Part shown: in pieces, positions 1-59,603 of the stretch | Layout of the letters: each line of letters starts with the position of its first letter | Position numbering within the stretch: the first letter of the stretch is position 1 | Origin: Patescibacteria group bacterium | Lineage (GTDB): Bacteria > Patescibacteriota > Saccharimonadia > Saccharimonadales > CAYUUR01 | Direction: 5' to 3' | DNA length: 59,603 nucleotides | Assembly: GCA_052034685.1 (NCBI GenBank) | Contig: JBPOIH010000007.1 | Coordinates: 79,249 to 138,851, forward strand | Made by a program: the position numbers and the translations under genes | The notes under the pieces: model-generated | What the model was told of the DNA's origin: nothing | Databases searched by the model: none | The model's input: only the letters and a program-made list of their open reading frames with translations

Positions 1-255
1 TTGCTGCTTCCACGTTTCAGGATATTTCATAGTTATTGTCATGCCTGAGTACGTTTTCCAGTCACCTGTTGCCGCTTTGTTTTCGTCGCTCACAGGAGGC
101 GTAGCCTCTGTCGTACTACTTGTCTGTGGCTCAGATGTTGAAGCCTGTCGGTCATACACGTAATACCCTATGCCGCTAATGAGCCCCAGTACCACTACTA
201 CAAGCAACACCTGCCCGATACTAAAACCCTTTTGATTGTTTGATAGTTTTTGCAT
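1..255 (-). CDS. Membrane-anchored protein with pilin-like N-terminus, 3' end cut by window edge (paralog of 264..899)
   Basis: My translation of the minus strand from ATG 253-255 gives MQKLSNNQKGFSIGQVLLVVVVLGLISGIGYYVYDRQ... AGGAG (plus-strand ctcct, 261-265) lies just upstream. The first ~37 aa are nearly identical to the neighbouring gene. Absent from the ORF track because it runs off the window. Confidence 0.6.
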   Translation of the reverse strand, partial: MQKLSNNQKGFSIGQVLLVVVVLGLISGIGYYVYDRQASTSEPQTSSTTEATPPVSDENKAATGDWKTYSGMTITMKYPETWKQQ

Positions 256-263
256 TGTTGCTC

Positions 264-899
264 CTACAGCTGCTCAGCAGTATAAGTTAAAGTTTTTAGT
301 GCCTCACTGCCATATCCTTCCACAGCGTCGACAATCGTCTTGTTTTCAGAGTTATAACATGCCGCTTGAGGACCGACCCAAATGTAGTAGTAGTCGCCTG
401 CCTTGCGCGATTTGGTGGTTATCGTTTCCCCAGTTGTTTCGTCTGTGTAACTCACTTCATATTTGTCAATTGTTTTGACGCCTTCAGCGCCGTTGTAGTC
501 CTTTTGATAATCATAACCCGCTTTACCTCGCGCTACATACCCCGTACTCCCGTCAGCCTTACATCCACCCCCGGATTTTTCACGGTATTGACTCGTAGTA
601 AGATACATAGTGTGGTCGTTTTCTATAACGTACTCGGGATTCTGAGTAAACTGGTCTTTCTTGAACTTTACACCCCACTCTTTAACGACGAAATAACCCT
701 CATTAGGATCACTTGTTTTGGTTTCTTCGGTTTTCGGTGCAGACGAGACAGATGTAACTTCTGCAACCGTTTCGCTCGCAGAATCTTTACTCTGGCGTTG
801 ATATACGTAATAGCCCACGCCTCCGATTAGCCCCAGTACCAATACCACGAGAAGCACTTGTCCGATACTATAGCCCTTTTGATTGTTTGATAAATGCAT
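264..899 (-). CDS. Membrane-anchored protein with pilin-like N-terminus
   Basis: ORF 264..938. Preferred start is ATG 897-899 (MHLSNNQKGYSIGQVLLVVLVLGLIGGVGYYVYQRQ) because AGGAG (906-910) precedes it and it aligns with the start of the downstream paralog. One N-terminal hydrophobic helix. Confidence 0.7.
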   Translation of the reverse strand: MHLSNNQKGYSIGQVLLVVLVLGLIGGVGYYVYQRQSKDSASETVAEVTSVSSAPKTEETKTSDPNEGYFVVKEWGVKFKKDQFTQNPEYVIENDHTMYLTTSQYREKSGGGCKADGSTGYVARGKAGYDYQKDYNGAEGVKTIDKYEVSYTDETTGETITTKSRKAGDYYYIWVGPQAACYNSENKTIVDAVEGYGSEALKTLTYTAEQL

Positions 900-921
900 G
901 TCTTGCTCCTCTTTTGTGTAA

Positions 922-1470
922 TTAGTAGTCAACTTCACGTAGATCCTTCATTTGTATCATCGGATTTTCTTCAGCGTTATCTTCGTAGCACGAAGGTTCA
1001 AAGGCATGGGGCAGCATATACTTATCAACAATTGAACATCTTGGCAAAGTGGCTGGCTCGTCTTTAGCGGGGTCATCCTTTGCACTTACATAATACTCAG
1101 CACCAGATAGCAAAACCCAACCAGAGCTGGTTAAGATTACCGGAAAGCCACTACTGAGGCTCGTACTACAACCAATAGCAACTTTTGCATACTTTCCTCC
1201 GACCACCGACTCAATAGCAAAAAGCGGGACACCAGGAGCCGTATTATCTCCGTAGTAACCCGTGCAGTCTTCTGTTCTCGTCTGCAAGTACTTTGAAAGA
1301 CTTTTCGGCACCTCAACATCTGTAGTAGCCGCCCAAACAAGGACCTTTGGGTTTACCGAGGGCTTACCAAAACACAGCCAAAATAGACCTACTCCAACTA
1401 TCACAACAGCAACAATCGCCACTATGATGAGTGATTTGTTTTTTTGCCTTGTTTTTTTCTTAACTGCCAT
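922..1470 (-). CDS. Hypothetical membrane-anchored protein
   Basis: 182-aa ORF. Basic N-terminus followed by one TM helix (KKKTRQKNKSLIIVAIVAVVIVGVGLFWLCF). No recognisable catalytic motif. Confidence 0.6.
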   Translation of the reverse strand: MAVKKKTRQKNKSLIIVAIVAVVIVGVGLFWLCFGKPSVNPKVLVWAATTDVEVPKSLSKYLQTRTEDCTGYYGDNTAPGVPLFAIESVVGGKYAKVAIGCSTSLSSGFPVILTSSGWVLLSGAEYYVSAKDDPAKDEPATLPRCSIVDKYMLPHAFEPSCYEDNAEENPMIQMKDLREVDY

Positions 1471-1479
1471 GCGGTGCTC

Positions 1480-2064
1480 CTATTGGCTGAGCCATTTAGT
1501 CACGAGGTCATCAGTGTCGATATCTTTTAGGTCATCGTCCAAGATTGCAATAATCTTTTGGACAAGCTTTTCTGGATCGTTATCAAATACCACTAGCTTG
1601 CGGCGTGGCACTTCGAGGTGTTCAAGTAATTCCGGTATGAAATCAGCCGCGCCACCACTACCGAGCAGTACACCACAAGGCATATTTGATTCTAGCGCCG
1701 TGGTAAACTCATGCATACTGCCGATGCGTCCACCAACGGTAATAATTGCATCACTGGATTGCACCAAGTGCACGTCGCGACCTACGTAATGCATACCCGT
1801 GAAGTTCACAAAGTCATACACACCGATTGGCAGACGATATTTGTAGGCGTGCTCACGCAGGCTACTTGCCGGCGAAAAACCAATACTCATTCCACCCGCA
1901 GCCTTGGCAGCCTTGGCAGCAAAAAACGGTAGTCCTACGGTGGCACCAGTTGTCAAAATGTGGCCAGATTCAGCGATAGCTCGGCCAACGCGTTCTGCCA
2001 ACTCTTGCGAGGATTTAACCGTTTTGCCGTTGGCGGCACCAGATACACATATCGAATATCGCAT
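1480..2064 (-). CDS. TIGR00725 / LOG-like (SLOG superfamily) Rossmann-fold protein
   Basis: The N-terminus ICVSGAANG...TTGATVGLPFFAAKAAKAAGGMSIGFSP and the later ITVGGRIGSMHEF fit the LOG/TIGR00725 glycine-rich nucleotide-binding pattern. Confidence 0.6.
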   Translation of the reverse strand: MRYSICVSGAANGKTVKSSQELAERVGRAIAESGHILTTGATVGLPFFAAKAAKAAGGMSIGFSPASSLREHAYKYRLPIGVYDFVNFTGMHYVGRDVHLVQSSDAIITVGGRIGSMHEFTTALESNMPCGVLLGSGGAADFIPELLEHLEVPRRKLVVFDNDPEKLVQKIIAILDDDLKDIDTDDLVTKWLSQ

Positions 2065-2066
2065 AG

Positions 2067-3323
2067 TTACGCTTTCCCCAGCTTTTCTGGTGCAATCATG
2101 TCGTTATCAAGCTGTTCAAGTACTTGTTGTTCAAGCGTTTCTTCGCCCATATAACGAATAAACAATTCATTCCAGAGGCTTTCCTGGAAGTGATAATAAT
2201 ATCGGTTTTCGAAGTGTTCTTCATTTGAATAAGCAAAAGCTACATCCATCAGATTAAGCGCAATCGGCCCGGTCTTGTCTGGTCGCGCAACGTAATCCAG
2301 ATCTCGCCAAAAGGCCAGCTTCTCGTCCAGTTCATACAGTGAATCCTCTGCTCTGCGCCAGTGTAAGTCCTCTGGTTGTACGTGTGGCTGAAAGGCTTCA
2401 GGATGAGAAGTATCTTTGTGTCGACCGAGGTACTGCTGAATAACACGCCAGTGGATGTGCTGACCGGCCATAACCGCTGCATTCTTTGGGTCTGCATTAA
2501 TGGTATTCACCACGTCCACACCAAAGTGTGCGCGCGTAGAGATAAACTTGAAGAACGCGCTATACAACCGGATCTCATTTACGTAATGAAACAAGAGCGA
2601 CATCGTCTTCAGTGGTAAACCACGCATTTTCTCGCGCTGCATTGGCAATACTGCGATGATTCCCATCTCTTTGGAATGCGTTACGTTGTGGAGCTTTTTC
2701 TTAGTGAAGGCGTCTGACAGTTCAACCCACTTGTCGTGATCCATCTCAACAATTTCGATCTTACGCTCTTCAAAATCCTTTGGTTTAATCGTCTTCATCA
2801 GCTCGTTAAATTTACTGAGCCATTCTGGACCTTCGGAGAACCTGAGTCCGACGTACATTTCACTAAAAGGTTCGTGCTTAAGCATGCTGTCGATAGATCG
2901 ATAACCAAGCTGCGCCATCATCTTCTTGGGCGGCATCTTTTTTAGCATCTTTTTTGCAACAGATCGCTTCAGTGCCCAGCATTTCATCGGCACACCAGAG
3001 CCTCGCACTGTTTTGACCATCGGCGGCACGAGCGTCCTAATTACTTCTGTGCCTTCTGGGAGCTTAAGCGTGTCTGTAATAATTCGATTATTGTCTTCTC
3101 TGACACGGTTTAGAAGGGCGTAGTAGAGTTCTTTGCCAGTTGTGTCGTTCGGGTCAAGCCCCAGCTCTTTTGTCTTTAGATTAACCTGACCGACGATTTC
3201 AGCAGTTAGTCTGACATCGGCACTCGGGTTGCCACTGGCTTTTTCCAGGTCACGAATTGCCATTGTAAATAGGGGCTCTTCGGCAGTCAATAACTCTGAT
3301 AATAACCGTGACATCTTAGTCAT
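2067..3323 (-). CDS. Hypothetical protein (418 aa, soluble, no family recognised)
   Basis: Long uninterrupted ORF. Its stop lies 2 nt before the start of the LOG-like gene, so the two are probably co-transcribed. Confidence 0.65.
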   Translation of the reverse strand: MTKMSRLLSELLTAEEPLFTMAIRDLEKASGNPSADVRLTAEIVGQVNLKTKELGLDPNDTTGKELYYALLNRVREDNNRIITDTLKLPEGTEVIRTLVPPMVKTVRGSGVPMKCWALKRSVAKKMLKKMPPKKMMAQLGYRSIDSMLKHEPFSEMYVGLRFSEGPEWLSKFNELMKTIKPKDFEERKIEIVEMDHDKWVELSDAFTKKKLHNVTHSKEMGIIAVLPMQREKMRGLPLKTMSLLFHYVNEIRLYSAFFKFISTRAHFGVDVVNTINADPKNAAVMAGQHIHWRVIQQYLGRHKDTSHPEAFQPHVQPEDLHWRRAEDSLYELDEKLAFWRDLDYVARPDKTGPIALNLMDVAFAYSNEEHFENRYYYHFQESLWNELFIRYMGEETLEQQVLEQLDNDMIAPEKLGKA

Positions 3324-3368
3324 AGATTACCACAAGCGTAATAACAGCGTAAAGCAAAGTATCCGTTT

Positions 3369-4172
3369 ATGCTTGCAATACTTTTAGTTCACTATCATAG
3401 TGACAGCATTATGTTTAGGCCGAACCGAGCTATTGGTATATCAGAAAGGGCTGGCCAGAGTCTTGAGAAGTTAGCTTCCGCCCTATCGTTAAGTCGAGTT
3501 GTTGGCGGGCTTGCTGTTGCTAACCATGTTGAAAAAACGCCAAATTACCAAAGCTGGAAGTTAGCATTCACTTTTGGCGCACTGGCTGCCACTGATTTCA
3601 TTGACGGAAAGTTCGCGCGCTTTGGTAGAAAGCTCCAAGGCAAGAACGAGGAAGTCCGGCGACCCTTCAGTGCCTATGTTGATCAGTTGTCAGACAAAGT
3701 CATGATTGACGCTATTCTGGTGGCCGTCGCTAAACGCGAGGCTCAGAATGGAAACTACGTCTACTCCCAAGCTATGAGTGGCGCTGCTCTGATAGACATC
3801 GGTAGGAACATACTGGTGACACGTGACCGCATCAACGCAGACCGACAGAACATTGACTCACGTGCCCAAAAAGGAGGCAAACTTAAAGCATTAGAGCAAG
3901 ACCTCGTCGTTGGCGCCGCATTAAGCCCACTTTCAAACAATCGTGTCGGGCGCTTCATTATCGGTGTCGCTGCAGCACATGCCGAATTTGAAGCCGTTAA
4001 GAGCGGTATCGACCTTCATACATCATTCGAGGTGTCACGCAGCCAGCTGGCGACTCAAGAAGTACCGGAAACTATAGTTGAGCAACCGCAACCTTCATCG
4101 GATCAATGGTTGCATGCAGGCGCAGAATACCTGGCTTCGCACCTAGCTGAGTCACCACACTTGTTGAATTAG
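3369..4172 (+). CDS. Divergent CDP-alcohol phosphatidyltransferase-like membrane protein
   Basis: DFIDGKFAR...YVDQLSDK resembles the D-G-x2-A-R...G-x3-D-x3-D signature, but with a long insert and Ser in place of the Gly. An alternative start is ATG 3411. The 3' end overlaps the convergent pfkB gene by 101 nt. Confidence 0.45.
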   Translation: MLAILLVHYHSDSIMFRPNRAIGISERAGQSLEKLASALSLSRVVGGLAVANHVEKTPNYQSWKLAFTFGALAATDFIDGKFARFGRKLQGKNEEVRRPFSAYVDQLSDKVMIDAILVAVAKREAQNGNYVYSQAMSGAALIDIGRNILVTRDRINADRQNIDSRAQKGGKLKALEQDLVVGAALSPLSNNRVGRFIIGVAAAHAEFEAVKSGIDLHTSFEVSRSQLATQEVPETIVEQPQPSSDQWLHAGAEYLASHLAESPHLLN

Positions 4173-5046
4173 CACTCGCAAATGTCATCGCAGCTTCAAT
4201 TGAGCCGCCACTTGCAATCTTGGCCACAAAACCACTGGTAAAGGCATCGCCTGCCCCGCTCCGGTCAATCACCTTTACGTCTTTATACAAACCCGCACGA
4301 TAGATGCTCTGACCGTCGCAGGCAATTGAGCCTTTAGGCCCGTCAGTAACCAACACGAGCGGCACAATCCGCGTGGCCTTCTGTAACAGCTTCTTGGTGT
4401 CGTTCTCGGGGATCAGTTGCTGCATTTCTTCTTTGTTAACGCTCAGGATATGGCATGACTTCATGAGCTCTAGAAACTCTTTGCGGTGAGCAAGTTCACC
4501 TTTGCCAGGATTTACCGCCACACGTATACCGTGCGTCTTAGCGTAGCTAATAATACGCTTGAGGGCATCAAAATCACCGGACAGAGAACTCACATAAAAC
4601 CAGTCGGCTTCAATGCCATGAAAATGGCTATCCTTAAGATCATAATGGTTGGACGCGCCCCGGTATGTCAGGATTGTTCGCTCACCATTAGGAGCCAACA
4701 TCAGCACAGAATAACCAGTGTTATATTGCTTCGATTCCAGAACCAGCGTAGTGTCCACTTCATCCGCATGCAAAGCATCAAGCACAGCACGACCAGCTAT
4801 GTCGCGGCCAATACGACCCATATACATGCTGTGTAGACCTTGCCGGGCAAACGTCACGCTCGCATTAGTTGCACCACCACCGGTAGAAAATACGACTTCT
4901 TCTACTTCGTTTTTACTTCCCAGATTAAATTCGGCCTTCAGGCCATCGTCTTCACGTTCAGGCCTGAATATCTTACCCAGCAAAAAAACATCCTGTACGG
5001 CCGCACCAATAGACACTATCCGCGGCACCACAGCGCTCCTAGCCAT
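4072..5046 (-). CDS. pfkB-family carbohydrate kinase (ribokinase-like)
   Basis: IVSIGAAVQDVF at the N-terminus and the DRSGAGDAFTSGF signature-2 motif. Start chosen at ATG 5044-5046 (MARSAVVPRIV), because the longer ORF-track start runs deep into the aldolase gene. Confidence 0.85.
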   Translation of the reverse strand: MARSAVVPRIVSIGAAVQDVFLLGKIFRPEREDDGLKAEFNLGSKNEVEEVVFSTGGGATNASVTFARQGLHSMYMGRIGRDIAGRAVLDALHADEVDTTLVLESKQYNTGYSVLMLAPNGERTILTYRGASNHYDLKDSHFHGIEADWFYVSSLSGDFDALKRIISYAKTHGIRVAVNPGKGELAHRKEFLELMKSCHILSVNKEEMQQLIPENDTKKLLQKATRIVPLVLVTDGPKGSIACDGQSIYRAGLYKDVKVIDRSGAGDAFTSGFVAKIASGGSIEAAMTFASANSTSVVTQLGAKPGILRLHATIDPMKVAVAQL

Positions 5047-5956
5047 CCAGCTGCGCCTTGCCTTCACTGTTAAACAGCGATATCTTCTGCTCGACAACCT
5101 GCTGAACAGCATCAACCACGTCATCCATGAGTTTAACCACTGCATATTCGGTCGGGTTATCCTTGAGAGCCTTTTCAAGCGTCAACCGATACGCGATGCG
5201 CATGTCAGAATTTATGTTGATTTTGGTAACGCCAGCTTGGACTGCTTCTTTGTAATAGTGCCCTGGCGTACCGCTGCCGCCGTGCAGGCTAATGTTGCAG
5301 CTTATAGCTTTACGAATCTGCTTGAGGAGTTCGATGTCCAGGTGTTTAGGCACCGGATATTTACCATGTAAATTACCGATTGCAGCAGCAAAGGTGTCGA
5401 TGCCGGTATCTTGGACAAACTGCTGGGCAGACTCCGGAGTACTGAAGGTCTTTTTAATCTCTTGATAGTCTATCTTCTCGGTATGAAGGTTTGAACTGCC
5501 AGCAAAGTAGTGCATCTCACTCTCTACTAAGGCACCGGTAAGTCGCGCGCAAGTCACAACTCGACGGGTTGCTTCCACAATCTCAGCATCAGTAGCATCG
5601 TGGTTGGCCTGACTGATATCAATATGGATAAACTCGTAACCAGCTTCAATCCCAGCAATAGCATCTTCAACAGTCGGCGAATGATCAAGGTTGATATACA
5701 TCTCAACCCCAAACTCTTGTTTGTAGTTGTCCACCATGTCACGGACGTTCTCGTGACCTAGGGATTCTACTTCACCCTGGCTCACTTCTACCAGCACCGG
5801 AGCATTTTTGGCCTTAGCAGCCTGAACGACCGCCTTGAGCGTTTCCTGATTGTCTAGGTTGAAAGCACCGACGGCAAACTTCTGTTTGCGTGCTCGCTTC
5901 ATGAGTTCACGCGCTTGAGCAGAGTTAGCACGCATTTGTTTTAGTGATAAAGCCAT
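5039..5956 (-). CDS. fba: Class II fructose-bisphosphate aldolase
   Basis: FAVGAFNLDN, PVLVEVSQGE, NLDHS, HIDIS and SLHGGSG motifs. Start taken at MALSLKQM (ATG 5954-5956). Confidence 0.9.
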   Translation of the reverse strand: MALSLKQMRANSAQARELMKRARKQKFAVGAFNLDNQETLKAVVQAAKAKNAPVLVEVSQGEVESLGHENVRDMVDNYKQEFGVEMYINLDHSPTVEDAIAGIEAGYEFIHIDISQANHDATDAEIVEATRRVVTCARLTGALVESEMHYFAGSSNLHTEKIDYQEIKKTFSTPESAQQFVQDTGIDTFAAAIGNLHGKYPVPKHLDIELLKQIRKAISCNISLHGGSGTPGHYYKEAVQAGVTKININSDMRIAYRLTLEKALKDNPTEYAVVKLMDDVVDAVQQVVEQKISLFNSEGKAQLDG

Positions 5957-6058
5957 TCCCGTATTGTAACTGCTTGTGCTTGCTATTTCCACTGCTAAGA
6001 CATTATTACGTTTTATGACAGTCTTAATAACATAGTAGAGGCTGACTATTAATAGTCG

Positions 6059-7030
6059 CTAACCAGCTAGATGATGAGCAGCAAGCGCAATATGTTTAGC
6101 TGTAAGGCCAAAGTGTTCTAGTAATTCATCTGGCGTGCCTGATTCACCAAATCTATCACGCATACCAATACGCTTCATTGGCCGCGGGCAATGCTCGCCC
6201 AGTAGTTCAGCAATTGCCCCACCAAAGCCAGCATTTATCTGAGCTTCCTCAACAGTGATGACAGCTTTGGTTTTGCGTACACTGCGTAGAATGGTATCTT
6301 CATCAAGCGGCTTTATGGTCGGTACATGCACCACCTCTGCTTCGATGCCTTGCGCAAACAGCATCTCAGCTGCCTTGAGGGCCTGGAACGTCATTGAGCC
6401 AGTTGAGAGGATAGTAATGTCATTTCCTGTTGTCAGCACATAGGCTTCGCCAATTTCAAACGGCGTTTTGTCTGTCGTGAATATTGGGGTAGCTTCGCGT
6501 GCTAATCGTAGGTAAGCTGGTCGCTTATCTTCAGCCAGTGCTAACGTCGCCTTCTCGGCTTCTATACTGTCGCCAGGCGCAATCACTACCATATTTGGCA
6601 GTGCCCGCATAAGCGCGATGTCTTCTAGCATCTGGTGGGTAGCGCCATCCGGACCAACTGATACGCCGGCGTGTGAGCCAACGATTCGTACCGGGCGGTC
6701 ATTGAGACATATCGTTGTTCTTATCTGCTCCCAGTTGCGGCCAGGACTAAACGCTGCGTAGCTACTCACAAACGGTATCTTGCCCATCGCGGCCATGCCT
6801 GAGCCAACTGTCACCAGGTTCTGCTCAGCAACACCAATCTCAACAAAGCGATCCGGAAACTCCTGTTTAAACAAGTGCATTTGCGTCGACTCAGTTAGAT
6901 CAGCACATGCAGCTACAACGTTTTTGTTTAACTTGCCTGCTTGCAGCAAACCCCTACCAAAACCTTTACGAATCGGCTCAGACTCAAAATCGTCTTTGGC
7001 ATAATTTTTGTCAACTAAATATAAACTCAT
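6059..7030 (-). CDS. tkt: Transketolase, C-terminal (pyrimidine-binding) subunit
   Basis: FPDRFVEIGVAEQNLV and GVSVGPDGATHQ motifs. The 323-aa size is typical of split transketolase subunit B. Confidence 0.9.
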   Translation of the reverse strand: MSLYLVDKNYAKDDFESEPIRKGFGRGLLQAGKLNKNVVAACADLTESTQMHLFKQEFPDRFVEIGVAEQNLVTVGSGMAAMGKIPFVSSYAAFSPGRNWEQIRTTICLNDRPVRIVGSHAGVSVGPDGATHQMLEDIALMRALPNMVVIAPGDSIEAEKATLALAEDKRPAYLRLAREATPIFTTDKTPFEIGEAYVLTTGNDITILSTGSMTFQALKAAEMLFAQGIEAEVVHVPTIKPLDEDTILRSVRKTKAVITVEEAQINAGFGGAIAELLGEHCPRPMKRIGMRDRFGESGTPDELLEHFGLTAKHIALAAHHLAG

Positions 7031-7145
7031 ACACTACCCCTAGGCCAATGCGACCATTGTTCATTTTGGGCAGTCTTACAGAGAGCAGCTCGAGAAGACT
7101 TGTCTTCACGGCGCGAAACGCTGCCAAAAATGTGCAATGCGAGCA

Positions 7146-8012
7146 TCATTGGTGTTCGCTCCTAATCTTGCCCTCTAAGGTACGCAGATCGTGCAGTGCT
7201 TTCTTGGCTTGTTCATGATCTGGTGGCGCCCCATGCCAGTGAAAGTCTGACTCCATAAAGCTTACGCCCTTGCCAGGAATGGTATGAGCGATTATCATGA
7301 CGGGCTTTTCGACGATCGCCTTTGCCATCGAACAAGCATCAATAACCGCTTCCATGTTGTTGCCGTCAATCTCAATGACGTGCCAACCGAATGATTCCCA
7401 TTTAGCCCGTAAGTCTTCGAGTGGCATAACAGATTCTGTCGGCCCATCTATCTGGATGTTGTTACGGTCAATAATCCCAATGACATTAGTAAGCTTATAC
7501 TTGGAACCCAGCATGGCAGCTTCCCAGACATTACCTTCGTTCAGTTCGCCATCACCCATGACAACGTACACCCAACGATGCTGCTGCTCATCCATGCGCA
7601 TTGCCAGCGCCATGCCGCAGGCTTGACTCAAGCCACAGCCGAGCGGTCCACTGGTATTCTCTAGCCCAGGTAATTTAATGCGTTCTGGATGACCCTGCAA
7701 ACGTGAGCCAAGTTTTCTGAGTGTCATAAGTTCCTTAACGTCAAAATACCCGGCATGCGCCATCGTGGCATATTGCACCGGAACACAGTGGCCGTTACTG
7801 AGGAGCAAGATATCGCGTTCAGTCCAGTCTGGTTTCTTTGGGTCGTGCCGTAATACGTCAAAATACAGTGCTGTAAAGATATCTGCTAGACCAAGCGGGC
7901 CAGCACTATGGCCGCTTTTGGCATGCTCAAGCATCTTTATAATGTCTTCACGGATATCGTAGGCTAGCAATTCTAGCGCTTCAATTGAGCGTTTCTTAGT
8001 GGTAACACTCAT
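7146..8012 (-). CDS. tkt: Transketolase, N-terminal (TPP-binding) subunit
   Basis: GHSAGPLG, LLLSNGH and GDGELNEGNVWEA (TPP-binding GDG...N) motifs. Confidence 0.9.
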   Translation of the reverse strand: MSVTTKKRSIEALELLAYDIREDIIKMLEHAKSGHSAGPLGLADIFTALYFDVLRHDPKKPDWTERDILLLSNGHCVPVQYATMAHAGYFDVKELMTLRKLGSRLQGHPERIKLPGLENTSGPLGCGLSQACGMALAMRMDEQQHRWVYVVMGDGELNEGNVWEAAMLGSKYKLTNVIGIIDRNNIQIDGPTESVMPLEDLRAKWESFGWHVIEIDGNNMEAVIDACSMAKAIVEKPVMIIAHTIPGKGVSFMESDFHWHGAPPDHEQAKKALHDLRTLEGKIRSEHQ

Positions 8013-8641
8013 GTCTGCACCTCACTCAGTAACAAGCCAAATGCTGCTGCTGGGTCATCAGCACGCTGAATAAAACCGCCCACGTTGAGTACATCAACGC
8101 CGCCACTTGCCAGCTCTGAAGCATTATCTTTATTTACGCCACCGTCCCAGCCGATTTCAAGCGATGGCTTCATTTTTTTCAGGTGCGGAATCTTCTCGAG
8201 TAAAGCAAGATTAGCCCGCCCGCCAAAGTTACCTAAATCACCACTGAAAAGCAACACATGATCAATCACACCGATCGACGGCGCAATCATTTCTGGAGGC
8301 GTGTTAGGTAGCAGCGCAATGCCTACCTTGATGTGTGCATCATGCAATGCCGTGGCTAGTTCAATAAAATTGCCCTCTGCTTCAGCGTGCAGGATAACCA
8401 TGCTTGGATTACTCTTAATAAGTGCGGTGATATGATCCGCTGGTTTCTGATACATGACGTGAATATCCACACCAACATTACGTGGCCACCAGAGCTGTGA
8501 TGGCCCCACCGTAGTGACCGGGGCAAACTCACCGTCAGCAATATCAATCTGGATCCGTTGAGCAAACCCACCGATACGCTCCATCTGTTCACGATATTCA
8601 TGTGGCTCACGTGCCAGTACTGTCGGACATATAATTGCCAT
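8009..8641 (-). CDS. rpe: Ribulose-phosphate 3-epimerase family protein (divergent)
   Basis: The pattern ICPTVLA, IQIDIADGEF, DIHVM, ILHAEA, LLPNTP, LFSGDLGNFGG, IGWDGGV follows the Rpe TIM-barrel blocks. Start at MAIICP (ATG 8639-8641). Confidence 0.7.
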   Translation of the reverse strand: MAIICPTVLAREPHEYREQMERIGGFAQRIQIDIADGEFAPVTTVGPSQLWWPRNVGVDIHVMYQKPADHITALIKSNPSMVILHAEAEGNFIELATALHDAHIKVGIALLPNTPPEMIAPSIGVIDHVLLFSGDLGNFGGRANLALLEKIPHLKKMKPSLEIGWDGGVNKDNASELASGGVDVLNVGGFIQRADDPAAAFGLLLSEVQT

Positions 8642-8645
8642 AAGG

Positions 8646-9095
8646 TTAGTGTAACTCATCCAATTGTTTGACTCTACGAACAAACCGTTCTGACCGCGCG
8701 AACGGTGTTTTTAACCAAATATCCACAATATCCTGCACCTGTCTCTTATCCTTTAGCTCATGCGACGGTAGGCACAATACGTTACTGTCGTCATCATTGC
8801 GTGAGGCACGAGCCTCAGATTCGTTCCAAACCAGACTTGCTCGAATGCCGCGAAACCGATTAGCTGCCATAACCATGCCTTGCCCGCTCCCGCATATCAA
8901 AATACCGCGTGGCTCTGACTCGTCACTGCCTAGCATAGCGGTCACGACTTTTGCCGCAAATATCGGGAAATCATCACCAGGTTGAGGCGTCTGACCGCCC
9001 TCGTCAATAACCTCATGCCCGAGGTGCGTCAGGTAAGTTTCTATATGCTCTTTGAGCGCAAACCCGTTATGATCCGCACCAATAAATATCTTCAC
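8646..9095 (-). CDS. rpiB: Ribose-5-phosphate isomerase B
   Basis: MKIFIGADHNGFALK and ILICGSGQGMVMAANRFRGIRA are RpiB/LacAB hallmarks. Confidence 0.9.
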   Translation of the reverse strand: MKIFIGADHNGFALKEHIETYLTHLGHEVIDEGGQTPQPGDDFPIFAAKVVTAMLGSDESEPRGILICGSGQGMVMAANRFRGIRASLVWNESEARASRNDDDSNVLCLPSHELKDKRQVQDIVDIWLKTPFARSERFVRRVKQLDELH

Positions 9096-9382
9096 CTTTT
9101 CTTCTCCAGATTCCGAGCGTTATGCGCACGGATTAAACCCACAAAGCTAATCGCTGCGCCTATGAAAGCAATCACACCAATCCATATAGGAAGTGCATCC
9201 CAGCCTTCCCAATACGGTGCATCACAGTGGCTTACGAAGGGTTCACCTTCCCACGAACCACAGCGAGAGAACGGAAAGAAATTAGTTGTAACCAGCATAA
9301 AAAGCGTAAACCAGATAGTAAAGAGCGAAGTAAAGATTACTGCCCACTTTTTAACTGTAATATGCTTGCCGCTTTTCTTCAT
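9092..9382 (-). CDS. Small membrane protein (hypothetical)
   Basis: 96 aa with two hydrophobic helices. Lies between gap and rpiB with a 4-nt stop/start overlap. Confidence 0.55.
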   Translation of the reverse strand: MKKSGKHITVKKWAVIFTSLFTIWFTLFMLVTTNFFPFSRCGSWEGEPFVSHCDAPYWEGWDALPIWIGVIAFIGAAISFVGLIRAHNARNLEKKR

Positions 9383-9393
9383 AATACTCCAAT

Positions 9394-10407
9394 CTACTTG
9401 TGCAGTAAACGACCCGTGTCGGCGACGACCTCCACCAGTCGATTACTGTATCCCCATTCATTATCGTACCAAACCACTACCTTAACGAGGTTGCCTGCGA
9501 CGACATTTGTAAGTAACAGATCAACAATCCCAGAGTGACTGTTGCCGATGTAGTCACTGCTCACCAGCGGCTCTTCACTAACATCAAGTATCCCTTGGTA
9601 ATATGGCTCTTTGACGGACTTTTTGAATAGTTTGTTTACTTCCTCAATCGTAACGTCTTTTTTGAGAAGCATGGTAACGTCACTCAGTGAAACCACTGGC
9701 GTCGGCACGCGCACGCTCATACCATCAAATTTACCTTTGAGTTGCGGGACTGTAAGCGCTACCGCAACAGCCGCGCCAGTTGTGGTTGGAACGATGTTTT
9801 CTGCAGCAGCACGTGATTCTCGCATATCTTTAGCTGGGCCATCTTGCAACACTTGACTGGCTGTGTAGCTATGAACGGTAGTTAGCATGGCTTTTTGCAC
9901 GCCAAATGCTGCGTCCATGATAGACATTACTGCCGCCAATGAATTCGTCGTACAACTCGCATTACTAATAATGTCAGTTGCCTTTTCGAGCTTGTCGTCA
10001 TTGGCACCCATCACCAGCGTGTCGATGTCTTCACTCTTGGTTGGGCCAGAAATGACCACTTTCTTAGCGCCAGCCTTGATATGTAGCTCAGCGTCTTCTT
10101 TCTTAGTGAAGCGACCAGTAGATTCAATCACAACGTCTACTTTGAGCGTCACCCATGGCAACAGACTTGGGTCTTTCTCTGCAGTAACTGGTATCTTTTT
10201 ACCAGCAACTATCAAATGTGATTCATCAAAAGTAACTTCTTGGTCGTATAGGCCGTAAGTACTATCGTGTTTGAGCAAGTAAGCCAGTGACTCAGTATTG
10301 GTGAGATCATTGATTGCTACAATTTCAATATCAGTTCGTGCAAAAGCTATCTTGAAGGCATTTCTACCAATGCGACCAAAGCCGTTTATTGCCACGCGTG
10401 TTTTCAT
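9394..10407 (-). CDS. gap: Type I glyceraldehyde-3-phosphate dehydrogenase
   Basis: INGFGRIGRN and the SNASCTTN active-site motif. Confidence 0.95.
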   Translation of the reverse strand: MKTRVAINGFGRIGRNAFKIAFARTDIEIVAINDLTNTESLAYLLKHDSTYGLYDQEVTFDESHLIVAGKKIPVTAEKDPSLLPWVTLKVDVVIESTGRFTKKEDAELHIKAGAKKVVISGPTKSEDIDTLVMGANDDKLEKATDIISNASCTTNSLAAVMSIMDAAFGVQKAMLTTVHSYTASQVLQDGPAKDMRESRAAAENIVPTTTGAAVAVALTVPQLKGKFDGMSVRVPTPVVSLSDVTMLLKKDVTIEEVNKLFKKSVKEPYYQGILDVSEEPLVSSDYIGNSHSGIVDLLLTNVVAGNLVKVVVWYDNEWGYSNRLVEVVADTGRLLHK

Positions 10408-10466
10408 GTTTGATTCCCCCTCTATTTCTTGGGGTATTGTAGCATAAACGCTTGTGCTTGTATCAA

Positions 10467-10988
10467 CTACTTAGCGTTATTGATCGAGGTTTCAATGACT
10501 TTGATTGCGTCCTCTGGACCGCCCCAACCGTTAAACTCAACCGGGGTACCCTGCCAGTTCTTTTTCCAAGCTTTGTACTGCTTATAGAAATGTTCCATCA
10601 TCGGCTTAAAGTTCTCTCCCAGATCATCAACATGCTTAATATGTGCTTTTGTAACATCATCATTGGCAACACAGACTAACTTTTCATCACCCTCGCCGTC
10701 ATCAACCATATAAAGTACACCTATTGGACGACATCGAACTACTACACCATGCGGCACTGGTTCATCAATTATTAACAAAGCGTCGAGTGGATCACCATCA
10801 TCACATAGTGTATCTGGTATGTATCCGTAATCTGCCGGGTAGCCGAGACTTGCAGTACCGTTCACGCGATCAAGAAATATACGACCGGTCTTTTTATCGA
10901 GTTCGTATTTGTTTACATTACCCTTTTGAATCTCAATAATTACGTTTACTACTTTAGGGGCGTCTTTGCCGTAACTAACATCTACCAT
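10467..10988 (-). CDS. ppa: Family I inorganic pyrophosphatase
   Basis: NKYELD, YPADYGYIP and DGDPLDAL motifs. Confidence 0.9.
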   Translation of the reverse strand: MVDVSYGKDAPKVVNVIIEIQKGNVNKYELDKKTGRIFLDRVNGTASLGYPADYGYIPDTLCDDGDPLDALLIIDEPVPHGVVVRCRPIGVLYMVDDGEGDEKLVCVANDDVTKAHIKHVDDLGENFKPMMEHFYKQYKAWKKNWQGTPVEFNGWGGPEDAIKVIETSINNAK

Positions 10989-11042
10989 GTTTTCTCCTTT
11001 TGCTATTGCCCTAGTATACTGGAGTCAGGAACACAATTACAA

Positions 11043-11711
11043 ATGACACAGATTATTGGCCACAGAGGTGCTGCCGGCCTTGCCACAGAAAACACGATTG
11101 CGAGCTTTGTAGCCGCACAGGCAGCTGGCGTTGATGTATTAGAGTTTGACCTTCGCCTCACCAAAGACCAGCAGATTGTCGTTAATCACGATAAGTCGTT
11201 GCTGCGTGTGTTTGGTATTGATATGAACATCTCTGAGCATAGTTTGAAAGAGCTCCAACAGGCCTGCCCAGAACTTGCCACATTCAGTGAAATCATTAAG
11301 GCGTGCGGTCGAACAAACATGGTGATTGAGTTGAAAGAGCCCATCTCTTCCGCCGAACTCAAAAAGTTGCTTGCAGACACCCCCACCCAGCAATACGCAT
11401 TTGCCTCATTCAAGCCAGAAGCCATCGATAGACTAGACGGCGAGTTTCCTGATACGCCACGGAGCCTTTTATCATTCCTATTCCCATGCTGGCGCGCCCA
11501 TCAGGCAAAGAGAATGAAGCTGCAAGGTATCGGTGTGTACTATCTGTTCCTTAATCCATTCATCTATTGGCTTGCGAGTCGCTACAAACTTAACCTGTAC
11601 GTCTATACTGTCAATGTACGATGGGTCGCTGTACTCATCAGTAAGCTCTATCCTAGAGTAAGCATCTGTACCAATCGTCCCGACCTATTTCAATCGTTAC
11701 GTACGAAATAG
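11043..11711 (+). CDS. Glycerophosphodiester phosphodiesterase family protein
   Basis: MTQIIGHRGAAGLATENT, LEFDLRLTKD and VVNHD motifs. Start at ATG 11043; the ORF-track extension overlaps ppa. Confidence 0.85.
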   Translation: MTQIIGHRGAAGLATENTIASFVAAQAAGVDVLEFDLRLTKDQQIVVNHDKSLLRVFGIDMNISEHSLKELQQACPELATFSEIIKACGRTNMVIELKEPISSAELKKLLADTPTQQYAFASFKPEAIDRLDGEFPDTPRSLLSFLFPCWRAHQAKRMKLQGIGVYYLFLNPFIYWLASRYKLNLYVYTVNVRWVAVLISKLYPRVSICTNRPDLFQSLRTK

Positions 11712-12209
11712 CCACAAGTACAACATAGACCATGCGGTCACAATAGCAGCGACAATATACTGATATTCCAGATAGGCTGGCGAAAAGTAACACAGCGCTG
11801 CGGCTGCGAGGTTGAGCGCAGCAGCAAAGTAGTACCACTGAGCTGGACGATCAACAACACCGTTCCAAATGTACGCAATTGCCATAACCACCAACCAAAA
11901 GACACCCAAATATGGGATAATTCGCGCTAACTGGTCAATATAGAAAGCTAGTCCTGAGACGGCCATGCCAAAGGCAATCGGCACCAGCCAAGAAACGAAA
12001 ATCTGCTTCATCTTGCCGACCTTGAGAGGCATAACCCTCCACATATACCCCATACCAATCACCGAAATAAGAAACCATACTGCATTGATCTGACGCACTT
12101 GCCAGAAATGCGTCGCTATATAACCAATCGTACCAAGCACTGCCCACAGCAAATACACCCGGGCCCGCGAAGCATGTAGTAAATAAAACCAGTCAACTCT
12201 GCTATTCAT
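11697..12209 (-). CDS. Polytopic membrane protein (hypothetical)
   Basis: About 5 hydrophobic helices. Start taken at ATG 12207-12209 (MNSRVDW) to avoid overlap with the divergent gene. Confidence 0.6.
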   Translation of the reverse strand: MNSRVDWFYLLHASRARVYLLWAVLGTIGYIATHFWQVRQINAVWFLISVIGMGYMWRVMPLKVGKMKQIFVSWLVPIAFGMAVSGLAFYIDQLARIIPYLGVFWLVVMAIAYIWNGVVDRPAQWYYFAAALNLAAAALCYFSPAYLEYQYIVAAIVTAWSMLYLWLFRT

Positions 12210-12218
12210 TGTTATAAT
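12210..12218 (+). promoter_or_regulatory. Extended -10 box (TGtTATAAT) 11 nt before ATG 12230
   Basis: TG at 12210-12211 and TATAAT at 12213-12218. No SD between the box and the start codon, which implies a very short leader or none. Confidence 0.4.
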
Positions 12219-12229
12219 GCTTATTATAC

Positions 12230-12934
12230 ATGCGCGTAAGATTTGACCACAAACATGAAGAGGCAAACGGTATTGTTAATCTGTATTTTGAACCATTGGA
12301 ACGCTACCAACACATGGCTGGTCAGTTTATTGAGATCAATCTACGGCATGACAAACCCGATTCTCGCGGCATTCGCCGCTGGTTTACGCTCTCATCTGCG
12401 CCCGAGGATGAATTACTCAGCATAACAACTCGATATGCAGGCAAAAATAGCAGCAGCTTCAAGCGTGCTTTTACCGCACTTAAACCCGGTACTGAACTGT
12501 CCTTTAGTCCGCCAGAGGGTGACTTTTGTTTACCAAAAGACACCGACACCAAACTTGTATTTGTCGCGGGAGGGATCGGCATTACCCCGGTTCATAGCAT
12601 GGTAAAACACCTACTCAACGCCCAAGAACAACGCGATGTCCGCGTCATATACGGTGTTAATACGCTGGACGACGCACTGTTCACCAATGTATTTGACACC
12701 TACCAAGCAGACGTCGAACTAGTGGTAACCAACCCGCCAGATAACTGGGAGGGCACGAGCGGACGTGTCACCGCAGAGCAGATAGTTTCCGCAACCCAAA
12801 ACACTGATAACTTCCTCATCTACTTATCGGGGCCAGAACCGATGGTAGAAAAGCTTGACGCAGAACTAAAATCAGCAGGCATTGCCTCCAGGCACATCAA
12901 GACAGATTTCTTCCCGGGTTATAACAATATCTAA
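12230..12934 (+). CDS. FNR-like FAD/NAD(P)H oxidoreductase (cytochrome-b5-reductase-type fold)
   Basis: RRWFTLSS (RxYS-type FAD site), VAGGIGITP (NAD(P) site) and YLSGPEPM (CGPxxM-like) motifs. Confidence 0.8.
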   Translation: MRVRFDHKHEEANGIVNLYFEPLERYQHMAGQFIEINLRHDKPDSRGIRRWFTLSSAPEDELLSITTRYAGKNSSSFKRAFTALKPGTELSFSPPEGDFCLPKDTDTKLVFVAGGIGITPVHSMVKHLLNAQEQRDVRVIYGVNTLDDALFTNVFDTYQADVELVVTNPPDNWEGTSGRVTAEQIVSATQNTDNFLIYLSGPEPMVEKLDAELKSAGIASRHIKTDFFPGYNNI

Positions 12935-12945
12935 AGGAGTACTAC

Positions 12946-13356
12946 ATGAAAAAATCAACCCTCGCCATTATCATCGCCATCTTATCAGTCGGTATACTCG
13001 GCGGTATCTACTTGTATCAAAAAGATGAACCATCAACGTCAGATACGCCTACAATCAGCACAAATACCACTGACGGAACAACAAAGGCTTCCAGCTACAC
13101 AGCAGCAGAGGTCGCCAAACACAAGACCGCATCTGACTGCTGGACAATCATCAATGGCAATGTCTACGACCTTACAAGCTATGTGTCTCGTCACCCTGGT
13201 GGTGATGACATTGAATTGGCTTGTGGCGTAGACGGAACAACCCTATTCACTCAGCGTAAAACAGTAGATGGCAAGACAGTTGGTTCAGGCACACCTCATG
13301 ATGACGGCTCTGCCTCCCAACTCGAATCGCTCAAGATTGGCACCCTCGCTAACTAG
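12946..13356 (+). CDS. Membrane-anchored cytochrome b5-like heme-binding domain protein
   Basis: N-terminal TM helix, then YTAAEVAKHKTASDCWTIINGNVYDLTSYVSRHPGG, the classic b5 HPGG motif. AGGAG lies 8 nt upstream. Confidence 0.8.
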   Translation: MKKSTLAIIIAILSVGILGGIYLYQKDEPSTSDTPTISTNTTDGTTKASSYTAAEVAKHKTASDCWTIINGNVYDLTSYVSRHPGGDDIELACGVDGTTLFTQRKTVDGKTVGSGTPHDDGSASQLESLKIGTLAN

Positions 13357-13368
13357 CTGACATAATTA

Positions 13369-14226
13369 TTAGTGAGTTTTCGCATGTGCTTCGACATGGC
13401 GTGAGAGTACACCAATGCCCAGCAAATGACTGAGTGTCGCACGCGGCGTGTCGACATTATGCAGGATGAGGCGATATAGCTTGGCGGTTTCAGGTCTCAC
13501 CACGACGTCGCGAGCAGCACCGGAAGTTTCAAGACATGCACAACTACCGATCGTTTCCAACCGAAGTGCCTTCCAGCGAACAGATCTTTCATCCCAATCT
13601 TGTTCTCCCTCAATAGACGTTATTCGACTCGAAACGTTGAATCGGCGTTCATTCACTTGTACAGCCAACGAGGTTGACCCAGCCCGGAATCCGTCATCAA
13701 ATTCTACATATGAATAACCATCTTCAGCCTGGCTCCGTACCTCTGCACCATGCGGTTCTGCCATCGCTTGCACCGTCTCACGCCATATGTCTGTGTTGGC
13801 ACTGCTCAGGTTTAACCACTCTTGCATCGACTTATTCACCCAGGCATAGCAACCGACGCGTCCATTCAGAGACTGAATACTCATTACTCGATCTGTTGGA
13901 TTATCAAGGGTATAGTTCATGATTCGGTTGGCCGCATCGAGATATTTGCCGAGTGGTGAATCACCCCAAACTGGTTTGCTGTACGTATCACCGAGTAGTG
14001 CTTTTATGTCAGTAAGCACCGTGAGTCTTTCGCCCTCAGTAGACACCTCAACGCCAGAGAAAGACGCAATGCCATCAATTGCCTCGTCGTATAGCTCATG
14101 CCTCCGACTTGGATCTGCACCAGCATCTTCTTCGTCAAATGCAGCGACTGAATCGAGATTAAAGACGAGGTTACCCTGCGCTTCATACGTCACTTGAGGA
14201 CGAACTTCTGGTTGATTCATATACAA
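13369..14226 (-). CDS. Hypothetical soluble acidic protein
   Basis: 285-aa ORF with no recognisable motif. Confidence 0.6.
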   Translation of the reverse strand: MYMNQPEVRPQVTYEAQGNLVFNLDSVAAFDEEDAGADPSRRHELYDEAIDGIASFSGVEVSTEGERLTVLTDIKALLGDTYSKPVWGDSPLGKYLDAANRIMNYTLDNPTDRVMSIQSLNGRVGCYAWVNKSMQEWLNLSSANTDIWRETVQAMAEPHGAEVRSQAEDGYSYVEFDDGFRAGSTSLAVQVNERRFNVSSRITSIEGEQDWDERSVRWKALRLETIGSCACLETSGAARDVVVRPETAKLYRLILHNVDTPRATLSHLLGIGVLSRHVEAHAKTH

Positions 14227-14259
14227 ACACCCTACGGTAAACTCAGGCTGGCTGCAAGG

Positions 14260-15252
14260 TTAAGCAGTATGTTTTGTTGTAGCCGTAACAGAGTGGACTT
14301 CGTGGGTTTTGTGCGCGTCTTCAAGATATTTACGAATCATAAGTGCTGCAGTGGCACCTTCGCCTACGGCACTGGCAATCTGCATGGTTGCACCTGAACG
14401 GACATCGCCAGCCGCAAAGACTCCCGGCATGGTCGTCATGAGCTCTGTGTTTGTCTTGATAAGACCAAGTTCATCAAGTTCAATCTTGGTACCCTCCAAG
14501 AACTGCGTATTTGGTAATAGTCCGATGAATACAAACACACCATCAGTCGGAAAATCGACTTTCTTTCCAGTTGTCACATCAGTGCCGACGACTTTAACAA
14601 CCTTGCCTTCTTCCCCAACAATTTCATCGGTCGTTGTATTGTAGTGAATGGTTATTTTGTCGGCGTGTTTTTTGAGCTCTTCTTGTAGTACTTCGCTGGC
14701 GCGCATCTTTTCGCCACGCACTAGTAGATCAATCTTAGAGGCAAACTTGGTCAGAAACATTGCTTCTTGAACGGCAGAGTTGCCACCACCGACAACTACG
14801 AGACGTTTGTCACGATAGAATGCTCCGTCACACGTCGCACAGAAGTGCACGCCACGTCCGTAAAACTCTTGCTCACCTGGAATACCAAGCTTTTTATAAT
14901 CACTACCGGTAGCGATCAAGACTGACTCTGCCAAAATTTCTCCGTCAGTTGTATCAAGTATTTTGTACTTGCCTTTGTCAGTAATCTTAGTAACCTCACC
15001 GAGTTCAATTACCGCGCCAAAGCGCTCTGCTTGCTTACGCAAGCCTTCGGCAAGATCAAGGCCGGCTATTCCTTTTGGAAATCCAGGATAGTTATCAACC
15101 CAGTCAGTAATAGCCGCTAAGCCTCCGACAACACCCTTTTCATACAGAAGTGTCTCTAGGTCTTCACGCGTTGTATAGACAGCCGCAGCCAGTGCCGCTG
15201 GTCCAGCACCAACCATTACAACTTGGTGGATTTTTTTGTCTGCCTCACTCAT
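14260..15252 (-). CDS. trxB: Thioredoxin-disulfide reductase
   Basis: VMVGAGPAALAAAVY, the CATCDG redox centre and VVGGGNSAVQEA. Start at ATG 15250-15252, preceded by GGGAG. Confidence 0.9.
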   Translation of the reverse strand: MSEADKKIHQVVMVGAGPAALAAAVYTTREDLETLLYEKGVVGGLAAITDWVDNYPGFPKGIAGLDLAEGLRKQAERFGAVIELGEVTKITDKGKYKILDTTDGEILAESVLIATGSDYKKLGIPGEQEFYGRGVHFCATCDGAFYRDKRLVVVGGGNSAVQEAMFLTKFASKIDLLVRGEKMRASEVLQEELKKHADKITIHYNTTTDEIVGEEGKVVKVVGTDVTTGKKVDFPTDGVFVFIGLLPNTQFLEGTKIELDELGLIKTNTELMTTMPGVFAAGDVRSGATMQIASAVGEGATAALMIRKYLEDAHKTHEVHSVTATTKHTA

Positions 15253-15330
15253 GCTTATTCTCCCATTACGAGGCCACACACCCTTGTCTGCCTCACTGCT
15301 ATAGTCTCTATTCTATATCCTCACGTGCGT

Positions 15331-15579
15331 TCAGGCTACAGCTGGAGCAAGACGAGAGAGGTTAAAACCAACGACTACTTCTTGACTGTCGTCTTGCTTT
15401 GTCACGACCGTGACCGGTACAGTCATGGCACCACTTATCTGCATAGCTTCTGCTTGACGCTCTGGGTTCTGGTCAAGGTTAACCTCTTCGTAGGTCTGAC
15501 CCTTGCTGGCAAGCCACTTTTTGACCATTACGCAGTATGCGCAGGTGTTAGTAGTGTAGATAGTAACGTTTTTAGGCAT
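15331..15579 (-). CDS. Glutaredoxin/NrdH-like small redoxin
   Basis: 82 aa. IYTTNTCAYCVMVKKWL carries a CxxC and TVPVTVV is the cis-Pro region. Confidence 0.7.
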   Translation of the reverse strand: MPKNVTIYTTNTCAYCVMVKKWLASKGQTYEEVNLDQNPERQAEAMQISGAMTVPVTVVTKQDDSQEVVVGFNLSRLAPAVA

Positions 15580-15686
15580 AATTTTCCCCTCATGCTTTGC
15601 TTTTTGTTTAGCTTTTATTTATGCTGCTTTTAGTATATATAGCGCTCACGCTTAATTCAATACCCCATATGTTGTGTTTTTGGCAA

Positions 15687-16241
15687 TTATTGCGCTGGTT
15701 CGCCAACACTGATGAGCTGGATATCAAACACCAGGTCAGAGTTTGGTGGAATGTTTGCTGCGGGCGACTGCTCACCGTAGGCCTGTGCTGCAGGAATGAG
15801 TAAACGACGCGTACCGCCCGCCTTCATACCCGGGACACCTTCTTGCCAGCCTACGATAACCCCTGATAGCGGAAATGTAGCGGGCTGACCACTGTCGAGC
15901 GAACTCTGGAAGATCGTTCCATCTTTAGCGAGTGCTCCGGTGTAATGCGCCGTAACGGTATCGCCTTTTTTGACTTCTGTACCCGTTCCAACAGTGATGT
16001 CAGTAATTACAAGCTTGTCGACTTGCTCTACCGGCGTAAAGCCTTCTAGTTTTGTACCTTCCAATGAACCCTCCTTTGGTGTTGTTTGTTCTTCTACTGG
16101 TTTATCCTCAGTCGCTACTGACTGCTGACTGTCATCCTTCGTAAGAATACTGTATAAGATCGCCCCACTGGTCCCTACAGAAGTCAATAAAAAGATAACA
16201 GCGATAACTAAAGTAAATGCACGTTGACTTCTCGTAGCCAT
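15687..16241 (-). CDS. Membrane-anchored FKBP-type peptidyl-prolyl isomerase
   Basis: VTAHYTGAL..DGTIFQSS, GVIVGWQEGVPGMKAGGTRRLLIP and DLVFDIQLI motifs. Start at MATRSQ (ATG 16239-16241), preceded by GGAGG. Confidence 0.85.
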   Translation of the reverse strand: MATRSQRAFTLVIAVIFLLTSVGTSGAILYSILTKDDSQQSVATEDKPVEEQTTPKEGSLEGTKLEGFTPVEQVDKLVITDITVGTGTEVKKGDTVTAHYTGALAKDGTIFQSSLDSGQPATFPLSGVIVGWQEGVPGMKAGGTRRLLIPAAQAYGEQSPAANIPPNSDLVFDIQLISVGEPAQ

Positions 16242-16309
16242 ATTTCCTCCATTTGCCGTTGTAGTATACCGCAAAACGACACGCGAGGAACCATTGACAA
16301 TTTACGAAT

Positions 16310-16582
16310 TTGGTTCATGATAATCACATGCCAGAAACTCACAAAAGAACAACCGCCAACTACTTATTCGGTGCTAGCTGTTTAGCGACCTTTGCGCTTG
16401 GTTGCGGGCTTTACATCGACGGCGCGGCAGATTTACTGCAAACGGAACTAGCTAATCATGGAGAAACCCTACAGATATCAAGCTCAGTACCCGATGTAGA
16501 CTCAGGTATTGCGCTTCAGCTATCCGGCGGCCTCATCCTTGCAGTCACAGGTTTAGCATCACTCTGTCGTATCGAAGGCTAG
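16310..16582 (+). CDS. Possible small membrane protein
   Basis: 90-aa ORF with two hydrophobic stretches. It sits in an otherwise empty gap. TTG start, or ATG at 16328. Confidence 0.35.
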   Translation: MVHDNHMPETHKRTTANYLFGASCLATFALGCGLYIDGAADLLQTELANHGETLQISSSVPDVDSGIALQLSGGLILAVTGLASLCRIEG

Positions 16583-18354
16583 TCTGCGATATCGAATGAC
16601 TGTAGTTTCTTTTTGACTTGTTCAGTCTTTTTGCCGTGTTGCAGCGCAAGCAACTGAGCATAGATACCGTCTGACTTGGCAAGTACCCCAGGAGAACCGA
16701 CCTCGTCAATAGTACCGCCACGTAGCGTAACAATCATGTCGACGTTCTGGATGGTACTGAGCCGATGAGCAATAATCAACGTCGTTCGGCCTTTCATGAG
16801 ACGTTCGAGGGCTTCTTGAACCATCTGTTCACTTTTACTATCTAAACTGCTGGTTGCTTCGTCCAGAATAAGAATTGGCGCGTCCTTAAGCAGGGCGCGA
16901 GCGATAGCAATACGCTGTTTCTGCCCGCCACTCAGTTTTAAACCACGTTCACCTATCTCTGTATCATAGCCGTGCTCAAGTTTACTGATGAACTCATGGG
17001 CGTTCGCAGCCTTGGCAGCAGCAATAATCGCAGCGTCATCGGTTTTTTCTTGGGCATATCCAATGTTTTCCTTAATCGTTCCACTAAATAAAGCAGGGTC
17101 CTGAAAAACGACGCCGATATTGTGTCGCAAACTTTTTTGCGTAACCTCGCTGATATTTTGACCGTCAATCATAATCGATCCCGTTTGAGGCTCATACAGA
17201 CGAAGCAGCAGATTGGTTAGTGTTGTCTTTCCTTCGCCACTCTCACCAACGAGTGCGATCTTTGTATCAGGCATTATTTCAAGTGAAATTTCTCGGAGGA
17301 TAGTATGTTTGTCGTCATACCCGAAGGCCACATCCTGAAAGGTAATGGCTCCGCGAGTTACCCTCAACTGGCGAGCGCCTGGCTTGTCCAGAATATCAGG
17401 GGTTACATTCATGACTTCAAAATAATCACGACTATCAGCCACTGCACGTTGCACGCTCTCAACCAAGAAGCTGATAGTAAATATCGGGATTCTTATCTGT
17501 TGCGCTAAAAGAATCAACGCTACGGCATCACCTGCAGTTAATTGACCGTTCACGGCCTGCGTGAAGATGAATATGTATACTCCAAAAAAAATCACGTTCA
17601 ATGCCAAGCGACGCCGAACATCTCGTTCATGCCAAAAACGAGACTGAGGCTTATTTATTGCAACGGCTTTTTGTATGTATTTCTGGAAAAACTTCAGTTC
17701 GCGACGTTCTTGCACGAAACTCTTGATTACTTTTATCTGTGTTATTGCCTCTGCAAAGCGCCCACTCGCAATGTCATAGTTCTGATTCTTATCCTTCTGA
17801 TACTCTTGCCACGTGTTACTGGTACGAACAGTCATCCAAATGTAGATTGGATACAGCGCAAAGAGCAGGACTGCAACCTGCCAGCTATAGTACGTTACTG
17901 CAATCAAAGCAAATATCGTCGAGAAGATGAACTGCAAGAAGTTATTACTGAACATGTTCATGAAGTTAGACAACTGCTGGACAGAACGACTAAGGCGGTT
18001 GATCAGCGCGCCGGATAACTCTTTGTCAAAATAGCTCTGAGGCAGGGTCAAGAGATGCTTATAGTAGCGTTCTGACAGTACCTTGTTGAGCTTGGCGGCC
18101 ATTTGATCGCCTAAGTATCCAGATATGTTATTTAAGAAAGTTGCCGACACATCCAGAACAAAAAGGCCTACAGCCAGCCAAATAACATAGCTCAAGCGCG
18201 CCGACGTACCTTGTCCAATCTCATCGATTGCTCGACCACTTATGATTGGCACTAGAAGCATGGTCAAGCTTGAGATTATCGTCAAAATACCGATTGCTAC
18301 ATAATACGGACGCAGTTCGCGCGCATAGCCCAAAATTCTCATCACATACTTCAT
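16579..18354 (-). CDS. ABC exporter, fused permease/ATPase (MsbA/ABCB type)
   Basis: Six-TM N-terminal half, Walker A GESGEGKTT, signature LSGGQKQR and Walker B ILILDEATS. Confidence 0.9.
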   Translation of the reverse strand: MKYVMRILGYARELRPYYVAIGILTIISSLTMLLVPIISGRAIDEIGQGTSARLSYVIWLAVGLFVLDVSATFLNNISGYLGDQMAAKLNKVLSERYYKHLLTLPQSYFDKELSGALINRLSRSVQQLSNFMNMFSNNFLQFIFSTIFALIAVTYYSWQVAVLLFALYPIYIWMTVRTSNTWQEYQKDKNQNYDIASGRFAEAITQIKVIKSFVQERRELKFFQKYIQKAVAINKPQSRFWHERDVRRRLALNVIFFGVYIFIFTQAVNGQLTAGDAVALILLAQQIRIPIFTISFLVESVQRAVADSRDYFEVMNVTPDILDKPGARQLRVTRGAITFQDVAFGYDDKHTILREISLEIMPDTKIALVGESGEGKTTLTNLLLRLYEPQTGSIMIDGQNISEVTQKSLRHNIGVVFQDPALFSGTIKENIGYAQEKTDDAAIIAAAKAANAHEFISKLEHGYDTEIGERGLKLSGGQKQRIAIARALLKDAPILILDEATSSLDSKSEQMVQEALERLMKGRTTLIIAHRLSTIQNVDMIVTLRGGTIDEVGSPGVLAKSDGIYAQLLALQHGKKTEQVKKKLQSFDIAD

Positions 18355-18383
18355 TATGTATAGCTTATCGCATTACATTGATA

Positions 18384-18935
18384 TCAGCGACCGTTTTTAG
18401 AAGAAACAAGCGAATACAGTAACGCCGCGATTATAAAAAACAAACCACCGTAAAAGAATAACTCCACATAGAGTTCAGCTTTGTAGCCTTCTCCTGGGGA
18501 GGTTACAAAGTAGCGGACCACTGCTAACGAATATGCTGCCAATGAAATAATTGCCGTGGTTAGCAAGGCAATTCTGGATCGCAGTATCGCTATGACAAGT
18601 AGGGGCAATATATATAAGAACACCGCCTTACTAGCCATGCCACGTTGTGCAAACACAATAATCGTCGCTATAGCCAGGTCCACAGCTGCAAGTATCCACG
18701 CGTAGGCCTGCAATAGCGTTTGGCTTTTAGTAGCGCGTGCCGCATACCAAATGCCAGCTGTTGCGGCAAGCAGTAATGATGCGAGTGTCCAGCGCTGCAG
18801 GACAACGCTCGGCGGAATGAGATTCCATGCATCTGACAGAATAATTGTAACGACAAATAACCCCACAAAAGCAAAGTGAATGCGTGCGATTGAGAGCAGA
18901 CTAGACTGTAGTGGCAACGTAGCAAGTTTTTTCAT
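18384..18935 (-). CDS. Polytopic membrane protein (hypothetical)
   Basis: 183 aa with 5-6 hydrophobic helices. Confidence 0.6.
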   Translation of the reverse strand: MKKLATLPLQSSLLSIARIHFAFVGLFVVTIILSDAWNLIPPSVVLQRWTLASLLLAATAGIWYAARATKSQTLLQAYAWILAAVDLAIATIIVFAQRGMASKAVFLYILPLLVIAILRSRIALLTTAIISLAAYSLAVVRYFVTSPGEGYKAELYVELFFYGGLFFIIAALLYSLVSSKNGR

Positions 18936-18995
18936 TACTTCACGTTGTATTCAACCATAAGCGCTATGTGATAGCAACCACAACGCAACAAATGA

Positions 18996-19643
18996 CTACT
19001 GGCTTATCGTCTGTGCGTTGGTTGGAATTTCAATAGTAACTGGCTTGTAAGTAAAGACAAGCTCACCACTGTCGCCGCCGTAGTTACCGGTTGCTTTCAT
19101 GATTCGCTTGGTTGATTGGTCAATATAGACTTTGCCGTTCGTTGTATCTTGCGTAACCTCCCAGACTTCACATGTCTGAGCACCACACGCTTCTGTGCCA
19201 ACATATTTTGCATTTTGTTTGAGGCTATTAATCTCATCAGCTGAATATTGGTATGTGTTAGGGTCAAAGCCGCTCGCGCTAGTGGTATCCATTTTATAGC
19301 AGGTTGAGCCTTGGCAGGAATAGTATGCATCCTTGGTCATGATAATTCTGATTTCTTTTCCGCTTTGTTGAGACGAAAACTCACTGTTTCCTTTGCCGTC
19401 ATACTTGAGCGATGCCGTAAACGTCTTACCGTCCTTTTGACTGGTCAAGGCTGCCTCATAACTTACACCAGTCATTGCAACAGGATTAAATGCAGCGGCT
19501 GTTTGAGACTGTGTTTGTGTATCCTGTGATACAGCTGGTGCTGCTGACTTGTTATTGCTATCTTTGTTCATGGCAAGATATGCTCCGCCGCCTAGTACGA
19601 CCACAGCAATAACCGCCAGTGCTATTATGATTGATTTCTTCAT
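18996..19643 (-). CDS. Secreted or membrane-anchored hypothetical protein
   Basis: N-terminal signal/anchor MKKSIIIALAVIAVVVLGGGAYLA, followed by a Ser/Thr/Gln-rich linker. Confidence 0.6.
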   Translation of the reverse strand: MKKSIIIALAVIAVVVLGGGAYLAMNKDSNNKSAAPAVSQDTQTQSQTAAAFNPVAMTGVSYEAALTSQKDGKTFTASLKYDGKGNSEFSSQQSGKEIRIIMTKDAYYSCQGSTCYKMDTTSASGFDPNTYQYSADEINSLKQNAKYVGTEACGAQTCEVWEVTQDTTNGKVYIDQSTKRIMKATGNYGGDSGELVFTYKPVTIEIPTNAQTISQ

Positions 19644-19696
19644 CTCATCTCTCCTCGTTATAACCCTATCCTACGCCACTGCTGAATAAGATTCAA

Positions 19697-20380
19697 TCAG
19701 TCGCGGGCAAAGGGCGAGAAGTTCGTATTGCGGTCATAGACGTCGGCGCCTTCTGCTTTCTTGAGATACCCAACAACGACGTACGTAACTGGCGTACACA
19801 CTATTTCTACTGCAATTTTAATACCATACACTGTGGCAACGAGCCGTAAAAGTTCGCTACTTGTCAGCATGCCACCAAATGCAATTACACTAAAGACGAT
19901 CGTATCTAACGCCGAACCAACGACCGTTGAAGTAATCGTTCGTAGCCATAGAAGTTTGCCAGCAGTACGCACTTTTAGCTTTGCCAGGACAAAAGAGTTC
20001 GCAAACTCACCCACAATATAGCCACAAAGACTGGCGAGAGCTATGCGCGGCACAAAGCCAAGGATTGATTCGTATGCTGCTTGATTCTCCCACCCAGATG
20101 CCGCCGGCAATGCTTGCACCAGTAGCAACGTTACACTGAGGACGAGCAGGCTATAAAAACCCAACCAGATAGTCCGACGTGCTCGCTTATAGCCGTACAC
20201 TTCTGTCAGGACGTCACCAATAATATATGCGAACGGGAACAAGATCGTACCGGCATCGAACAACAACGGACCTGATCCAATGAGCTTTGTAGATACAATG
20301 TTTGAGACAATCAATACCGTCACAAACATGGCGACGATTACGTCATAGTACTTGAAAGACTTGGCAGAAACGGCAGTCAT
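19697..20380 (-). CDS. yhhQ: Queuosine-precursor transporter family (YhhQ/DUF165)
   Basis: FPFAYIIGDVLTEVYGYKRARR is the characteristic YhhQ block. Polytopic. Confidence 0.7.
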   Translation of the reverse strand: MTAVSAKSFKYYDVIVAMFVTVLIVSNIVSTKLIGSGPLLFDAGTILFPFAYIIGDVLTEVYGYKRARRTIWLGFYSLLVLSVTLLLVQALPAASGWENQAAYESILGFVPRIALASLCGYIVGEFANSFVLAKLKVRTAGKLLWLRTITSTVVGSALDTIVFSVIAFGGMLTSSELLRLVATVYGIKIAVEIVCTPVTYVVVGYLKKAEGADVYDRNTNFSPFARD

Positions 20381-21669
20381 TACTCGTAACGAAGCGCTTC
20401 AATTGGATCAAGCCGCGCCGCACGACGCGCTGGCAGCGTTGCCGCTAAGAAAGCAATAGCCATAATGAGCAGAATAATCGGAAGCATCGACATGAATGGG
20501 AATGAAAAGAGCTCAAGACCGTCAAAATCCTTGAACAATGTGTCGGCAGCAATACTACTCCCAATGCGACCTATAATGTTTGCAGCGCCAAGTGCAATAA
20601 TTGCTCCCCAGAAACCAATCAGAATCGCCTCAAGACTGAACAGCAGAAAGATCTTGCCTCGTCCCATACCGAGTGCTTTCATGAGGCCGATCTCTCTGGT
20701 CCGTTCTTGTACTGCCATGAGTAAAGTATTGACGATACCAAAGCTCGCAGCAGCGAGCGCAATACCGGCGAAGATATTCAAAAAGGTTGTAATGCCGTCA
20801 ATAACGCTCGTGATAATTCCCAGCTGGTCGTCCAAAGTCGAAGCACTATATCCCTGTTCGGCTAATCGATCCTTAAGGGACTGTAGCTCTGCTTCTGGCT
20901 TCGATGCGTCAAACTTTCCAACGACATACGGGTACTGCTCACGTTGAAAATCAGGTACACCAACTGTTGCTTTGTCAAAAGCTGTCTTCATGAACGCGTC
21001 GTTTACATTCGCAGCGTTGCCTTGTATGAGTGTTTTTTCCTGAACACCAACAATCGTAACAGGCACAGTGAATGGGCTGCCCTGACTATCTTTGAAGCCC
21101 ATTTCTATGGTCTCGCCAACCGCATCTTGGTCATCACTAAAGTTAAGGATCGACACAAATGATGGCGGGAGTGTAACTTCGTGTTTGTCAGAATTGTTCT
21201 GAACGAGTCGCCCCGCACGAAGAGGTTGGTTCAAGCCATCAACGGCCTGACCCACGGTAACCTGAAACTTCTTTGCACCATCACGGGTAAGATAGTCAGG
21301 CACGACAGGATAAAATAACTGCACGCTCTTGATTCCTTCTGTTGCCTCAATCTTTGCAACATCTACAGAACTCAGTGTTGGTGGATTAGTAAAGTCTGCG
21401 CTGGCCTGTTTCTTGCTTGGGTCATATTCTTTAGGGTCGTCGTTACTAACTGGCCCTCCGCCCTCAGTTTTTACACTAATGATTAAGGCATCTTTTGCCC
21501 CTACTGCAGAAACTTGTTCGTCAACGTACGTTTTAAGACCCTGGCCAACACCAGTGGTGAGCATGAGAGTGAGTGCTCCCATGAAAACTGCGCCAACAGT
21601 CAGAATCGTGCGGAGCTTGCTTTTACGTAAGTTGGAGTTAGCAGTACGGATGACATCGCGATAGTTCAT
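20380..21669 (-). CDS. MacB/FtsX-type ABC permease
   Basis: N-terminal TM, large periplasmic domain and a C-terminal FtsX domain (ERTREIGLMKALG, LDPIEALRYE). Confidence 0.85.
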   Translation of the reverse strand: MNYRDVIRTANSNLRKSKLRTILTVGAVFMGALTLMLTTGVGQGLKTYVDEQVSAVGAKDALIISVKTEGGGPVSNDDPKEYDPSKKQASADFTNPPTLSSVDVAKIEATEGIKSVQLFYPVVPDYLTRDGAKKFQVTVGQAVDGLNQPLRAGRLVQNNSDKHEVTLPPSFVSILNFSDDQDAVGETIEMGFKDSQGSPFTVPVTIVGVQEKTLIQGNAANVNDAFMKTAFDKATVGVPDFQREQYPYVVGKFDASKPEAELQSLKDRLAEQGYSASTLDDQLGIITSVIDGITTFLNIFAGIALAAASFGIVNTLLMAVQERTREIGLMKALGMGRGKIFLLFSLEAILIGFWGAIIALGAANIIGRIGSSIAADTLFKDFDGLELFSFPFMSMLPIILLIMAIAFLAATLPARRAARLDPIEALRYE

Positions 21670-22355
21670 GACTTACCACCTTTCGCGACAATCTTGCCAT
21701 CTTTGATGTGGACTTGTCGATCGCAACGTTTGGCAAGGTCTTCGTCATGTGTCACAAATATGAGCGTAATGCCTTTTTGCTTGTTGAGTTTAAAAAGCAA
21801 GTCCTCGATCTTTTGTCCGGTTGAGCTATCTAAGTTACCCGTCGGCTCATCCGCAAAGATAACTTTAGGATTGTTGACCAAAGCACGAGCGATAACGACG
21901 CGCTGCTTCTGGCCGCCGCTTAAATCCGAGGCCTTGTTCTTCACCTTATCAGCAAGATCTACCGACTTCAGCACCTCAAGTGCCTGAGCTTTACGCTTGC
22001 GCGGTGACACGCCGGCAATTTTGAGAGGCAATAGCACATTATTGAGGACAGATTCGTCACTATTTAGGAAGAACTGCTGGAATACAAAGCCAAATTCACT
22101 GTTACGAAGTGCATCCACTTGCTTACGCTTGAGGGTGCTCGCATCTATGCCGTTTATCGTAATTGAACCTTTTGTTGGTGAATCTAATAACGCGAGAAGA
22201 TGCATGAGGGTGGATTTACCGGAGCCGCTTTTGCCAATTACCGCGATAGTTTCACCTTCGTTAATTGTGAGGTCAATGCCTTTCAGCGCGGTAAACGCAG
22301 CTTCGCCTTTACCGTAGGTTTTCGATAGTTTCTTGGTCTGTAATAATGTGTTCAT
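21666..22355 (-). CDS. MacB/LolD-type ABC ATPase
   Basis: GKSGSGKST, LSGGQKQR and [11 protein letters not shown] motifs. 4-nt overlap with the permease gene. Confidence 0.9.
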   Translation of the reverse strand: MNTLLQTKKLSKTYGKGEAAFTALKGIDLTINEGETIAVIGKSGSGKSTLMHLLALLDSPTKGSITINGIDASTLKRKQVDALRNSEFGFVFQQFFLNSDESVLNNVLLPLKIAGVSPRKRKAQALEVLKSVDLADKVKNKASDLSGGQKQRVVIARALVNNPKVIFADEPTGNLDSSTGQKIEDLLFKLNKQKGITLIFVTHDEDLAKRCDRQVHIKDGKIVAKGGKS

Positions 22356-22376
22356 GTAGGTATTAGCATAGCATGG

Positions 22377-24869
22377 TTAGCTTCGCTCGACACCTTGCTC
22401 GGCAAGATTCTTGCAGACAGTATCAAGAATGCCGTTGACTTCTTCTGTTGTGAGCGTGCGCTCAAAATGGGTTAGGCGAATTCGATAGGTAGTATGTGTT
22501 TTTGCTTGTTCTTCCTTGCGGTAAATGTTGCGTGGTTCAAGACTCCATTCATAGCCACGCTCTACGGCAAGTGGCTCAATAGTTGCAGTCAGTACTTTCG
22601 TCAAATCAGCATAGCTGAGTTCGGAAGTAAACGTCATGTCTTGCTCGGTTGATGGAAAGCGTGACAACTGCACAAAACCGCGACTCTGCGGTGTTGCCTG
22701 CTGCAACTCATCTAGTCCAAGTTCAAAGCCAGCGCTATGAACCGGTAATTTGAAACCTTGGCGCGTTTCTGCTTTAAACTCGCCAACCACACCAATGATT
22801 TCTTTGCTGCCCGCTACACCAACCAGCGCTGATCGCGTCAGGTCAAACGGTTGCGTTACAGGATAATCAAGATCTTTTGTAATTGGTTGGTACGTGAAGG
22901 TCACGCCGAGCTGATCGCTCAAAAAATCTAAGTATTGCTTGGCCTGATAGAAAGCCGCACCAGGCAAGGTTTTTGCAGCCTTATCGGTAACCGACAGCAC
23001 CATGCTTAGTACTTCAAACTCTTTTGGCACAGGTTCCTTGCCGTCACTGCTGTGGGCCTTCTGGTGGACTTTATTCATCTCATACACAGCCATGGCGTCA
23101 ATGCCAGTCTTATGATTTTGATGGACCTTATCAAGCAGGCTCGGCGTCAGACTGAGCCGGTAGTACTGCAAGTCAGGACTCAGCGCGTTGCTTAAACGGA
23201 AGGCTTCTTTAGGGTTTTGCCCTGCTTTTGTGAGCAAGTTACTGTGAACAAAGCTGTAGGTCAGCAACTCATTCGCGCCAGCCCGAGCCATGATACTTCT
23301 CAGGTTCTGCTTATAGCTAAACCGCGCGTTGTTCGGAGCTGGTGTTAGGTCGCGCAGCGGCAAGGCCTGCGGCAAATTATCGTAGCCGATCAAACGACCA
23401 ACCTCTTCAACAATGTCTTCTGGGATAGCAATATCGGTCCGCCAAAACGGCGCAGTGATGGCCAACATCTCGTCCTTGCCTGAAACTTCAAACTCAACAT
23501 TTGATAGGAGTGTAGCGATGCGGTTCTTTGGTAGGGCAATACCTAGACGTTCTTCTATAAATCTTGGCCCAACTTTTACTGTGCTTGGCACGGGCAACTT
23601 GGCAGACTTGTCGTACGTTTCGCCCGCTATAACGCCCTTAGCTACATCGGAAATCATCTGGGCTGCATAGTTTAAGACATATTCATTCTGGAGCGGACTC
23701 TGGCCTTTATTAAAGCGCGTTACGGCGTCTGTAAATAACCCGTAGTGCATGCTTGTGCGTCTTATGTTGTACATGTCAAAGCTCGCGCATTCCAATATGA
23801 CATTCTTAGTTGATGCGTCAACTTCTGTCTCGGCACCGCCCATTACGCCACCGACAGCAATCGGATATTGATCAGTGGCAATCATGACTGCAGGCGCTTC
23901 AAACTTAACTGTCTTGCCATTAAGTAGCTCTAGCTCATCACCCTTCTCGGCTTCACGCACTACAATAACTGGCTGTCCTGAGCTGAGTTTCTTAACCTTG
24001 TCATAATCATAGGCGTGTAGTGGCTGCGCGGTGAGAATCATGCTCAGATTAGTAACGTCGACAATGTTGTTGATTGGCTTAAGGCCAACACGAGTGAGGA
24101 AACTCTGCACGGCAATAGACGATGGCGCAACTTGCACATCAGCAATCGGCACCATCATAAAGCGCGATACGAGGTCAGTAGCTTTGTTAACAACTGTTAA
24201 CGGCAGTTTCTTGGCCGGGGCTCCGAGCTTGAGCGCATGCAAGTACCAGTCTGGTGAGCGGAACTCAATATCTTGAATCCCAGCAATCTCGCGAGCTACG
24301 CCAAGGATGCCAAAGCAATCAGGGCGATGCGTAAACATCTTGTTTTCTATATCAATAATCACGTCGTCAAGTTGATAGACCTCACTCAAGCTTTTGCCTG
24401 GTAAGCAATCAACGTCAACTTCCATTATGCCTTCGTGGTCATCATTGATGGCTAGTTCTTTACCGCTGGCTAACATACCGTTGCTCACAACCCCGCGAAT
24501 CTCTCGGGCTTCCAGGCGGAACTGATCTGTTTCCCAGGTACTCGGCACCACATTGCCCGGTGGAATCCACGCAACCAACATACCCTCACGGACATTTGGC
24601 GCACCACAGACTACCTGTACAAGCCCGTCTGCGTCACGTTCGATATCTTTGCGTACTCCAGCATCATCGATCTTACACACATTAAGTTTGTCGGCATTGG
24701 CATGCTTCTTGATGCTCACAATCTTGGCAACTACAATGCCTTCGTATCGTTCGCCTAGTGCCACAACTTCTTCAACGGCACCAAGCTGTGCACCAATCTT
24801 TGTCACCAGCTCATCAGTCGAGCACTTGATATTAGTAAACTGCTTAATCCAATTAATACTTACTTTCAT
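22377..24869 (-). CDS. pheT: Phenylalanine--tRNA ligase beta subunit
   Basis: 830 aa. The tRNA-binding N-terminal domain (KHANADKLNVCKID), B3/4 and B5 regions are recognisable. 4-nt overlap with pheS. Confidence 0.9.
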   Translation of the reverse strand: MKVSINWIKQFTNIKCSTDELVTKIGAQLGAVEEVVALGERYEGIVVAKIVSIKKHANADKLNVCKIDDAGVRKDIERDADGLVQVVCGAPNVREGMLVAWIPPGNVVPSTWETDQFRLEAREIRGVVSNGMLASGKELAINDDHEGIMEVDVDCLPGKSLSEVYQLDDVIIDIENKMFTHRPDCFGILGVAREIAGIQDIEFRSPDWYLHALKLGAPAKKLPLTVVNKATDLVSRFMMVPIADVQVAPSSIAVQSFLTRVGLKPINNIVDVTNLSMILTAQPLHAYDYDKVKKLSSGQPVIVVREAEKGDELELLNGKTVKFEAPAVMIATDQYPIAVGGVMGGAETEVDASTKNVILECASFDMYNIRRTSMHYGLFTDAVTRFNKGQSPLQNEYVLNYAAQMISDVAKGVIAGETYDKSAKLPVPSTVKVGPRFIEERLGIALPKNRIATLLSNVEFEVSGKDEMLAITAPFWRTDIAIPEDIVEEVGRLIGYDNLPQALPLRDLTPAPNNARFSYKQNLRSIMARAGANELLTYSFVHSNLLTKAGQNPKEAFRLSNALSPDLQYYRLSLTPSLLDKVHQNHKTGIDAMAVYEMNKVHQKAHSSDGKEPVPKEFEVLSMVLSVTDKAAKTLPGAAFYQAKQYLDFLSDQLGVTFTYQPITKDLDYPVTQPFDLTRSALVGVAGSKEIIGVVGEFKAETRQGFKLPVHSAGFELGLDELQQATPQSRGFVQLSRFPSTEQDMTFTSELSYADLTKVLTATIEPLAVERGYEWSLEPRNIYRKEEQAKTHTTYRIRLTHFERTLTTEEVNGILDTVCKNLAEQGVERS

Positions 24870-25900
24870 TTGAACTGCCTTAGGAATTTTAGGTTTCCGC
24901 TGTGGAAATAACGCACATCGTCTATGTCGTACTTCATCATAACCAAACGGTCCAGCCCGAGACCTCCCGCAAAGCCGGTGTAGATTTCTGGGTCGATGCC
25001 GGCCATCTTAAGTACATTCGGGTTAACCATGCCCATGCCCAGTAGCTCAATCCAGCCTTCGCCGCAAACCTTACAGCCTGCTTTATCGCAGAATGGGCAT
25101 GATATGGCCAGCTCAAAGCTTGGCTCGGTAAATGGAAAGTAGAATGGCTGGCTTTTGACTTCAATGTCTTTTTCGTAGTACTCAGACAAGAAGGTGCGAA
25201 ATGTTGCTACCAAATTGCCAACGTTAATACCTTTGCCAACGTACATAAGCTCTACCTGATAGAAAGTGTGTTCGTGACGAGCGTCAACGTCTTCGTTCCG
25301 AAAGGTTCGACCTACATAAACATTGGCGATTGGTTTGCCCGCTTCAAGTAGTGGCTTGCCAGCTTTCAGCACGCGGTTTTGCATGGTGCTGACATGCGCC
25401 GGAGCAATCAGACCTTCTTCGGTCATAAAGGTATCGTAATCATCACGTGCTGGATGGCCTTCCGGAAAGTTCAAAGAATCAAACATATGGTAGGCGTCGT
25501 CTATCTGACGTGATTCTACTGGGGCAAAACCCATGCGCTGAAAGATACCTACTACCTTGTCGAGTTCGCGCATTAACGGATGAACGGAGCCGTTTTGAGC
25601 CGGAAGTAACCCAGGTTGAGTGTCAGTTCTTACGTTAACGTCAAAAGGTGCCGTTACATCAATAGGCGCAAGACTGGAGACAGAGGACTGGAGATTGGAG
25701 ACGAGGCCCTCAAGCTCTGTTTTTAGGGCATTGATTTCTTTGCCAAATGCACCGCGTTCCTTAGCGTCAAGTGTTGGGATCTCAGCATACAAACTTTTTA
25801 GTAGCGGCGAACGCAACACACTCTGTGGCTCGTCAGCTTTTTTAATCTCCGCCTTTAGCTTTTCGGCAACATCAGCAATCTTCTTGTTTGTATAGCTCAT
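24866..25900 (-). CDS. pheS: Phenylalanine--tRNA ligase alpha subunit
   Basis: Class II motifs FPEGHPARD, GRTFRNE and GFAGGLGLDRL. Confidence 0.95.
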   Translation of the reverse strand: MSYTNKKIADVAEKLKAEIKKADEPQSVLRSPLLKSLYAEIPTLDAKERGAFGKEINALKTELEGLVSNLQSSVSSLAPIDVTAPFDVNVRTDTQPGLLPAQNGSVHPLMRELDKVVGIFQRMGFAPVESRQIDDAYHMFDSLNFPEGHPARDDYDTFMTEEGLIAPAHVSTMQNRVLKAGKPLLEAGKPIANVYVGRTFRNEDVDARHEHTFYQVELMYVGKGINVGNLVATFRTFLSEYYEKDIEVKSQPFYFPFTEPSFELAISCPFCDKAGCKVCGEGWIELLGMGMVNPNVLKMAGIDPEIYTGFAGGLGLDRLVMMKYDIDDVRYFHSGNLKFLRQFK

Positions 25901-25937
25901 ATTTAGCTCATTATACCAGCTATGCTACTCTGGTGGT

Positions 25938-26483
25938 ATGGCTTTAAGCATAGAGATTCATAAACCACCGATCGCTGTAGATATTCCAGATAATGAACTA
26001 CAGATTTTTCTTGCAGGCCCGATACAAGGCGCCCCTGATTGGCAACAGCAGGCTACTGATATGTTGGCAGATCAGCTTAAGCACGAAGACGCCACAATTC
26101 ATATAGCAAACCCTCGCCGCGATGTGTTTAGCCAAGAGGACTTTGATTACGATGCATATAAAGAACAGGTCGGCTGGGAAAAGATAAACATCAAACGCGC
26201 CGCACGACTTGGCGCCGTCCTCTTTTGGTTCGCTGCAGAGTCTTCTGAAGCATCTGCACCAAACCGCCCAGGCCGGCAATACGCCAAAACAACCATCAAA
26301 GAACTGCACCGCGCCGTTGGTTGGAAGGATTATGACGCAGGCATGAACTTAGTAGTCGGCATCGAGCCCGGATTTAATGAGCGCTTGCGCTATGACCGTT
26401 TATGTATTGAGGAGTTTGCATTGCCGGTTCATACAAGCCTTGCGGATGTTGTTGGCGCAACCATAAAGTCACTAAGTAAATAA
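25938..26483 (+). CDS. Nucleoside 2-deoxyribosyltransferase-like protein
   Basis: IFLAGPIQGAPDWQ, NPRR and WEKINIKRAARLGAVLFWF resemble the Nuc_deoxyri_tr2-type pattern as I remember it. Confidence 0.5.
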   Translation: MALSIEIHKPPIAVDIPDNELQIFLAGPIQGAPDWQQQATDMLADQLKHEDATIHIANPRRDVFSQEDFDYDAYKEQVGWEKINIKRAARLGAVLFWFAAESSEASAPNRPGRQYAKTTIKELHRAVGWKDYDAGMNLVVGIEPGFNERLRYDRLCIEEFALPVHTSLADVVGATIKSLSK

Positions 26484-26495
26484 CAGGAGTTATAT

Positions 26496-26993
26496 ATGGC
26501 ACAGTTTAGTTTTGACATTGTAAGTGATTACGACAAAGCAGAGATGAATAACGTTTTTGACCAAACGCAGCGCGAAATTACAGCGCGTTACGACTTTAAA
26601 GGCACGCCTGCAGCGATTGATTGGCTTAACGCCGAGAAAACAGGCTTCAAGATAACAGGCAACAGCGATTACCAGATAGATGCAATTCTCGACATCGTAC
26701 GCAAAAAACTTGCCACGCGTGAACAGAGCCAAAAAGTCCTCGACACCACCAAAGAAGCTTCCACCAGTAACATGCAAACCACCAAAGAAGTACCGTTCCT
26801 GCAAGGGCTCGATCAAGAAAAAGCCAAGAAAATCACCAAGCTGATCCGTGACGAACTACCCAAGGTCAAGACTCAGATCCAAGGCACCGAAGTCCGCGTG
26901 ACCAGTGGCAGCAAGGACGACCTCCAGACCGTCATGCAACTGCTCCGCAGTAAGGACTTCGACTTCCCTCTCAGCTTCACCAACTTCCGCTAG
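26496..26993 (+). CDS. yajQ: YajQ-family nucleotide-binding protein (UPF0234)
   Basis: FSFDIVSDYDKAEMNNVFDQTQREITARYDFKG is a near-canonical YajQ N-terminus. Confidence 0.85.
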   Translation: MAQFSFDIVSDYDKAEMNNVFDQTQREITARYDFKGTPAAIDWLNAEKTGFKITGNSDYQIDAILDIVRKKLATREQSQKVLDTTKEASTSNMQTTKEVPFLQGLDQEKAKKITKLIRDELPKVKTQIQGTEVRVTSGSKDDLQTVMQLLRSKDFDFPLSFTNFR

Positions 26994-27030
26994 TGTAGCT
27001 AATAAAATATGGTCTGGTATACTTTCTGCT

Positions 27031-28440
27031 ATGCACCAACAGGCTCTGAACTACGAGAGAATTAAAGCTCAAGCACGTCACCAGTTAGAACAGAACTGGA
27101 CGGGCGAGTACTACGCGCCGCACCTTGACGGCGCATTCCCTGACAACTTCCTGTGGGATACCTGCTTTGTGGCTATGGGGCTGGCTGAAGATGAGCCAAT
27201 GATAGCAGCAACGCAAATGGTTCAGTTAATGCGCTACCAGTGGCCAAATGGCATGATCGCCAACCAGAACGTTGACACAGAACGGAGCGGCACAATTATT
27301 GAACGCCTAAACTTCCGAACAGACAAAAGCCCTGAAGCACCTGAGAAGCAACCTACCAGCGGCTTTTCTCAACCACCTATGATTGCAGAGGCAACCTGGA
27401 CCGTAGCACAAGCGCTGCCCGCGCCAGAGAGACAGCGCTTCTTGGACGTCATGCTGCCAGGGATTATCTCGTACCATCAGTGGCTGTTCGACGAGCGTGA
27501 CATCAACGGCGACGGCTTACTGACACAAATCCATCCGTACGAAACAGGAATGGATAACACGCCGCCGTACGAATGGCTGGTGATGGATAGCAGGTCAAGG
27601 TCCGAACGCTTGCTAACAAGCCGGGTTATGATGGGAGTATTTGGCCCTGCCCTTGGTGCTCTAAGACGTGACTTTAAGCATGCCGACCCGGAACACCGCA
27701 TGCACAACGCTTCAGTTGCACAGTATCAACTACTCATCCGCAAACTAGCCCGTCACAGATACGACATCAATAGCATTACTGCTGACCGATCAATTCCAAT
27801 CGTAGAGGATGTAACGTTCAACAGCATCTTTATGCGGGCAAACGCGCGCTTGATAGAGCTTGCGGGCATGTCCAACCAAGAACTACCGACGCAACTGCAA
27901 CAGAATATTGCACGGCAACGCACAGCACTTGATAATCTTTGGGATCCGAATCTAAAATCATACTTTAGCCGTAACGCCCGCACCAAAGAACTCATAAAGA
28001 TCAAGACTATCGGTTCGCTCATGCCACTATATGCGACTACGCTTGAGCCAGAACGCCGAGACCACCTCGTTGACGACCTAATCGACCCCCGACAATTCTG
28101 GACACGTTACCCCGTACCAAGCGTACCGTGTAAACCTGCCTTTGATGCAAAGGCACGTCCACTTCACGACCCAAACAGGTATTGGGGCGGAGCTTCTTGG
28201 CTTTGGATGAACGGTCTATTAACAGATGGCCTGGAACGCAACAATGAGCCAGAGATCGCTCGCACACTCCGCCAAAAATCTCTCAGAATGTTTGCACATA
28301 CCGCCAGAAAACAGCAAAAAGGCGCATCCGAATACTACAACCCCCACACTGGCGAAGGCATTGGCGTATTCCCCTTTAGTGCAGCCGCCGCCTGGATAAT
28401 GCGTTTTGCAGACATAGAATTAGCAAAAGCGCTATACTAG
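27031..28440 (+). CDS. GH63-like (alpha/alpha)6 glycoside hydrolase (MGH1 / glucosylglycerate-hydrolase-like)
   Basis: LWDTCF, QWPNGMI, SQPPM and HPYETGMDNTPPY motifs. Start at ATG 27031; the ORF-track extension overlaps yajQ. Confidence 0.7.
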   Translation: MHQQALNYERIKAQARHQLEQNWTGEYYAPHLDGAFPDNFLWDTCFVAMGLAEDEPMIAATQMVQLMRYQWPNGMIANQNVDTERSGTIIERLNFRTDKSPEAPEKQPTSGFSQPPMIAEATWTVAQALPAPERQRFLDVMLPGIISYHQWLFDERDINGDGLLTQIHPYETGMDNTPPYEWLVMDSRSRSERLLTSRVMMGVFGPALGALRRDFKHADPEHRMHNASVAQYQLLIRKLARHRYDINSITADRSIPIVEDVTFNSIFMRANARLIELAGMSNQELPTQLQQNIARQRTALDNLWDPNLKSYFSRNARTKELIKIKTIGSLMPLYATTLEPERRDHLVDDLIDPRQFWTRYPVPSVPCKPAFDAKARPLHDPNRYWGGASWLWMNGLLTDGLERNNEPEIARTLRQKSLRMFAHTARKQQKGASEYYNPHTGEGIGVFPFSAAAAWIMRFADIELAKALY

Positions 28441-28444
28441 TTCT

Positions 28445-29812
28445 ATGATTTCTGATGACTTGGCCAGCCAAGCCCAAAAAGTGCTCGAGGACAACAATCG
28501 CTACGACCAGTACACTGTCCCAGCGATCGGCCTATACCCACATCAATGGCTATGGGACAGCTGCTTTATTGCTATTGGTCAACGTCATTATGATGTTGTA
28601 AGAGCTCAGCAGGAAATTCTGAGCTTACTGCGCGGCCAATGGGCAAATGGCATGATCCCCAATATGGTATTCACTAAGACAGATAAGCACCGTCGCGACA
28701 GCAACTTGTGGCGGAGTTGGCAAAGCCCGTTAGCGCCTGATGACGTTGCTACAAGCGGCATAACACAACCACCTGTGCTGGCCGAAGCAGTGGTCAAAAT
28801 TGGCGAAAAACTTAGCCTACCCGAACGGCGCATGTGGTACCAGACCGTCTACAAAGCGCTCGTTCATTATCATAGCTGGCTGTACACAGAACGGGACCCG
28901 CGACAGACAGGTATGGTATTACTGGTTCACCCGTGGGAGTCTGGGCTCGACAACACCCCGCCATGGATGTACGAGCTACATCAGCACAGCTTGCCTTGGT
29001 GGGTGGGAGCTGTAGGTACGTTGCATCTGGATAAAGTCGTTAACTTCTTCAGGCGAGACGTTCAATTCGTGCCTGCAGAACAGCGCCTTTCCACCATAGA
29101 TATCCTAGCGCTTTACAGCATCCTGCGCCGCCTGCGCCGCAAAACCTACGACACCGAGCGCATTCTATCGCATTCGTTATTAAGTATTGAAGATCTAACC
29201 TTCAATAGTATTCTGATACGCAACAATCAGCACCTCCAAAAGATTGCCAAGATCATCAAGCAGCCACTACCAGATGAACTCATGACAGCAATGAAAAAAG
29301 CGGGGGCTGCTCTGGAAGAGCTCTGGGATCCTTACCAAGGTCAATACTTTAGCCGCAACTACGCATCAAACAAACTCATCAAAATCCCAAGTATCGCCAC
29401 ACTCATGCCGCTGTATGCTGGTTCGATAACCAAGGAGCGCGCCGAGCAGCTGGTTCGTCTCATTATCGACAAAAAACAATACGGCGCACACTTTCCCGTA
29501 CCGTCTGCGCCACTGAACTCTGAATGGTACCGAGAGATGGGCTACTGGCAAGGTCCTACCTGGGTCAACACCAACTGGCTGATTATTGACGGGCTGGAGC
29601 GATACGGCTACCACGATCTCGCAGCGCAGATACGTGAGCAATCGCTCAACCTGGTTAAAGAAGCGGGGTTCTATGAATACTTCTCGGCAAAAACCGGGCA
29701 ACCTGCTGGCACAGATCATTTCTCATGGACGGCAGCACTAACGATTGATTTATTAGAGCAGCAAGCTAGCCACCAAAAAAGTACCAAAAACGCTTCAAAA
29801 TCAGACCAATAA
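28445..29812 (+). CDS. GH63-like (alpha/alpha)6 glycoside hydrolase, tandem paralog
   Basis: The same blocks as the upstream gene: LWDSCF, QWANGMI, TQPPV, HPWESGLDNTPPW. Confidence 0.7.
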   Translation: MISDDLASQAQKVLEDNNRYDQYTVPAIGLYPHQWLWDSCFIAIGQRHYDVVRAQQEILSLLRGQWANGMIPNMVFTKTDKHRRDSNLWRSWQSPLAPDDVATSGITQPPVLAEAVVKIGEKLSLPERRMWYQTVYKALVHYHSWLYTERDPRQTGMVLLVHPWESGLDNTPPWMYELHQHSLPWWVGAVGTLHLDKVVNFFRRDVQFVPAEQRLSTIDILALYSILRRLRRKTYDTERILSHSLLSIEDLTFNSILIRNNQHLQKIAKIIKQPLPDELMTAMKKAGAALEELWDPYQGQYFSRNYASNKLIKIPSIATLMPLYAGSITKERAEQLVRLIIDKKQYGAHFPVPSAPLNSEWYREMGYWQGPTWVNTNWLIIDGLERYGYHDLAAQIREQSLNLVKEAGFYEYFSAKTGQPAGTDHFSWTAALTIDLLEQQASHQKSTKNASKSDQ

Positions 29813-30365
29813 CCACCACGTACCAAACAACCAACATATCAAAGTGATGACGATCAAAGAACGCCGCGACAGGACGCAACGCCTTGGGCGGAACAATATT
29901 TTTGTTGCGCAAATTCCACAGCGTGGTGTACACAAACGCCGGCATAGTAATTGACCAGACAACCATACAGTACAAGCAGAGCGCGCCAATATCATACAGG
30001 CTCTCGTGTATGAGCCAGTGTACAAAGATAACCCCGCCAAGTGTTCCAAGGTTAAATAGCTTCCAGTACCATTTCTTAAACGTTGCACCAGCCAGCATAG
30101 CAACACCAGTACCAAGCACCAGCGTGAAAGAAATAAGGCCGATAAAGGCGTTGGGGAAACCAAAGGCTGATGCTTGCTCGGTCTTCATAATGCTCGTACA
30201 GCTAAAAATCGGATTAATATTGCATGACGCCTGATAGTCAGGGTTTTTTAGTAGCTCAATCTTCTCAAGACTTAGTACAAAGGCCGCAATCAAGCCAATG
30301 ACGCCAACAATTATTAGCAGCCACGGATAGATCTTTGCAAAGTTAATGTTTCGTTTACTCATCAA
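29766..30365 (-). CDS. Vitamin K epoxide reductase (VKOR) family membrane protein
   Basis: Loop cysteine pair SCNINPIFSC, FGFPNAFIG, and CLYC (CxxC) in a TM helix. Confidence 0.75.
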   Translation of the reverse strand: MMSKRNINFAKIYPWLLIIVGVIGLIAAFVLSLEKIELLKNPDYQASCNINPIFSCTSIMKTEQASAFGFPNAFIGLISFTLVLGTGVAMLAGATFKKWYWKLFNLGTLGGVIFVHWLIHESLYDIGALCLYCMVVWSITMPAFVYTTLWNLRNKNIVPPKALRPVAAFFDRHHFDMLVVWYVVVIGLILKRFWYFFGG

Positions 30366-31540
30366 AATTTAGCAACCTTTCCGCCCTTGCGCCATGTCTT
30401 AACGGCTTTTTTATATGGTTCAAAGTTCTGGAATATCCACAGATCGGCCTTCCGCCTGACCCGCCAACCAGCCTTGCCGCTTACTACTTTATCACCCGAT
30501 TGAAACACTGCCCAATTTGGACCAATCGTGACAACGTATATCGGCTTACGCGAGCGGTACAGTTTATGCGGTTGACCCTTAGTGAGGGCAATGAAGTTCC
30601 TTGCCACAAACTTGGCATCATGAATAGCAGTCTGAGCCATACCACTATATTTTGTCAGTGCATTGTCACCAATAACAAAAATATCTTTGTGTCCGATTGG
30701 TCGCAAAAAGCTATCAACCTTTACCTTGCCGTGCTCTAAGGTAAAGACTTCTGGGTGATTAGCATAGAAATCGACTACGCGACTTCCGGCTGTCCATACA
30801 ATCAGGTCTGCGTTTACGTCGCGCCCACTGACGCATACTTTTCCAGGTTCACAGGCATTGACGCGCGTATTTAGTCGCAAGGCAACACCTTGTTTGGTCA
30901 GATGCTTCTGAGCAATTGCAGACGCTTTCTCGTTTAACAGGGGCAGGACGCGGCCAGACCCTTCTATTAGTGTAAGTTCAAGTTTCTTGAGCGGCCGTTT
31001 GTCTTTTTTGGCCACCAGTTCGGCAAAGTATGGTAGCTCGGCAACCAGTTCTACGCCAGAAGCACCGCCGCCGATAACAGCAATCCGCACAGTTTCTTTC
31101 TTACTTCTGAGCAACGCAATCAGCTTGTGTCGTAGTACCATAGTGTTGCTTACAGTAGTCATGGCAACGGTGTTCTGCTCCATGCCTTCAATGCCAAAGT
31201 AGTTTGTGACATTACCCATGGCAAAGACGACTTTGTCATACGAATAAATACTGCCCGTCTCACTTTCAAGTCGTTTCATGCCCGGATCGATCTTGGTTAC
31301 AGAGTCGAGTACAACACTCACGTTTCGGGCCTTACGGAAGATCTCACGCAGTGGAATAACAACTTCCATAGGCGAACGACCTGTAGCAGTACGGTAGAGC
31401 GCGCCATGATATTCAAAGTTCATGCCTTGAGAAATCAGTGTCACCAGAACGTTGCGCTTATTGGCGAGTTCCAGAGCGGTCTTAACGCCACCAAAGCCAC
31501 CACCAACGACTACAACGTGTATTTGCTGTTTCTTGCTCAT
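30362..31540 (-). CDS. ndh: Type II NADH dehydrogenase (NDH-2) family flavoprotein
   Basis: Two dinucleotide folds, VVVGGGFGG and IAVIGGGASGVE. Its stop overlaps the VKOR start by 4 nt. Confidence 0.8.
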   Translation of the reverse strand: MSKKQQIHVVVVGGGFGGVKTALELANKRNVLVTLISQGMNFEYHGALYRTATGRSPMEVVIPLREIFRKARNVSVVLDSVTKIDPGMKRLESETGSIYSYDKVVFAMGNVTNYFGIEGMEQNTVAMTTVSNTMVLRHKLIALLRSKKETVRIAVIGGGASGVELVAELPYFAELVAKKDKRPLKKLELTLIEGSGRVLPLLNEKASAIAQKHLTKQGVALRLNTRVNACEPGKVCVSGRDVNADLIVWTAGSRVVDFYANHPEVFTLEHGKVKVDSFLRPIGHKDIFVIGDNALTKYSGMAQTAIHDAKFVARNFIALTKGQPHKLYRSRKPIYVVTIGPNWAVFQSGDKVVSGKAGWRVRRKADLWIFQNFEPYKKAVKTWRKGGKVAKF

Positions 31541-31561
31541 GCTTAATAACAGTATAGCAAA

Positions 31562-32650
31562 TTATTCGTCAGTTGTCGGACGATCAAGAATGAGCGGCTC
31601 AACCGAAGGCGCGGAGTCAGCAATCTTGACCACATCCTTATCGATCTTTTTGAGTTCTTTATGGGCGTTATTGTAGTGATTAACTGTAGTACCGAGGCTT
31701 CCTCCGAGCTTCTGCATGAGTAGCTCATAAGCACCAATATGTCTGCCAAGCTCGCCAACACGTTTTTGGATCTCTTTGGCCTGCTCTTCTATTTGCAAAC
31801 TTCTGAGTCCTTGTAGAACGGTCTGCAAGTAGGCCATAAAGCTTGTTGGGCTCACAATAATCACGTGCTTCTCGGCAAAGGCGTATTCGATGAGGTCGCG
31901 CGAGTTAGTCGCCGTGGTGCCAACTTTATTAATCAGCAGATCATAGTACAGCGATTCGCTCGGGATAAACATGAAAGCAAAGTCCATGGTGTTCTCATTC
32001 GGCCGAATGTACTTGGCGGTTTCATCAATGCGGTTTTTGAGGTCAATCTTAAAACGCTTAACTACTGCTTCCTTGGCGTCTTTATCTTTCTCTTCTATCA
32101 AACGGTTATAATTCTCTAGGCTAAACTTACTATCTACCGGTAGAATCTTATCTTTGTCCAGGAATAATGCCGCATCGACGATCTCGCCATCAGCGAACTT
32201 ATACTGCATCTGGAACCCACCTGGTGGCATGACGTTTTCGAGAACGCTCTGCAAATAGTACTCACCAACCACGCCACGTTGTTTCGGGTTTTGTAGTACG
32301 TTCTGAAGCATTTTGAGCTCGTCAGCGACGTCTACAACACGCTTGTTGGTCTCGTCTAGTTTAGTGAGCCGACCGGTCACATCTGCAATTATTTTGGCTG
32401 TCTGGTCAAACTGTTTCTGGATGCTGGTGTTGAGTTGAGATTGCGACTGCTGCAGTTTCTCATTAATGTTTTCGTGCAGTGAATCTTTGAGCTCACCGAC
32501 ACCTTTGTTTAGGTTATCGAGGTCTGTTTTAAGCAGCTGGGTTGCTTGATCATTCTTGAGTCCGCCGAGTTTTTGATTCAACACCAAGATAACAGCGGCA
32601 AAACCGCAAATCACTGCAACTAATAGTACTATTCCCGTTGTATCCATCAC
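31562..32650 (-). CDS. rmuC: DNA recombination protein RmuC
   Basis: N-terminal TM, long coiled coil, and a C-terminal block QRGVVGEYYL...FMFIPSESLYYDL typical of RmuC. Confidence 0.85.
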   Translation of the reverse strand: MMDTTGIVLLVAVICGFAAVILVLNQKLGGLKNDQATQLLKTDLDNLNKGVGELKDSLHENINEKLQQSQSQLNTSIQKQFDQTAKIIADVTGRLTKLDETNKRVVDVADELKMLQNVLQNPKQRGVVGEYYLQSVLENVMPPGGFQMQYKFADGEIVDAALFLDKDKILPVDSKFSLENYNRLIEEKDKDAKEAVVKRFKIDLKNRIDETAKYIRPNENTMDFAFMFIPSESLYYDLLINKVGTTATNSRDLIEYAFAEKHVIIVSPTSFMAYLQTVLQGLRSLQIEEQAKEIQKRVGELGRHIGAYELLMQKLGGSLGTTVNHYNNAHKELKKIDKDVVKIADSAPSVEPLILDRPTTDE

Positions 32651-32940
32651 GTAGTAGATCCTTGATACTCAAAATGTATCTTATTATATGTCGCGAAATG
32701 ATCTCGTAACATTCTTTTTATCGCTTGGTGTCCCTGGGTTGTCTTGAGGTACTTTTCACGGCGCGAAGCATCACTTTTGCTAACATACGCTTCGTAAAAA
32801 ATTAGAACCCAGGGTTTGTATGCCTTAGTGGATACATTTTGACCAGCATTATGTTCTTTGACTCGGCGCTTTAAATCAGCTGTCTTGCCGATATACAATC
32901 GCGATTGAATTTTTGATTGAAGTATATATACGTAGAACAT
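32647..32940 (-). CDS. GIY-YIG nuclease family protein
   Basis: FYVYILQS...LYIGKTADLKRRVKEHN is the GIY-YIG core. 4-nt overlap with rmuC. Confidence 0.85.
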   Translation of the reverse strand: MFYVYILQSKIQSRLYIGKTADLKRRVKEHNAGQNVSTKAYKPWVLIFYEAYVSKSDASRREKYLKTTQGHQAIKRMLRDHFATYNKIHFEYQGSTT

Positions 32941-32995
32941 AATGCTATCAAGGGCTCACTACATGATCCATTACATTGTTATTGTAACACTTATG

Positions 32996-33871
32996 CTATT
33001 CGTCTGCGTGTTCTGCGTCGTGTTCTGCATCACAATCTTGCGAGACAACTTCTGTCCCGTCTTTGTTATAGTACGTCACACAGTTTTCACTGCCTGCGTG
33101 AGCGTGATCTGCATCGATATATTTGTGCGCCACCTGTATGCTCAAAGCGACTACAATTACACCAAGAAGTAGCAGTATTGGTTGCCAATCCAGGAGACGT
33201 TTCTTGGGCGCACTTTCATGAATCCCAGGAATAATGTCGCTCATAGCGATGTAGAGCAAGAACCCAGCACTCAGACCAAGCAATAATCCCAGCGGCAGTC
33301 TTTCCCCAGAACCAAGCGCAAAAGTGACGAGTGCAGCAACAGTAGTGGCAAGAGCACTAAAGATATTGACCATCAGGACTCTTTTGCGCGATAAGCCTTT
33401 GTTAAGAAGTATGCCGAAGTCGCCAATCTCCTGTGGGATCTCGTGTGCTGCTACCGCGATTGTAGTCACAATACCTGTCGGTACACTCACCAAAAACGAA
33501 GCAGCGATAGCCACACCGTCGAGAGCATTGTGCAGTGTGTCGCCAATGATCACCAGGCTCGTTGATGGATCAGTCTTGCTGTCTTCATGAACGTGATGGT
33601 GGTGAAACCAATGCAAGAACCGCTCAGCAAAAAAGAAGATCACAATCCCAACCAGAGCCGCCATCAATACCGTGTATGGTTCGGTGATTTCTATGCCTTC
33701 CAGCAGTAAGTCAAGAAATACTGCAGAGAGCAAGGCCCCTGCCGCAAAAGGTGTCGCATACTTTGCCAGTGCATTAGCAGTCGACTTCTTCTGCAAAAGC
33801 AAAATACCACCAATCAGCGAAATCACTCCGCCGAGTAATGAAAATATCAGAACATCTAAATATGTTGCCAT
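32996..33871 (-). CDS. ZIP-family metal (zinc) transporter with His/Asp-rich C-terminal tail
   Basis: AAHEIPQEIGDFGILL is the ZIP signature. Start at MATYLDV (ATG 33869-33871), preceded by AAGGAG. Tail DADHAHAG...DAEHDAEHADE. Confidence 0.85.
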   Translation of the reverse strand: MATYLDVLIFSLLGGVISLIGGILLLQKKSTANALAKYATPFAAGALLSAVFLDLLLEGIEITEPYTVLMAALVGIVIFFFAERFLHWFHHHHVHEDSKTDPSTSLVIIGDTLHNALDGVAIAASFLVSVPTGIVTTIAVAAHEIPQEIGDFGILLNKGLSRKRVLMVNIFSALATTVAALVTFALGSGERLPLGLLLGLSAGFLLYIAMSDIIPGIHESAPKKRLLDWQPILLLLGVIVVALSIQVAHKYIDADHAHAGSENCVTYYNKDGTEVVSQDCDAEHDAEHADE

Positions 33872-33913
33872 TTGTTTTCTCCTTACCAACAGCATATGTG
33901 GTTGTGTTATGTT

Positions 33914-33941
33914 TTGCAACTTTGTCGCAATTTGCTATAGT
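33914..33941 (+). promoter_or_regulatory. Candidate Fur/Zur operator overlapping a TTGCAA-16-TATAGT promoter
   Basis: Inverted repeat TTGCAAC-TTT-GTCGCAA (33914-33930, 6 of 7 positions symmetric). TATAGT at 33936-33941 lies 7 nt before ATG 33949. The site sits between the divergent ZIP and Fur-family genes. Confidence 0.45.
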
Positions 33942-33948
33942 ATTGCCT

Positions 33949-34374
33949 ATGTCACCCCAAGAAGCAACCTTTCGGGACAAACTCCGGGCTAGCCAGCAAA
34001 GCGTCACCGCCACTAGACTGGCAGTTTTTCACGCCCTCTGCACACAAGAAACGGTAAGTATGCATCAGCTGGTGCGCTCTTTGAAACGTCAAGTTGACCG
34101 TGCGAGCGTCTACCGATCAGTGGCCCTTTTTGAACGGCTCGGTATCGTACAACGCATTCAGATTGGTTGGAAGTATCAATTGGAACTAAGTGACAACTAC
34201 AACCCGCATCATCATCATATTCATTGCTCGGAGTGCGGCAAACTGAGTGTCTTGCCAGAAGTAGCTCCATTAGAAGAAATGATCAAAACCATCGCGCACA
34301 AAGCCGGCTATAGCCTAACCAGTCACCAACTAGAGCTTACCGGCCGATGTCAGGAATGTTCGAACAAAAAATGA
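33949..34374 (+). CDS. Fur-family transcriptional regulator (Zur-like by context)
   Basis: Winged-helix region VYRSVALFERLGIV, metal sites HHHHIHCSECGK and the C-terminal CQEC. Start at ATG 33949. Confidence 0.8.
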   Translation: MSPQEATFRDKLRASQQSVTATRLAVFHALCTQETVSMHQLVRSLKRQVDRASVYRSVALFERLGIVQRIQIGWKYQLELSDNYNPHHHHIHCSECGKLSVLPEVAPLEEMIKTIAHKAGYSLTSHQLELTGRCQECSNKK

Positions 34375-34417
34375 GCCGGGCGGTGATGCCCAGCTCGCGT
34401 GGAAGTCTCTCACTTCC
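34373..34417. terminator. Two hairpins between convergent genes (possible bidirectional terminator)
   Basis: GAGCCGGGC-ggtgat-GCCCAGCTC (34373-34396, one mismatch) and GGAAGT-ctctc-ACTTCC (34401-34417). There is no strong U-tract. Confidence 0.3.
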
Positions 34418-34454
34418 TTATCTAGCATAAGCCTATTGAAAGTGCCGTGCAAGA

Positions 34455-35045
34455 CTATTTTTTAACGTCAGGGTATACTTTTTTTACGGCAAGTACCGCC
34501 AAGTAGCCGATGGCAAAACCACCTACCAAATCAAGTGGTGCGTGCACACCAAGCGCAATCCGCGATAAGCCAACCGCACAAATAATCAGAGCGATTATCC
34601 AACGGAATCGTCTGGGAGCATACGGCATCACCATCAGGCCCATCATAGTAACAAGCGCCATGTGCCCGGATGGAAACCCAGAGCCGTGCACCAGCACCTC
34701 AGAGCTACTAACAGCATCAAACAAATCAAAGGGTCGCGGCCGCCCAATCGCCAGCTTCAACACTGCAGTGGCAAATATACTCAACCCTCCGCCTATCAGC
34801 AGTTGCCACGATAATCTTCGAAACTTGGCTGCGAACGCCACCACAATACTGACCAACCACATTGCTACTGTACCAAGCTGTGTAATAAGCAGAAACACCT
34901 GGCTAAACGGACTCGTCAGGTCGTATATCATCGTGAATAAACTTCGTTCTAATGAACTCATCGCCGGGATAGAAAGCAAGGCCGACACAAGTAGTAAGCT
35001 AAGGGTAATCCTTGGCATATTGTTACTGATTCTTCGCTTCATCAC
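34455..35045 (-). CDS. PAP2-family lipid phosphate phosphatase
   Basis: KLAIGRPRP, FPSGH and SRIALGVHAPLD are PAP2 motifs C1-C3. The start is GTG 35045 or ATG 35042. Confidence 0.85.
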   Translation of the reverse strand: MMKRRISNNMPRITLSLLLVSALLSIPAMSSLERSLFTMIYDLTSPFSQVFLLITQLGTVAMWLVSIVVAFAAKFRRLSWQLLIGGGLSIFATAVLKLAIGRPRPFDLFDAVSSSEVLVHGSGFPSGHMALVTMMGLMVMPYAPRRFRWIIALIICAVGLSRIALGVHAPLDLVGGFAIGYLAVLAVKKVYPDVKK

Positions 35046-35138
35046 TCACAGTATACCTTATGCTTATAATCGGGGAATCCTATCAAAAATCATGCACGAG
35101 TCATGCTAGTATACACATAGGAAAGGAGTACTGGCGCC

Positions 35139-36029
35139 ATCAAATACTCGGCAGTTATCATCATATACAATCCAAACAGCACAAGCGGTCTTGCCGAGAC
35201 TAAAGCAGGTCGACTCAAAGCACGCCTGACAAAGCGCGGCATCGAGCATGTCAAACTTATCAAAACAGAGTATGCAGGCCACGCCGAGGAGATCGCCTAT
35301 CAACAAACCCGCAAGTACCCCCGGCCGCTCCTCGTCTCAGTCAGTGGTGACGGCGGCTACAACGAAGTCGTCAATGGTGCACTCCTAGCGCAAGAGCAAA
35401 CTGGCCACCAGCCGACCTGCTGTATTCTGGCTGCCGGCAACGCCAACGACCACCGCCGTAGTGTCAAGAAACAACCACTCAGCCGCGCCATCATCAAAGC
35501 AGAACCAGAGGCAGTTGATATCTTAAAGATGACCATCCAGTATGGTCACACACAGAGTATCCGTTACGCCCATTCCTACATCGGCTTCGGCTTCACCAGT
35601 CACGTTGCTGCAGAGCTTAACCAGGCCAGACTCACGCGCCTCAAGGAAATAGGTATCGTCTTGCGCGCATTCTTCAACTTCGAACCAACACTTATTGTTA
35701 TGCCAGAAGGTCGCATTCGCAAAGTCGACAGTCTGGTGTTTGCCAATATCCATCAGATGGCCAAAATGGTACGAATTGGCAAAAAAACCAACCTCCATAA
35801 CGGGCAGTTCAAGATGGTGTTCTTCCCTCATCAAACTCGTCTAAAATTTATAATCAACCTGCTCAGAACCACCATTTTTGGCGTCAGAAAGCCCGTCCAA
35901 CAACAAGCCTTCACCTGCGCCCTACCCAAAACAACATTGGTACACCTGGACGGAGAAGTACGGACCATCCCGGGTGGATCACAAGTTATCATTGAATCAG
36001 CCGCTGGCAGTTTGCAAACCATTCGATAG
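35139..36029 (+). CDS. Diacylglycerol-kinase-family lipid kinase (YegS/BmrU-like) with no canonical start codon
   Basis: The frame is open from 35121 (after TAG 35118-35120) to 36029. My translation reads IKYSAVIIIYNPNSTSG...VSVSGDGGYNEVVNG (DAGK GGDG motif)...LHLDGE-like C-terminus. There is no in-frame ATG, GTG or TTG before ATG 35529. AGGAG at 35124-35128 lies 10 nt before ATC 35139. The ORF track shows only the 166-aa C-terminal part. Confidence 0.6.
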   Translation: MKYSAVIIIYNPNSTSGLAETKAGRLKARLTKRGIEHVKLIKTEYAGHAEEIAYQQTRKYPRPLLVSVSGDGGYNEVVNGALLAQEQTGHQPTCCILAAGNANDHRRSVKKQPLSRAIIKAEPEAVDILKMTIQYGHTQSIRYAHSYIGFGFTSHVAAELNQARLTRLKEIGIVLRAFFNFEPTLIVMPEGRIRKVDSLVFANIHQMAKMVRIGKKTNLHNGQFKMVFFPHQTRLKFIINLLRTTIFGVRKPVQQQAFTCALPKTTLVHLDGEVRTIPGGSQVIIESAAGSLQTIR

Positions 36030-36078
36030 CCATTGACCGACCAGCCTTATCAACGTAGGCTGCTTATAGGAGAATATT

Positions 36079-36441
36079 ATGGAACAAAATTTACTGAACC
36101 TCGCCCTCGCCCTCGCTGCAAACGAACTACTGCATAACTTCCTTGAAGTAAAAAACATCAGAGAAAAAGTAGCAAGATTACAGACGTACATAGATAAGAA
36201 ACCGTACAAAGAATTACCAGTCAACATAGACACCCGTGCAAAGTCGTATGGCATTTCATTGATTAGCTTTGTTTTGATTGTTGCGGTGTTCTACGGGCTT
36301 TTCAGCTGGATATCCCTAGAGTTATCTACTGGGCTCAAGGTTATTGTCGGTCTACTCGTGGCTTCATATATTGTGACAGCTGTCACTGTTGACCAGTATC
36401 ATGTCGACATCGAAAAAGTCACCAAACGCTTCAAAAAATAA
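36079..36441 (+). CDS. Small membrane protein (hypothetical)
   Basis: 120 aa with two hydrophobic helices in the C-terminal half. Confidence 0.5.
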   Translation: MEQNLLNLALALAANELLHNFLEVKNIREKVARLQTYIDKKPYKELPVNIDTRAKSYGISLISFVLIVAVFYGLFSWISLELSTGLKVIVGLLVASYIVTAVTVDQYHVDIEKVTKRFKK

Positions 36442-36468
36442 TCACTGCGAAATCCTCGGTCAAAAAAG

Positions 36469-37005
36469 TTATGGCGAAAGTACTTGGCCAGACAGCATAG
36501 CAATGATCATGAGCGCCGCCATGACAGCCATGATCAAATCTTCGAGCAAAGTCACCGTAGAAAGCGGTAGCTTGATAATGCCACCTAAACATGCACAGTG
36601 GAAAGTTGGGCCACGCTGCGTGAGCCCCTTGGCAACACCGTAGGCGCCAACAAGCATGATAACCAGCGTGACCACATCTCGCAGTACCGGAGCTATATCT
36701 AGCACAAAGGCTACACCAAGGCTGAGTTCAATAAACGGGTACAAATACGTGTACAGCTTGTATCGTTTACCGATAATGTCGTAGCGAGGAAACATTTGCA
36801 CAAAGTGTTCGTAACCAATCAGCTTGAAGCTACCAAACACCAAGAAGAACCCAGCCATAAACCAACGCATCCAGTCGGTCCAGTGGAATTCAACGGTGGT
36901 ACTCATGACTGTTGCGGCCGCAGCTAATAGAATGAAGATGAAGGCTAATTTAGCATATTCCTTTTTGGTGCTTTCTGTCTCTGCGTGCCTGACGTGACGA
37001 CTCAT
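36469..37005 (-). CDS. MauE/DoxX-like redox-associated membrane protein
   Basis: Four TM helices, FGSFKLIGYEHF and a HCACLGG cysteine pair, reminiscent of the MauE family. Motif memory only. Confidence 0.45.
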   Translation of the reverse strand: MSRHVRHAETESTKKEYAKLAFIFILLAAAATVMSTTVEFHWTDWMRWFMAGFFLVFGSFKLIGYEHFVQMFPRYDIIGKRYKLYTYLYPFIELSLGVAFVLDIAPVLRDVVTLVIMLVGAYGVAKGLTQRGPTFHCACLGGIIKLPLSTVTLLEDLIMAVMAALMIIAMLSGQVLSP

Positions 37006-37025
37006 GCTTATATTGTAACACCGGC

Positions 37026-38822
37026 CTACCAGCCGCCGCCGCCTCCACCACCACCGCCGCCTCCAGAGGAACCGCCGCCGCCAGAAAAGCCACTCGAACC
37101 AGAACTACTTGGCGCAGTGAAAGTGCTTGTCGCCGCAGTGTTAAAGCTATGCAAGGATCCAACAAGATAACCCGTTCTGAACGCAGATGTGTTGCCCTGA
37201 TACCATTCGGGCGGTTCATTGTAGAGGTCTTTGAATTGTTCTGCCCACTGTTTTTCTAGACCGAAGAGCATGGCATACGGTAGTAGTGTTTCGAACAGCT
37301 TGACCTGTGTAGAATGCTTTCCGGCCTGACCAAACTGTTTGACTCCTTCTGGTGATTGCAGGAACGCTATGCGATCTTTCTCAGCAAGCTTGATATACGC
37401 TTTGAGCCCAAGTAAATATTCTTTGGTTTCAACTCCCTTGACAGAGCGCGCAGGCATTGTCCGTGCTGCAAACATCATGATAAGTCCCGATGTGATCAGA
37501 CCAATCCCAATAGGTGTTAATATAACGGTAAAGGCTAGCATGAAGCCAATAAGTGTTGCGAGCACGCCACCAATCATGAAACCTCTTGGCGCCTTAATTG
37601 GGTCATTCGCAAAGTAGCCGTCCTTATACAGTGACTGCATTGTCTGTTTGTGTATCTTTACAACGTCGCCGTACAGTTTGTTCTTCAGAGACTTCATCTC
37701 TACTTTTTGACCTGTCGATGGAGCCTTGCCAAACAACCCCTGAACCAACAACAATTGTTCTGCCGTCAGGCCTTCCAACGGCTTCACAAGCTCAATGCTA
37801 TACTCTGGCTTGGCATGCTTCTTGTCTGAGGCGATTTCGTGGATAATCAAATACTTGGCAATGGCGAGCTCGATAATTGCTGCCGTAATTGCTGATGTTC
37901 GGACTTTCTCCTGCATGATTCCTTCACTAGTAATGGCATTGAGCCCCTTTGGCGGAGTGTACTGCGGAACGATAACGCCCTTACCTTTCGGGTCTCTACC
38001 AGAATTACGCCAGCGGCTTACCAGCCAGATCGTTGTGAGTAATGGCAGGAGCACTAACGGCGAAAGAAACAACAATGGACGGACGACCTCCCACAGAGAT
38101 GGTTGATACGGGCTAAAGGTGTTTTTCTCAAACCCCATGACAAACGAAAGGTTTTGGCCAGGCAGCAAATTGGCTGCACGTACATTTATAATTGTAGCGT
38201 CGTTTTCTACGGATTGCGTAATCTCGCAGTTGCTCGCCGTCGAGCCTAATGCACCAGTAAAGCACTTTGGCGATTTACTTATAGATTCTGCCAGTCCATT
38301 CGGTATATGTATGCGGGCTGTGACCGATCCAAAGGGTTGCATCCACTCTGTGCCGTTCACATCCCAGAACCACTCATCGTGTTCGTCGTAGTACGTAATG
38401 ACATCACGCATGGTGTAGCTAATGACATAGGTTTTTTCGCCGTGGACGTACTTACCGGCATCGCCGATCTTGAGCACAAGATTGTCGTTCTGGGTGCTGC
38501 TTGAATACGAGTAGGCATTGCCAAGCCGGTCTGTTACCTTGGCAACTTTTAGTTGAAGACTCTTATCCTCATAGGTTTTTGGTATCGCTCGCAAAATTCC
38601 ATGGTTCTGGTCATACTCAGGAAACACAGCGGTTATACGCTCTTCTACACGTAGCTCCGCCTCGTTGTCTGCATTCTTGCCCAGGTAGTAATCCGCCGCA
38701 AAGGACTTAATATCAAAGTCTTGGACGTTTTGGGCTTGTGCGATACGCACAGGCGACAGACTAAATACCAGAGAAAGTGCCAATACCGGCAAAAGTAATA
38801 ACAGCCTTAAGCGTTTCATCAT
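37026..38822 (-). CDS. DUF2207-family membrane protein with poly-Gly C-terminal tail
   Basis: Signal peptide, large N-terminal domain, central TM helices and the tail SSGSSGFSGGGGSSGGGGGGGGGGGW, typical of DUF2207. Confidence 0.65.
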   Translation of the reverse strand: MMKRLRLLLLLPVLALSLVFSLSPVRIAQAQNVQDFDIKSFAADYYLGKNADNEAELRVEERITAVFPEYDQNHGILRAIPKTYEDKSLQLKVAKVTDRLGNAYSYSSSTQNDNLVLKIGDAGKYVHGEKTYVISYTMRDVITYYDEHDEWFWDVNGTEWMQPFGSVTARIHIPNGLAESISKSPKCFTGALGSTASNCEITQSVENDATIINVRAANLLPGQNLSFVMGFEKNTFSPYQPSLWEVVRPLLFLSPLVLLPLLTTIWLVSRWRNSGRDPKGKGVIVPQYTPPKGLNAITSEGIMQEKVRTSAITAAIIELAIAKYLIIHEIASDKKHAKPEYSIELVKPLEGLTAEQLLLVQGLFGKAPSTGQKVEMKSLKNKLYGDVVKIHKQTMQSLYKDGYFANDPIKAPRGFMIGGVLATLIGFMLAFTVILTPIGIGLITSGLIMMFAARTMPARSVKGVETKEYLLGLKAYIKLAEKDRIAFLQSPEGVKQFGQAGKHSTQVKLFETLLPYAMLFGLEKQWAEQFKDLYNEPPEWYQGNTSAFRTGYLVGSLHSFNTAATSTFTAPSSSGSSGFSGGGGSSGGGGGGGGGGGW

Positions 38823-38875
38823 GCTCCACTATACGCCGTTTTTTGGCGATGAACTACCTTATTCTACACAAAAAA

Positions 38876-39232
38876 CTATGCTTGTTCGTCGTACTCGCTG
38901 ATCTTGCTGTTGATATAGCCGATGAGTGCTGAGAAGCCCCAAGCGATTAAACCATACACAATGATTGCAAAAAGCGCTGACACGTCTAAGTAACCAGTCT
39001 CGCCAACTGCTTTGGGCGGAAAGATACCGCGAAACGGCTGCAAAAAGTCAGTCGAGGTTGTATAGATAAACTTCACAAACGGTGAGCTATCGTTTGCAGA
39101 AAACGCCAGTAGGAACACCCGAAAACCGAGTACAATCTCTGCAAAGATAACATATGCGTACATCGCATACGTCAGCACCTTGCCGACATTCAGGTACGTT
39201 GGCACCTCTGATGTTGTTTGTTTTTTAGCCAT
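38876..39232 (-). CDS. YggT-like small membrane protein
   Basis: FLQPFRGIFPP...GYLDVSALFAII resembles the YggT P-x-R...D-x-S motif. Confidence 0.5.
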   Translation of the reverse strand: MAKKQTTSEVPTYLNVGKVLTYAMYAYVIFAEIVLGFRVFLLAFSANDSSPFVKFIYTTSTDFLQPFRGIFPPKAVGETGYLDVSALFAIIVYGLIAWGFSALIGYINSKISEYDEQA

Positions 39233-39284
39233 AGAACCCTCCTCGTCAATCTGACAGTGTTATTTATGGCTATAGTATATCACC

Positions 39285-39911
39285 CTACTGTTGGCCCGTA
39301 ATATCACTTGGTTGCAACAGGCCCCAGTCAACCGCATTAATCTCGCTTTCAGCTATATGTCCTACCTCGTCAGCTCGCCAGCCGTTCCATGCTTGGTTCA
39401 AACAGCCATAGACCAACCCGATTCCAAGACTCACCCCGTCAGCATATGAGCGCATCTGATCTTGTGAAAGCAACTCTTCAATACCATAAAAATAACCTGC
39501 ACGTTTCCATCCATGAACGGACAGCATTGCCAGCACTTCCCATCGTTCGGACTCAGCAGTTTTATCAATTACGCTCGGCACTTGTATATTAACGAGTGCG
39601 TCGTTAAGTTCAAGCGCTGGGCTGGACTGACTCAATCGATCAGCAGCCGTTAGCATAATATCCGCACCAACTTGTAGACCGAGGCGCCGACGCATGTCAT
39701 GTGCATAATCGCCATTTTTAGGCAGCAAAGCGATAGTTTCTTTACCTAAGCGATCCAACCCTTTGGCACGTGTACTCCTGAGGATTTCATCCAAGGCCAC
39801 AGTACCGCCAAAACGAAGTTCGCCCTCTATAGTTGTCGCAATATCGTGGAGCGGTACATCCAGAGGCGGTAAATTGTTTGCATTGAATTTCTCTAGTCCC
39901 ATATCACTCAC
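39285..39911 (-). CDS. Hypothetical soluble protein (208 aa)
   Basis: Clean ORF starting 9 nt downstream of the 724-aa gene's stop. No motif recognised. Confidence 0.6.
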   Translation of the reverse strand: MSDMGLEKFNANNLPPLDVPLHDIATTIEGELRFGGTVALDEILRSTRAKGLDRLGKETIALLPKNGDYAHDMRRRLGLQVGADIMLTAADRLSQSSPALELNDALVNIQVPSVIDKTAESERWEVLAMLSVHGWKRAGYFYGIEELLSQDQMRSYADGVSLGIGLVYGCLNQAWNGWRADEVGHIAESEINAVDWGLLQPSDITGQQ

Positions 39912-39920
39912 CGAGCCTGA

Positions 39921-42095
39921 CTACTTGTCTTCTTGTGCCTCAGCAATGGCAACTTCGGTACTTTTAGCAAGCGCACGGAAAAGCTTACGCATACGTGGGA
40001 TAGTAAGCAGACGCTTAATCTCTGCGTCAGACTCGCGAGCTACCAGCAACATGATGGCGTCACGGAATGATACATCTTTTTTGGTATCTTCAGATATCAT
40101 GTTGTTTTCTCGTGCATTTACGATATGGTTCCTTCTGATACCGAACTCACTCTCAAGTTGGCGTGATGAGTAACGATCACCTGGGCCAAAGCCTACTGCC
40201 AATAGTTGATTAGCGATCCGACCAACCACCGCGCGAATATGCTGTTCTTCTAATTCTGTCTTCGACTTAGTCCTCGCCTCTGGCGCTTCAAGTGGTTCCG
40301 GGCTGGCTGGCGTGTGCTCGATGCGCTCATCACGGATATCATCATTATTTTGTTCTGTATCGGCTTCAGGCATAACTTCAGTCTCCGCTTCTGGCGTGTC
40401 GACTTGTTCTTCCTCTTCAACCGTTGCTGGTGGCGTTGCTGGTACTGCTTCAATGCTGTCTTCAATTGTCGAGCGCGGCATCTCATCGCCTTCGTCGCCG
40501 GTGTCGTACTCAACACCAACAATTGTCACGCCAGACGAGAAACTGCCGTTATCAACAATAATGCGCGTGCTCGGGTTAAAGGCAATTAATTCGCGTAACT
40601 GTGCTGTCTCTGCGTCATCCATATCCAATATTGTATCAATCAGCATTTCGCCGAGACCACCCAAGTTTTCACCATATAACTGCCCAAAGATATCTGTAAT
40701 GTTATTCTCTGCAAGATCATTCAATAATGCATCGTTCTCTGTCAAAGCAATGAGCTTATCAGCAACTTCGCTGCGCAGTGCATCGAGTGAAACATTCGAT
40801 TCAAGTCGCTTCGTGTCTTCCTCGTCAAAGTTCTCTTCAATACATTCAAGCATGCCGTCAACAATATCAAAGACAAAATGTAGCATTGAAGACTCCGGAA
40901 TTGCCTCTGACTCAGCAAAATTTGGCATCGCTGAATAAATCTTACTCAGGAACGCATACAATTCCATCTGACTCGGCATCACTTCTGCAAAGCGTTCAAC
41001 AATCTCATCGCTCACTGAATCCACTTCAGTTTCGGCTGGCTGATCAATTGGTTCTTCAACGATTTCTGTTACTACTGGAACATCTGGTTCATTATCAGCC
41101 TCGGCATCAAATGTTTCAATTGGCGCAAACGGCTTCTCAAGCGATACAGGCATAGCTTCAGGATGCTGCTCAACCTCTGGAGTAGCAACACCGAGTTCAA
41201 CCAAATGTTGCGCAAACCGCTTGACGTCGTCATCGCTTTCGGCGCCAATCACAACGTCATATTTTAGCTCCGGATTAACTTCATATGCAGATGAAAGCCC
41301 ACGCTTGTTGTTGTGTGCAAACATTTGTTGCTTACGATAAGTCAGGTTCGTTAAGAACTCACGAACGTTGCGCATCACGTCTCTATCAAAGACAGGAGCA
41401 TGCTCTACGCCAAGGACAGAGGTGAACATACGCGTCCATAGTTCGTTTACGCTAATCTGCTCCCCGTCGACTAACTCTGTTAACACAGAAAGTGCCGCAA
41501 ATTTTGGAGCAGCGTGCCGCAGGCTCGACTCTTTTGATGCCAGCTTTATGCGTCGGCTGCCAATGTAAACAGCAGGCATACCTGATGTCTCATCCATACC
41601 AAAATCGATCGCAACTGTCGGGCGCGGTTTAGCGACTTCAGCAACCGCAGGCTTAGCTGGTTGTTGATCTGCTCGGTTTATACTAGCACTGTTATATACA
41701 GCTGGCTCTGCCGTTCCACTCAAGTTCATTAATGCACGAAGAGTCAACCTTCCTGCTACCAATCTAGTCTTGGTGTCTACCTGCATGTCAATCTCATGGA
41801 GTTTGTTGTCAACATCTGTCGTAGACATTTCCAACTCAAGCAGCGTTGCACGCAGTGATTCTAGTTTTTCTACATCAGAAGTATTCTTGTTAAGATCGCT
41901 CAGCGCAGAGATTGCAGCATCATCTGGCACACTCTCTAATACGGTGTCGGCAACACCAAAGGCAGCACGTACTGCCGCTTGACCTTCGGGTGTCTCATCG
42001 TAGTCTTCAGAAAATACAATTTCAGAAAGCCGACAAGCTCGTTCAATAGATGCCGCTGCCTCAGATAAGTGTCCTTGTTGTACATGCGAGTTCAT
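39921..42095 (-). CDS. Large, strongly acidic hypothetical protein (724 aa)
   Basis: Uninterrupted 2.2-kb ORF with long D/E-rich tracts (EEEEQVDTPEAETEVMPEADTEQNNDD). Antisense ORFs on the plus strand look spurious. Confidence 0.7.
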   Translation of the reverse strand: MNSHVQQGHLSEAAASIERACRLSEIVFSEDYDETPEGQAAVRAAFGVADTVLESVPDDAAISALSDLNKNTSDVEKLESLRATLLELEMSTTDVDNKLHEIDMQVDTKTRLVAGRLTLRALMNLSGTAEPAVYNSASINRADQQPAKPAVAEVAKPRPTVAIDFGMDETSGMPAVYIGSRRIKLASKESSLRHAAPKFAALSVLTELVDGEQISVNELWTRMFTSVLGVEHAPVFDRDVMRNVREFLTNLTYRKQQMFAHNNKRGLSSAYEVNPELKYDVVIGAESDDDVKRFAQHLVELGVATPEVEQHPEAMPVSLEKPFAPIETFDAEADNEPDVPVVTEIVEEPIDQPAETEVDSVSDEIVERFAEVMPSQMELYAFLSKIYSAMPNFAESEAIPESSMLHFVFDIVDGMLECIEENFDEEDTKRLESNVSLDALRSEVADKLIALTENDALLNDLAENNITDIFGQLYGENLGGLGEMLIDTILDMDDAETAQLRELIAFNPSTRIIVDNGSFSSGVTIVGVEYDTGDEGDEMPRSTIEDSIEAVPATPPATVEEEEQVDTPEAETEVMPEADTEQNNDDIRDERIEHTPASPEPLEAPEARTKSKTELEEQHIRAVVGRIANQLLAVGFGPGDRYSSRQLESEFGIRRNHIVNARENNMISEDTKKDVSFRDAIMLLVARESDAEIKRLLTIPRMRKLFRALAKSTEVAIAEAQEDK

Positions 42096-42197
42096 ATGTG
42101 CGTCATTATACCAGTTTGTTGTGTATTATTCAACTATGTTTCTTCTTTTATAGTTATTCTTGTGCTTAATTAAAACAACTGTGTAATACTGTTGCGC

Positions 42198-43043
42198 ATG
42201 AGTAAACCATCGGTAAAACTAAAAAACTATCAACGGGTCTATGACTACTACGAAAAGCGCCGCCAAAACCCCGGCGCGGCGCGACGTCGCCATACAGTTC
42301 TCGCAAGGCTATTCAAGCCCGTTATACATGAGCTAAACCCAGAGTTGAGCGCACAAATTAATGAACTCCGCGAACGCGGCACCCAGTTTGTAATTGCTGG
42401 CAACCACGTAAGTGATGTTGACCCAGTTATCATGGCGAGCCTAACGCGCCATTATCCGCCCCTGGCACACCTCGAGGGCAACACATTTATACCAAGCAAA
42501 AGTACGCTGTTTAAACATCGTTTTGTTCGCTGGTTGATTGATGACCTCGGCGCAACGCCACAATTCCGCACCAAAGATGTCGGTCGGAACGGAGAACCGC
42601 TGCCCGACGATGTCAAACAGTTACGAAACGCGGGACGTAAACGGTCATTCTTAATGGCACGTAGCAAACTTGAAAAGCAACGCCAAAACATGGGTATTTA
42701 CCCAGAGGGCGAGCGTAATGGCGAAGAGCGTGATCGAATAAGCAAGATTGGCTTTGGACTTGGCGAGATGATCTGCAATCTTGACCCTTCTGTAGAGATT
42801 GCCATCATCCCAATCGCCGTACACTACGGCAACGAAAGAAAACGACGCTTTGGCAGTATTCCGCTACTTGGTGCTGTCGAAAGAATCTGGCATGAGCACG
42901 ACCCAGATGTAACCCTTGGTAACATCATTCTTGGACCATTCCAACAACCTTCTGACTTTGAACCGCTGCTCCGTGACGGCATGCAAGAAACGCTCGACTA
43001 TTCAATCGAACAACGCGCTGCACGCTTCGCAGAAGCAGCGTAA
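42198..43043 (+). CDS. plsC: 1-acyl-sn-glycerol-3-phosphate acyltransferase family
   Basis: The H-x4-D motif (AGNHVSDVDP) and YPEGERN (FPEGTR-like) block. ATG 42198, with TTG 42192 as an alternative. Confidence 0.8.
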   Translation: MSKPSVKLKNYQRVYDYYEKRRQNPGAARRRHTVLARLFKPVIHELNPELSAQINELRERGTQFVIAGNHVSDVDPVIMASLTRHYPPLAHLEGNTFIPSKSTLFKHRFVRWLIDDLGATPQFRTKDVGRNGEPLPDDVKQLRNAGRKRSFLMARSKLEKQRQNMGIYPEGERNGEERDRISKIGFGLGEMICNLDPSVEIAIIPIAVHYGNERKRRFGSIPLLGAVERIWHEHDPDVTLGNIILGPFQQPSDFEPLLRDGMQETLDYSIEQRAARFAEAA

Positions 43044-43102
43044 GTCTTCTTCATTCATGTTGCCCAGCCAGCACAGCGCGAAGCAGCTTGATCATGAAGG
43101 TA

Positions 43103-43131
43103 TTGCATTTTATATATTTTTGTGCTATTAT
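43103..43131 (+). promoter_or_regulatory. Near-consensus promoter TTGCAT-17-(TGc)TATTAT placed for a leaderless transcript
   Basis: -35 at 43103-43108 and extended -10 at 43123-43131. Only 6 nt separate the -10 box from ATG 43138, and there is no SD. Confidence 0.5.
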
Positions 43132-43137
43132 ATGTGA

Positions 43138-43647
43138 ATGACCACACCTGAGTTTAGATCTCTAGGAGAAATACAAGTTCAGCCAGACGGCCAAAACCTT
43201 GTTCCTGTTGCAGTTCACCCTGTTACAGAGCTAGGTATTGTTCATGACGAAGACGGCAATTCACTACACCAAGTTACCTTTGACAGAACAGTACGGGTTG
43301 AGGAACGCTTCCAGTACGAGGGTACATGGTACCGACAATATGCATACGTACCGCAATCAGAAACTATCGTGACAGATAACTCACTTACTGCCCGCTATAT
43401 GTTAGTTGGCGATGTTGTAGTGGAGCGCAAGGCCCACGGCTCAGCGCTCATTGATGGCATGGTTGAGTTATCCGAAGAACTCGAAGAAGCACTCAACGAC
43501 TCCGATATCGACGCACGCGCGATTGCCATAAAAGCAGCGCTTGGCCACATTCAGCGTTCAGTCATAGAGAACTATCGCCCAATCGTTGACAAACAAGGTC
43601 GTTTTACGGTCAACCCAAAACCCGTCCTCGTTGGCAAAACTAATTAG
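43138..43647 (+). CDS. Hypothetical soluble protein (169 aa)
   Basis: Clean ORF behind a good promoter. No motif recognised. Confidence 0.6.
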   Translation: MTTPEFRSLGEIQVQPDGQNLVPVAVHPVTELGIVHDEDGNSLHQVTFDRTVRVEERFQYEGTWYRQYAYVPQSETIVTDNSLTARYMLVGDVVVERKAHGSALIDGMVELSEELEEALNDSDIDARAIAIKAALGHIQRSVIENYRPIVDKQGRFTVNPKPVLVGKTN

Positions 43648-43658
43648 CTTCAGGTCGC

Positions 43659-44165
43659 CTACTTCCAGCCGCCTTTGACGCGGATGCTTTTGATAATCAG
43701 CCCGTCTAGTAGCAGGTGGCTAAAGTACCCGGCCACCGCTGCACCGTATATCAGCAGACTTGTCTCGCCGACTTGCTGTGATGACAAGTACGACACCAAA
43801 ACAATCGGCAACGGAACCAAAAACATGGCAATACGGCTATGCGTCCAGCCGCGGTGCGTGCCAACTATTGGCGTCATTGCCAGTAGCCCCAATATTGCAG
43901 CTGCTGCATAGTAGCCAAATATTATAAGCAATACGTCAGCAACGAATGCTATGACAAAGAATATATCCTGCGCCTTAGAATTAGTATCAACATCTGGCCA
44001 CAGCCCAAACAGCACTGCCACCACATACACCGCTACCAGCAGCTGCCAGTCACCCGCCAGCACCGAACTGTCCGGTAAGCCCCGCCCTGGCAGTAGGTAG
44101 TAGCCAGCTGACACCACCGTGCCAGCCAGCACACCACCCACCACATGCCCTTTGTAATTTGCCAT
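43659..44165 (-). CDS. Membrane-bound metal-dependent hydrolase (YdjM/DUF457-like)
   Basis: The N-terminal KGHVVGG, GTHRGWTHS and several TM helices fit DUF457. Confidence 0.5.
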   Translation of the reverse strand: MANYKGHVVGGVLAGTVVSAGYYLLPGRGLPDSSVLAGDWQLLVAVYVVAVLFGLWPDVDTNSKAQDIFFVIAFVADVLLIIFGYYAAAAILGLLAMTPIVGTHRGWTHSRIAMFLVPLPIVLVSYLSSQQVGETSLLIYGAAVAGYFSHLLLDGLIIKSIRVKGGWK

Positions 44166-44198
44166 AAGCTTATTCTAACCGATTGTCGTCATTTCTCC

Positions 44199-44486
44199 TT
44201 AGTTAGCTGTATTATCCCAGTCACAAGTAACAGAGAACCAAGATGGTGACTCACCATAAGAACCATCACCACGTGAACTATATGCCCAGCACTCCATCTC
44301 CGTACCATCTGGCTTTGTCATGTCAAAGAACTCACCGTTTGCTTTGATTTCCTCAATTGTTGGTGGTTCTTTTTGTCCTTCGTAGGTGCTACAGCCTGCA
44401 AGCAATGCTGCCCCACCCAGACAACCAGCTACGACAGTATTACGCAGCCAATTGCTGCTTTGATTTGCTTCTATATTTTGGTACAT
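44199..44486 (-). CDS. Small lipoprotein (hypothetical)
   Basis: Lipobox ALLAGCS after a hydrophobic signal sequence. 95 aa. Confidence 0.55.
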   Translation of the reverse strand: MYQNIEANQSSNWLRNTVVAGCLGGAALLAGCSTYEGQKEPPTIEEIKANGEFFDMTKPDGTEMECWAYSSRGDGSYGESPSWFSVTCDWDNTAN

Positions 44487-44721
44487 TAAAAAGCGCCTCC
44501 TACACGCTTGAATAAGTGATTCGCCTTAGTCTGCGATTGCTTAGTCAAGACAGGAACGCTTGCTTTTTGATTGGCGTGATGTCTAGTTTTGGGACAATGC
44601 TGTTTCGGTGGTCGCCAAAGTCACTGTATGCTTACTTGCGCCCAGAATTGTAATTCCGTAATTGAGTATTATAGGACGTTTACCCCACATGTCAATGGCG
44701 CGCTATCCACATTAACCCAGG

Positions 44722-44967
44722 GTGAAAGGGATGATAATAGAACTGCTCAGGGTCAAAATGAGTTATTCATCGACATTTCAAATTCCAGAAGAAAAGTACT
44801 GGGAACCGAAGGCAATTTTAGAAGCAGAACACGGTAAAGAATTCCCAATTGAAGATGTACGAGAGATAGCTGATGAACTTGTTGGGCTATATCAGCTATT
44901 AATGCGGAGTGAGTCAAATCAGCAAATAATAACGAGAACTTCTAATTCTGTTGGTAGAAGTTTTTGA
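44722..44967 (+). CDS. Small hypothetical protein (81 aa)
   Basis: GTG-start ORF in the low-GC islet. It converges on the 209-aa gene and overlaps it by 26 nt. Confidence 0.3.
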   Translation: MKGMIIELLRVKMSYSSTFQIPEEKYWEPKAILEAEHGKEFPIEDVREIADELVGLYQLLMRSESNQQIITRTSNSVGRSF

Positions 44968-45571
44968 CGAGGAGCTTAACTGCTGGGTCGTCATATTTTT
45001 TGAATGTCCAGGAGTTGTATCTTTTCGCTACACCACTTTTCGGACCATTGTATTTGTAGTGTTCCAGTAAAACTAGCAGATCCTCATAGAATTGCCTGAC
45101 ATCGAGTTGAATCACGCAGCTTCTATTTCGAGGATCCTTATCAAGTCTCAGTAAATGATATCTCCCATCTAAGAAGCCAATGCTCCAATAAATTGATATA
45201 TTACCAGCATAAATTGAGCGAGGTTCGTCAGTATGTAGCAGAGAATGACGAAATAAGTGGGCAAGGATCGCTCCTTTACCCGAATATTCGTTACTAATTT
45301 TCGCCATGTCTACATCAATAAAAGTTTGTAGATTGTCATTATTGCTTGATCCGTGAATGAGGTCACCGATCGATTCTGCAACCGGGAAAAGCTCACGTGC
45401 CAACAGCCAGAATGGACTATAGTCCTGCGAGGAGCTTATAAGTTCCCACAATGGTTCAAGATCATGGATTAGTCGACCTTGAATCATTGAATAGGCATCG
45501 TAAGCGTTATTAACAATTCTTTGTACAGGCAATTCGCTATTCCTTATGGGCTGGAGGGGTCGGAAAGACAA
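44942..45571 (-). CDS. Hypothetical protein, partner of the nuclease-like gene
   Basis: 209-aa ORF. The start is TTG 45571 (35-nt overlap with the upstream gene) or ATG 45487. No family recognised. Confidence 0.55.
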   Translation of the reverse strand: MSFRPLQPIRNSELPVQRIVNNAYDAYSMIQGRLIHDLEPLWELISSSQDYSPFWLLARELFPVAESIGDLIHGSSNNDNLQTFIDVDMAKISNEYSGKGAILAHLFRHSLLHTDEPRSIYAGNISIYWSIGFLDGRYHLLRLDKDPRNRSCVIQLDVRQFYEDLLVLLEHYKYNGPKSGVAKRYNSWTFKKYDDPAVKLLVKNFYQQN

Positions 45572-46907
45572 CTACTTGGCCCGCGGTAGTCTCAAGTGCT
45601 TTTCTACAAGCTTCTTTGAAAGTTGTATCATCGTGGTGATCTTGGAGATAGACTGCTAGGGGGTAGAGGCTGTGCGTTGAAACCAGCGCAGTACCAAGAC
45701 GTTTTGCATTAAGTAAGCATTTTTCGGTAAATTCTACTCCGCGGCTTTCTGGGTTAGTAAGCCTAAAACCATTGCCGAATAGTATTCCCTTTGCAGGCTG
45801 AGTGACTTCCTCACGTTCAAAATCTTCGCCAATATTTGACTCTAACTGACGAAATTTAGATATGTTTATTGCAGAATTGTCCTTGCCCTCTGCCTCACCA
45901 ATCATTCTTAAATTATCGGGGCTTACTACTACATGGTCGATCTCTAAATCTCCCTCGCGGAAGTTGCCAACTTCGTATCCTAGGAGTTTCAGCGCTTTCT
46001 CAACCGCTTGCTCAAGGAGTGGACCCGTTTCGTAAAGTAGCGCCTGATAAGTAAGAGACTCGTCGATTTGCTGTATCTTGAGCTGCCGTGAGACCTTGAT
46101 CTTCTCTATTTTTGCGTCCAGGGCGTTCACTTCCTTTTTCAAACTTGAAATAAGTTCAGGCGTCTGTGCCTTATCGAGCCAGTCTGGAGCGGGCGTTGCA
46201 CTCGATTCATTACGCAACACACCATCTATCCCTACAAGCTGCTTCTTCAATGACGTTGCAAGGCCCATTCCTTGCTTAGTCCATACTTCTTCGTCCTTTG
46301 AGTTCGTCTCATAGAGTTGAGAAAGGTTGAAATATGGCAGCAACACAAGGTTACCTGGCATGTCTTTCAGCCGAACTACCGCGCCTAACGGGCTATTTCC
46401 GGTTCTAGTAACGCAAATTTTTCGTGTTTGTGTATCAGGGAGCATCGCCCGATACGAAATATGATCCTTTAGTGATTCAAGAAGCCCTGCAAACCTCGTA
46501 TCAATTACCTTAATCTTAACTCCACTCCCGTTTCTTATCTTTACGGAAAACGGCAGAGCGTCATAGTTGCTTATGGGAGTAGTATGGAATGTTCTTGAGC
46601 CTTTGCTGGAAGTTGATCCTGTAGCCCCCTGGTCTTTCTTTTCCGCGTTAAGTAGTATAAACACTGTTTTGCCATCTGCCACAGCGTCACTTAACTCTCT
46701 TCTCCAGTGTGATATTGACTCTGTTGCGCGTTTCGTTCCATCAATACTGATGCATGAACCGCCGGCTGAAAAACTTTCACGCTCATAATATGGGAGGCTT
46801 GGGTCAAAAAGTATAATGTCGTAATCCTTTAGTGAAGTACCTGAATCATAATCTAGGTAGTCGTCGTGACCAGGGACAAGTGTGTTTACTGAAATGATGG
46901 AGTTCAT
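45537..46907 (-). CDS. Hypothetical 456-aa protein: unknown N-terminal domain, coiled coil, C-terminal PD-(D/E)xK-like nuclease module
   Basis: The C-terminus LGYEVGNFREGDLEIDHVVVSPDNLRMIGEAEGKDNSAINISKFRQLESN fits a D...E-x-K plus Q-motif layout. It is preceded by the heptad-like stretch ELISSLKKEVNALDAKIEKIKVSRQLKIQQIDE. Confidence 0.65.
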   Translation of the reverse strand: MNSIISVNTLVPGHDDYLDYDSGTSLKDYDIILFDPSLPYYERESFSAGGSCISIDGTKRATESISHWRRELSDAVADGKTVFILLNAEKKDQGATGSTSSKGSRTFHTTPISNYDALPFSVKIRNGSGVKIKVIDTRFAGLLESLKDHISYRAMLPDTQTRKICVTRTGNSPLGAVVRLKDMPGNLVLLPYFNLSQLYETNSKDEEVWTKQGMGLATSLKKQLVGIDGVLRNESSATPAPDWLDKAQTPELISSLKKEVNALDAKIEKIKVSRQLKIQQIDESLTYQALLYETGPLLEQAVEKALKLLGYEVGNFREGDLEIDHVVVSPDNLRMIGEAEGKDNSAINISKFRQLESNIGEDFEREEVTQPAKGILFGNGFRLTNPESRGVEFTEKCLLNAKRLGTALVSTHSLYPLAVYLQDHHDDTTFKEACRKALETTAGQVVVFPTPPAHKE

Positions 46908-47188
46908 ACAAATAAATATAGTCCATCCACTCTGTTAAGTCGATTTTAAAATAACATAATTTTGCACTTGTCTCATTGTTATTACCAGGAGAGAAGGGAC
47001 GTAAAACTGGGGTGGCGTTAGAGATAAGGGACACTAACCAAACTTTTAACAGATCAAAAACGAAAAATAATTGTGGCTGCCCAAAAAAGAATTCGAACTT
47101 AAATGACAGAGTCGAGATATATTTGGTTCTTGCGTTGGTTTATCTACAGGGATGTTGCAGCTATAGAATCTTGATATCGCGCGGGATT

Positions 47189-48124
47189 CTAGTCACTTGG
47201 GCTTTCTGGTTTGATGATTTCTGCGCGGGTGACGATGTCGCTTAGGAAGTCCAGGTCTTGTTTGAATGGGGCGGTGAATAGCTCGAGGAACATGATCATC
47301 TGCTCGGCAATGGATGTTTCTAGGGCAAGCTCGTCGTCGTCCTTTATGGTTAGTTTGCCAAGGTAATCGCGGGTATCCCCAATCTGTGCGACTTCTAGCC
47401 GTGCGGTGCTGTCTGGCATTATTAACAGCTCGTATTTGTTGCCCGCTTCTGGATTCTTGATATTTACCTCTAGCCACGGGTCGTCCTGTTCATCTGGGCC
47501 AGCGCTGTTGGTACGCATCAGTATATTGCCCTTCCAGTCATCACAGACAATCACCTCGTCATTCACGCAGAACATTGGAACGTCACGATCACTTACCGCA
47601 ACGTCTACGAGTCTCTGCGCGAGCCGTCGTGCTTCATCTGGGGATGTGCCATGCCTATCGGCAAACCGCTCAAAGGATAACCCAGCGTACTTGTACATCA
47701 ATACACTCTGCAGGTAGCGGACCGCCGTTCTCTCTGCCGGATTGAGCTGTGCGGAATCAATGGCCGTGGCGACATCCTTCAGAACAGATTCTGGCCTTGC
47801 CCGCATCAGCATATTTTTCTGCGGCGTTAGCTCTAACTCACAGGTCACCTCTTCTTCAATATCGAGCAGCGTAATGTATGGCCGTAGATCACTACTACCA
47901 AAGGTATAGCGATTACCAAACTCTATCGAAATATCGCCTTCTAGGTTATACCCGTAAGACTTAGTAAGCTCACCAACACTCCCGGCAAGTTTATCTGTGA
48001 CGGCTTCTTCTAGGCGCATGTAATCGTCTTGGTCAGGCGGCAGCATTTCTGCAGGGAAAAACCCCTGCTTGTACTCGTAACCAGACTCCCAGCTTTCTTC
48101 GTGTGCGGACATACCTAGTAGCAT
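47189..48124 (-). CDS. Hypothetical soluble acidic protein (311 aa)
   Basis: Clean ORF with no motif recognised. Confidence 0.6.
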   Translation of the reverse strand: MLLGMSAHEESWESGYEYKQGFFPAEMLPPDQDDYMRLEEAVTDKLAGSVGELTKSYGYNLEGDISIEFGNRYTFGSSDLRPYITLLDIEEEVTCELELTPQKNMLMRARPESVLKDVATAIDSAQLNPAERTAVRYLQSVLMYKYAGLSFERFADRHGTSPDEARRLAQRLVDVAVSDRDVPMFCVNDEVIVCDDWKGNILMRTNSAGPDEQDDPWLEVNIKNPEAGNKYELLIMPDSTARLEVAQIGDTRDYLGKLTIKDDDELALETSIAEQMIMFLELFTAPFKQDLDFLSDIVTRAEIIKPESPSD

Positions 48125-48229
48125 AGGGCGCCTGGCCGTTTAATGCTACTAGTGCTTAACTAGGGTCTCTTACCAAGGCGATGACATACAATAATCTGGC
48201 GAGCCACTGGTAAAGCTTGAATTCTTAGA

Positions 48230-49228
48230 CTAGCTTGCAGCCTCCCAAGTAAAACCGTGACCAAAATGACCATAGCGGGCAGTTTGTTCATACTGTGGCT
48301 TACGGAGATCCAGCCATTTGATGATGCCGTTTGGCGATAGGTCATAGCCCGTGACTGCTTCTTGGACGCCATCAATCGTTACTGTTGCTTCGAGCGGCTG
48401 ATCATAGCCAATCGCATATGCCAAGTGGCAGAAAACTTCCTTGGCTTTGCGTTTGCGCAGATACTCCACGGCAATCCGCCGGGCTGCGTATGCCGCTGAG
48501 CGGTCGACTTTGCTGGGGTCTTTGCCACTGAAACAGCCGCCGCCAATAGGGATACGTGGGCCATAATTATCTACAACCAGCTTACGACCAGTTAGGCCCG
48601 TGTCAGCATCAAAGCCACCTTGGTCCCAGTCACCTGTTGGGTTGATGTGGAGATGTGCAGATTGGGGACTGAAGACTGAGGACTGGAGACTAGAAGCCCA
48701 GGTGAGGACGGCTGCTTTTAGTTCGGATTTTTTGGCGTGCTGGAAACTCGCCACCAAAGATGCAATCTTGCCATCACGCAGTGTAACTTGCGTTTTACCA
48801 TCGTGTGGCCATGTATCGTACAAATACTGATTGAGCTGACGGCTCAGGACAACTTCTAGTGGCAGCAGTTCGGGCGTTTCATCGCAAGCGTAGCCCACCA
48901 TAATCCCCTGATCGCCCGCGCCACCCGTATCGACGCCACGAGCGATTTCTGGACTCTGCGATACGATCCGTACCTCTATTTCATTACCGGGCGCCAACCG
49001 TTCAACTATCGGCTCTACTTTGATCTTGCTGTGAGATGTAACCTCGCCAACCACAAATATCTTCCCATGACCACCCACTGTTTCGACGGCTACACGAGAG
49101 GCCGGATCTTGCGCCAGATAAGCGTCCAGTATGGCGTCTGATATTTGGTCACACAGTTTATCTGGGTGCTGGGGCGAGACACTCTCCGCGGTGCGGTAAT
49201 TGGTGGTTTGATTTGCTTTCGTCGACAT
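48230..49228 (-). CDS. metK: S-adenosylmethionine synthetase (short form)
   Basis: ESVSPQHPDKLCDQISDAILD, GAGDQGIMVGYA, DADTGLTGRK and GGGCFSGKDPSKVDRS motifs. Start at ATG 49226-49228, with AGGAG 7 nt upstream. Confidence 0.9.
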   Translation of the reverse strand: MSTKANQTTNYRTAESVSPQHPDKLCDQISDAILDAYLAQDPASRVAVETVGGHGKIFVVGEVTSHSKIKVEPIVERLAPGNEIEVRIVSQSPEIARGVDTGGAGDQGIMVGYACDETPELLPLEVVLSRQLNQYLYDTWPHDGKTQVTLRDGKIASLVASFQHAKKSELKAAVLTWASSLQSSVFSPQSAHLHINPTGDWDQGGFDADTGLTGRKLVVDNYGPRIPIGGGCFSGKDPSKVDRSAAYAARRIAVEYLRKRKAKEVFCHLAYAIGYDQPLEATVTIDGVQEAVTGYDLSPNGIIKWLDLRKPQYEQTARYGHFGHGFTWEAAS

Positions 49229-49235
49229 GAAAAAA

Positions 49236-49386
49236 CTCCTTTCTATCGACCCCATTGCAGGTCAGAAAGGAGCGTGCTGCTCGGCTATCTTCCCCGCGTA
49301 CGGGCTGAATGTAGCACCACACGGCTTAGCCGTAGGTTGCTGGTGGGTCGACGGGTCAGTTCCCTCGCCACACTCTGGATAGTTAA
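49236..49386 (-). promoter_or_regulatory. SAM-I (S-box) riboswitch with SD-sequestering expression platform
   Basis: The minus strand reads CTATCCAGAGTGTGGCGAGGGAACTGACCCGTCGACCCACCAGCAACC...GGTGCTACATTCAGC...GAAGATAG, matching the SAM-I core, with P1 formed by CTATC/GATAG. Downstream, GCTCCTTTCT (49264-49273) is complementary to the SD AGAAAGGAG (49236-49244). A TTGCGT-16-TATACT promoter lies just upstream (-10 at 49402-49407). Confidence 0.8.
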
Positions 49387-49473
49387 ATTGTTAACTTGCC
49401 TAGTATAGCAACACATTCACATTACGCAAACACACGCCTTGCGGTACAGCCAACTGGTCACTTACTTTAAACA

Positions 49474-50349
49474 CTAGGAAAGATGGATAGCTGTTCGTTC
49501 AGCATCCTGTGCACATTCGTCTAGTAGACTTGTGAGAAGATTGGTCTTTCTAAATGCCACCGCAAGACGATTCAGGTTATCTAAAACCCGAAAACTACCG
49601 AGATCTTCATCAGTAATGCGATCTCCGATATCTGGTCGCTCAACCAAGTGCGCATTGATGCCAATTTCAGAAACCTTATGAAACTTACGTGCAGACCAAT
49701 GCTGCTTTGGCTCTCCGGTTTTATAGCGTGCAGGCTTGAGCAGGGCATTAGTTGCTGGTGCAACTCGTAAATATCCACTGTCTGCATCAAAGCGTTCTTG
49801 CAGTTCCTCTTGCGTATATTCGATCGTTGTTGAACGTTGCGCATCGCCATATGATTTATCAAACTCATCGTCCCAAACACGCACTACTGCAAGTACTGGT
49901 GCCTTGTCGCCTTCGTCTTCGTACTTTTCAAACCCTATCGTACCTAGAAGCAGTTCAGAAATTGCACTCTCGCCATACGAACGCCGTCCAAGAAGATAGT
50001 AGGACACCTTGTAATCGCGGAGCCATAGTTCACTTTCGTTGAAGTGTAGAGAAACAGTGTTCGCCGCAAACTTTCGGGCGTCAGCAGCATCATAAACTTT
50101 TGCTTCATATGCATCCGTACGGCTTCCTGGTAAATCTTGTACAAATTGCTTAATGAATCGGTAGTTACGCTGAGAGGCACGATCTGCTTCTCGCATTCCT
50201 TCAATCTGCATCTGGTTTGTGGCCAAGCGGCCAGCTAGTTGCTCGCTCATATCACGGTACAATGGCGACAGTAAGCCGTCATATACTTCAAGGGATGCCC
50301 GTGCAAGCTCAAAATCCATTCTATCCATAATTTGGATATTATAGTACAT
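49474..50349 (-). CDS. Hypothetical soluble protein (291 aa)
   Basis: Clean ORF with several possible Met starts in the first 11 codons. Confidence 0.6.
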   Translation of the reverse strand: MYYNIQIMDRMDFELARASLEVYDGLLSPLYRDMSEQLAGRLATNQMQIEGMREADRASQRNYRFIKQFVQDLPGSRTDAYEAKVYDAADARKFAANTVSLHFNESELWLRDYKVSYYLLGRRSYGESAISELLLGTIGFEKYEDEGDKAPVLAVVRVWDDEFDKSYGDAQRSTTIEYTQEELQERFDADSGYLRVAPATNALLKPARYKTGEPKQHWSARKFHKVSEIGINAHLVERPDIGDRITDEDLGSFRVLDNLNRLAVAFRKTNLLTSLLDECAQDAERTAIHLS

Positions 50350-50393
50350 TTGGAGTTATAATGCAAGCGCCCCTCTACGTTTTTTGTATTTGG

Positions 50394-50672
50394 CTAGCCC
50401 TCGATCTCTCGGCGCTGGCTCAACTCGTTTCTGCGCATGCAATTTACTTCAACAGCTAAGCCTGCCCTTAGCGCAACGTATGTTGAGGTAGCTGCGAGCA
50501 AAAAACCACTAGTTTGTCCTTCGTTCAAGACGCTCCACACGGCGGCAAGCCCGAGCCCGGAACTGGCCACCAAGCCTGCTGGTATTGCCCATTCATTGCG
50601 GCGCATATGCCGCTCAATCTCGACCGTCTGCTCCTGTGCAACATGCTGCTCCCAGTACTCTTTATTTCTCAT
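50394..50672 (-). CDS. Small membrane protein (hypothetical)
   Basis: 92 aa with two hydrophobic helices. Lies upstream of 49474..50349 on the same strand. Confidence 0.5.
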   Translation of the reverse strand: MRNKEYWEQHVAQEQTVEIERHMRRNEWAIPAGLVASSGLGLAAVWSVLNEGQTSGFLLAATSTYVALRAGLAVEVNCMRRNELSQRREIEG

Positions 50673-50768
50673 GTTTTCAATTATAGAACTGCTGTGCTGT
50701 TTGTAAACAGTCAGTTCTTAACTGGTATTTCGTGCTATTCCGTACATGCTATACTGGCTGTAACAATT

Positions 50769-52007
50769 ATGGAACCAGTCAACACGCCCCCACAAAGCAG
50801 TCAGCCTCTAAATAATCCACCGGTAACTCCGCCTGCCGATACTGCCGGCAACGATACGTACGTTATGGCGATATCTGGGTTTGGACTGTTTGGAAAAGGA
50901 GCGTTTGCGAATAAACTCACTGACAAACCTGTCGCACTCGTACTCTTTGCATCAGGTAAAATTATCGCCATTAACGGTCATGGTGAAGTTACTGAAGAGT
51001 TTAAGGCGAGTTCGGTGGCGATGACTGAAAACAAAGGGCTACTACGGGTCGCTGGCGACAAATTAACTGTTGAAGGCCAGCCTAGGGTATTTGTGAGTGA
51101 CGCCTTCATGCGCAGTGCAAAAGAAGCCAAGCAAATACTCGCAGAAAAACACCCCGAATACCAGTTTTCTGCCGCGTGCGAGGCCGGACTGGTCTTCTTT
51201 ACTTTTGTAGAGGCTTTCAATAAGGACCCGGCCGCGTCTGTTGCAGGAGTCAAGAATATTAAGCCGGAAGATTTAACACCAGACAAAACAAACCCATCGT
51301 CGATCTACAAAGATACAGGATTAGACGTGTCTGTCTTTGGCATGTTGTTCTCGCCAGAAAAAAAGGGTCGAGCCATCGCCATGGCGATTGTTGGCGTACC
51401 CCTCCTGCTCTTAATGAGCCTGCTATTCTACACGGGAACCAAAGACACGGCAGACCTTACCAAGATGACGGCGTATGACCTGACCGTAAAAAACACTAAA
51501 GTTGATTCGGGCTTTCGTGAATCGTCAAATCTACTTATTTATACAAAGCCACCAATAGGAATCATTTGTCAAAATATTGTTGTTCAAACACCACTCAAGG
51601 TGTACCCCGACGAAGCGGCTCGTCCTAAGGCTGGCGACAGCTTGCGCGTCTACCTGCCTCCTGATGCTGAATGTTCATCAAATGGTTTATTTATGTCTGG
51701 CTACACTGAAAAGACAACTACTGAAAATGCTATGGACAGTATAGTCAACATTTCGCTCATTGGGGCGAGTTTATTTGGTGCCGGGATCTTACTATTTGGA
51801 GTGTTCTATGCTTCAAACAAACAAGTGCGGGAATTCTATCTCTCTCATGCCATTATTGGCAAGCTCATAGCCATACTCATCTTTGGGTGGATGATCGTTG
51901 GTTATGGCATGCGTTTCTTCGACTTAAGTTCGCTCGGCTTATCAGGATTTATAATCCCGGTAATTCTGGCCGCGATCTTCTACTTTATCTCACGCGGTAG
52001 ACGTTAA
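50769..52007 (+). CDS. Hypothetical membrane protein (412 aa)
   Basis: Start at ATG 50769 (MEPVNTPPQSS); the ORF-track extension overlaps the divergent small gene. Pro-rich N-terminus, one central TM helix and three C-terminal TM helices. Confidence 0.6.
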   Translation: MEPVNTPPQSSQPLNNPPVTPPADTAGNDTYVMAISGFGLFGKGAFANKLTDKPVALVLFASGKIIAINGHGEVTEEFKASSVAMTENKGLLRVAGDKLTVEGQPRVFVSDAFMRSAKEAKQILAEKHPEYQFSAACEAGLVFFTFVEAFNKDPAASVAGVKNIKPEDLTPDKTNPSSIYKDTGLDVSVFGMLFSPEKKGRAIAMAIVGVPLLLLMSLLFYTGTKDTADLTKMTAYDLTVKNTKVDSGFRESSNLLIYTKPPIGIICQNIVVQTPLKVYPDEAARPKAGDSLRVYLPPDAECSSNGLFMSGYTEKTTTENAMDSIVNISLIGASLFGAGILLFGVFYASNKQVREFYLSHAIIGKLIAILIFGWMIVGYGMRFFDLSSLGLSGFIIPVILAAIFYFISRGRR

Positions 52008-52057
52008 CGCTTAATCGTTGTAGCACCAACCCGACAGTGCTGTATTAAAGGAGATCT

Positions 52058-52957
52058 TTACAGGGAAACGTCGGCTTGTTTGGCCGGAATACTACCGCCA
52101 GTGCCACCAATGACTTTTGCTTCGCCACGTGCATAGCGCAATGATGCTGGTTCGGCTTGGTCCTTGCTGACATAGAAGAACAGCCAGCCAGTAGCAGATT
52201 TGCCGCGGGTTGGCGTTTCAAGAACCACGAGTTTTTCTTTAGCTACATAGTCCTGGAATGGAATGTCACTCTCTGATGTAGTCTTACTGCCAGTGATGAG
52301 TTTGAAGTTACTACTTGAAACCGTAGAACCATACTTGTCACCTGCAGACACGGTCACCTCAACCGCAAAACTAGTCTGCGATTTGTTGAGTGCACTGAGG
52401 TCTGCATTGAACGGAACATTACGACGTACTTTGTTTACCTTGATTGTCGTACCGAGTGCTTCATCAGTTATCGTTTCGTTGATTGTCTTTTCGCTCAACT
52501 CTGCCGTTGCTGAATCGTTCGAGGCAGCGCTTTGCGTTGTATCTGTGGCAAGTTCATCAGTAGCTGAAAGAGCCGTGTCATTGGTCGTTGATTGATCGGC
52601 TGCTTTCTTGTCTGATCGATCCAGCAAGAAAAATCCGCCACTCATAGAAAAGATCAAAACAATCACAAGAATAACCAGTGAGATTATGAGGCCTTTGCGC
52701 GAACTCTTTGCTGTAGCTGCTGGCGTGGGATCAGTTGGCGGGGAAAATGCGCTGACAGTGGGCTGTGGTTGCGCGACTGGCTGCACAGGCTCTTGCACCG
52801 GCATTACGGGCTGTGGAATCGGTTGTGGTGGGGATTGCTGAATTGGTTGAGATGCAGGCGATTGCAGGACATCCGATGCCGGCACTGGAGCTGTAGGTTG
52901 AATAATATTCGGGTCAACTGGTTGAGCTGGCTGGATAGGGTCTTGTGGTTGCATCAC
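52058..52957 (-). CDS. Pro/Gln-rich, membrane-anchored DUF4352-like protein
   Basis: P/Q-rich N-terminus, a TM helix (LIISLVILVIVLIF), and a C-terminal beta-rich domain ending TGWLFFYV, as in DUF4352. Confidence 0.5.
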   Translation of the reverse strand: MMQPQDPIQPAQPVDPNIIQPTAPVPASDVLQSPASQPIQQSPPQPIPQPVMPVQEPVQPVAQPQPTVSAFSPPTDPTPAATAKSSRKGLIISLVILVIVLIFSMSGGFFLLDRSDKKAADQSTTNDTALSATDELATDTTQSAASNDSATAELSEKTINETITDEALGTTIKVNKVRRNVPFNADLSALNKSQTSFAVEVTVSAGDKYGSTVSSSNFKLITGSKTTSESDIPFQDYVAKEKLVVLETPTRGKSATGWLFFYVSKDQAEPASLRYARGEAKVIGGTGGSIPAKQADVSL

Positions 52958-53090
52958 TATACTTTCTTTGCTGTTATTATGACCTTGAGTATAGCTGCTT
53001 TTCTATTCCGTGCCAATAAGCACAAGCGGCCACAAAGCGGTCTTAGGGTTACGCCTATAAAGGTCTGTTCCTTGCAACCACGTTACAATT

Positions 53091-53591
53091 TTATACCTGC
53101 GCCAATCCTATCACGTAGTTTTTGCCGTAGTGCTTGGCGCACTTGGGGCAGGTTGTGTAGAAAAAGTAGGTTTCTTTTGGTTCGCGTCCTGATTTTTTGA
53201 CGTAGCTCATGAGGTCTTCATGCCACTTTTTGGCATTCTGAAACGGGCCTTCGTATACTTTTGTCATAAACGTACCGTTGAGCGTTACGTTATCCATGCC
53301 GGGGATCTCTTTGCTAACCGCATACAGTTGCTCGGCCTTCCACGCTGAAAGTTCACGGCTCAGGATCATTGCCTCTTGCGGTGGCATTTCAACCCCAGCA
53401 GTTTCTGCTGCAGATTGTAAGGCTGTCATCACCTTAGACATATTGAGCGGCACGTGGAACAAACTCCGGGTGTGCATTCGTATGAAAGGCTTATCCTCAA
53501 ACGTTATTTCCTGCTCGTTCCAGGCAGACACATTGGGTACAGCACAGCAGCCGGTTTCGTTCTTGTCAGTGTATGTGAGCGGTACATTCAT
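53091..53591 (-). CDS. Hypothetical protein with C-terminal CxxC (TTCPKCAKHYG)
   Basis: 166-aa ORF. YEGPFQNAKKWHEDLMSYV...ETYFFY loosely recalls GyrI-like effector-binding domains. Not firm. Confidence 0.5.
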   Translation of the reverse strand: MNVPLTYTDKNETGCCAVPNVSAWNEQEITFEDKPFIRMHTRSLFHVPLNMSKVMTALQSAAETAGVEMPPQEAMILSRELSAWKAEQLYAVSKEIPGMDNVTLNGTFMTKVYEGPFQNAKKWHEDLMSYVKKSGREPKETYFFYTTCPKCAKHYGKNYVIGLAQV

Positions 53592-53656
53592 ATGTCCTCC
53601 TATACTTATATTATACGCCTCGTAAGCAATGCAGTGGTGTGACCGAAAGGCTCAGG

Positions 53657-54388
53657 CTAGGTGGAGCGGAATTTTGCACCACGTCCTGGTTGGGTAAGCA
53701 GCTTTTCGATTCGCGCTTCTATATCTATGTGGCCGGTGTCAGATGGATGCACTCCAACTGGCTCGTACCATAGGTTATTGCCGCTTGCATTACTGTAGTC
53801 GCCCCATGCAAATGATAGGTCAAAAACAGTAACGCCGGTTTAGTAGGCCACATCACGCATGCGCTGCTGGTAGTTTGTCTGCATAGTGACATCACGGCCG
53901 TTGTTTTGCTCGGGGATAACAAAGAAGACGACGTCGGCATATGCCTGAACTCGATCTACCAGCTGGTTTAGATCGACGGCAAAGGCTGTCGGGTTATTCA
54001 CATAGACGCCGTGGCTGGAGTCCTCAATGATCACAAGGTCTGGCTGTACAAGATCGAGCCACTCTCCCCAATCACCAGATGTGGAACACGTGAAGGTAAT
54101 GATGGTGTCTGAACGCTTGCCAAGATTGTGCACAACCAATCCGCCCGACTGAGCATACACGGCAATGCCAGCTAAGTAGACGGCGACCGCATTACCGGCA
54201 GCATTTGCAGCACGCACCTCAACGGTAGATGTGACTGGACTATCGATAGTTATCGTGTCGAGGCTATTATTTTGGTTCCACGTATGAGAAACGTTGGTCC
54301 AGGCACCACCATCTATTCGATACGAAAAGTTAGCCGATGATGCACCATCTACGACAAATAGATCAAAATAATCAATTGCGTCAGTCAC
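53657..54388 (-). pseudogene. SGNH/GDSL-like hydrolase frame interrupted by an in-frame TAA (53840-53842)
   Basis: The ORF-track protein ends ...RMRDVAY*. The same frame continues for 60 more codons: TGVTVFDLSFAWGDYSNASGNNLWYEPVGVHPSDTGHIDIEARIEKLL...* (TAG 53657-53659). This stretch contains the block-V-like HPSDTGH. The frame is also open upstream to 54451 with no start codon. Confidence 0.5.
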
Positions 54389-54475
54389 CTCAGAAGATTT
54401 TGTCCAGTTTTTACCGATTAAGCGCGTAAACCAAAATGGAGTATACTGTAGTTAATTCAAGGTAAGGGAGGAACT

Positions 54476-55153
54476 ATGGGCGAGTTAGTTGTTGGGTTAT
54501 TTGCAATATTAGTTGGTGCGTTGTTTTGTTTTTCAGGAAACATCATGATGCGCATACTGTTCCCGTTTATGGGATTTTTTGCAGGGTTTTCGGTTGGTGC
54601 CGCTGCAATAGCCGCAATTAGCGGTGATGGTTTCTTAGGGACAGTGCTTGGCTGGACAGCCGGTCTGTTTGTCGGTCTGCTGTTTGGGCTACTGGCGTAC
54701 TTTTTCTACGCATTTGCGATTGTATTAGCATTCGCAGGTTTGGGCTTCAGCCTCACATCGGGTCTGCTATCAATCCTACACATGGACTGGAACTGGCTAG
54801 TTGTTATCTTGGGTACCGTCGTCGGCATTATCTTCGGAATATTTGCAGTCGTGTCGAGCATGCCATTAATCGTGTTGGTAGTTGCTACCTCGTTCTTTGG
54901 TGCAGCAGTAATTATATATGGCCTTATGCTCGTTCTGAATACGGCCAGTTTAGGTGATTTCTCGAGCGGTGCTGTCTGGCAAGATATTCGTGATCGCTTT
55001 GGTCTCTACGTACTGTGGATCGGTTTAGCTGTTGCTGGGTTAATGTCGCAAACGACAAGGCTCGTAGAAGAATCGAAAAAGATGCGTGAACTCTGGGAGT
55101 CATCAGCGACGTTTGATGAATTCTTAAGCAAACAACAGCCAAAGAAACGATAG
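54476..55153 (+). CDS. Polytopic Gly/Ala/Phe-rich membrane protein (hypothetical)
   Basis: 225 aa with about 7 TM helices. GGGAGG lies upstream of the ATG. Confidence 0.6.
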   Translation: MGELVVGLFAILVGALFCFSGNIMMRILFPFMGFFAGFSVGAAAIAAISGDGFLGTVLGWTAGLFVGLLFGLLAYFFYAFAIVLAFAGLGFSLTSGLLSILHMDWNWLVVILGTVVGIIFGIFAVVSSMPLIVLVVATSFFGAAVIIYGLMLVLNTASLGDFSSGAVWQDIRDRFGLYVLWIGLAVAGLMSQTTRLVEESKKMRELWESSATFDEFLSKQQPKKR

Positions 55154-55154
55154 A

Positions 55155-55706
55155 TTAGATCTTTGTTTGAGAATGAGTGACGTAACCGGCAGCCAGTCTG
55201 TCGGTTCGTTTTTTCTCAAAACTTGATATACGCCTATCAATAAAACCTTTTGACACACCCAATTTACGGACAAGGATAGTCGTCAACCCTGCCCGGTTGG
55301 CGCCAGAGATATCCTGCAAGTAACGATCGCCAATCATAGCAACTTCTGACGGTTTGAGCTTATGACTTGCCGCGGCATGTTTGAAGTATCCCGGCATCGG
55401 TTTTGCATGGATGCCCACTGGATGAATTACACCTTTAGCGTTGAGTGATTCTTTTAGATTCTTGAGCGTTCGTCCTTTGGGACGATTGGTAGCAATGTAT
55501 ATATCGATTGACTGTTTCCTCAGGTAGGTAGTTAATTTTTTGTCGACGTCAAATGAGCCGCGGGATACAACGGTACCATCTAAGTCGATCATCACCGCCT
55601 TTATCCCTTGCTTTTTGAGTAGGTCAAAGTCTACATCGCATACAGAGTCTACGATGTAGTCGGGCTTCAGTAGCCGGTGGCCAGTATTGACAGGTTTAGC
55701 TAACAT
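55155..55706 (-). CDS. YqeG-family HAD-IIIA phosphatase
   Basis: AVMIDLDGTVV (motif I), IATNRP and MIGDRYLQDISGANRAGLTTILV. Confidence 0.75.
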   Translation of the reverse strand: MLAKPVNTGHRLLKPDYIVDSVCDVDFDLLKKQGIKAVMIDLDGTVVSRGSFDVDKKLTTYLRKQSIDIYIATNRPKGRTLKNLKESLNAKGVIHPVGIHAKPMPGYFKHAAASHKLKPSEVAMIGDRYLQDISGANRAGLTTILVRKLGVSKGFIDRRISSFEKKRTDRLAAGYVTHSQTKI

Positions 55707-55718
55707 TATGGCTTTCGC

Positions 55719-56084
55719 TTACTGTGCACTAGGTGTAGTACTAGAGGCATCTTCGAGTTGTTTCTCGAGATCGGCAATTTCTGCTGCTTGTTGGTCGACT
55801 TCTTTTTTAAGCTCAGCATTCTCTGCCTGTAAACTCGCAGCATTTTGCTGCCCCTCTTGGACTTCGTTGCCGGCCACAGCTTTTGCCTCACTCAAATCTT
55901 GTTCAAGCTCATTTACTTGTTGTTTCAGTTCTTTTTCTGCTTCACTAGTAGCAACGTTCGTTCCGTACGTATAGCCACCAAACCCACCCAATAACACTGC
56001 AATAATAACAAGCAGTATGCACACTGAACGACTGACTGTCTTCTTTTTCTTCGCGCCCGTACTATTTTCACTGTAATCCGTCAT
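55719..56084 (-). CDS. Membrane-anchored coiled-coil protein (hypothetical)
   Basis: N-terminal TM helix followed by a heptad-rich E/Q/K region. Confidence 0.55.
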   Translation of the reverse strand: MTDYSENSTGAKKKKTVSRSVCILLVIIAVLLGGFGGYTYGTNVATSEAEKELKQQVNELEQDLSEAKAVAGNEVQEGQQNAASLQAENAELKKEVDQQAAEIADLEKQLEDASSTTPSAQ

Positions 56085-56157
56085 TTCATATCCTCATTAA
56101 AGTTACACTTCTATTGTATTTGTTTTTGCTTCTATAATAAACACCTGTAATCATTCG

Positions 56158-56179
56158 TGGCTGGGATGGAGGGATTCGA
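56158..56179 (-). repeat. Exact 22-nt copy of the tRNA-Gln 3' end (att-like direct repeat)
   Basis: TGGCTGGGATGGAGGGATTCGA is identical to 59482-59503. The adjacent bases cannot complete a T-stem, so there is no tRNA body here. Confidence 0.85.
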
Positions 56180-56427
56180 CCTGCTTTCAGCAGGCCCGAA
56201 ACAACTTCTTTCAAAACCAGTTTTGAAGAGTTGATTTCCTTGCAGATTGCCATCAGGCAATCTTCACCCCGATCTTTTCTGGCGTTCGAACCGCAAACAT
56301 AGAAAAAGGTCTGTCAACAAGTCTAAAGACTCATTGTCAAACCTTTGGCTGGGGTTAAAGGACGATGTTCGAACTTTTACAGGGGTGAGTTTGCCTATTT
56401 GTGAAAAACGATTAGGAGACAATGAAA

Positions 56428-56982
56428 CTAGGAGTTCTCAACAATGTATTTAACTGCATCAAATAGCTTTGGAGCTGTGAATAAAGCGTTAGCAGAATCT
56501 ACATTTTCATTCGCTGTCTTAACAAGTATGCCACCCTTACAGCCAGCATTAATCGCTGCATCAATATCTGATTGGTTGTCACCAGCCATATATATCTGTG
56601 ACAGGTCTAAGTTAAATTCTTCTGCTGCTTGCAATAGCATTTTTGGACCTGGTTTGCGCCAGTCTGTGTTATCATCACGCTTCATTTCGCCATTCACGTA
56701 TGTTTTAAGCACATTAACTCCACTAGCAGATAAGCGCCTTAACACCTCTTCATGTATGCGCCAAAATTCTTCTTCGGTCAATCTGCCTTCTTCGATACCA
56801 GCTTGGTTGGTAATGTATATAACTGAAAAGTCGTTTTCTGCAAGATACTTAAGTGAAGAGATAGAATCGTCAAATAATTCAATTTTTTCTATTTTGTCCA
56901 CGCGTAAATCTGGTGGATCGACAATCACAGTTCCGTCTCTGTCCAATAATGCTACTTTCATAAGTGTTACATTACCATACAT
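56428..56982 (-). CDS. HAD-IIIA phosphatase (GmhB / histidinol-phosphatase-like)
   Basis: ALLDRDGTVI, YITNQAGI, WRKPGPKML and AGDNQSDIDAAINAG motifs. An alternative start is ATG 56961. Confidence 0.7.
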   Translation of the reverse strand: MYGNVTLMKVALLDRDGTVIVDPPDLRVDKIEKIELFDDSISSLKYLAENDFSVIYITNQAGIEEGRLTEEEFWRIHEEVLRRLSASGVNVLKTYVNGEMKRDDNTDWRKPGPKMLLQAAEEFNLDLSQIYMAGDNQSDIDAAINAGCKGGILVKTANENVDSANALFTAPKLFDAVKYIVENS

Positions 56983-57147
56983 TGCAGATTTAAGTCACAA
57001 TATTATACATAAGCATTATGAATAATGTGCAATATTATGGCTGCCCCTAATGGATGGAATTCGAACTTCTTACGTAGAATCATATTAGTATGAATTGTAT
57101 GAACTATATGATAGTATAAGACTAATGACTAATACAGGAGATATGAA

Positions 57148-57366
57148 ATGGATATGCCACGATTAATTGGTTCGGTAACTGTGGGTGAGCGTGGGCAGGT
57201 AGTAATACCCTCTGATGCAAGAGAATTAATGTCTATTAATGCAGGTGACAAACTTCTTGTATTTAAGGCGCCGGTAGACGGCGTACTGATTATTGCCAAA
57301 CCGGAAACTTTCGAAAAACTGCTCGCCCATCTGGAACTAAACTTACCAAAAAAGAAAGAGTCGTAA
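57148..57366 (+). CDS. AbrB/MazE/SpoVT-family DNA-binding domain protein
   Basis: VTVGERGQVVIPSDARELMSINAGDKLLVF is a SpoVT-AbrB swapped-hairpin motif. AGGAG lies upstream. Its stop is 2 nt before the ABC ATPase start. Confidence 0.7.
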   Translation: MDMPRLIGSVTVGERGQVVIPSDARELMSINAGDKLLVFKAPVDGVLIIAKPETFEKLLAHLELNLPKKKES

Positions 57367-57368
57367 TC

Positions 57369-58049
57369 ATGCATAAAGTTATCGATATAAAAAACCTACA
57401 AAAAACTTACAACGCTAGCGGCAAAAATCCGACTACCGCGCTAAGTGGAATAAATTTTGTTGTTAACGAAGGCGATTTTGTAGCAATTATGGGTCGTTCA
57501 GGCTCGGGTAAGTCCAGTTTAATGCATGTTATTGGTTTGCTCGATCAACACTTTGAGGGTGATTATTTATTGAACGGGGTTTCAGTTCGAGAGCTCAGTC
57601 AAAGCAAGCTTTCGGATCTAAGAAGTTTAGAGATTGGCTTTGTCTTTCAGCAGTTTAATCTTCTAAAGCGTCGTACAGTTTTGCAGAATGTAATGCTGCC
57701 TACGGTTTATAGACCGGCATCAGATGATATTGAACGAGCAAAAGAAGCTATCAAACGAGTTGGATTAGAAAGTCGTATTAACCACCGTACTAATGAGTTA
57801 TCAGGCGGACAAATACAGCGCGTTGCCATAGCGCGTGCATTAATGATGAAACCTAGCTTATTACTAGCAGACGAACCTACAGGTAACCTAGACACTAAAA
57901 GTGCAAACAGTATCATGCAGCTTTTTCGTGAAGTAAATCAGCAAGGTACGACAATCGTACTTATTACGCACGAAGAAGACATTGCTAAATATGCTGACCG
58001 CACTATACGAATACGTGATGGCAAAATTACCGAGGAGGCATCAAAATGA
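57369..58049 (+). CDS. MacB/LolD-type ABC ATPase (second copy)
   Basis: [17 protein letters not shown] and [11 protein letters not shown] motifs. Confidence 0.9.
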
Positions 58050-59326
58050 AAATCAGTAATCTTCTAACTGAAGCTAGCGAATCAATAATAATCAACAAAG
58101 GACGTAGTCTGCTGACCGTTCTAGGCATCGTAATAGGCATAGCGGCAGTTACAACAATAATGGGCCTAGGCGCTGGAATGGACGCAAAAATTGATAAAGA
58201 AGTGAATAAACTTGGTTCAACAAATGTGACAATTGAGTCACGCAACGCTCCAACCACTCAAGAGCTTGAAGAACTAAAAAACCCTGAACACAGAGCACCT
58301 GAAGGTGCACCAGAAAACCAGAAAAGCATAAGTACGCTCGTTGAACCGACCCTAACAGAACAAGATTTAAATTCAATAAAAGCTATCGACCAGAATCTCG
58401 TTACTGGTGTTTCGCCACTCGTAGCTACAACGGCAAAACTACAGTCAGGTGTTGGTGGCACTATTGCAGTGCAAGGTGTATCAGAGTCATATAGCAATAT
58501 TCGTAATTACGAACTTGAGTCTGGCGCCTTTTTTGACCGTGAAAGTATTACAGAGAAAAAACTGGTTATCGTACTAGGAAAAAGCATAGCAAACGATATT
58601 TTCAAAGATGTCGACCCAATAGGTAAACAGGTCAATCTTAATAATACTGACTATACAGTCGTTGGTGCGCTTGCCGAAACTGAGCCAGGTCAGTTTGATA
58701 ATCCAAATGTTCTTGTATATGTACCCTACACAAGTATCATTGAGCAGAATAAACTAAGTCAAAATTTTGGCTCAATAATTACTCAAGCAATTGATGATGA
58801 ATCTGTAGAAGAGGTCAAAACACTTGTTGAAGAAATCCTATTAGCTAACCATGGCTACAGCAATACTGACGAGGCTGATTTTACAGTCAAGAGCTCTGCT
58901 GAAGTGCTAGGATCCATTACTGATTTGACTGATTTGTTTCGTAAGATTCTAATGATAAGCGCTGCAATTTCATTACTAGTAGGCGGTATTGGCATCATGA
59001 ACATCATGCTAGTCAGCGTGACCGAGCGCACCCGCGAGATAGGACTCCGGAAGGCTGTAGGTGCAAAAACACGCCATATTATGATGCAGTTTCTCACTGA
59101 AGCCATCGTATTAACAATTCTCGGTGGGATACTTGGTATAGTGTTAGGTTACATAATGGCAACTGGTCTAACGAAAGCCATGGACTTGGACATCGTTCCG
59201 TCTATGACTATTGAGACAATTGCTGTTACGGCTGGTATTTCAATCGCCGTTGGATTGATATTTGGTACATACCCCGCTCATAAGGCTGCCAAACTTGACC
59301 CAATTGACGCCCTTCGTTACGAATAA
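58046..59326 (+). CDS. MacB/FtsX-type ABC permease (second copy)
   Basis: Same architecture as 20380..21669 and the same C-terminus, ERTREIGLRKAVG...LDPIDALRYE. 4-nt overlap with the ATPase gene. Confidence 0.85.
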   Translation: MKISNLLTEASESIIINKGRSLLTVLGIVIGIAAVTTIMGLGAGMDAKIDKEVNKLGSTNVTIESRNAPTTQELEELKNPEHRAPEGAPENQKSISTLVEPTLTEQDLNSIKAIDQNLVTGVSPLVATTAKLQSGVGGTIAVQGVSESYSNIRNYELESGAFFDRESITEKKLVIVLGKSIANDIFKDVDPIGKQVNLNNTDYTVVGALAETEPGQFDNPNVLVYVPYTSIIEQNKLSQNFGSIITQAIDDESVEEVKTLVEEILLANHGYSNTDEADFTVKSSAEVLGSITDLTDLFRKILMISAAISLLVGGIGIMNIMLVSVTERTREIGLRKAVGAKTRHIMMQFLTEAIVLTILGGILGIVLGYIMATGLTKAMDLDIVPSMTIETIAVTAGISIAVGLIFGTYPAHKAAKLDPIDALRYE

Positions 59327-59481
59327 GCAAAGACTAATTTTAGTTAAAGAAGTAAAAATAATTAATGGGAGATAGGATTCGAACTATTTAACAGATTAGA
59401 ATAATTAATATTTCAAAAATATAGAATTAAAAATTCACAACAACAGGGGTCAAAGTTTGAACAGTATAGTTAAATTTCACT

Positions 59482-59555
59482 TGGCTGGGATGGAGGGATT
59501 CGAACCCCCGATCACGGGACCAGAACCCGGTGCCTTACCACTTGGCCACATCCCA
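59482..59555 (-). tRNA. tRNA-Gln (anticodon CUG), CCA encoded
   Basis: The reverse complement folds as TGGGATG-TG-GCCAAGTGGTAAGGC-A-CCGGG-TTCTGGT-CCCGT-GATC-GGGGG-TTCGAAT-CCCTC-CATCCCA-G-CCA. It is collinear with E. coli tRNA-Gln (U1-A72 pair, G73). There is one C-U mismatch at 27:43. Confidence 0.85.
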
Positions 59556-59603
59556 TTACTGGATTAGAACACGGGAATTATAGCGCAGAATTTGTGTTTT
59601 GTC

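Follow-up and report, generated by a model that had tools for sequence, protein, structure and literature searches.

The locus described here raises the question of what a large gene outside any named family does within a GC-poor islet, and whether it acts alone or together with the gene that follows it. The earlier note on this DNA proposed an acquired immunity or conflict module composed of an overlapping sensor–nuclease gene pair. The three ORFs on which that proposal was built exist in the window, i.e., the whole 59.6-kb stretch of DNA that was analysed (Table 1), and the acquired islet in a variable slot was confirmed; the two-gene pair was not supported by the analysis. It is proposed, with moderate confidence, that the 456-aa protein is a one-gene sensor–nuclease, a type-IV-restriction-like defence candidate belonging to a widespread unnamed family.

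The borders of the islet were set by blastn against a contig of a sister strain (L099), and both junctions were read. Positions 48-1095 of this contig correspond to 48234-47187 of the window with 95% DNA identity, and positions 3299-5501 correspond to 44183-41979 with 92%. In place of the segment between them, the sister contig carries an Eco47II-type restriction endonuclease (RE_Eco47II) and a MerR-fused C5 methylase, which was the outcome of the presence/absence comparison with a close relative that the earlier note had suggested. Since the sister contig, with flanks 92-95% identical to those of the window, has another insert there, the slot can be regarded as a place of swappable cargo. Both inserts are GC-poor, with 43.0% for the islet and 41.2% for the restriction-modification (RM) pair; the whole window has 47.0% GC and the immediate flanking genes have 50-53%. 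Among 3-kb windows, the islet belongs to the lowest 4.2% by GC and to the top 2.3% by tetranucleotide distance. The atypical composition noticed at first sight was therefore upheld by windowed measurement, but the value of 40-42% given for 45.2-46.5 kb was not, as 45.0% was measured for 45200-46500; the whole span first singled out has 42.8%. A search for direct repeats flanking the islet gave none of note, and reading of the junctions revealed no target-site duplications or repeats at its borders. The data support the view that the islet is horizontally acquired, compositionally atypical cargo, and that the variable slot it occupies is bounded by the 311-aa gene and ydjM. Such a defence or cargo slot, whose content differs among near-identical strains, can be used to type strains and to look for other cargo.

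Table 1. Features of the islet and of the 456-aa protein (positions in the window; strand in brackets)
Feature	Positions (strand)	Length or residues	Remarks
Variable islet	44184..47186 (.)	3003 bp	From the stop codon of the 311-aa gene to ~20 bp upstream of ydjM
Predicted lipoprotein gene	44199..44486 (-)	95 aa	Signal peptide, then LAGCS, from the ORF translation
Perfect sigma-70-type consensus	44668..44695 (-)		TTGACA-16-TATAAT, 12/12; faces the lipoprotein gene; consensus match only
81-aa ORF	44722..44967 (+)	81 aa	GTG start; convergent with the 196-aa gene, 26-nt overlap with its 3' end
Second gene	44942..45532 (-)	196 aa	From TTG 45532; mechanical ORF 44942..45571, 209 aa
456-aa protein gene	45537..46907 (-)	456 aa	N-terminal alpha/beta domain, long helix and FokI-like PD-(D/E)xK nuclease
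PD-(D/E)xK nuclease domain	45588..46025 (-)	aa 295-440	E299, D324, E338-x-E340-G-K342, K351, Q354
Single long helix	46032..46157 (-)	aa 251-292, 42 residues	DSSP on the AF2 model
N-terminal domain	46203..46907 (-)	aa 1-235	Mixed alpha/beta (model)
AT-rich leader upstream of the 456-aa gene	46908..47186 (.)	280 bp (spacer to 47188)	36.7% GC

The AF2 model of the 456-aa protein has a pLDDT of 91.5, with 92-97 over aa 295-440, and residue conservation was followed in 100 family sequences, down to 30% identity. In the model, D324 lies within strand 321-328, and E338, E340, G341 and K342 are placed at the end of strand 334-341; the core has the alpha-beta-beta-beta-alpha-beta order, with the acid on strand 2 and the (D/E)xK triad on strand 3 that define the PD-(D/E)xK superfamily. 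D324, E338, E340, G341, K351 and Q354 are invariant in the 100 sequences, position 342 is occupied by K or R, and the D...ExK...Q stretch is the best-conserved part of the family. In the Foldseek search of PDB, the best match of the nuclease domain was FokI (2fok_A, 195 columns, E 1.7e-3, prob 1.00), and further matches comprised NucS (2vld, 5gke), HindIII (2e52), XisH (2inb), Card1 (6xl1), VRR_NUC (4qbn) and Hjc (4tkd). The E-values are marginal (~2e-3) and the matches are mutually consistent, the top ones all being restriction-fold nucleases with probabilities of 0.6-1.0. Matches in BFVD, a viral library, are restriction endonucleases or Mrr-like, and Mrr_cat is the one Pfam nuclease family touched, weakly, by 3 of 100 members (E>=0.0028). 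The invariant residues and the restriction-fold matches thus bear out the D...(D/E)xK plus Q layout that had been read from the C-terminus, and the model supports an intact PD-(D/E)xK nuclease domain there, closest to the FokI cleavage domain.

The cleavage domain of FokI must dimerise for double-strand cutting. The stretch described earlier as heptad-like corresponds to the single predicted helix of the model, it is preceded by an invariant TPxPxW linker (P241, W243), and weak coiled-coil matches in Pfam were obtained for some family members. It is proposed that this helix could serve as a dimerisation stalk, which fits the FokI-type need. The N-terminal domain contains a near-invariant S25-L26-x-D28-x-D30 motif, and G49, W68, G79, P119, G129, G185 and P191 are likewise near-invariant. 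Neither Pfam nor sequence and profile searches of PDB gave a match for this domain, and Foldseek returned low-probability matches only (MenB, PhzE, and a levan utilisome chain). No known reader of modified bases (SRA, EVE/ASCH/PUA, YTH, winged helix) was recognised in it through Pfam or through a confident Foldseek match, and the domain might be a reader of a new type. The role proposed for it is that of a sensor or regulator.

More than 520 full-length homologues of the protein are found among the matches listed. At 50% identity, the family comprises 1170 clusters (E<=1e-3), 355 of which match at E<=1e-30, and the length of its members is uniform, ~460 aa. They occur in Alphaproteobacteria, Mycobacterium, plasmids of Enterobacter, and this genome, with 45-62% identity to the window protein. 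The large size of the family, its uniform length and such limited identity across these hosts indicate that the gene spreads horizontally as an intact unit. The Enterobacter homologue, located on conjugative IncF plasmids, is near enough to laboratory hosts for straightforward experiments; the plasmids that carry it are described as clinical. No family of Pfam, NCBIfam, PADLOC or PHROGs covers the protein, which agrees with the earlier statement that no named family could be assigned, although the PADLOC release dates from 2023 and the family may have been described later. Its members are currently annotated as 'hypothetical protein' everywhere. No curated defence model was matched significantly. 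The best and only hit, the PADLOC candidate PDC-S01, aligned positions 273-353 of its 412 with aa 258-336, i.e., the helix and the start of the nuclease, at an E-value of 0.044 for the window protein; 2 of 36 relatives match it, the best at 0.0015, and the similarity is not significant. If the family consists of defence nucleases, then bacterial immunity includes a further common, unannotated element, which Pfam, NCBIfam and PADLOC 2023 fail to recognise.

Among known systems, type IV enzymes such as Mrr and MspJI-like proteins are solitary nuclease genes without a methylase, in which a conserved non-catalytic domain is joined to a restriction-fold nuclease, as in the 456-aa family; the family is also often found beside ordinary RM systems, and the weak Mrr_cat matches point in the same direction. 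However, no SRA, EVE, YTH or winged-helix reader was detected in the 456-aa protein and no PADLOC mREase_IV model was matched. The likeness to FokI, a type IIS enzyme (PDB 2FOK), concerns the C-terminal ~200 residues and the PD-(D/E)xK core, with the acid followed by the (D/E)xK triad on adjacent strands, whereas the sequences are just 12-14% identical, the N-terminal part does not correspond to the winged-helix domain by which FokI recognises DNA and, unlike specificity domains, it is conserved across the family instead of diverging. A type II or IIS RM system was rejected, as no PADLOC REase_II model was matched and none of the ORFs of at least 150 aa in the window contains the (D/N/S)PP(Y/F/W/H) motif or a C5 methylase motif; the copy of the nuclease gene found here is therefore considered solitary. 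Shedu (SduA, DUF4263), to which the earlier note had pointed, shares the one-gene architecture, with an N-terminal sensing or regulatory region and a C-terminal PD-(D/E)xK nuclease, and the defence-island setting, but its N-terminal sensor domains are variable, in contrast to the conserved domain of the 456-aa protein. Membership in Shedu was rejected: the window protein matched neither DUF4263 (PF14082) in Pfam at E<=0.1 nor SduA in PADLOC at E<=1, and neither was recovered when 36 relatives were compared with PADLOC and 100 with Pfam.

In the proposed mechanism, the 456-aa protein would first dimerise via its 42-residue helix and/or the FokI-like catalytic domains. The 235-aa N-terminal domain would hold the nuclease silent until it recognises something characteristic of invading DNA or of an infection. 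The searches gave no ligand- or DNA-binding relative of this domain, so any trigger named at present is a guess; a modified or unprotected state of DNA, its ends, or a product of a phage or plasmid may be considered. Next, paired PD-(D/E)xK sites (D324, E338, E340, K342) would cut DNA. The nuclease is assumed to act without a cognate methylase, often being stacked with, or co-transcribed behind, ordinary RM systems.

This last point requires consideration of the loci in which the family occurs, for which neighbour ORFs were called by a simple longest-ORF routine. In subfamily A, neighbours include type I RM, HNH and methylase genes (L011/L017), CBASS SMODS with S_4TM (L014), a UvrD-type helicase (L013), and Fic, BrnA and DUF5677 (L004); several members (L101, L102, L009) are singletons amid metabolic or housekeeping genes, without a defence neighbour. 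In subfamily B, with 35-40% identity, the gene is often the last one of an RM-type operon, on the same strand and 2-60 nt downstream. These operons consist of an EcoRI-like methylase and a DUF262-HNH type II endonuclease (8 dereplicated loci, whose family proteins are 73-100% identical to one another and so fairly close kin), of an HTH protein with type III Mod and Res, or of a lone methylase. The recurrent last-gene position in complete RM operons provides a testable case of layered or cooperative immunity. The most frequent Pfam families among 150 neighbour proteins are HNH (8), Recombinase (6), Resolvase (5), ResIII (5), EcoRI_methylase (4) and GmrSD_N (4). In 13 of 68 dereplicated loci, ORFs of at least 150 aa with an amino-methylase motif are located within 3 kb, compared with 0 of 87 ORFs located more than 4.5 kb away; most family loci have no adjacent methylase, and linkage to RM genes is seen in a minority of them, mostly in the distant subfamily B. 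PADLOC families matched by the 150 neighbours number 392, and mad2 (5), mad3 (2) and mad8 (2) are among the 25 most frequent, for which reason MADS (methylation-associated defence system) was considered, the mandatory MAD6, MAD7 and MAD8 being the criterion. Neither mad6 nor mad7 appears among these 25, and the 456-aa family itself matches no mad model of PADLOC. MAD1, MAD2 and MAD5 are treated by the authors as accessory, being homologous to RM parts (bioRxiv 10.1101/2023.03.30.534895).

Based on such linkage, the protein might be seen as an RM accessory, which serves as a back-up nuclease when the linked RM system is inhibited or processes RM-cut DNA, solitary copies being remnants or dependent on an RM system elsewhere. 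The close same-strand position behind complete type II and type III operons is consistent with this, as is the RM system that occupies the slot in the sister strain. In both operon types a separate complete endonuclease accompanies the methylase, and Res proteins of the type III operons have their own PD...DTK nuclease motif, thus the family gene is an add-on rather than a missing part. However, most loci, including all nine Pfam-labelled subfamily A contexts, lack a co-oriented RM operon, and none of the window's ORFs of at least 150 aa has a methylase motif. A specific physical partnership is made less likely by the lack of kinship among the types of RM system involved, and copies at least 90% identical lie behind an RM pair in one locus (L092) and behind the unrelated gene of an EamA transporter in another (L089). 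The accessory role is thus considered unlikely. A fuller form of the preferred one-gene reading, in which the family is a new, widespread single-gene immune nuclease of more than 1000 clusters at 50% identity in several phyla, with an undescribed sensor fold gating a FokI-like dimeric nuclease and with a subfamily recruited as the third gene behind type II/III RM operons, is put forward as a tentative proposal. Repeated recruitment of this kind would hint that classical restriction is functionally coupled to a second-line nuclease. If the family does serve in defence, its N-terminal part would add a conserved domain of a new sensor type, whose ligand could reveal a new mode of infection recognition.

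The distribution of the gene might also suggest a selfish or element-serving nuclease, acting in homing-type self-spread or as a tool of plasmids and integrative elements for competition or maintenance. It is a single gene found in many unrelated intergenic positions, often adjacent to recombinases and IS elements: large serine recombinases adjoin 6 loci, and the plasmid copy has a tyrosine recombinase as well as IS elements nearby. Carriage on the conjugative IncF plasmids of Enterobacter fits this idea as well. On the other side, phage collections are nearly without the family (0 of 50,697 phage records in GenBank, and 2 of the 2.9 million contigs in IMG/VR), no member was observed within an intron or intein, and strong conservation sets the N-terminal domain apart from the fast-diverging recognition domains of homing enzymes. 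With the islet borders bare of duplications and repeats, this explanation is improbable.

Another possibility is that the nuclease and the 196/209-aa protein form a mutually dependent two-component system, either sensor–effector or toxin–immunity. The overlap of the two genes, on which the earlier note relied, is probably an artefact of longest-ORF choice. Homologues of the 209-aa protein begin at the position equal to codon 14, here TTG 45532, which is preceded by a ribosome-binding site (AAGGAA-N7-TTG) and is the probable true start; with it, the overlap disappears, and 4 nt separate this start from the TAG that ends the 456-aa gene. Because of this spacing and the AAGGAA site, co-transcription of both genes is probable, and both lie inside the swapped segment. 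The AF2 model of the second protein (pLDDT 84.4) consists of helices and a four-stranded sheet (aa 119-157), and Foldseek against PDB gave nothing better than E 0.3. It contains an invariant R108-H109-S110-x-x-H113-x-D115 motif, with R, H, S and H unchanged in 24 sequences, and this R-H-S-x-x-H...D-E motif could be catalytic. An HEPN ribonuclease was considered, and the R-x4-6-H motif is present, but so short a motif is weak evidence by itself; this assignment was rejected, as the model contains a sheet as well as helices and no HEPN family of Pfam or PADLOC was matched.

The co-occurrence data largely refute the two-component reading. Across ~90 loci of the nuclease family, the small protein has no homologue nearby, nor is any other gene conserved downstream. 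The protein is not an orphan, contrary to the first description, as the search gave 24 proteins, i.e., its own database copy and 23 others; contexts were obtained for 5 of them in 4 loci (L005-L008), representing 3 distinct contexts, and none has a nuclease-family neighbour. In two of these loci, copies of one element, the homologue has an FtsK-like gene on one side and a serine recombinase on the other. The two families differ more than 20-fold in size (24 proteins vs >520 among the matches listed for the nuclease), and the two genes differ in GC (45.1% for the 456-aa and 40.6% for the 209-aa gene). The closest homologue of the nuclease (62% identity) is followed by an unrelated DUF5677-like gene, for which hhalign gave a probability of 0.3% against the 209-aa family. 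Mutual dependence of the two proteins is thus assigned a low probability. The second gene is a mobile-element-associated, separate passenger, not a conserved partner of the nuclease; it and the lipoprotein gene are separate cargo that shares this location, and probably a transcript, with the nuclease gene in this lineage only.

NucS is a protein of ~230-250 aa encoded by a conserved chromosomal repair gene. A housekeeping DNA-repair nuclease, similar to NucS/EndoMS or to Holliday junction resolvases, was already disfavoured and is very improbable: NucS/EndoMS, which has two domains, the C-terminal one with a PD-(D/E)xK core, and is the second-best structural match, and Hjc are among the C-terminal matches, but these span just 84-111 columns of the nuclease core, the N-terminal domain is unrelated to that of NucS, the 456-aa family is twice as long and mobile, with a patchy cross-phylum distribution, signs of transfer and variable neighbourhoods, and the gene is missing from the sister contig despite the 92-95% identical flanks.

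The remaining features of the islet concern its ends. The AT-rich non-coding spacer reported upstream of the nuclease gene exists as described, but the tRNA-3'-end-like fragment placed at 47074-47098 could not be reproduced, as neither ARAGORN nor Rfam (E<=1) found a tRNA or other element in the leader; it contains a weak promoter-like site at 46943-46915 (-). The 81-aa ORF matches no family, as the earlier description of it as an orphan implied, and it has no counterpart in loci L001-L015 or L098-L099; nothing supports its status as a gene. Because the islet extends from 44184 to 47186, the predicted 95-aa lipoprotein gene also belongs to it, being within the replaced segment and missing from the sister contig; the protein has no Pfam match and weakly matches PHROG 3641 (E 0.0011). 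The perfect sigma-70-type consensus facing this gene is one of 9 sigma-70-type sites observed in the region, where 6.1 are expected.

An AlphaFold2 model of the 456-aa protein, built from a 36-sequence alignment, has a mean pLDDT of 91.5 and consists of three parts: an alpha/beta domain (aa 1-235), a 42-residue predicted helix (aa 251-292), which corresponds to the heptad-like stretch described in the earlier note, and a C-terminal domain (aa 295-440). The best PDB match of the model in Foldseek is the FokI cleavage domain (195 columns, probability 1.00, E 1.7e-3); NucS/EndoMS, HindIII, XisH, Card1, VRR_NUC, and Hjc are among the other top matches, and in the viral structure library restriction and Mrr-like nucleases were found. 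The predicted C-terminal fold is therefore nuclease-like, as had been suspected. Across 100 sequences, down to 30% identity, residues D324, G337, E338, E340, G341, K351, and Q354 are invariant and position 342 is K or R. This confirms the D...(D/E)xK plus Q-motif layout that had been read from the sequence, and the invariance indicates that the active site is under selection. Both the fold and the catalytic residues of the PD-(D/E)xK superfamily are present in the C-terminus. As modelled, the gene encodes an intact FokI-like PD-(D/E)xK nuclease fused to a conserved N-terminal domain, in which S25, L26, D28, D30, G49, W68, G79, P119, G129, G185, and P191 are nearly invariant. Foldseek gave no confident structural neighbour of this domain and no sequence relative was found in Pfam or PDB; MenB (crotonase), PhzE, and a levan utilisome chain were not accepted because of low probability or high rmsd.

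Searches of Pfam, NCBIfam, PADLOC (2023 release), and PHROG returned nothing significant for the 456-aa protein, the 209-aa protein, or the 81-aa ORF, so the nuclease indeed belongs to no family named in these libraries. Weak matches to DUF6584, NshR/TsnR, PDC-S01, UPF0180, and DUF3965 were treated as noise, and so were the one-member matches to ThsB (TIR-like) and Aga_SIR2, because Foldseek gives no TIR or SIR2 structures. Sequence and profile searches of the PDB with 1, 36, and 118 sequences produced chance matches only (E ~1 or worse). Literature queries with the accession and with FokI-like defence terms retrieved no described relative, although the PADLOC libraries date to 2023 and a later description is possible. 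Among known systems, Shedu follows the same one-gene logic, but the protein matches neither DUF4263 nor SduA, and membership in Shedu is not supported. Type II/IIS restriction-modification (RM) differs, since no methylase accompanies the gene within the window and no REase model was matched; nor does the 456-aa protein belong to NucS. The logic of type IV restriction would fit the nuclease family. The interpretation that we favour, with a modest degree of confidence, is that of a stand-alone DNA-targeting defence nuclease, working on principles like those of type IV restriction enzymes or Shedu. It is proposed that the N-terminal domain senses a target or gates the nuclease. A FokI-type domain must dimerise for cutting both strands, and dimerisation might be mediated by the long helix and/or the catalytic domains. 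The protein would then be a single-gene sensor-plus-nuclease candidate with a new N-terminal domain, and its family a credible, widespread, and easy-to-test candidate, one of many such.

The genomic position of the gene was examined by comparison with relatives. A 5.5-kb metagenomic contig of a sister strain (L099) carries a 97%-identical homologue of the neighbouring 311-aa gene product and aligns with the window over 48234-47187 (95% identity) and 44183-41979 (92%). Between these two blocks, window positions 44184-47186 (3003 bp) are exchanged for 2203 bp coding for an RE_Eco47II-family endonuclease (229 aa) and a MerR-fused C5 DNA methylase (438 aa), with a GC content of 41.2% vs 48.6% in the flanks of that insert. 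The divergence starts directly past the stop codon of the 311-aa gene and ends ~20 bp before the ydjM start; inspection of the border sequences and a repeat search revealed no repeats at the borders. A more distant relative (L098), with ~85% identity at the DNA level in metK and ydjM, has ydjM and the 169-aa gene arranged differently with respect to the 311-aa gene (L098:6251-8559 vs window 43103-44177), and its variable region contains two small genes of another kind, of 160 aa and 166 aa. The presence/absence comparison proposed in the earlier note thus shows the islet in the window and an RM pair in its place in the sister strain. The interval bounded by the 311-aa gene and ydjM is a slot for variable cargo, in which one strain has a textbook defence system.

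The nuclease family is large, horizontally transferred, and always a single gene. A word-indexed search yielded more than 520 full-length relatives among the matches listed, with 45-62% identity and all labelled hypothetical; named hosts include Phenylobacterium, Mesorhizobium, Aurantimonas, Brevundimonas, Pelagibius, and Mycobacterium. In an exhaustive search of sequences clustered at 50% identity, 1170 cluster representatives matched at E<=1e-3, 355 of them at E<=1e-30, nearly all of ~460 aa and matching end to end. For the analysis of neighbourhoods, 97 loci were fetched and ORFs were called; once family proteins had been dereplicated at 90% identity, 68 loci remained, of which 29 belong to subfamily A, that of the window protein (>=43% identity), and 39 to the more distant subfamily B (35-43% identity). 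In subfamily A, the gene is a singleton among unrelated neighbours, with no conserved upstream or downstream partner; its contexts comprise type I RM with HNH and two methylases, CBASS with SMODS and S_4TM, a UvrD-type helicase, Fic, BrnA, and DUF5677, as well as plain metabolic or housekeeping genes. Members of subfamily B typically close an operon of co-oriented genes spaced 2-60 nt apart. The family gene is preceded by an EcoRI-like adenine methylase and a DUF262(GmrSD_N)-HNH enzyme in eight dereplicated loci (gaps of 20-60 nt), the latter enzyme matching a PADLOC type II REase model end to end (E down to 1e-137), and by a lone methylase in others. ORFs with amino-methylase motifs lie within 3 kb of the family gene in 13 of the 68 loci, while none was found among 87 ORFs more than 4.5 kb away. 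The commonest Pfam families among 150 neighbours are HNH, Recombinase, Resolvase, ResIII, EcoRI_methylase, and GmrSD_N, and the family is repeatedly found physically linked to RM systems and to recombinases of mobile elements. Matches of neighbours to mad2, mad3, and mad8 in PADLOC probably reflect generic RM-type components and were not taken as evidence for MADS.

This linkage is what an RM-dependent accessory nuclease would be expected to display, and such a role, unlikely as we consider it, is the strongest of the alternatives. Two loci contain an HTH gene, type III Mod (581 aa), Res helicase (762-798 aa), and the family gene with 2-nt gaps. As the helicase carries its own PD...DTK motif, the type III-like system is complete without the family gene, and the idea that the family supplies a nuclease missing from it was dropped. 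Moreover, two family proteins at least 90% identical to each other are encoded in different contexts, one behind an EamA transporter gene (L089) and the other behind a methylase and DUF262-HNH pair (L092), which indicates that the single gene has recently moved on its own.

The second gene raises the question of a true two-gene system of the nuclease and the 196-aa protein. The three ORFs reported earlier are all present, but the description of the 209-aa partner as an orphan overlapping the nuclease gene had to be revised. A search with it returned 24 proteins, including its own database copy and hence 23 other homologues, whose N-termini line up with codon 14 of the ORF (TTG 45532), preceded by AAGGAA and located 4 nt past the nuclease TAG; with this start the two genes do not overlap. 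Judged from this arrangement, they are almost certainly co-transcribed here. However, the two families were never seen together elsewhere, and the cassette proposed before is not sustained: ~90 nuclease-family loci contain no homologue of the small protein and no conserved downstream gene at all, and next to the nuclease homologue of highest identity (62%), the downstream gene is DUF5677-like and unrelated to the small protein. The small-protein homologues read at four loci (L005-L008) occur in three distinct contexts, other settings without the nuclease family, and the genes around the 209-aa homologues showed no similarity to the window. At two of these loci (L005 and L006), the homologue is flanked by an FtsK/SpoIIIE-like gene on one side and by the gene of a 514-aa large serine recombinase on the other, with an HTH regulator also encoded, an arrangement that resembles a small integrative, possibly conjugative, element. 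We regard a two-gene system as rather improbable and treat the 196/209-aa protein as putative independent mobile-element cargo. Its model (pLDDT 84) consists of helices and a four-stranded sheet and has no match in the PDB. The invariant R-H-S-x-x-H...D-E motif resembles the HEPN R-x4-H signature, and nothing beyond the motif supports HEPN. For the 81-aa ORF there is no support as a gene of any kind.

A selfish or element-serving nuclease, an explanation to which we assign the same low probability as to the two-gene system, would be in line with the copies found on plasmids. A 33%-identical copy (WP_049126869.1, annotated as 'hypothetical protein') is present on seven IncF plasmids of clinical Enterobacter, of which six were typed as conjugative, and could act as an experimental model. 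In the Enterobacter hormaechei plasmid NZ_CP103495.1 (L100), this gene adjoins a tyrosine recombinase, IS3 and IS21 transposases, and a GNAT/DUF1778 toxin-antitoxin pair. The family has two members in IMG/VR and none among GenBank phages, and E. coli genomes contain no homologue at the DNA level. A housekeeping repair nuclease is highly improbable for a gene replaced by an RM pair in a sister strain. One family copy, in a Hyphomicrobiaceae MAG (L001), is broken by an in-frame stop into two ORFs, 241 aa and 206 aa long, that share one frame, reflecting either a pseudogene or a sequencing error.

Coordinates of features in the window and in the loci used for comparison (L handles)
Feature	Position	Strand	Remarks
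Very acidic, low-complexity 724-aa protein	39921-42095		few genes from the islet
Variable segment (islet)	44184-47186		
95-aa predicted lipoprotein gene	44199-44486		within variable segment; weak match to PHROG 3641, E 0.0011
Perfect sigma-70 consensus, TTGACA-16-TATAAT	44668-44695		before the 95-aa lipoprotein gene
81-aa ORF	44722..44967	+	
209-aa ORF	44942..45571	-	probably 196 aa from TTG 45532
456-aa nuclease gene	45537..46907	-	
AT-rich spacer	46908-47188		36.7% GC
Lowest-GC stretch	54200-59603		39-43% GC; ends at tRNA-Gln 59482-59555
Endonuclease and methylase replacing the islet	L099:1181-3190		sister-strain contig
Methylase/DUF262-HNH/family-gene loci	L054:497-4052, L062:2358-6646, L074:6112-9389, L095:427-4080		and similar loci
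HTH/Mod/Res/family-gene loci	L057:2075-7726, L061:5590-9392		type III-like
Family genes in differing contexts	L089:1281-2675, L092:787-2160		
Plasmid family gene	L100:7947-9287		
Broken family gene	L001:8001-9356		
Small-protein homologue within putative element	L005:3024-9609		copy of the element in L006

With regard to base composition, the low GC content pointed out in the earlier note is real for the span given there (42.8%) and the islet is atypical, but the 40-42% hand-counted within 45200-46500 was somewhat low, the measured value being 45.0%. The whole window has 47.0% GC, and the flanking 311-aa gene, metK, and ydjM have 50-53%. Among 3-kb windows (GC standard deviation 1.9%), the islet ranks among the lowest 4.2% by GC content and among the top 2.3% by tetranucleotide distance. 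The sole stretch with a lower GC content, at 54-59.6 kb, encodes two HAD-type hydrolases, a TM7S3/TM198-like membrane protein, and a MacB-type ABC transporter pair, and no defence or integrase genes were seen in it; low GC alone is therefore not diagnostic of defence and was dropped as a marker. The AT-rich spacer beside the nuclease gene exists as described. The tRNA-like fragment reported within it was detected neither with ARAGORN nor in Rfam at E<=1, and since the repeat search gave short, chance-level repeats only, an attachment site was rejected as well. Because the borders of the swap enclose the 95-aa lipoprotein gene, the islet includes it; the product might be a surface or exclusion factor.
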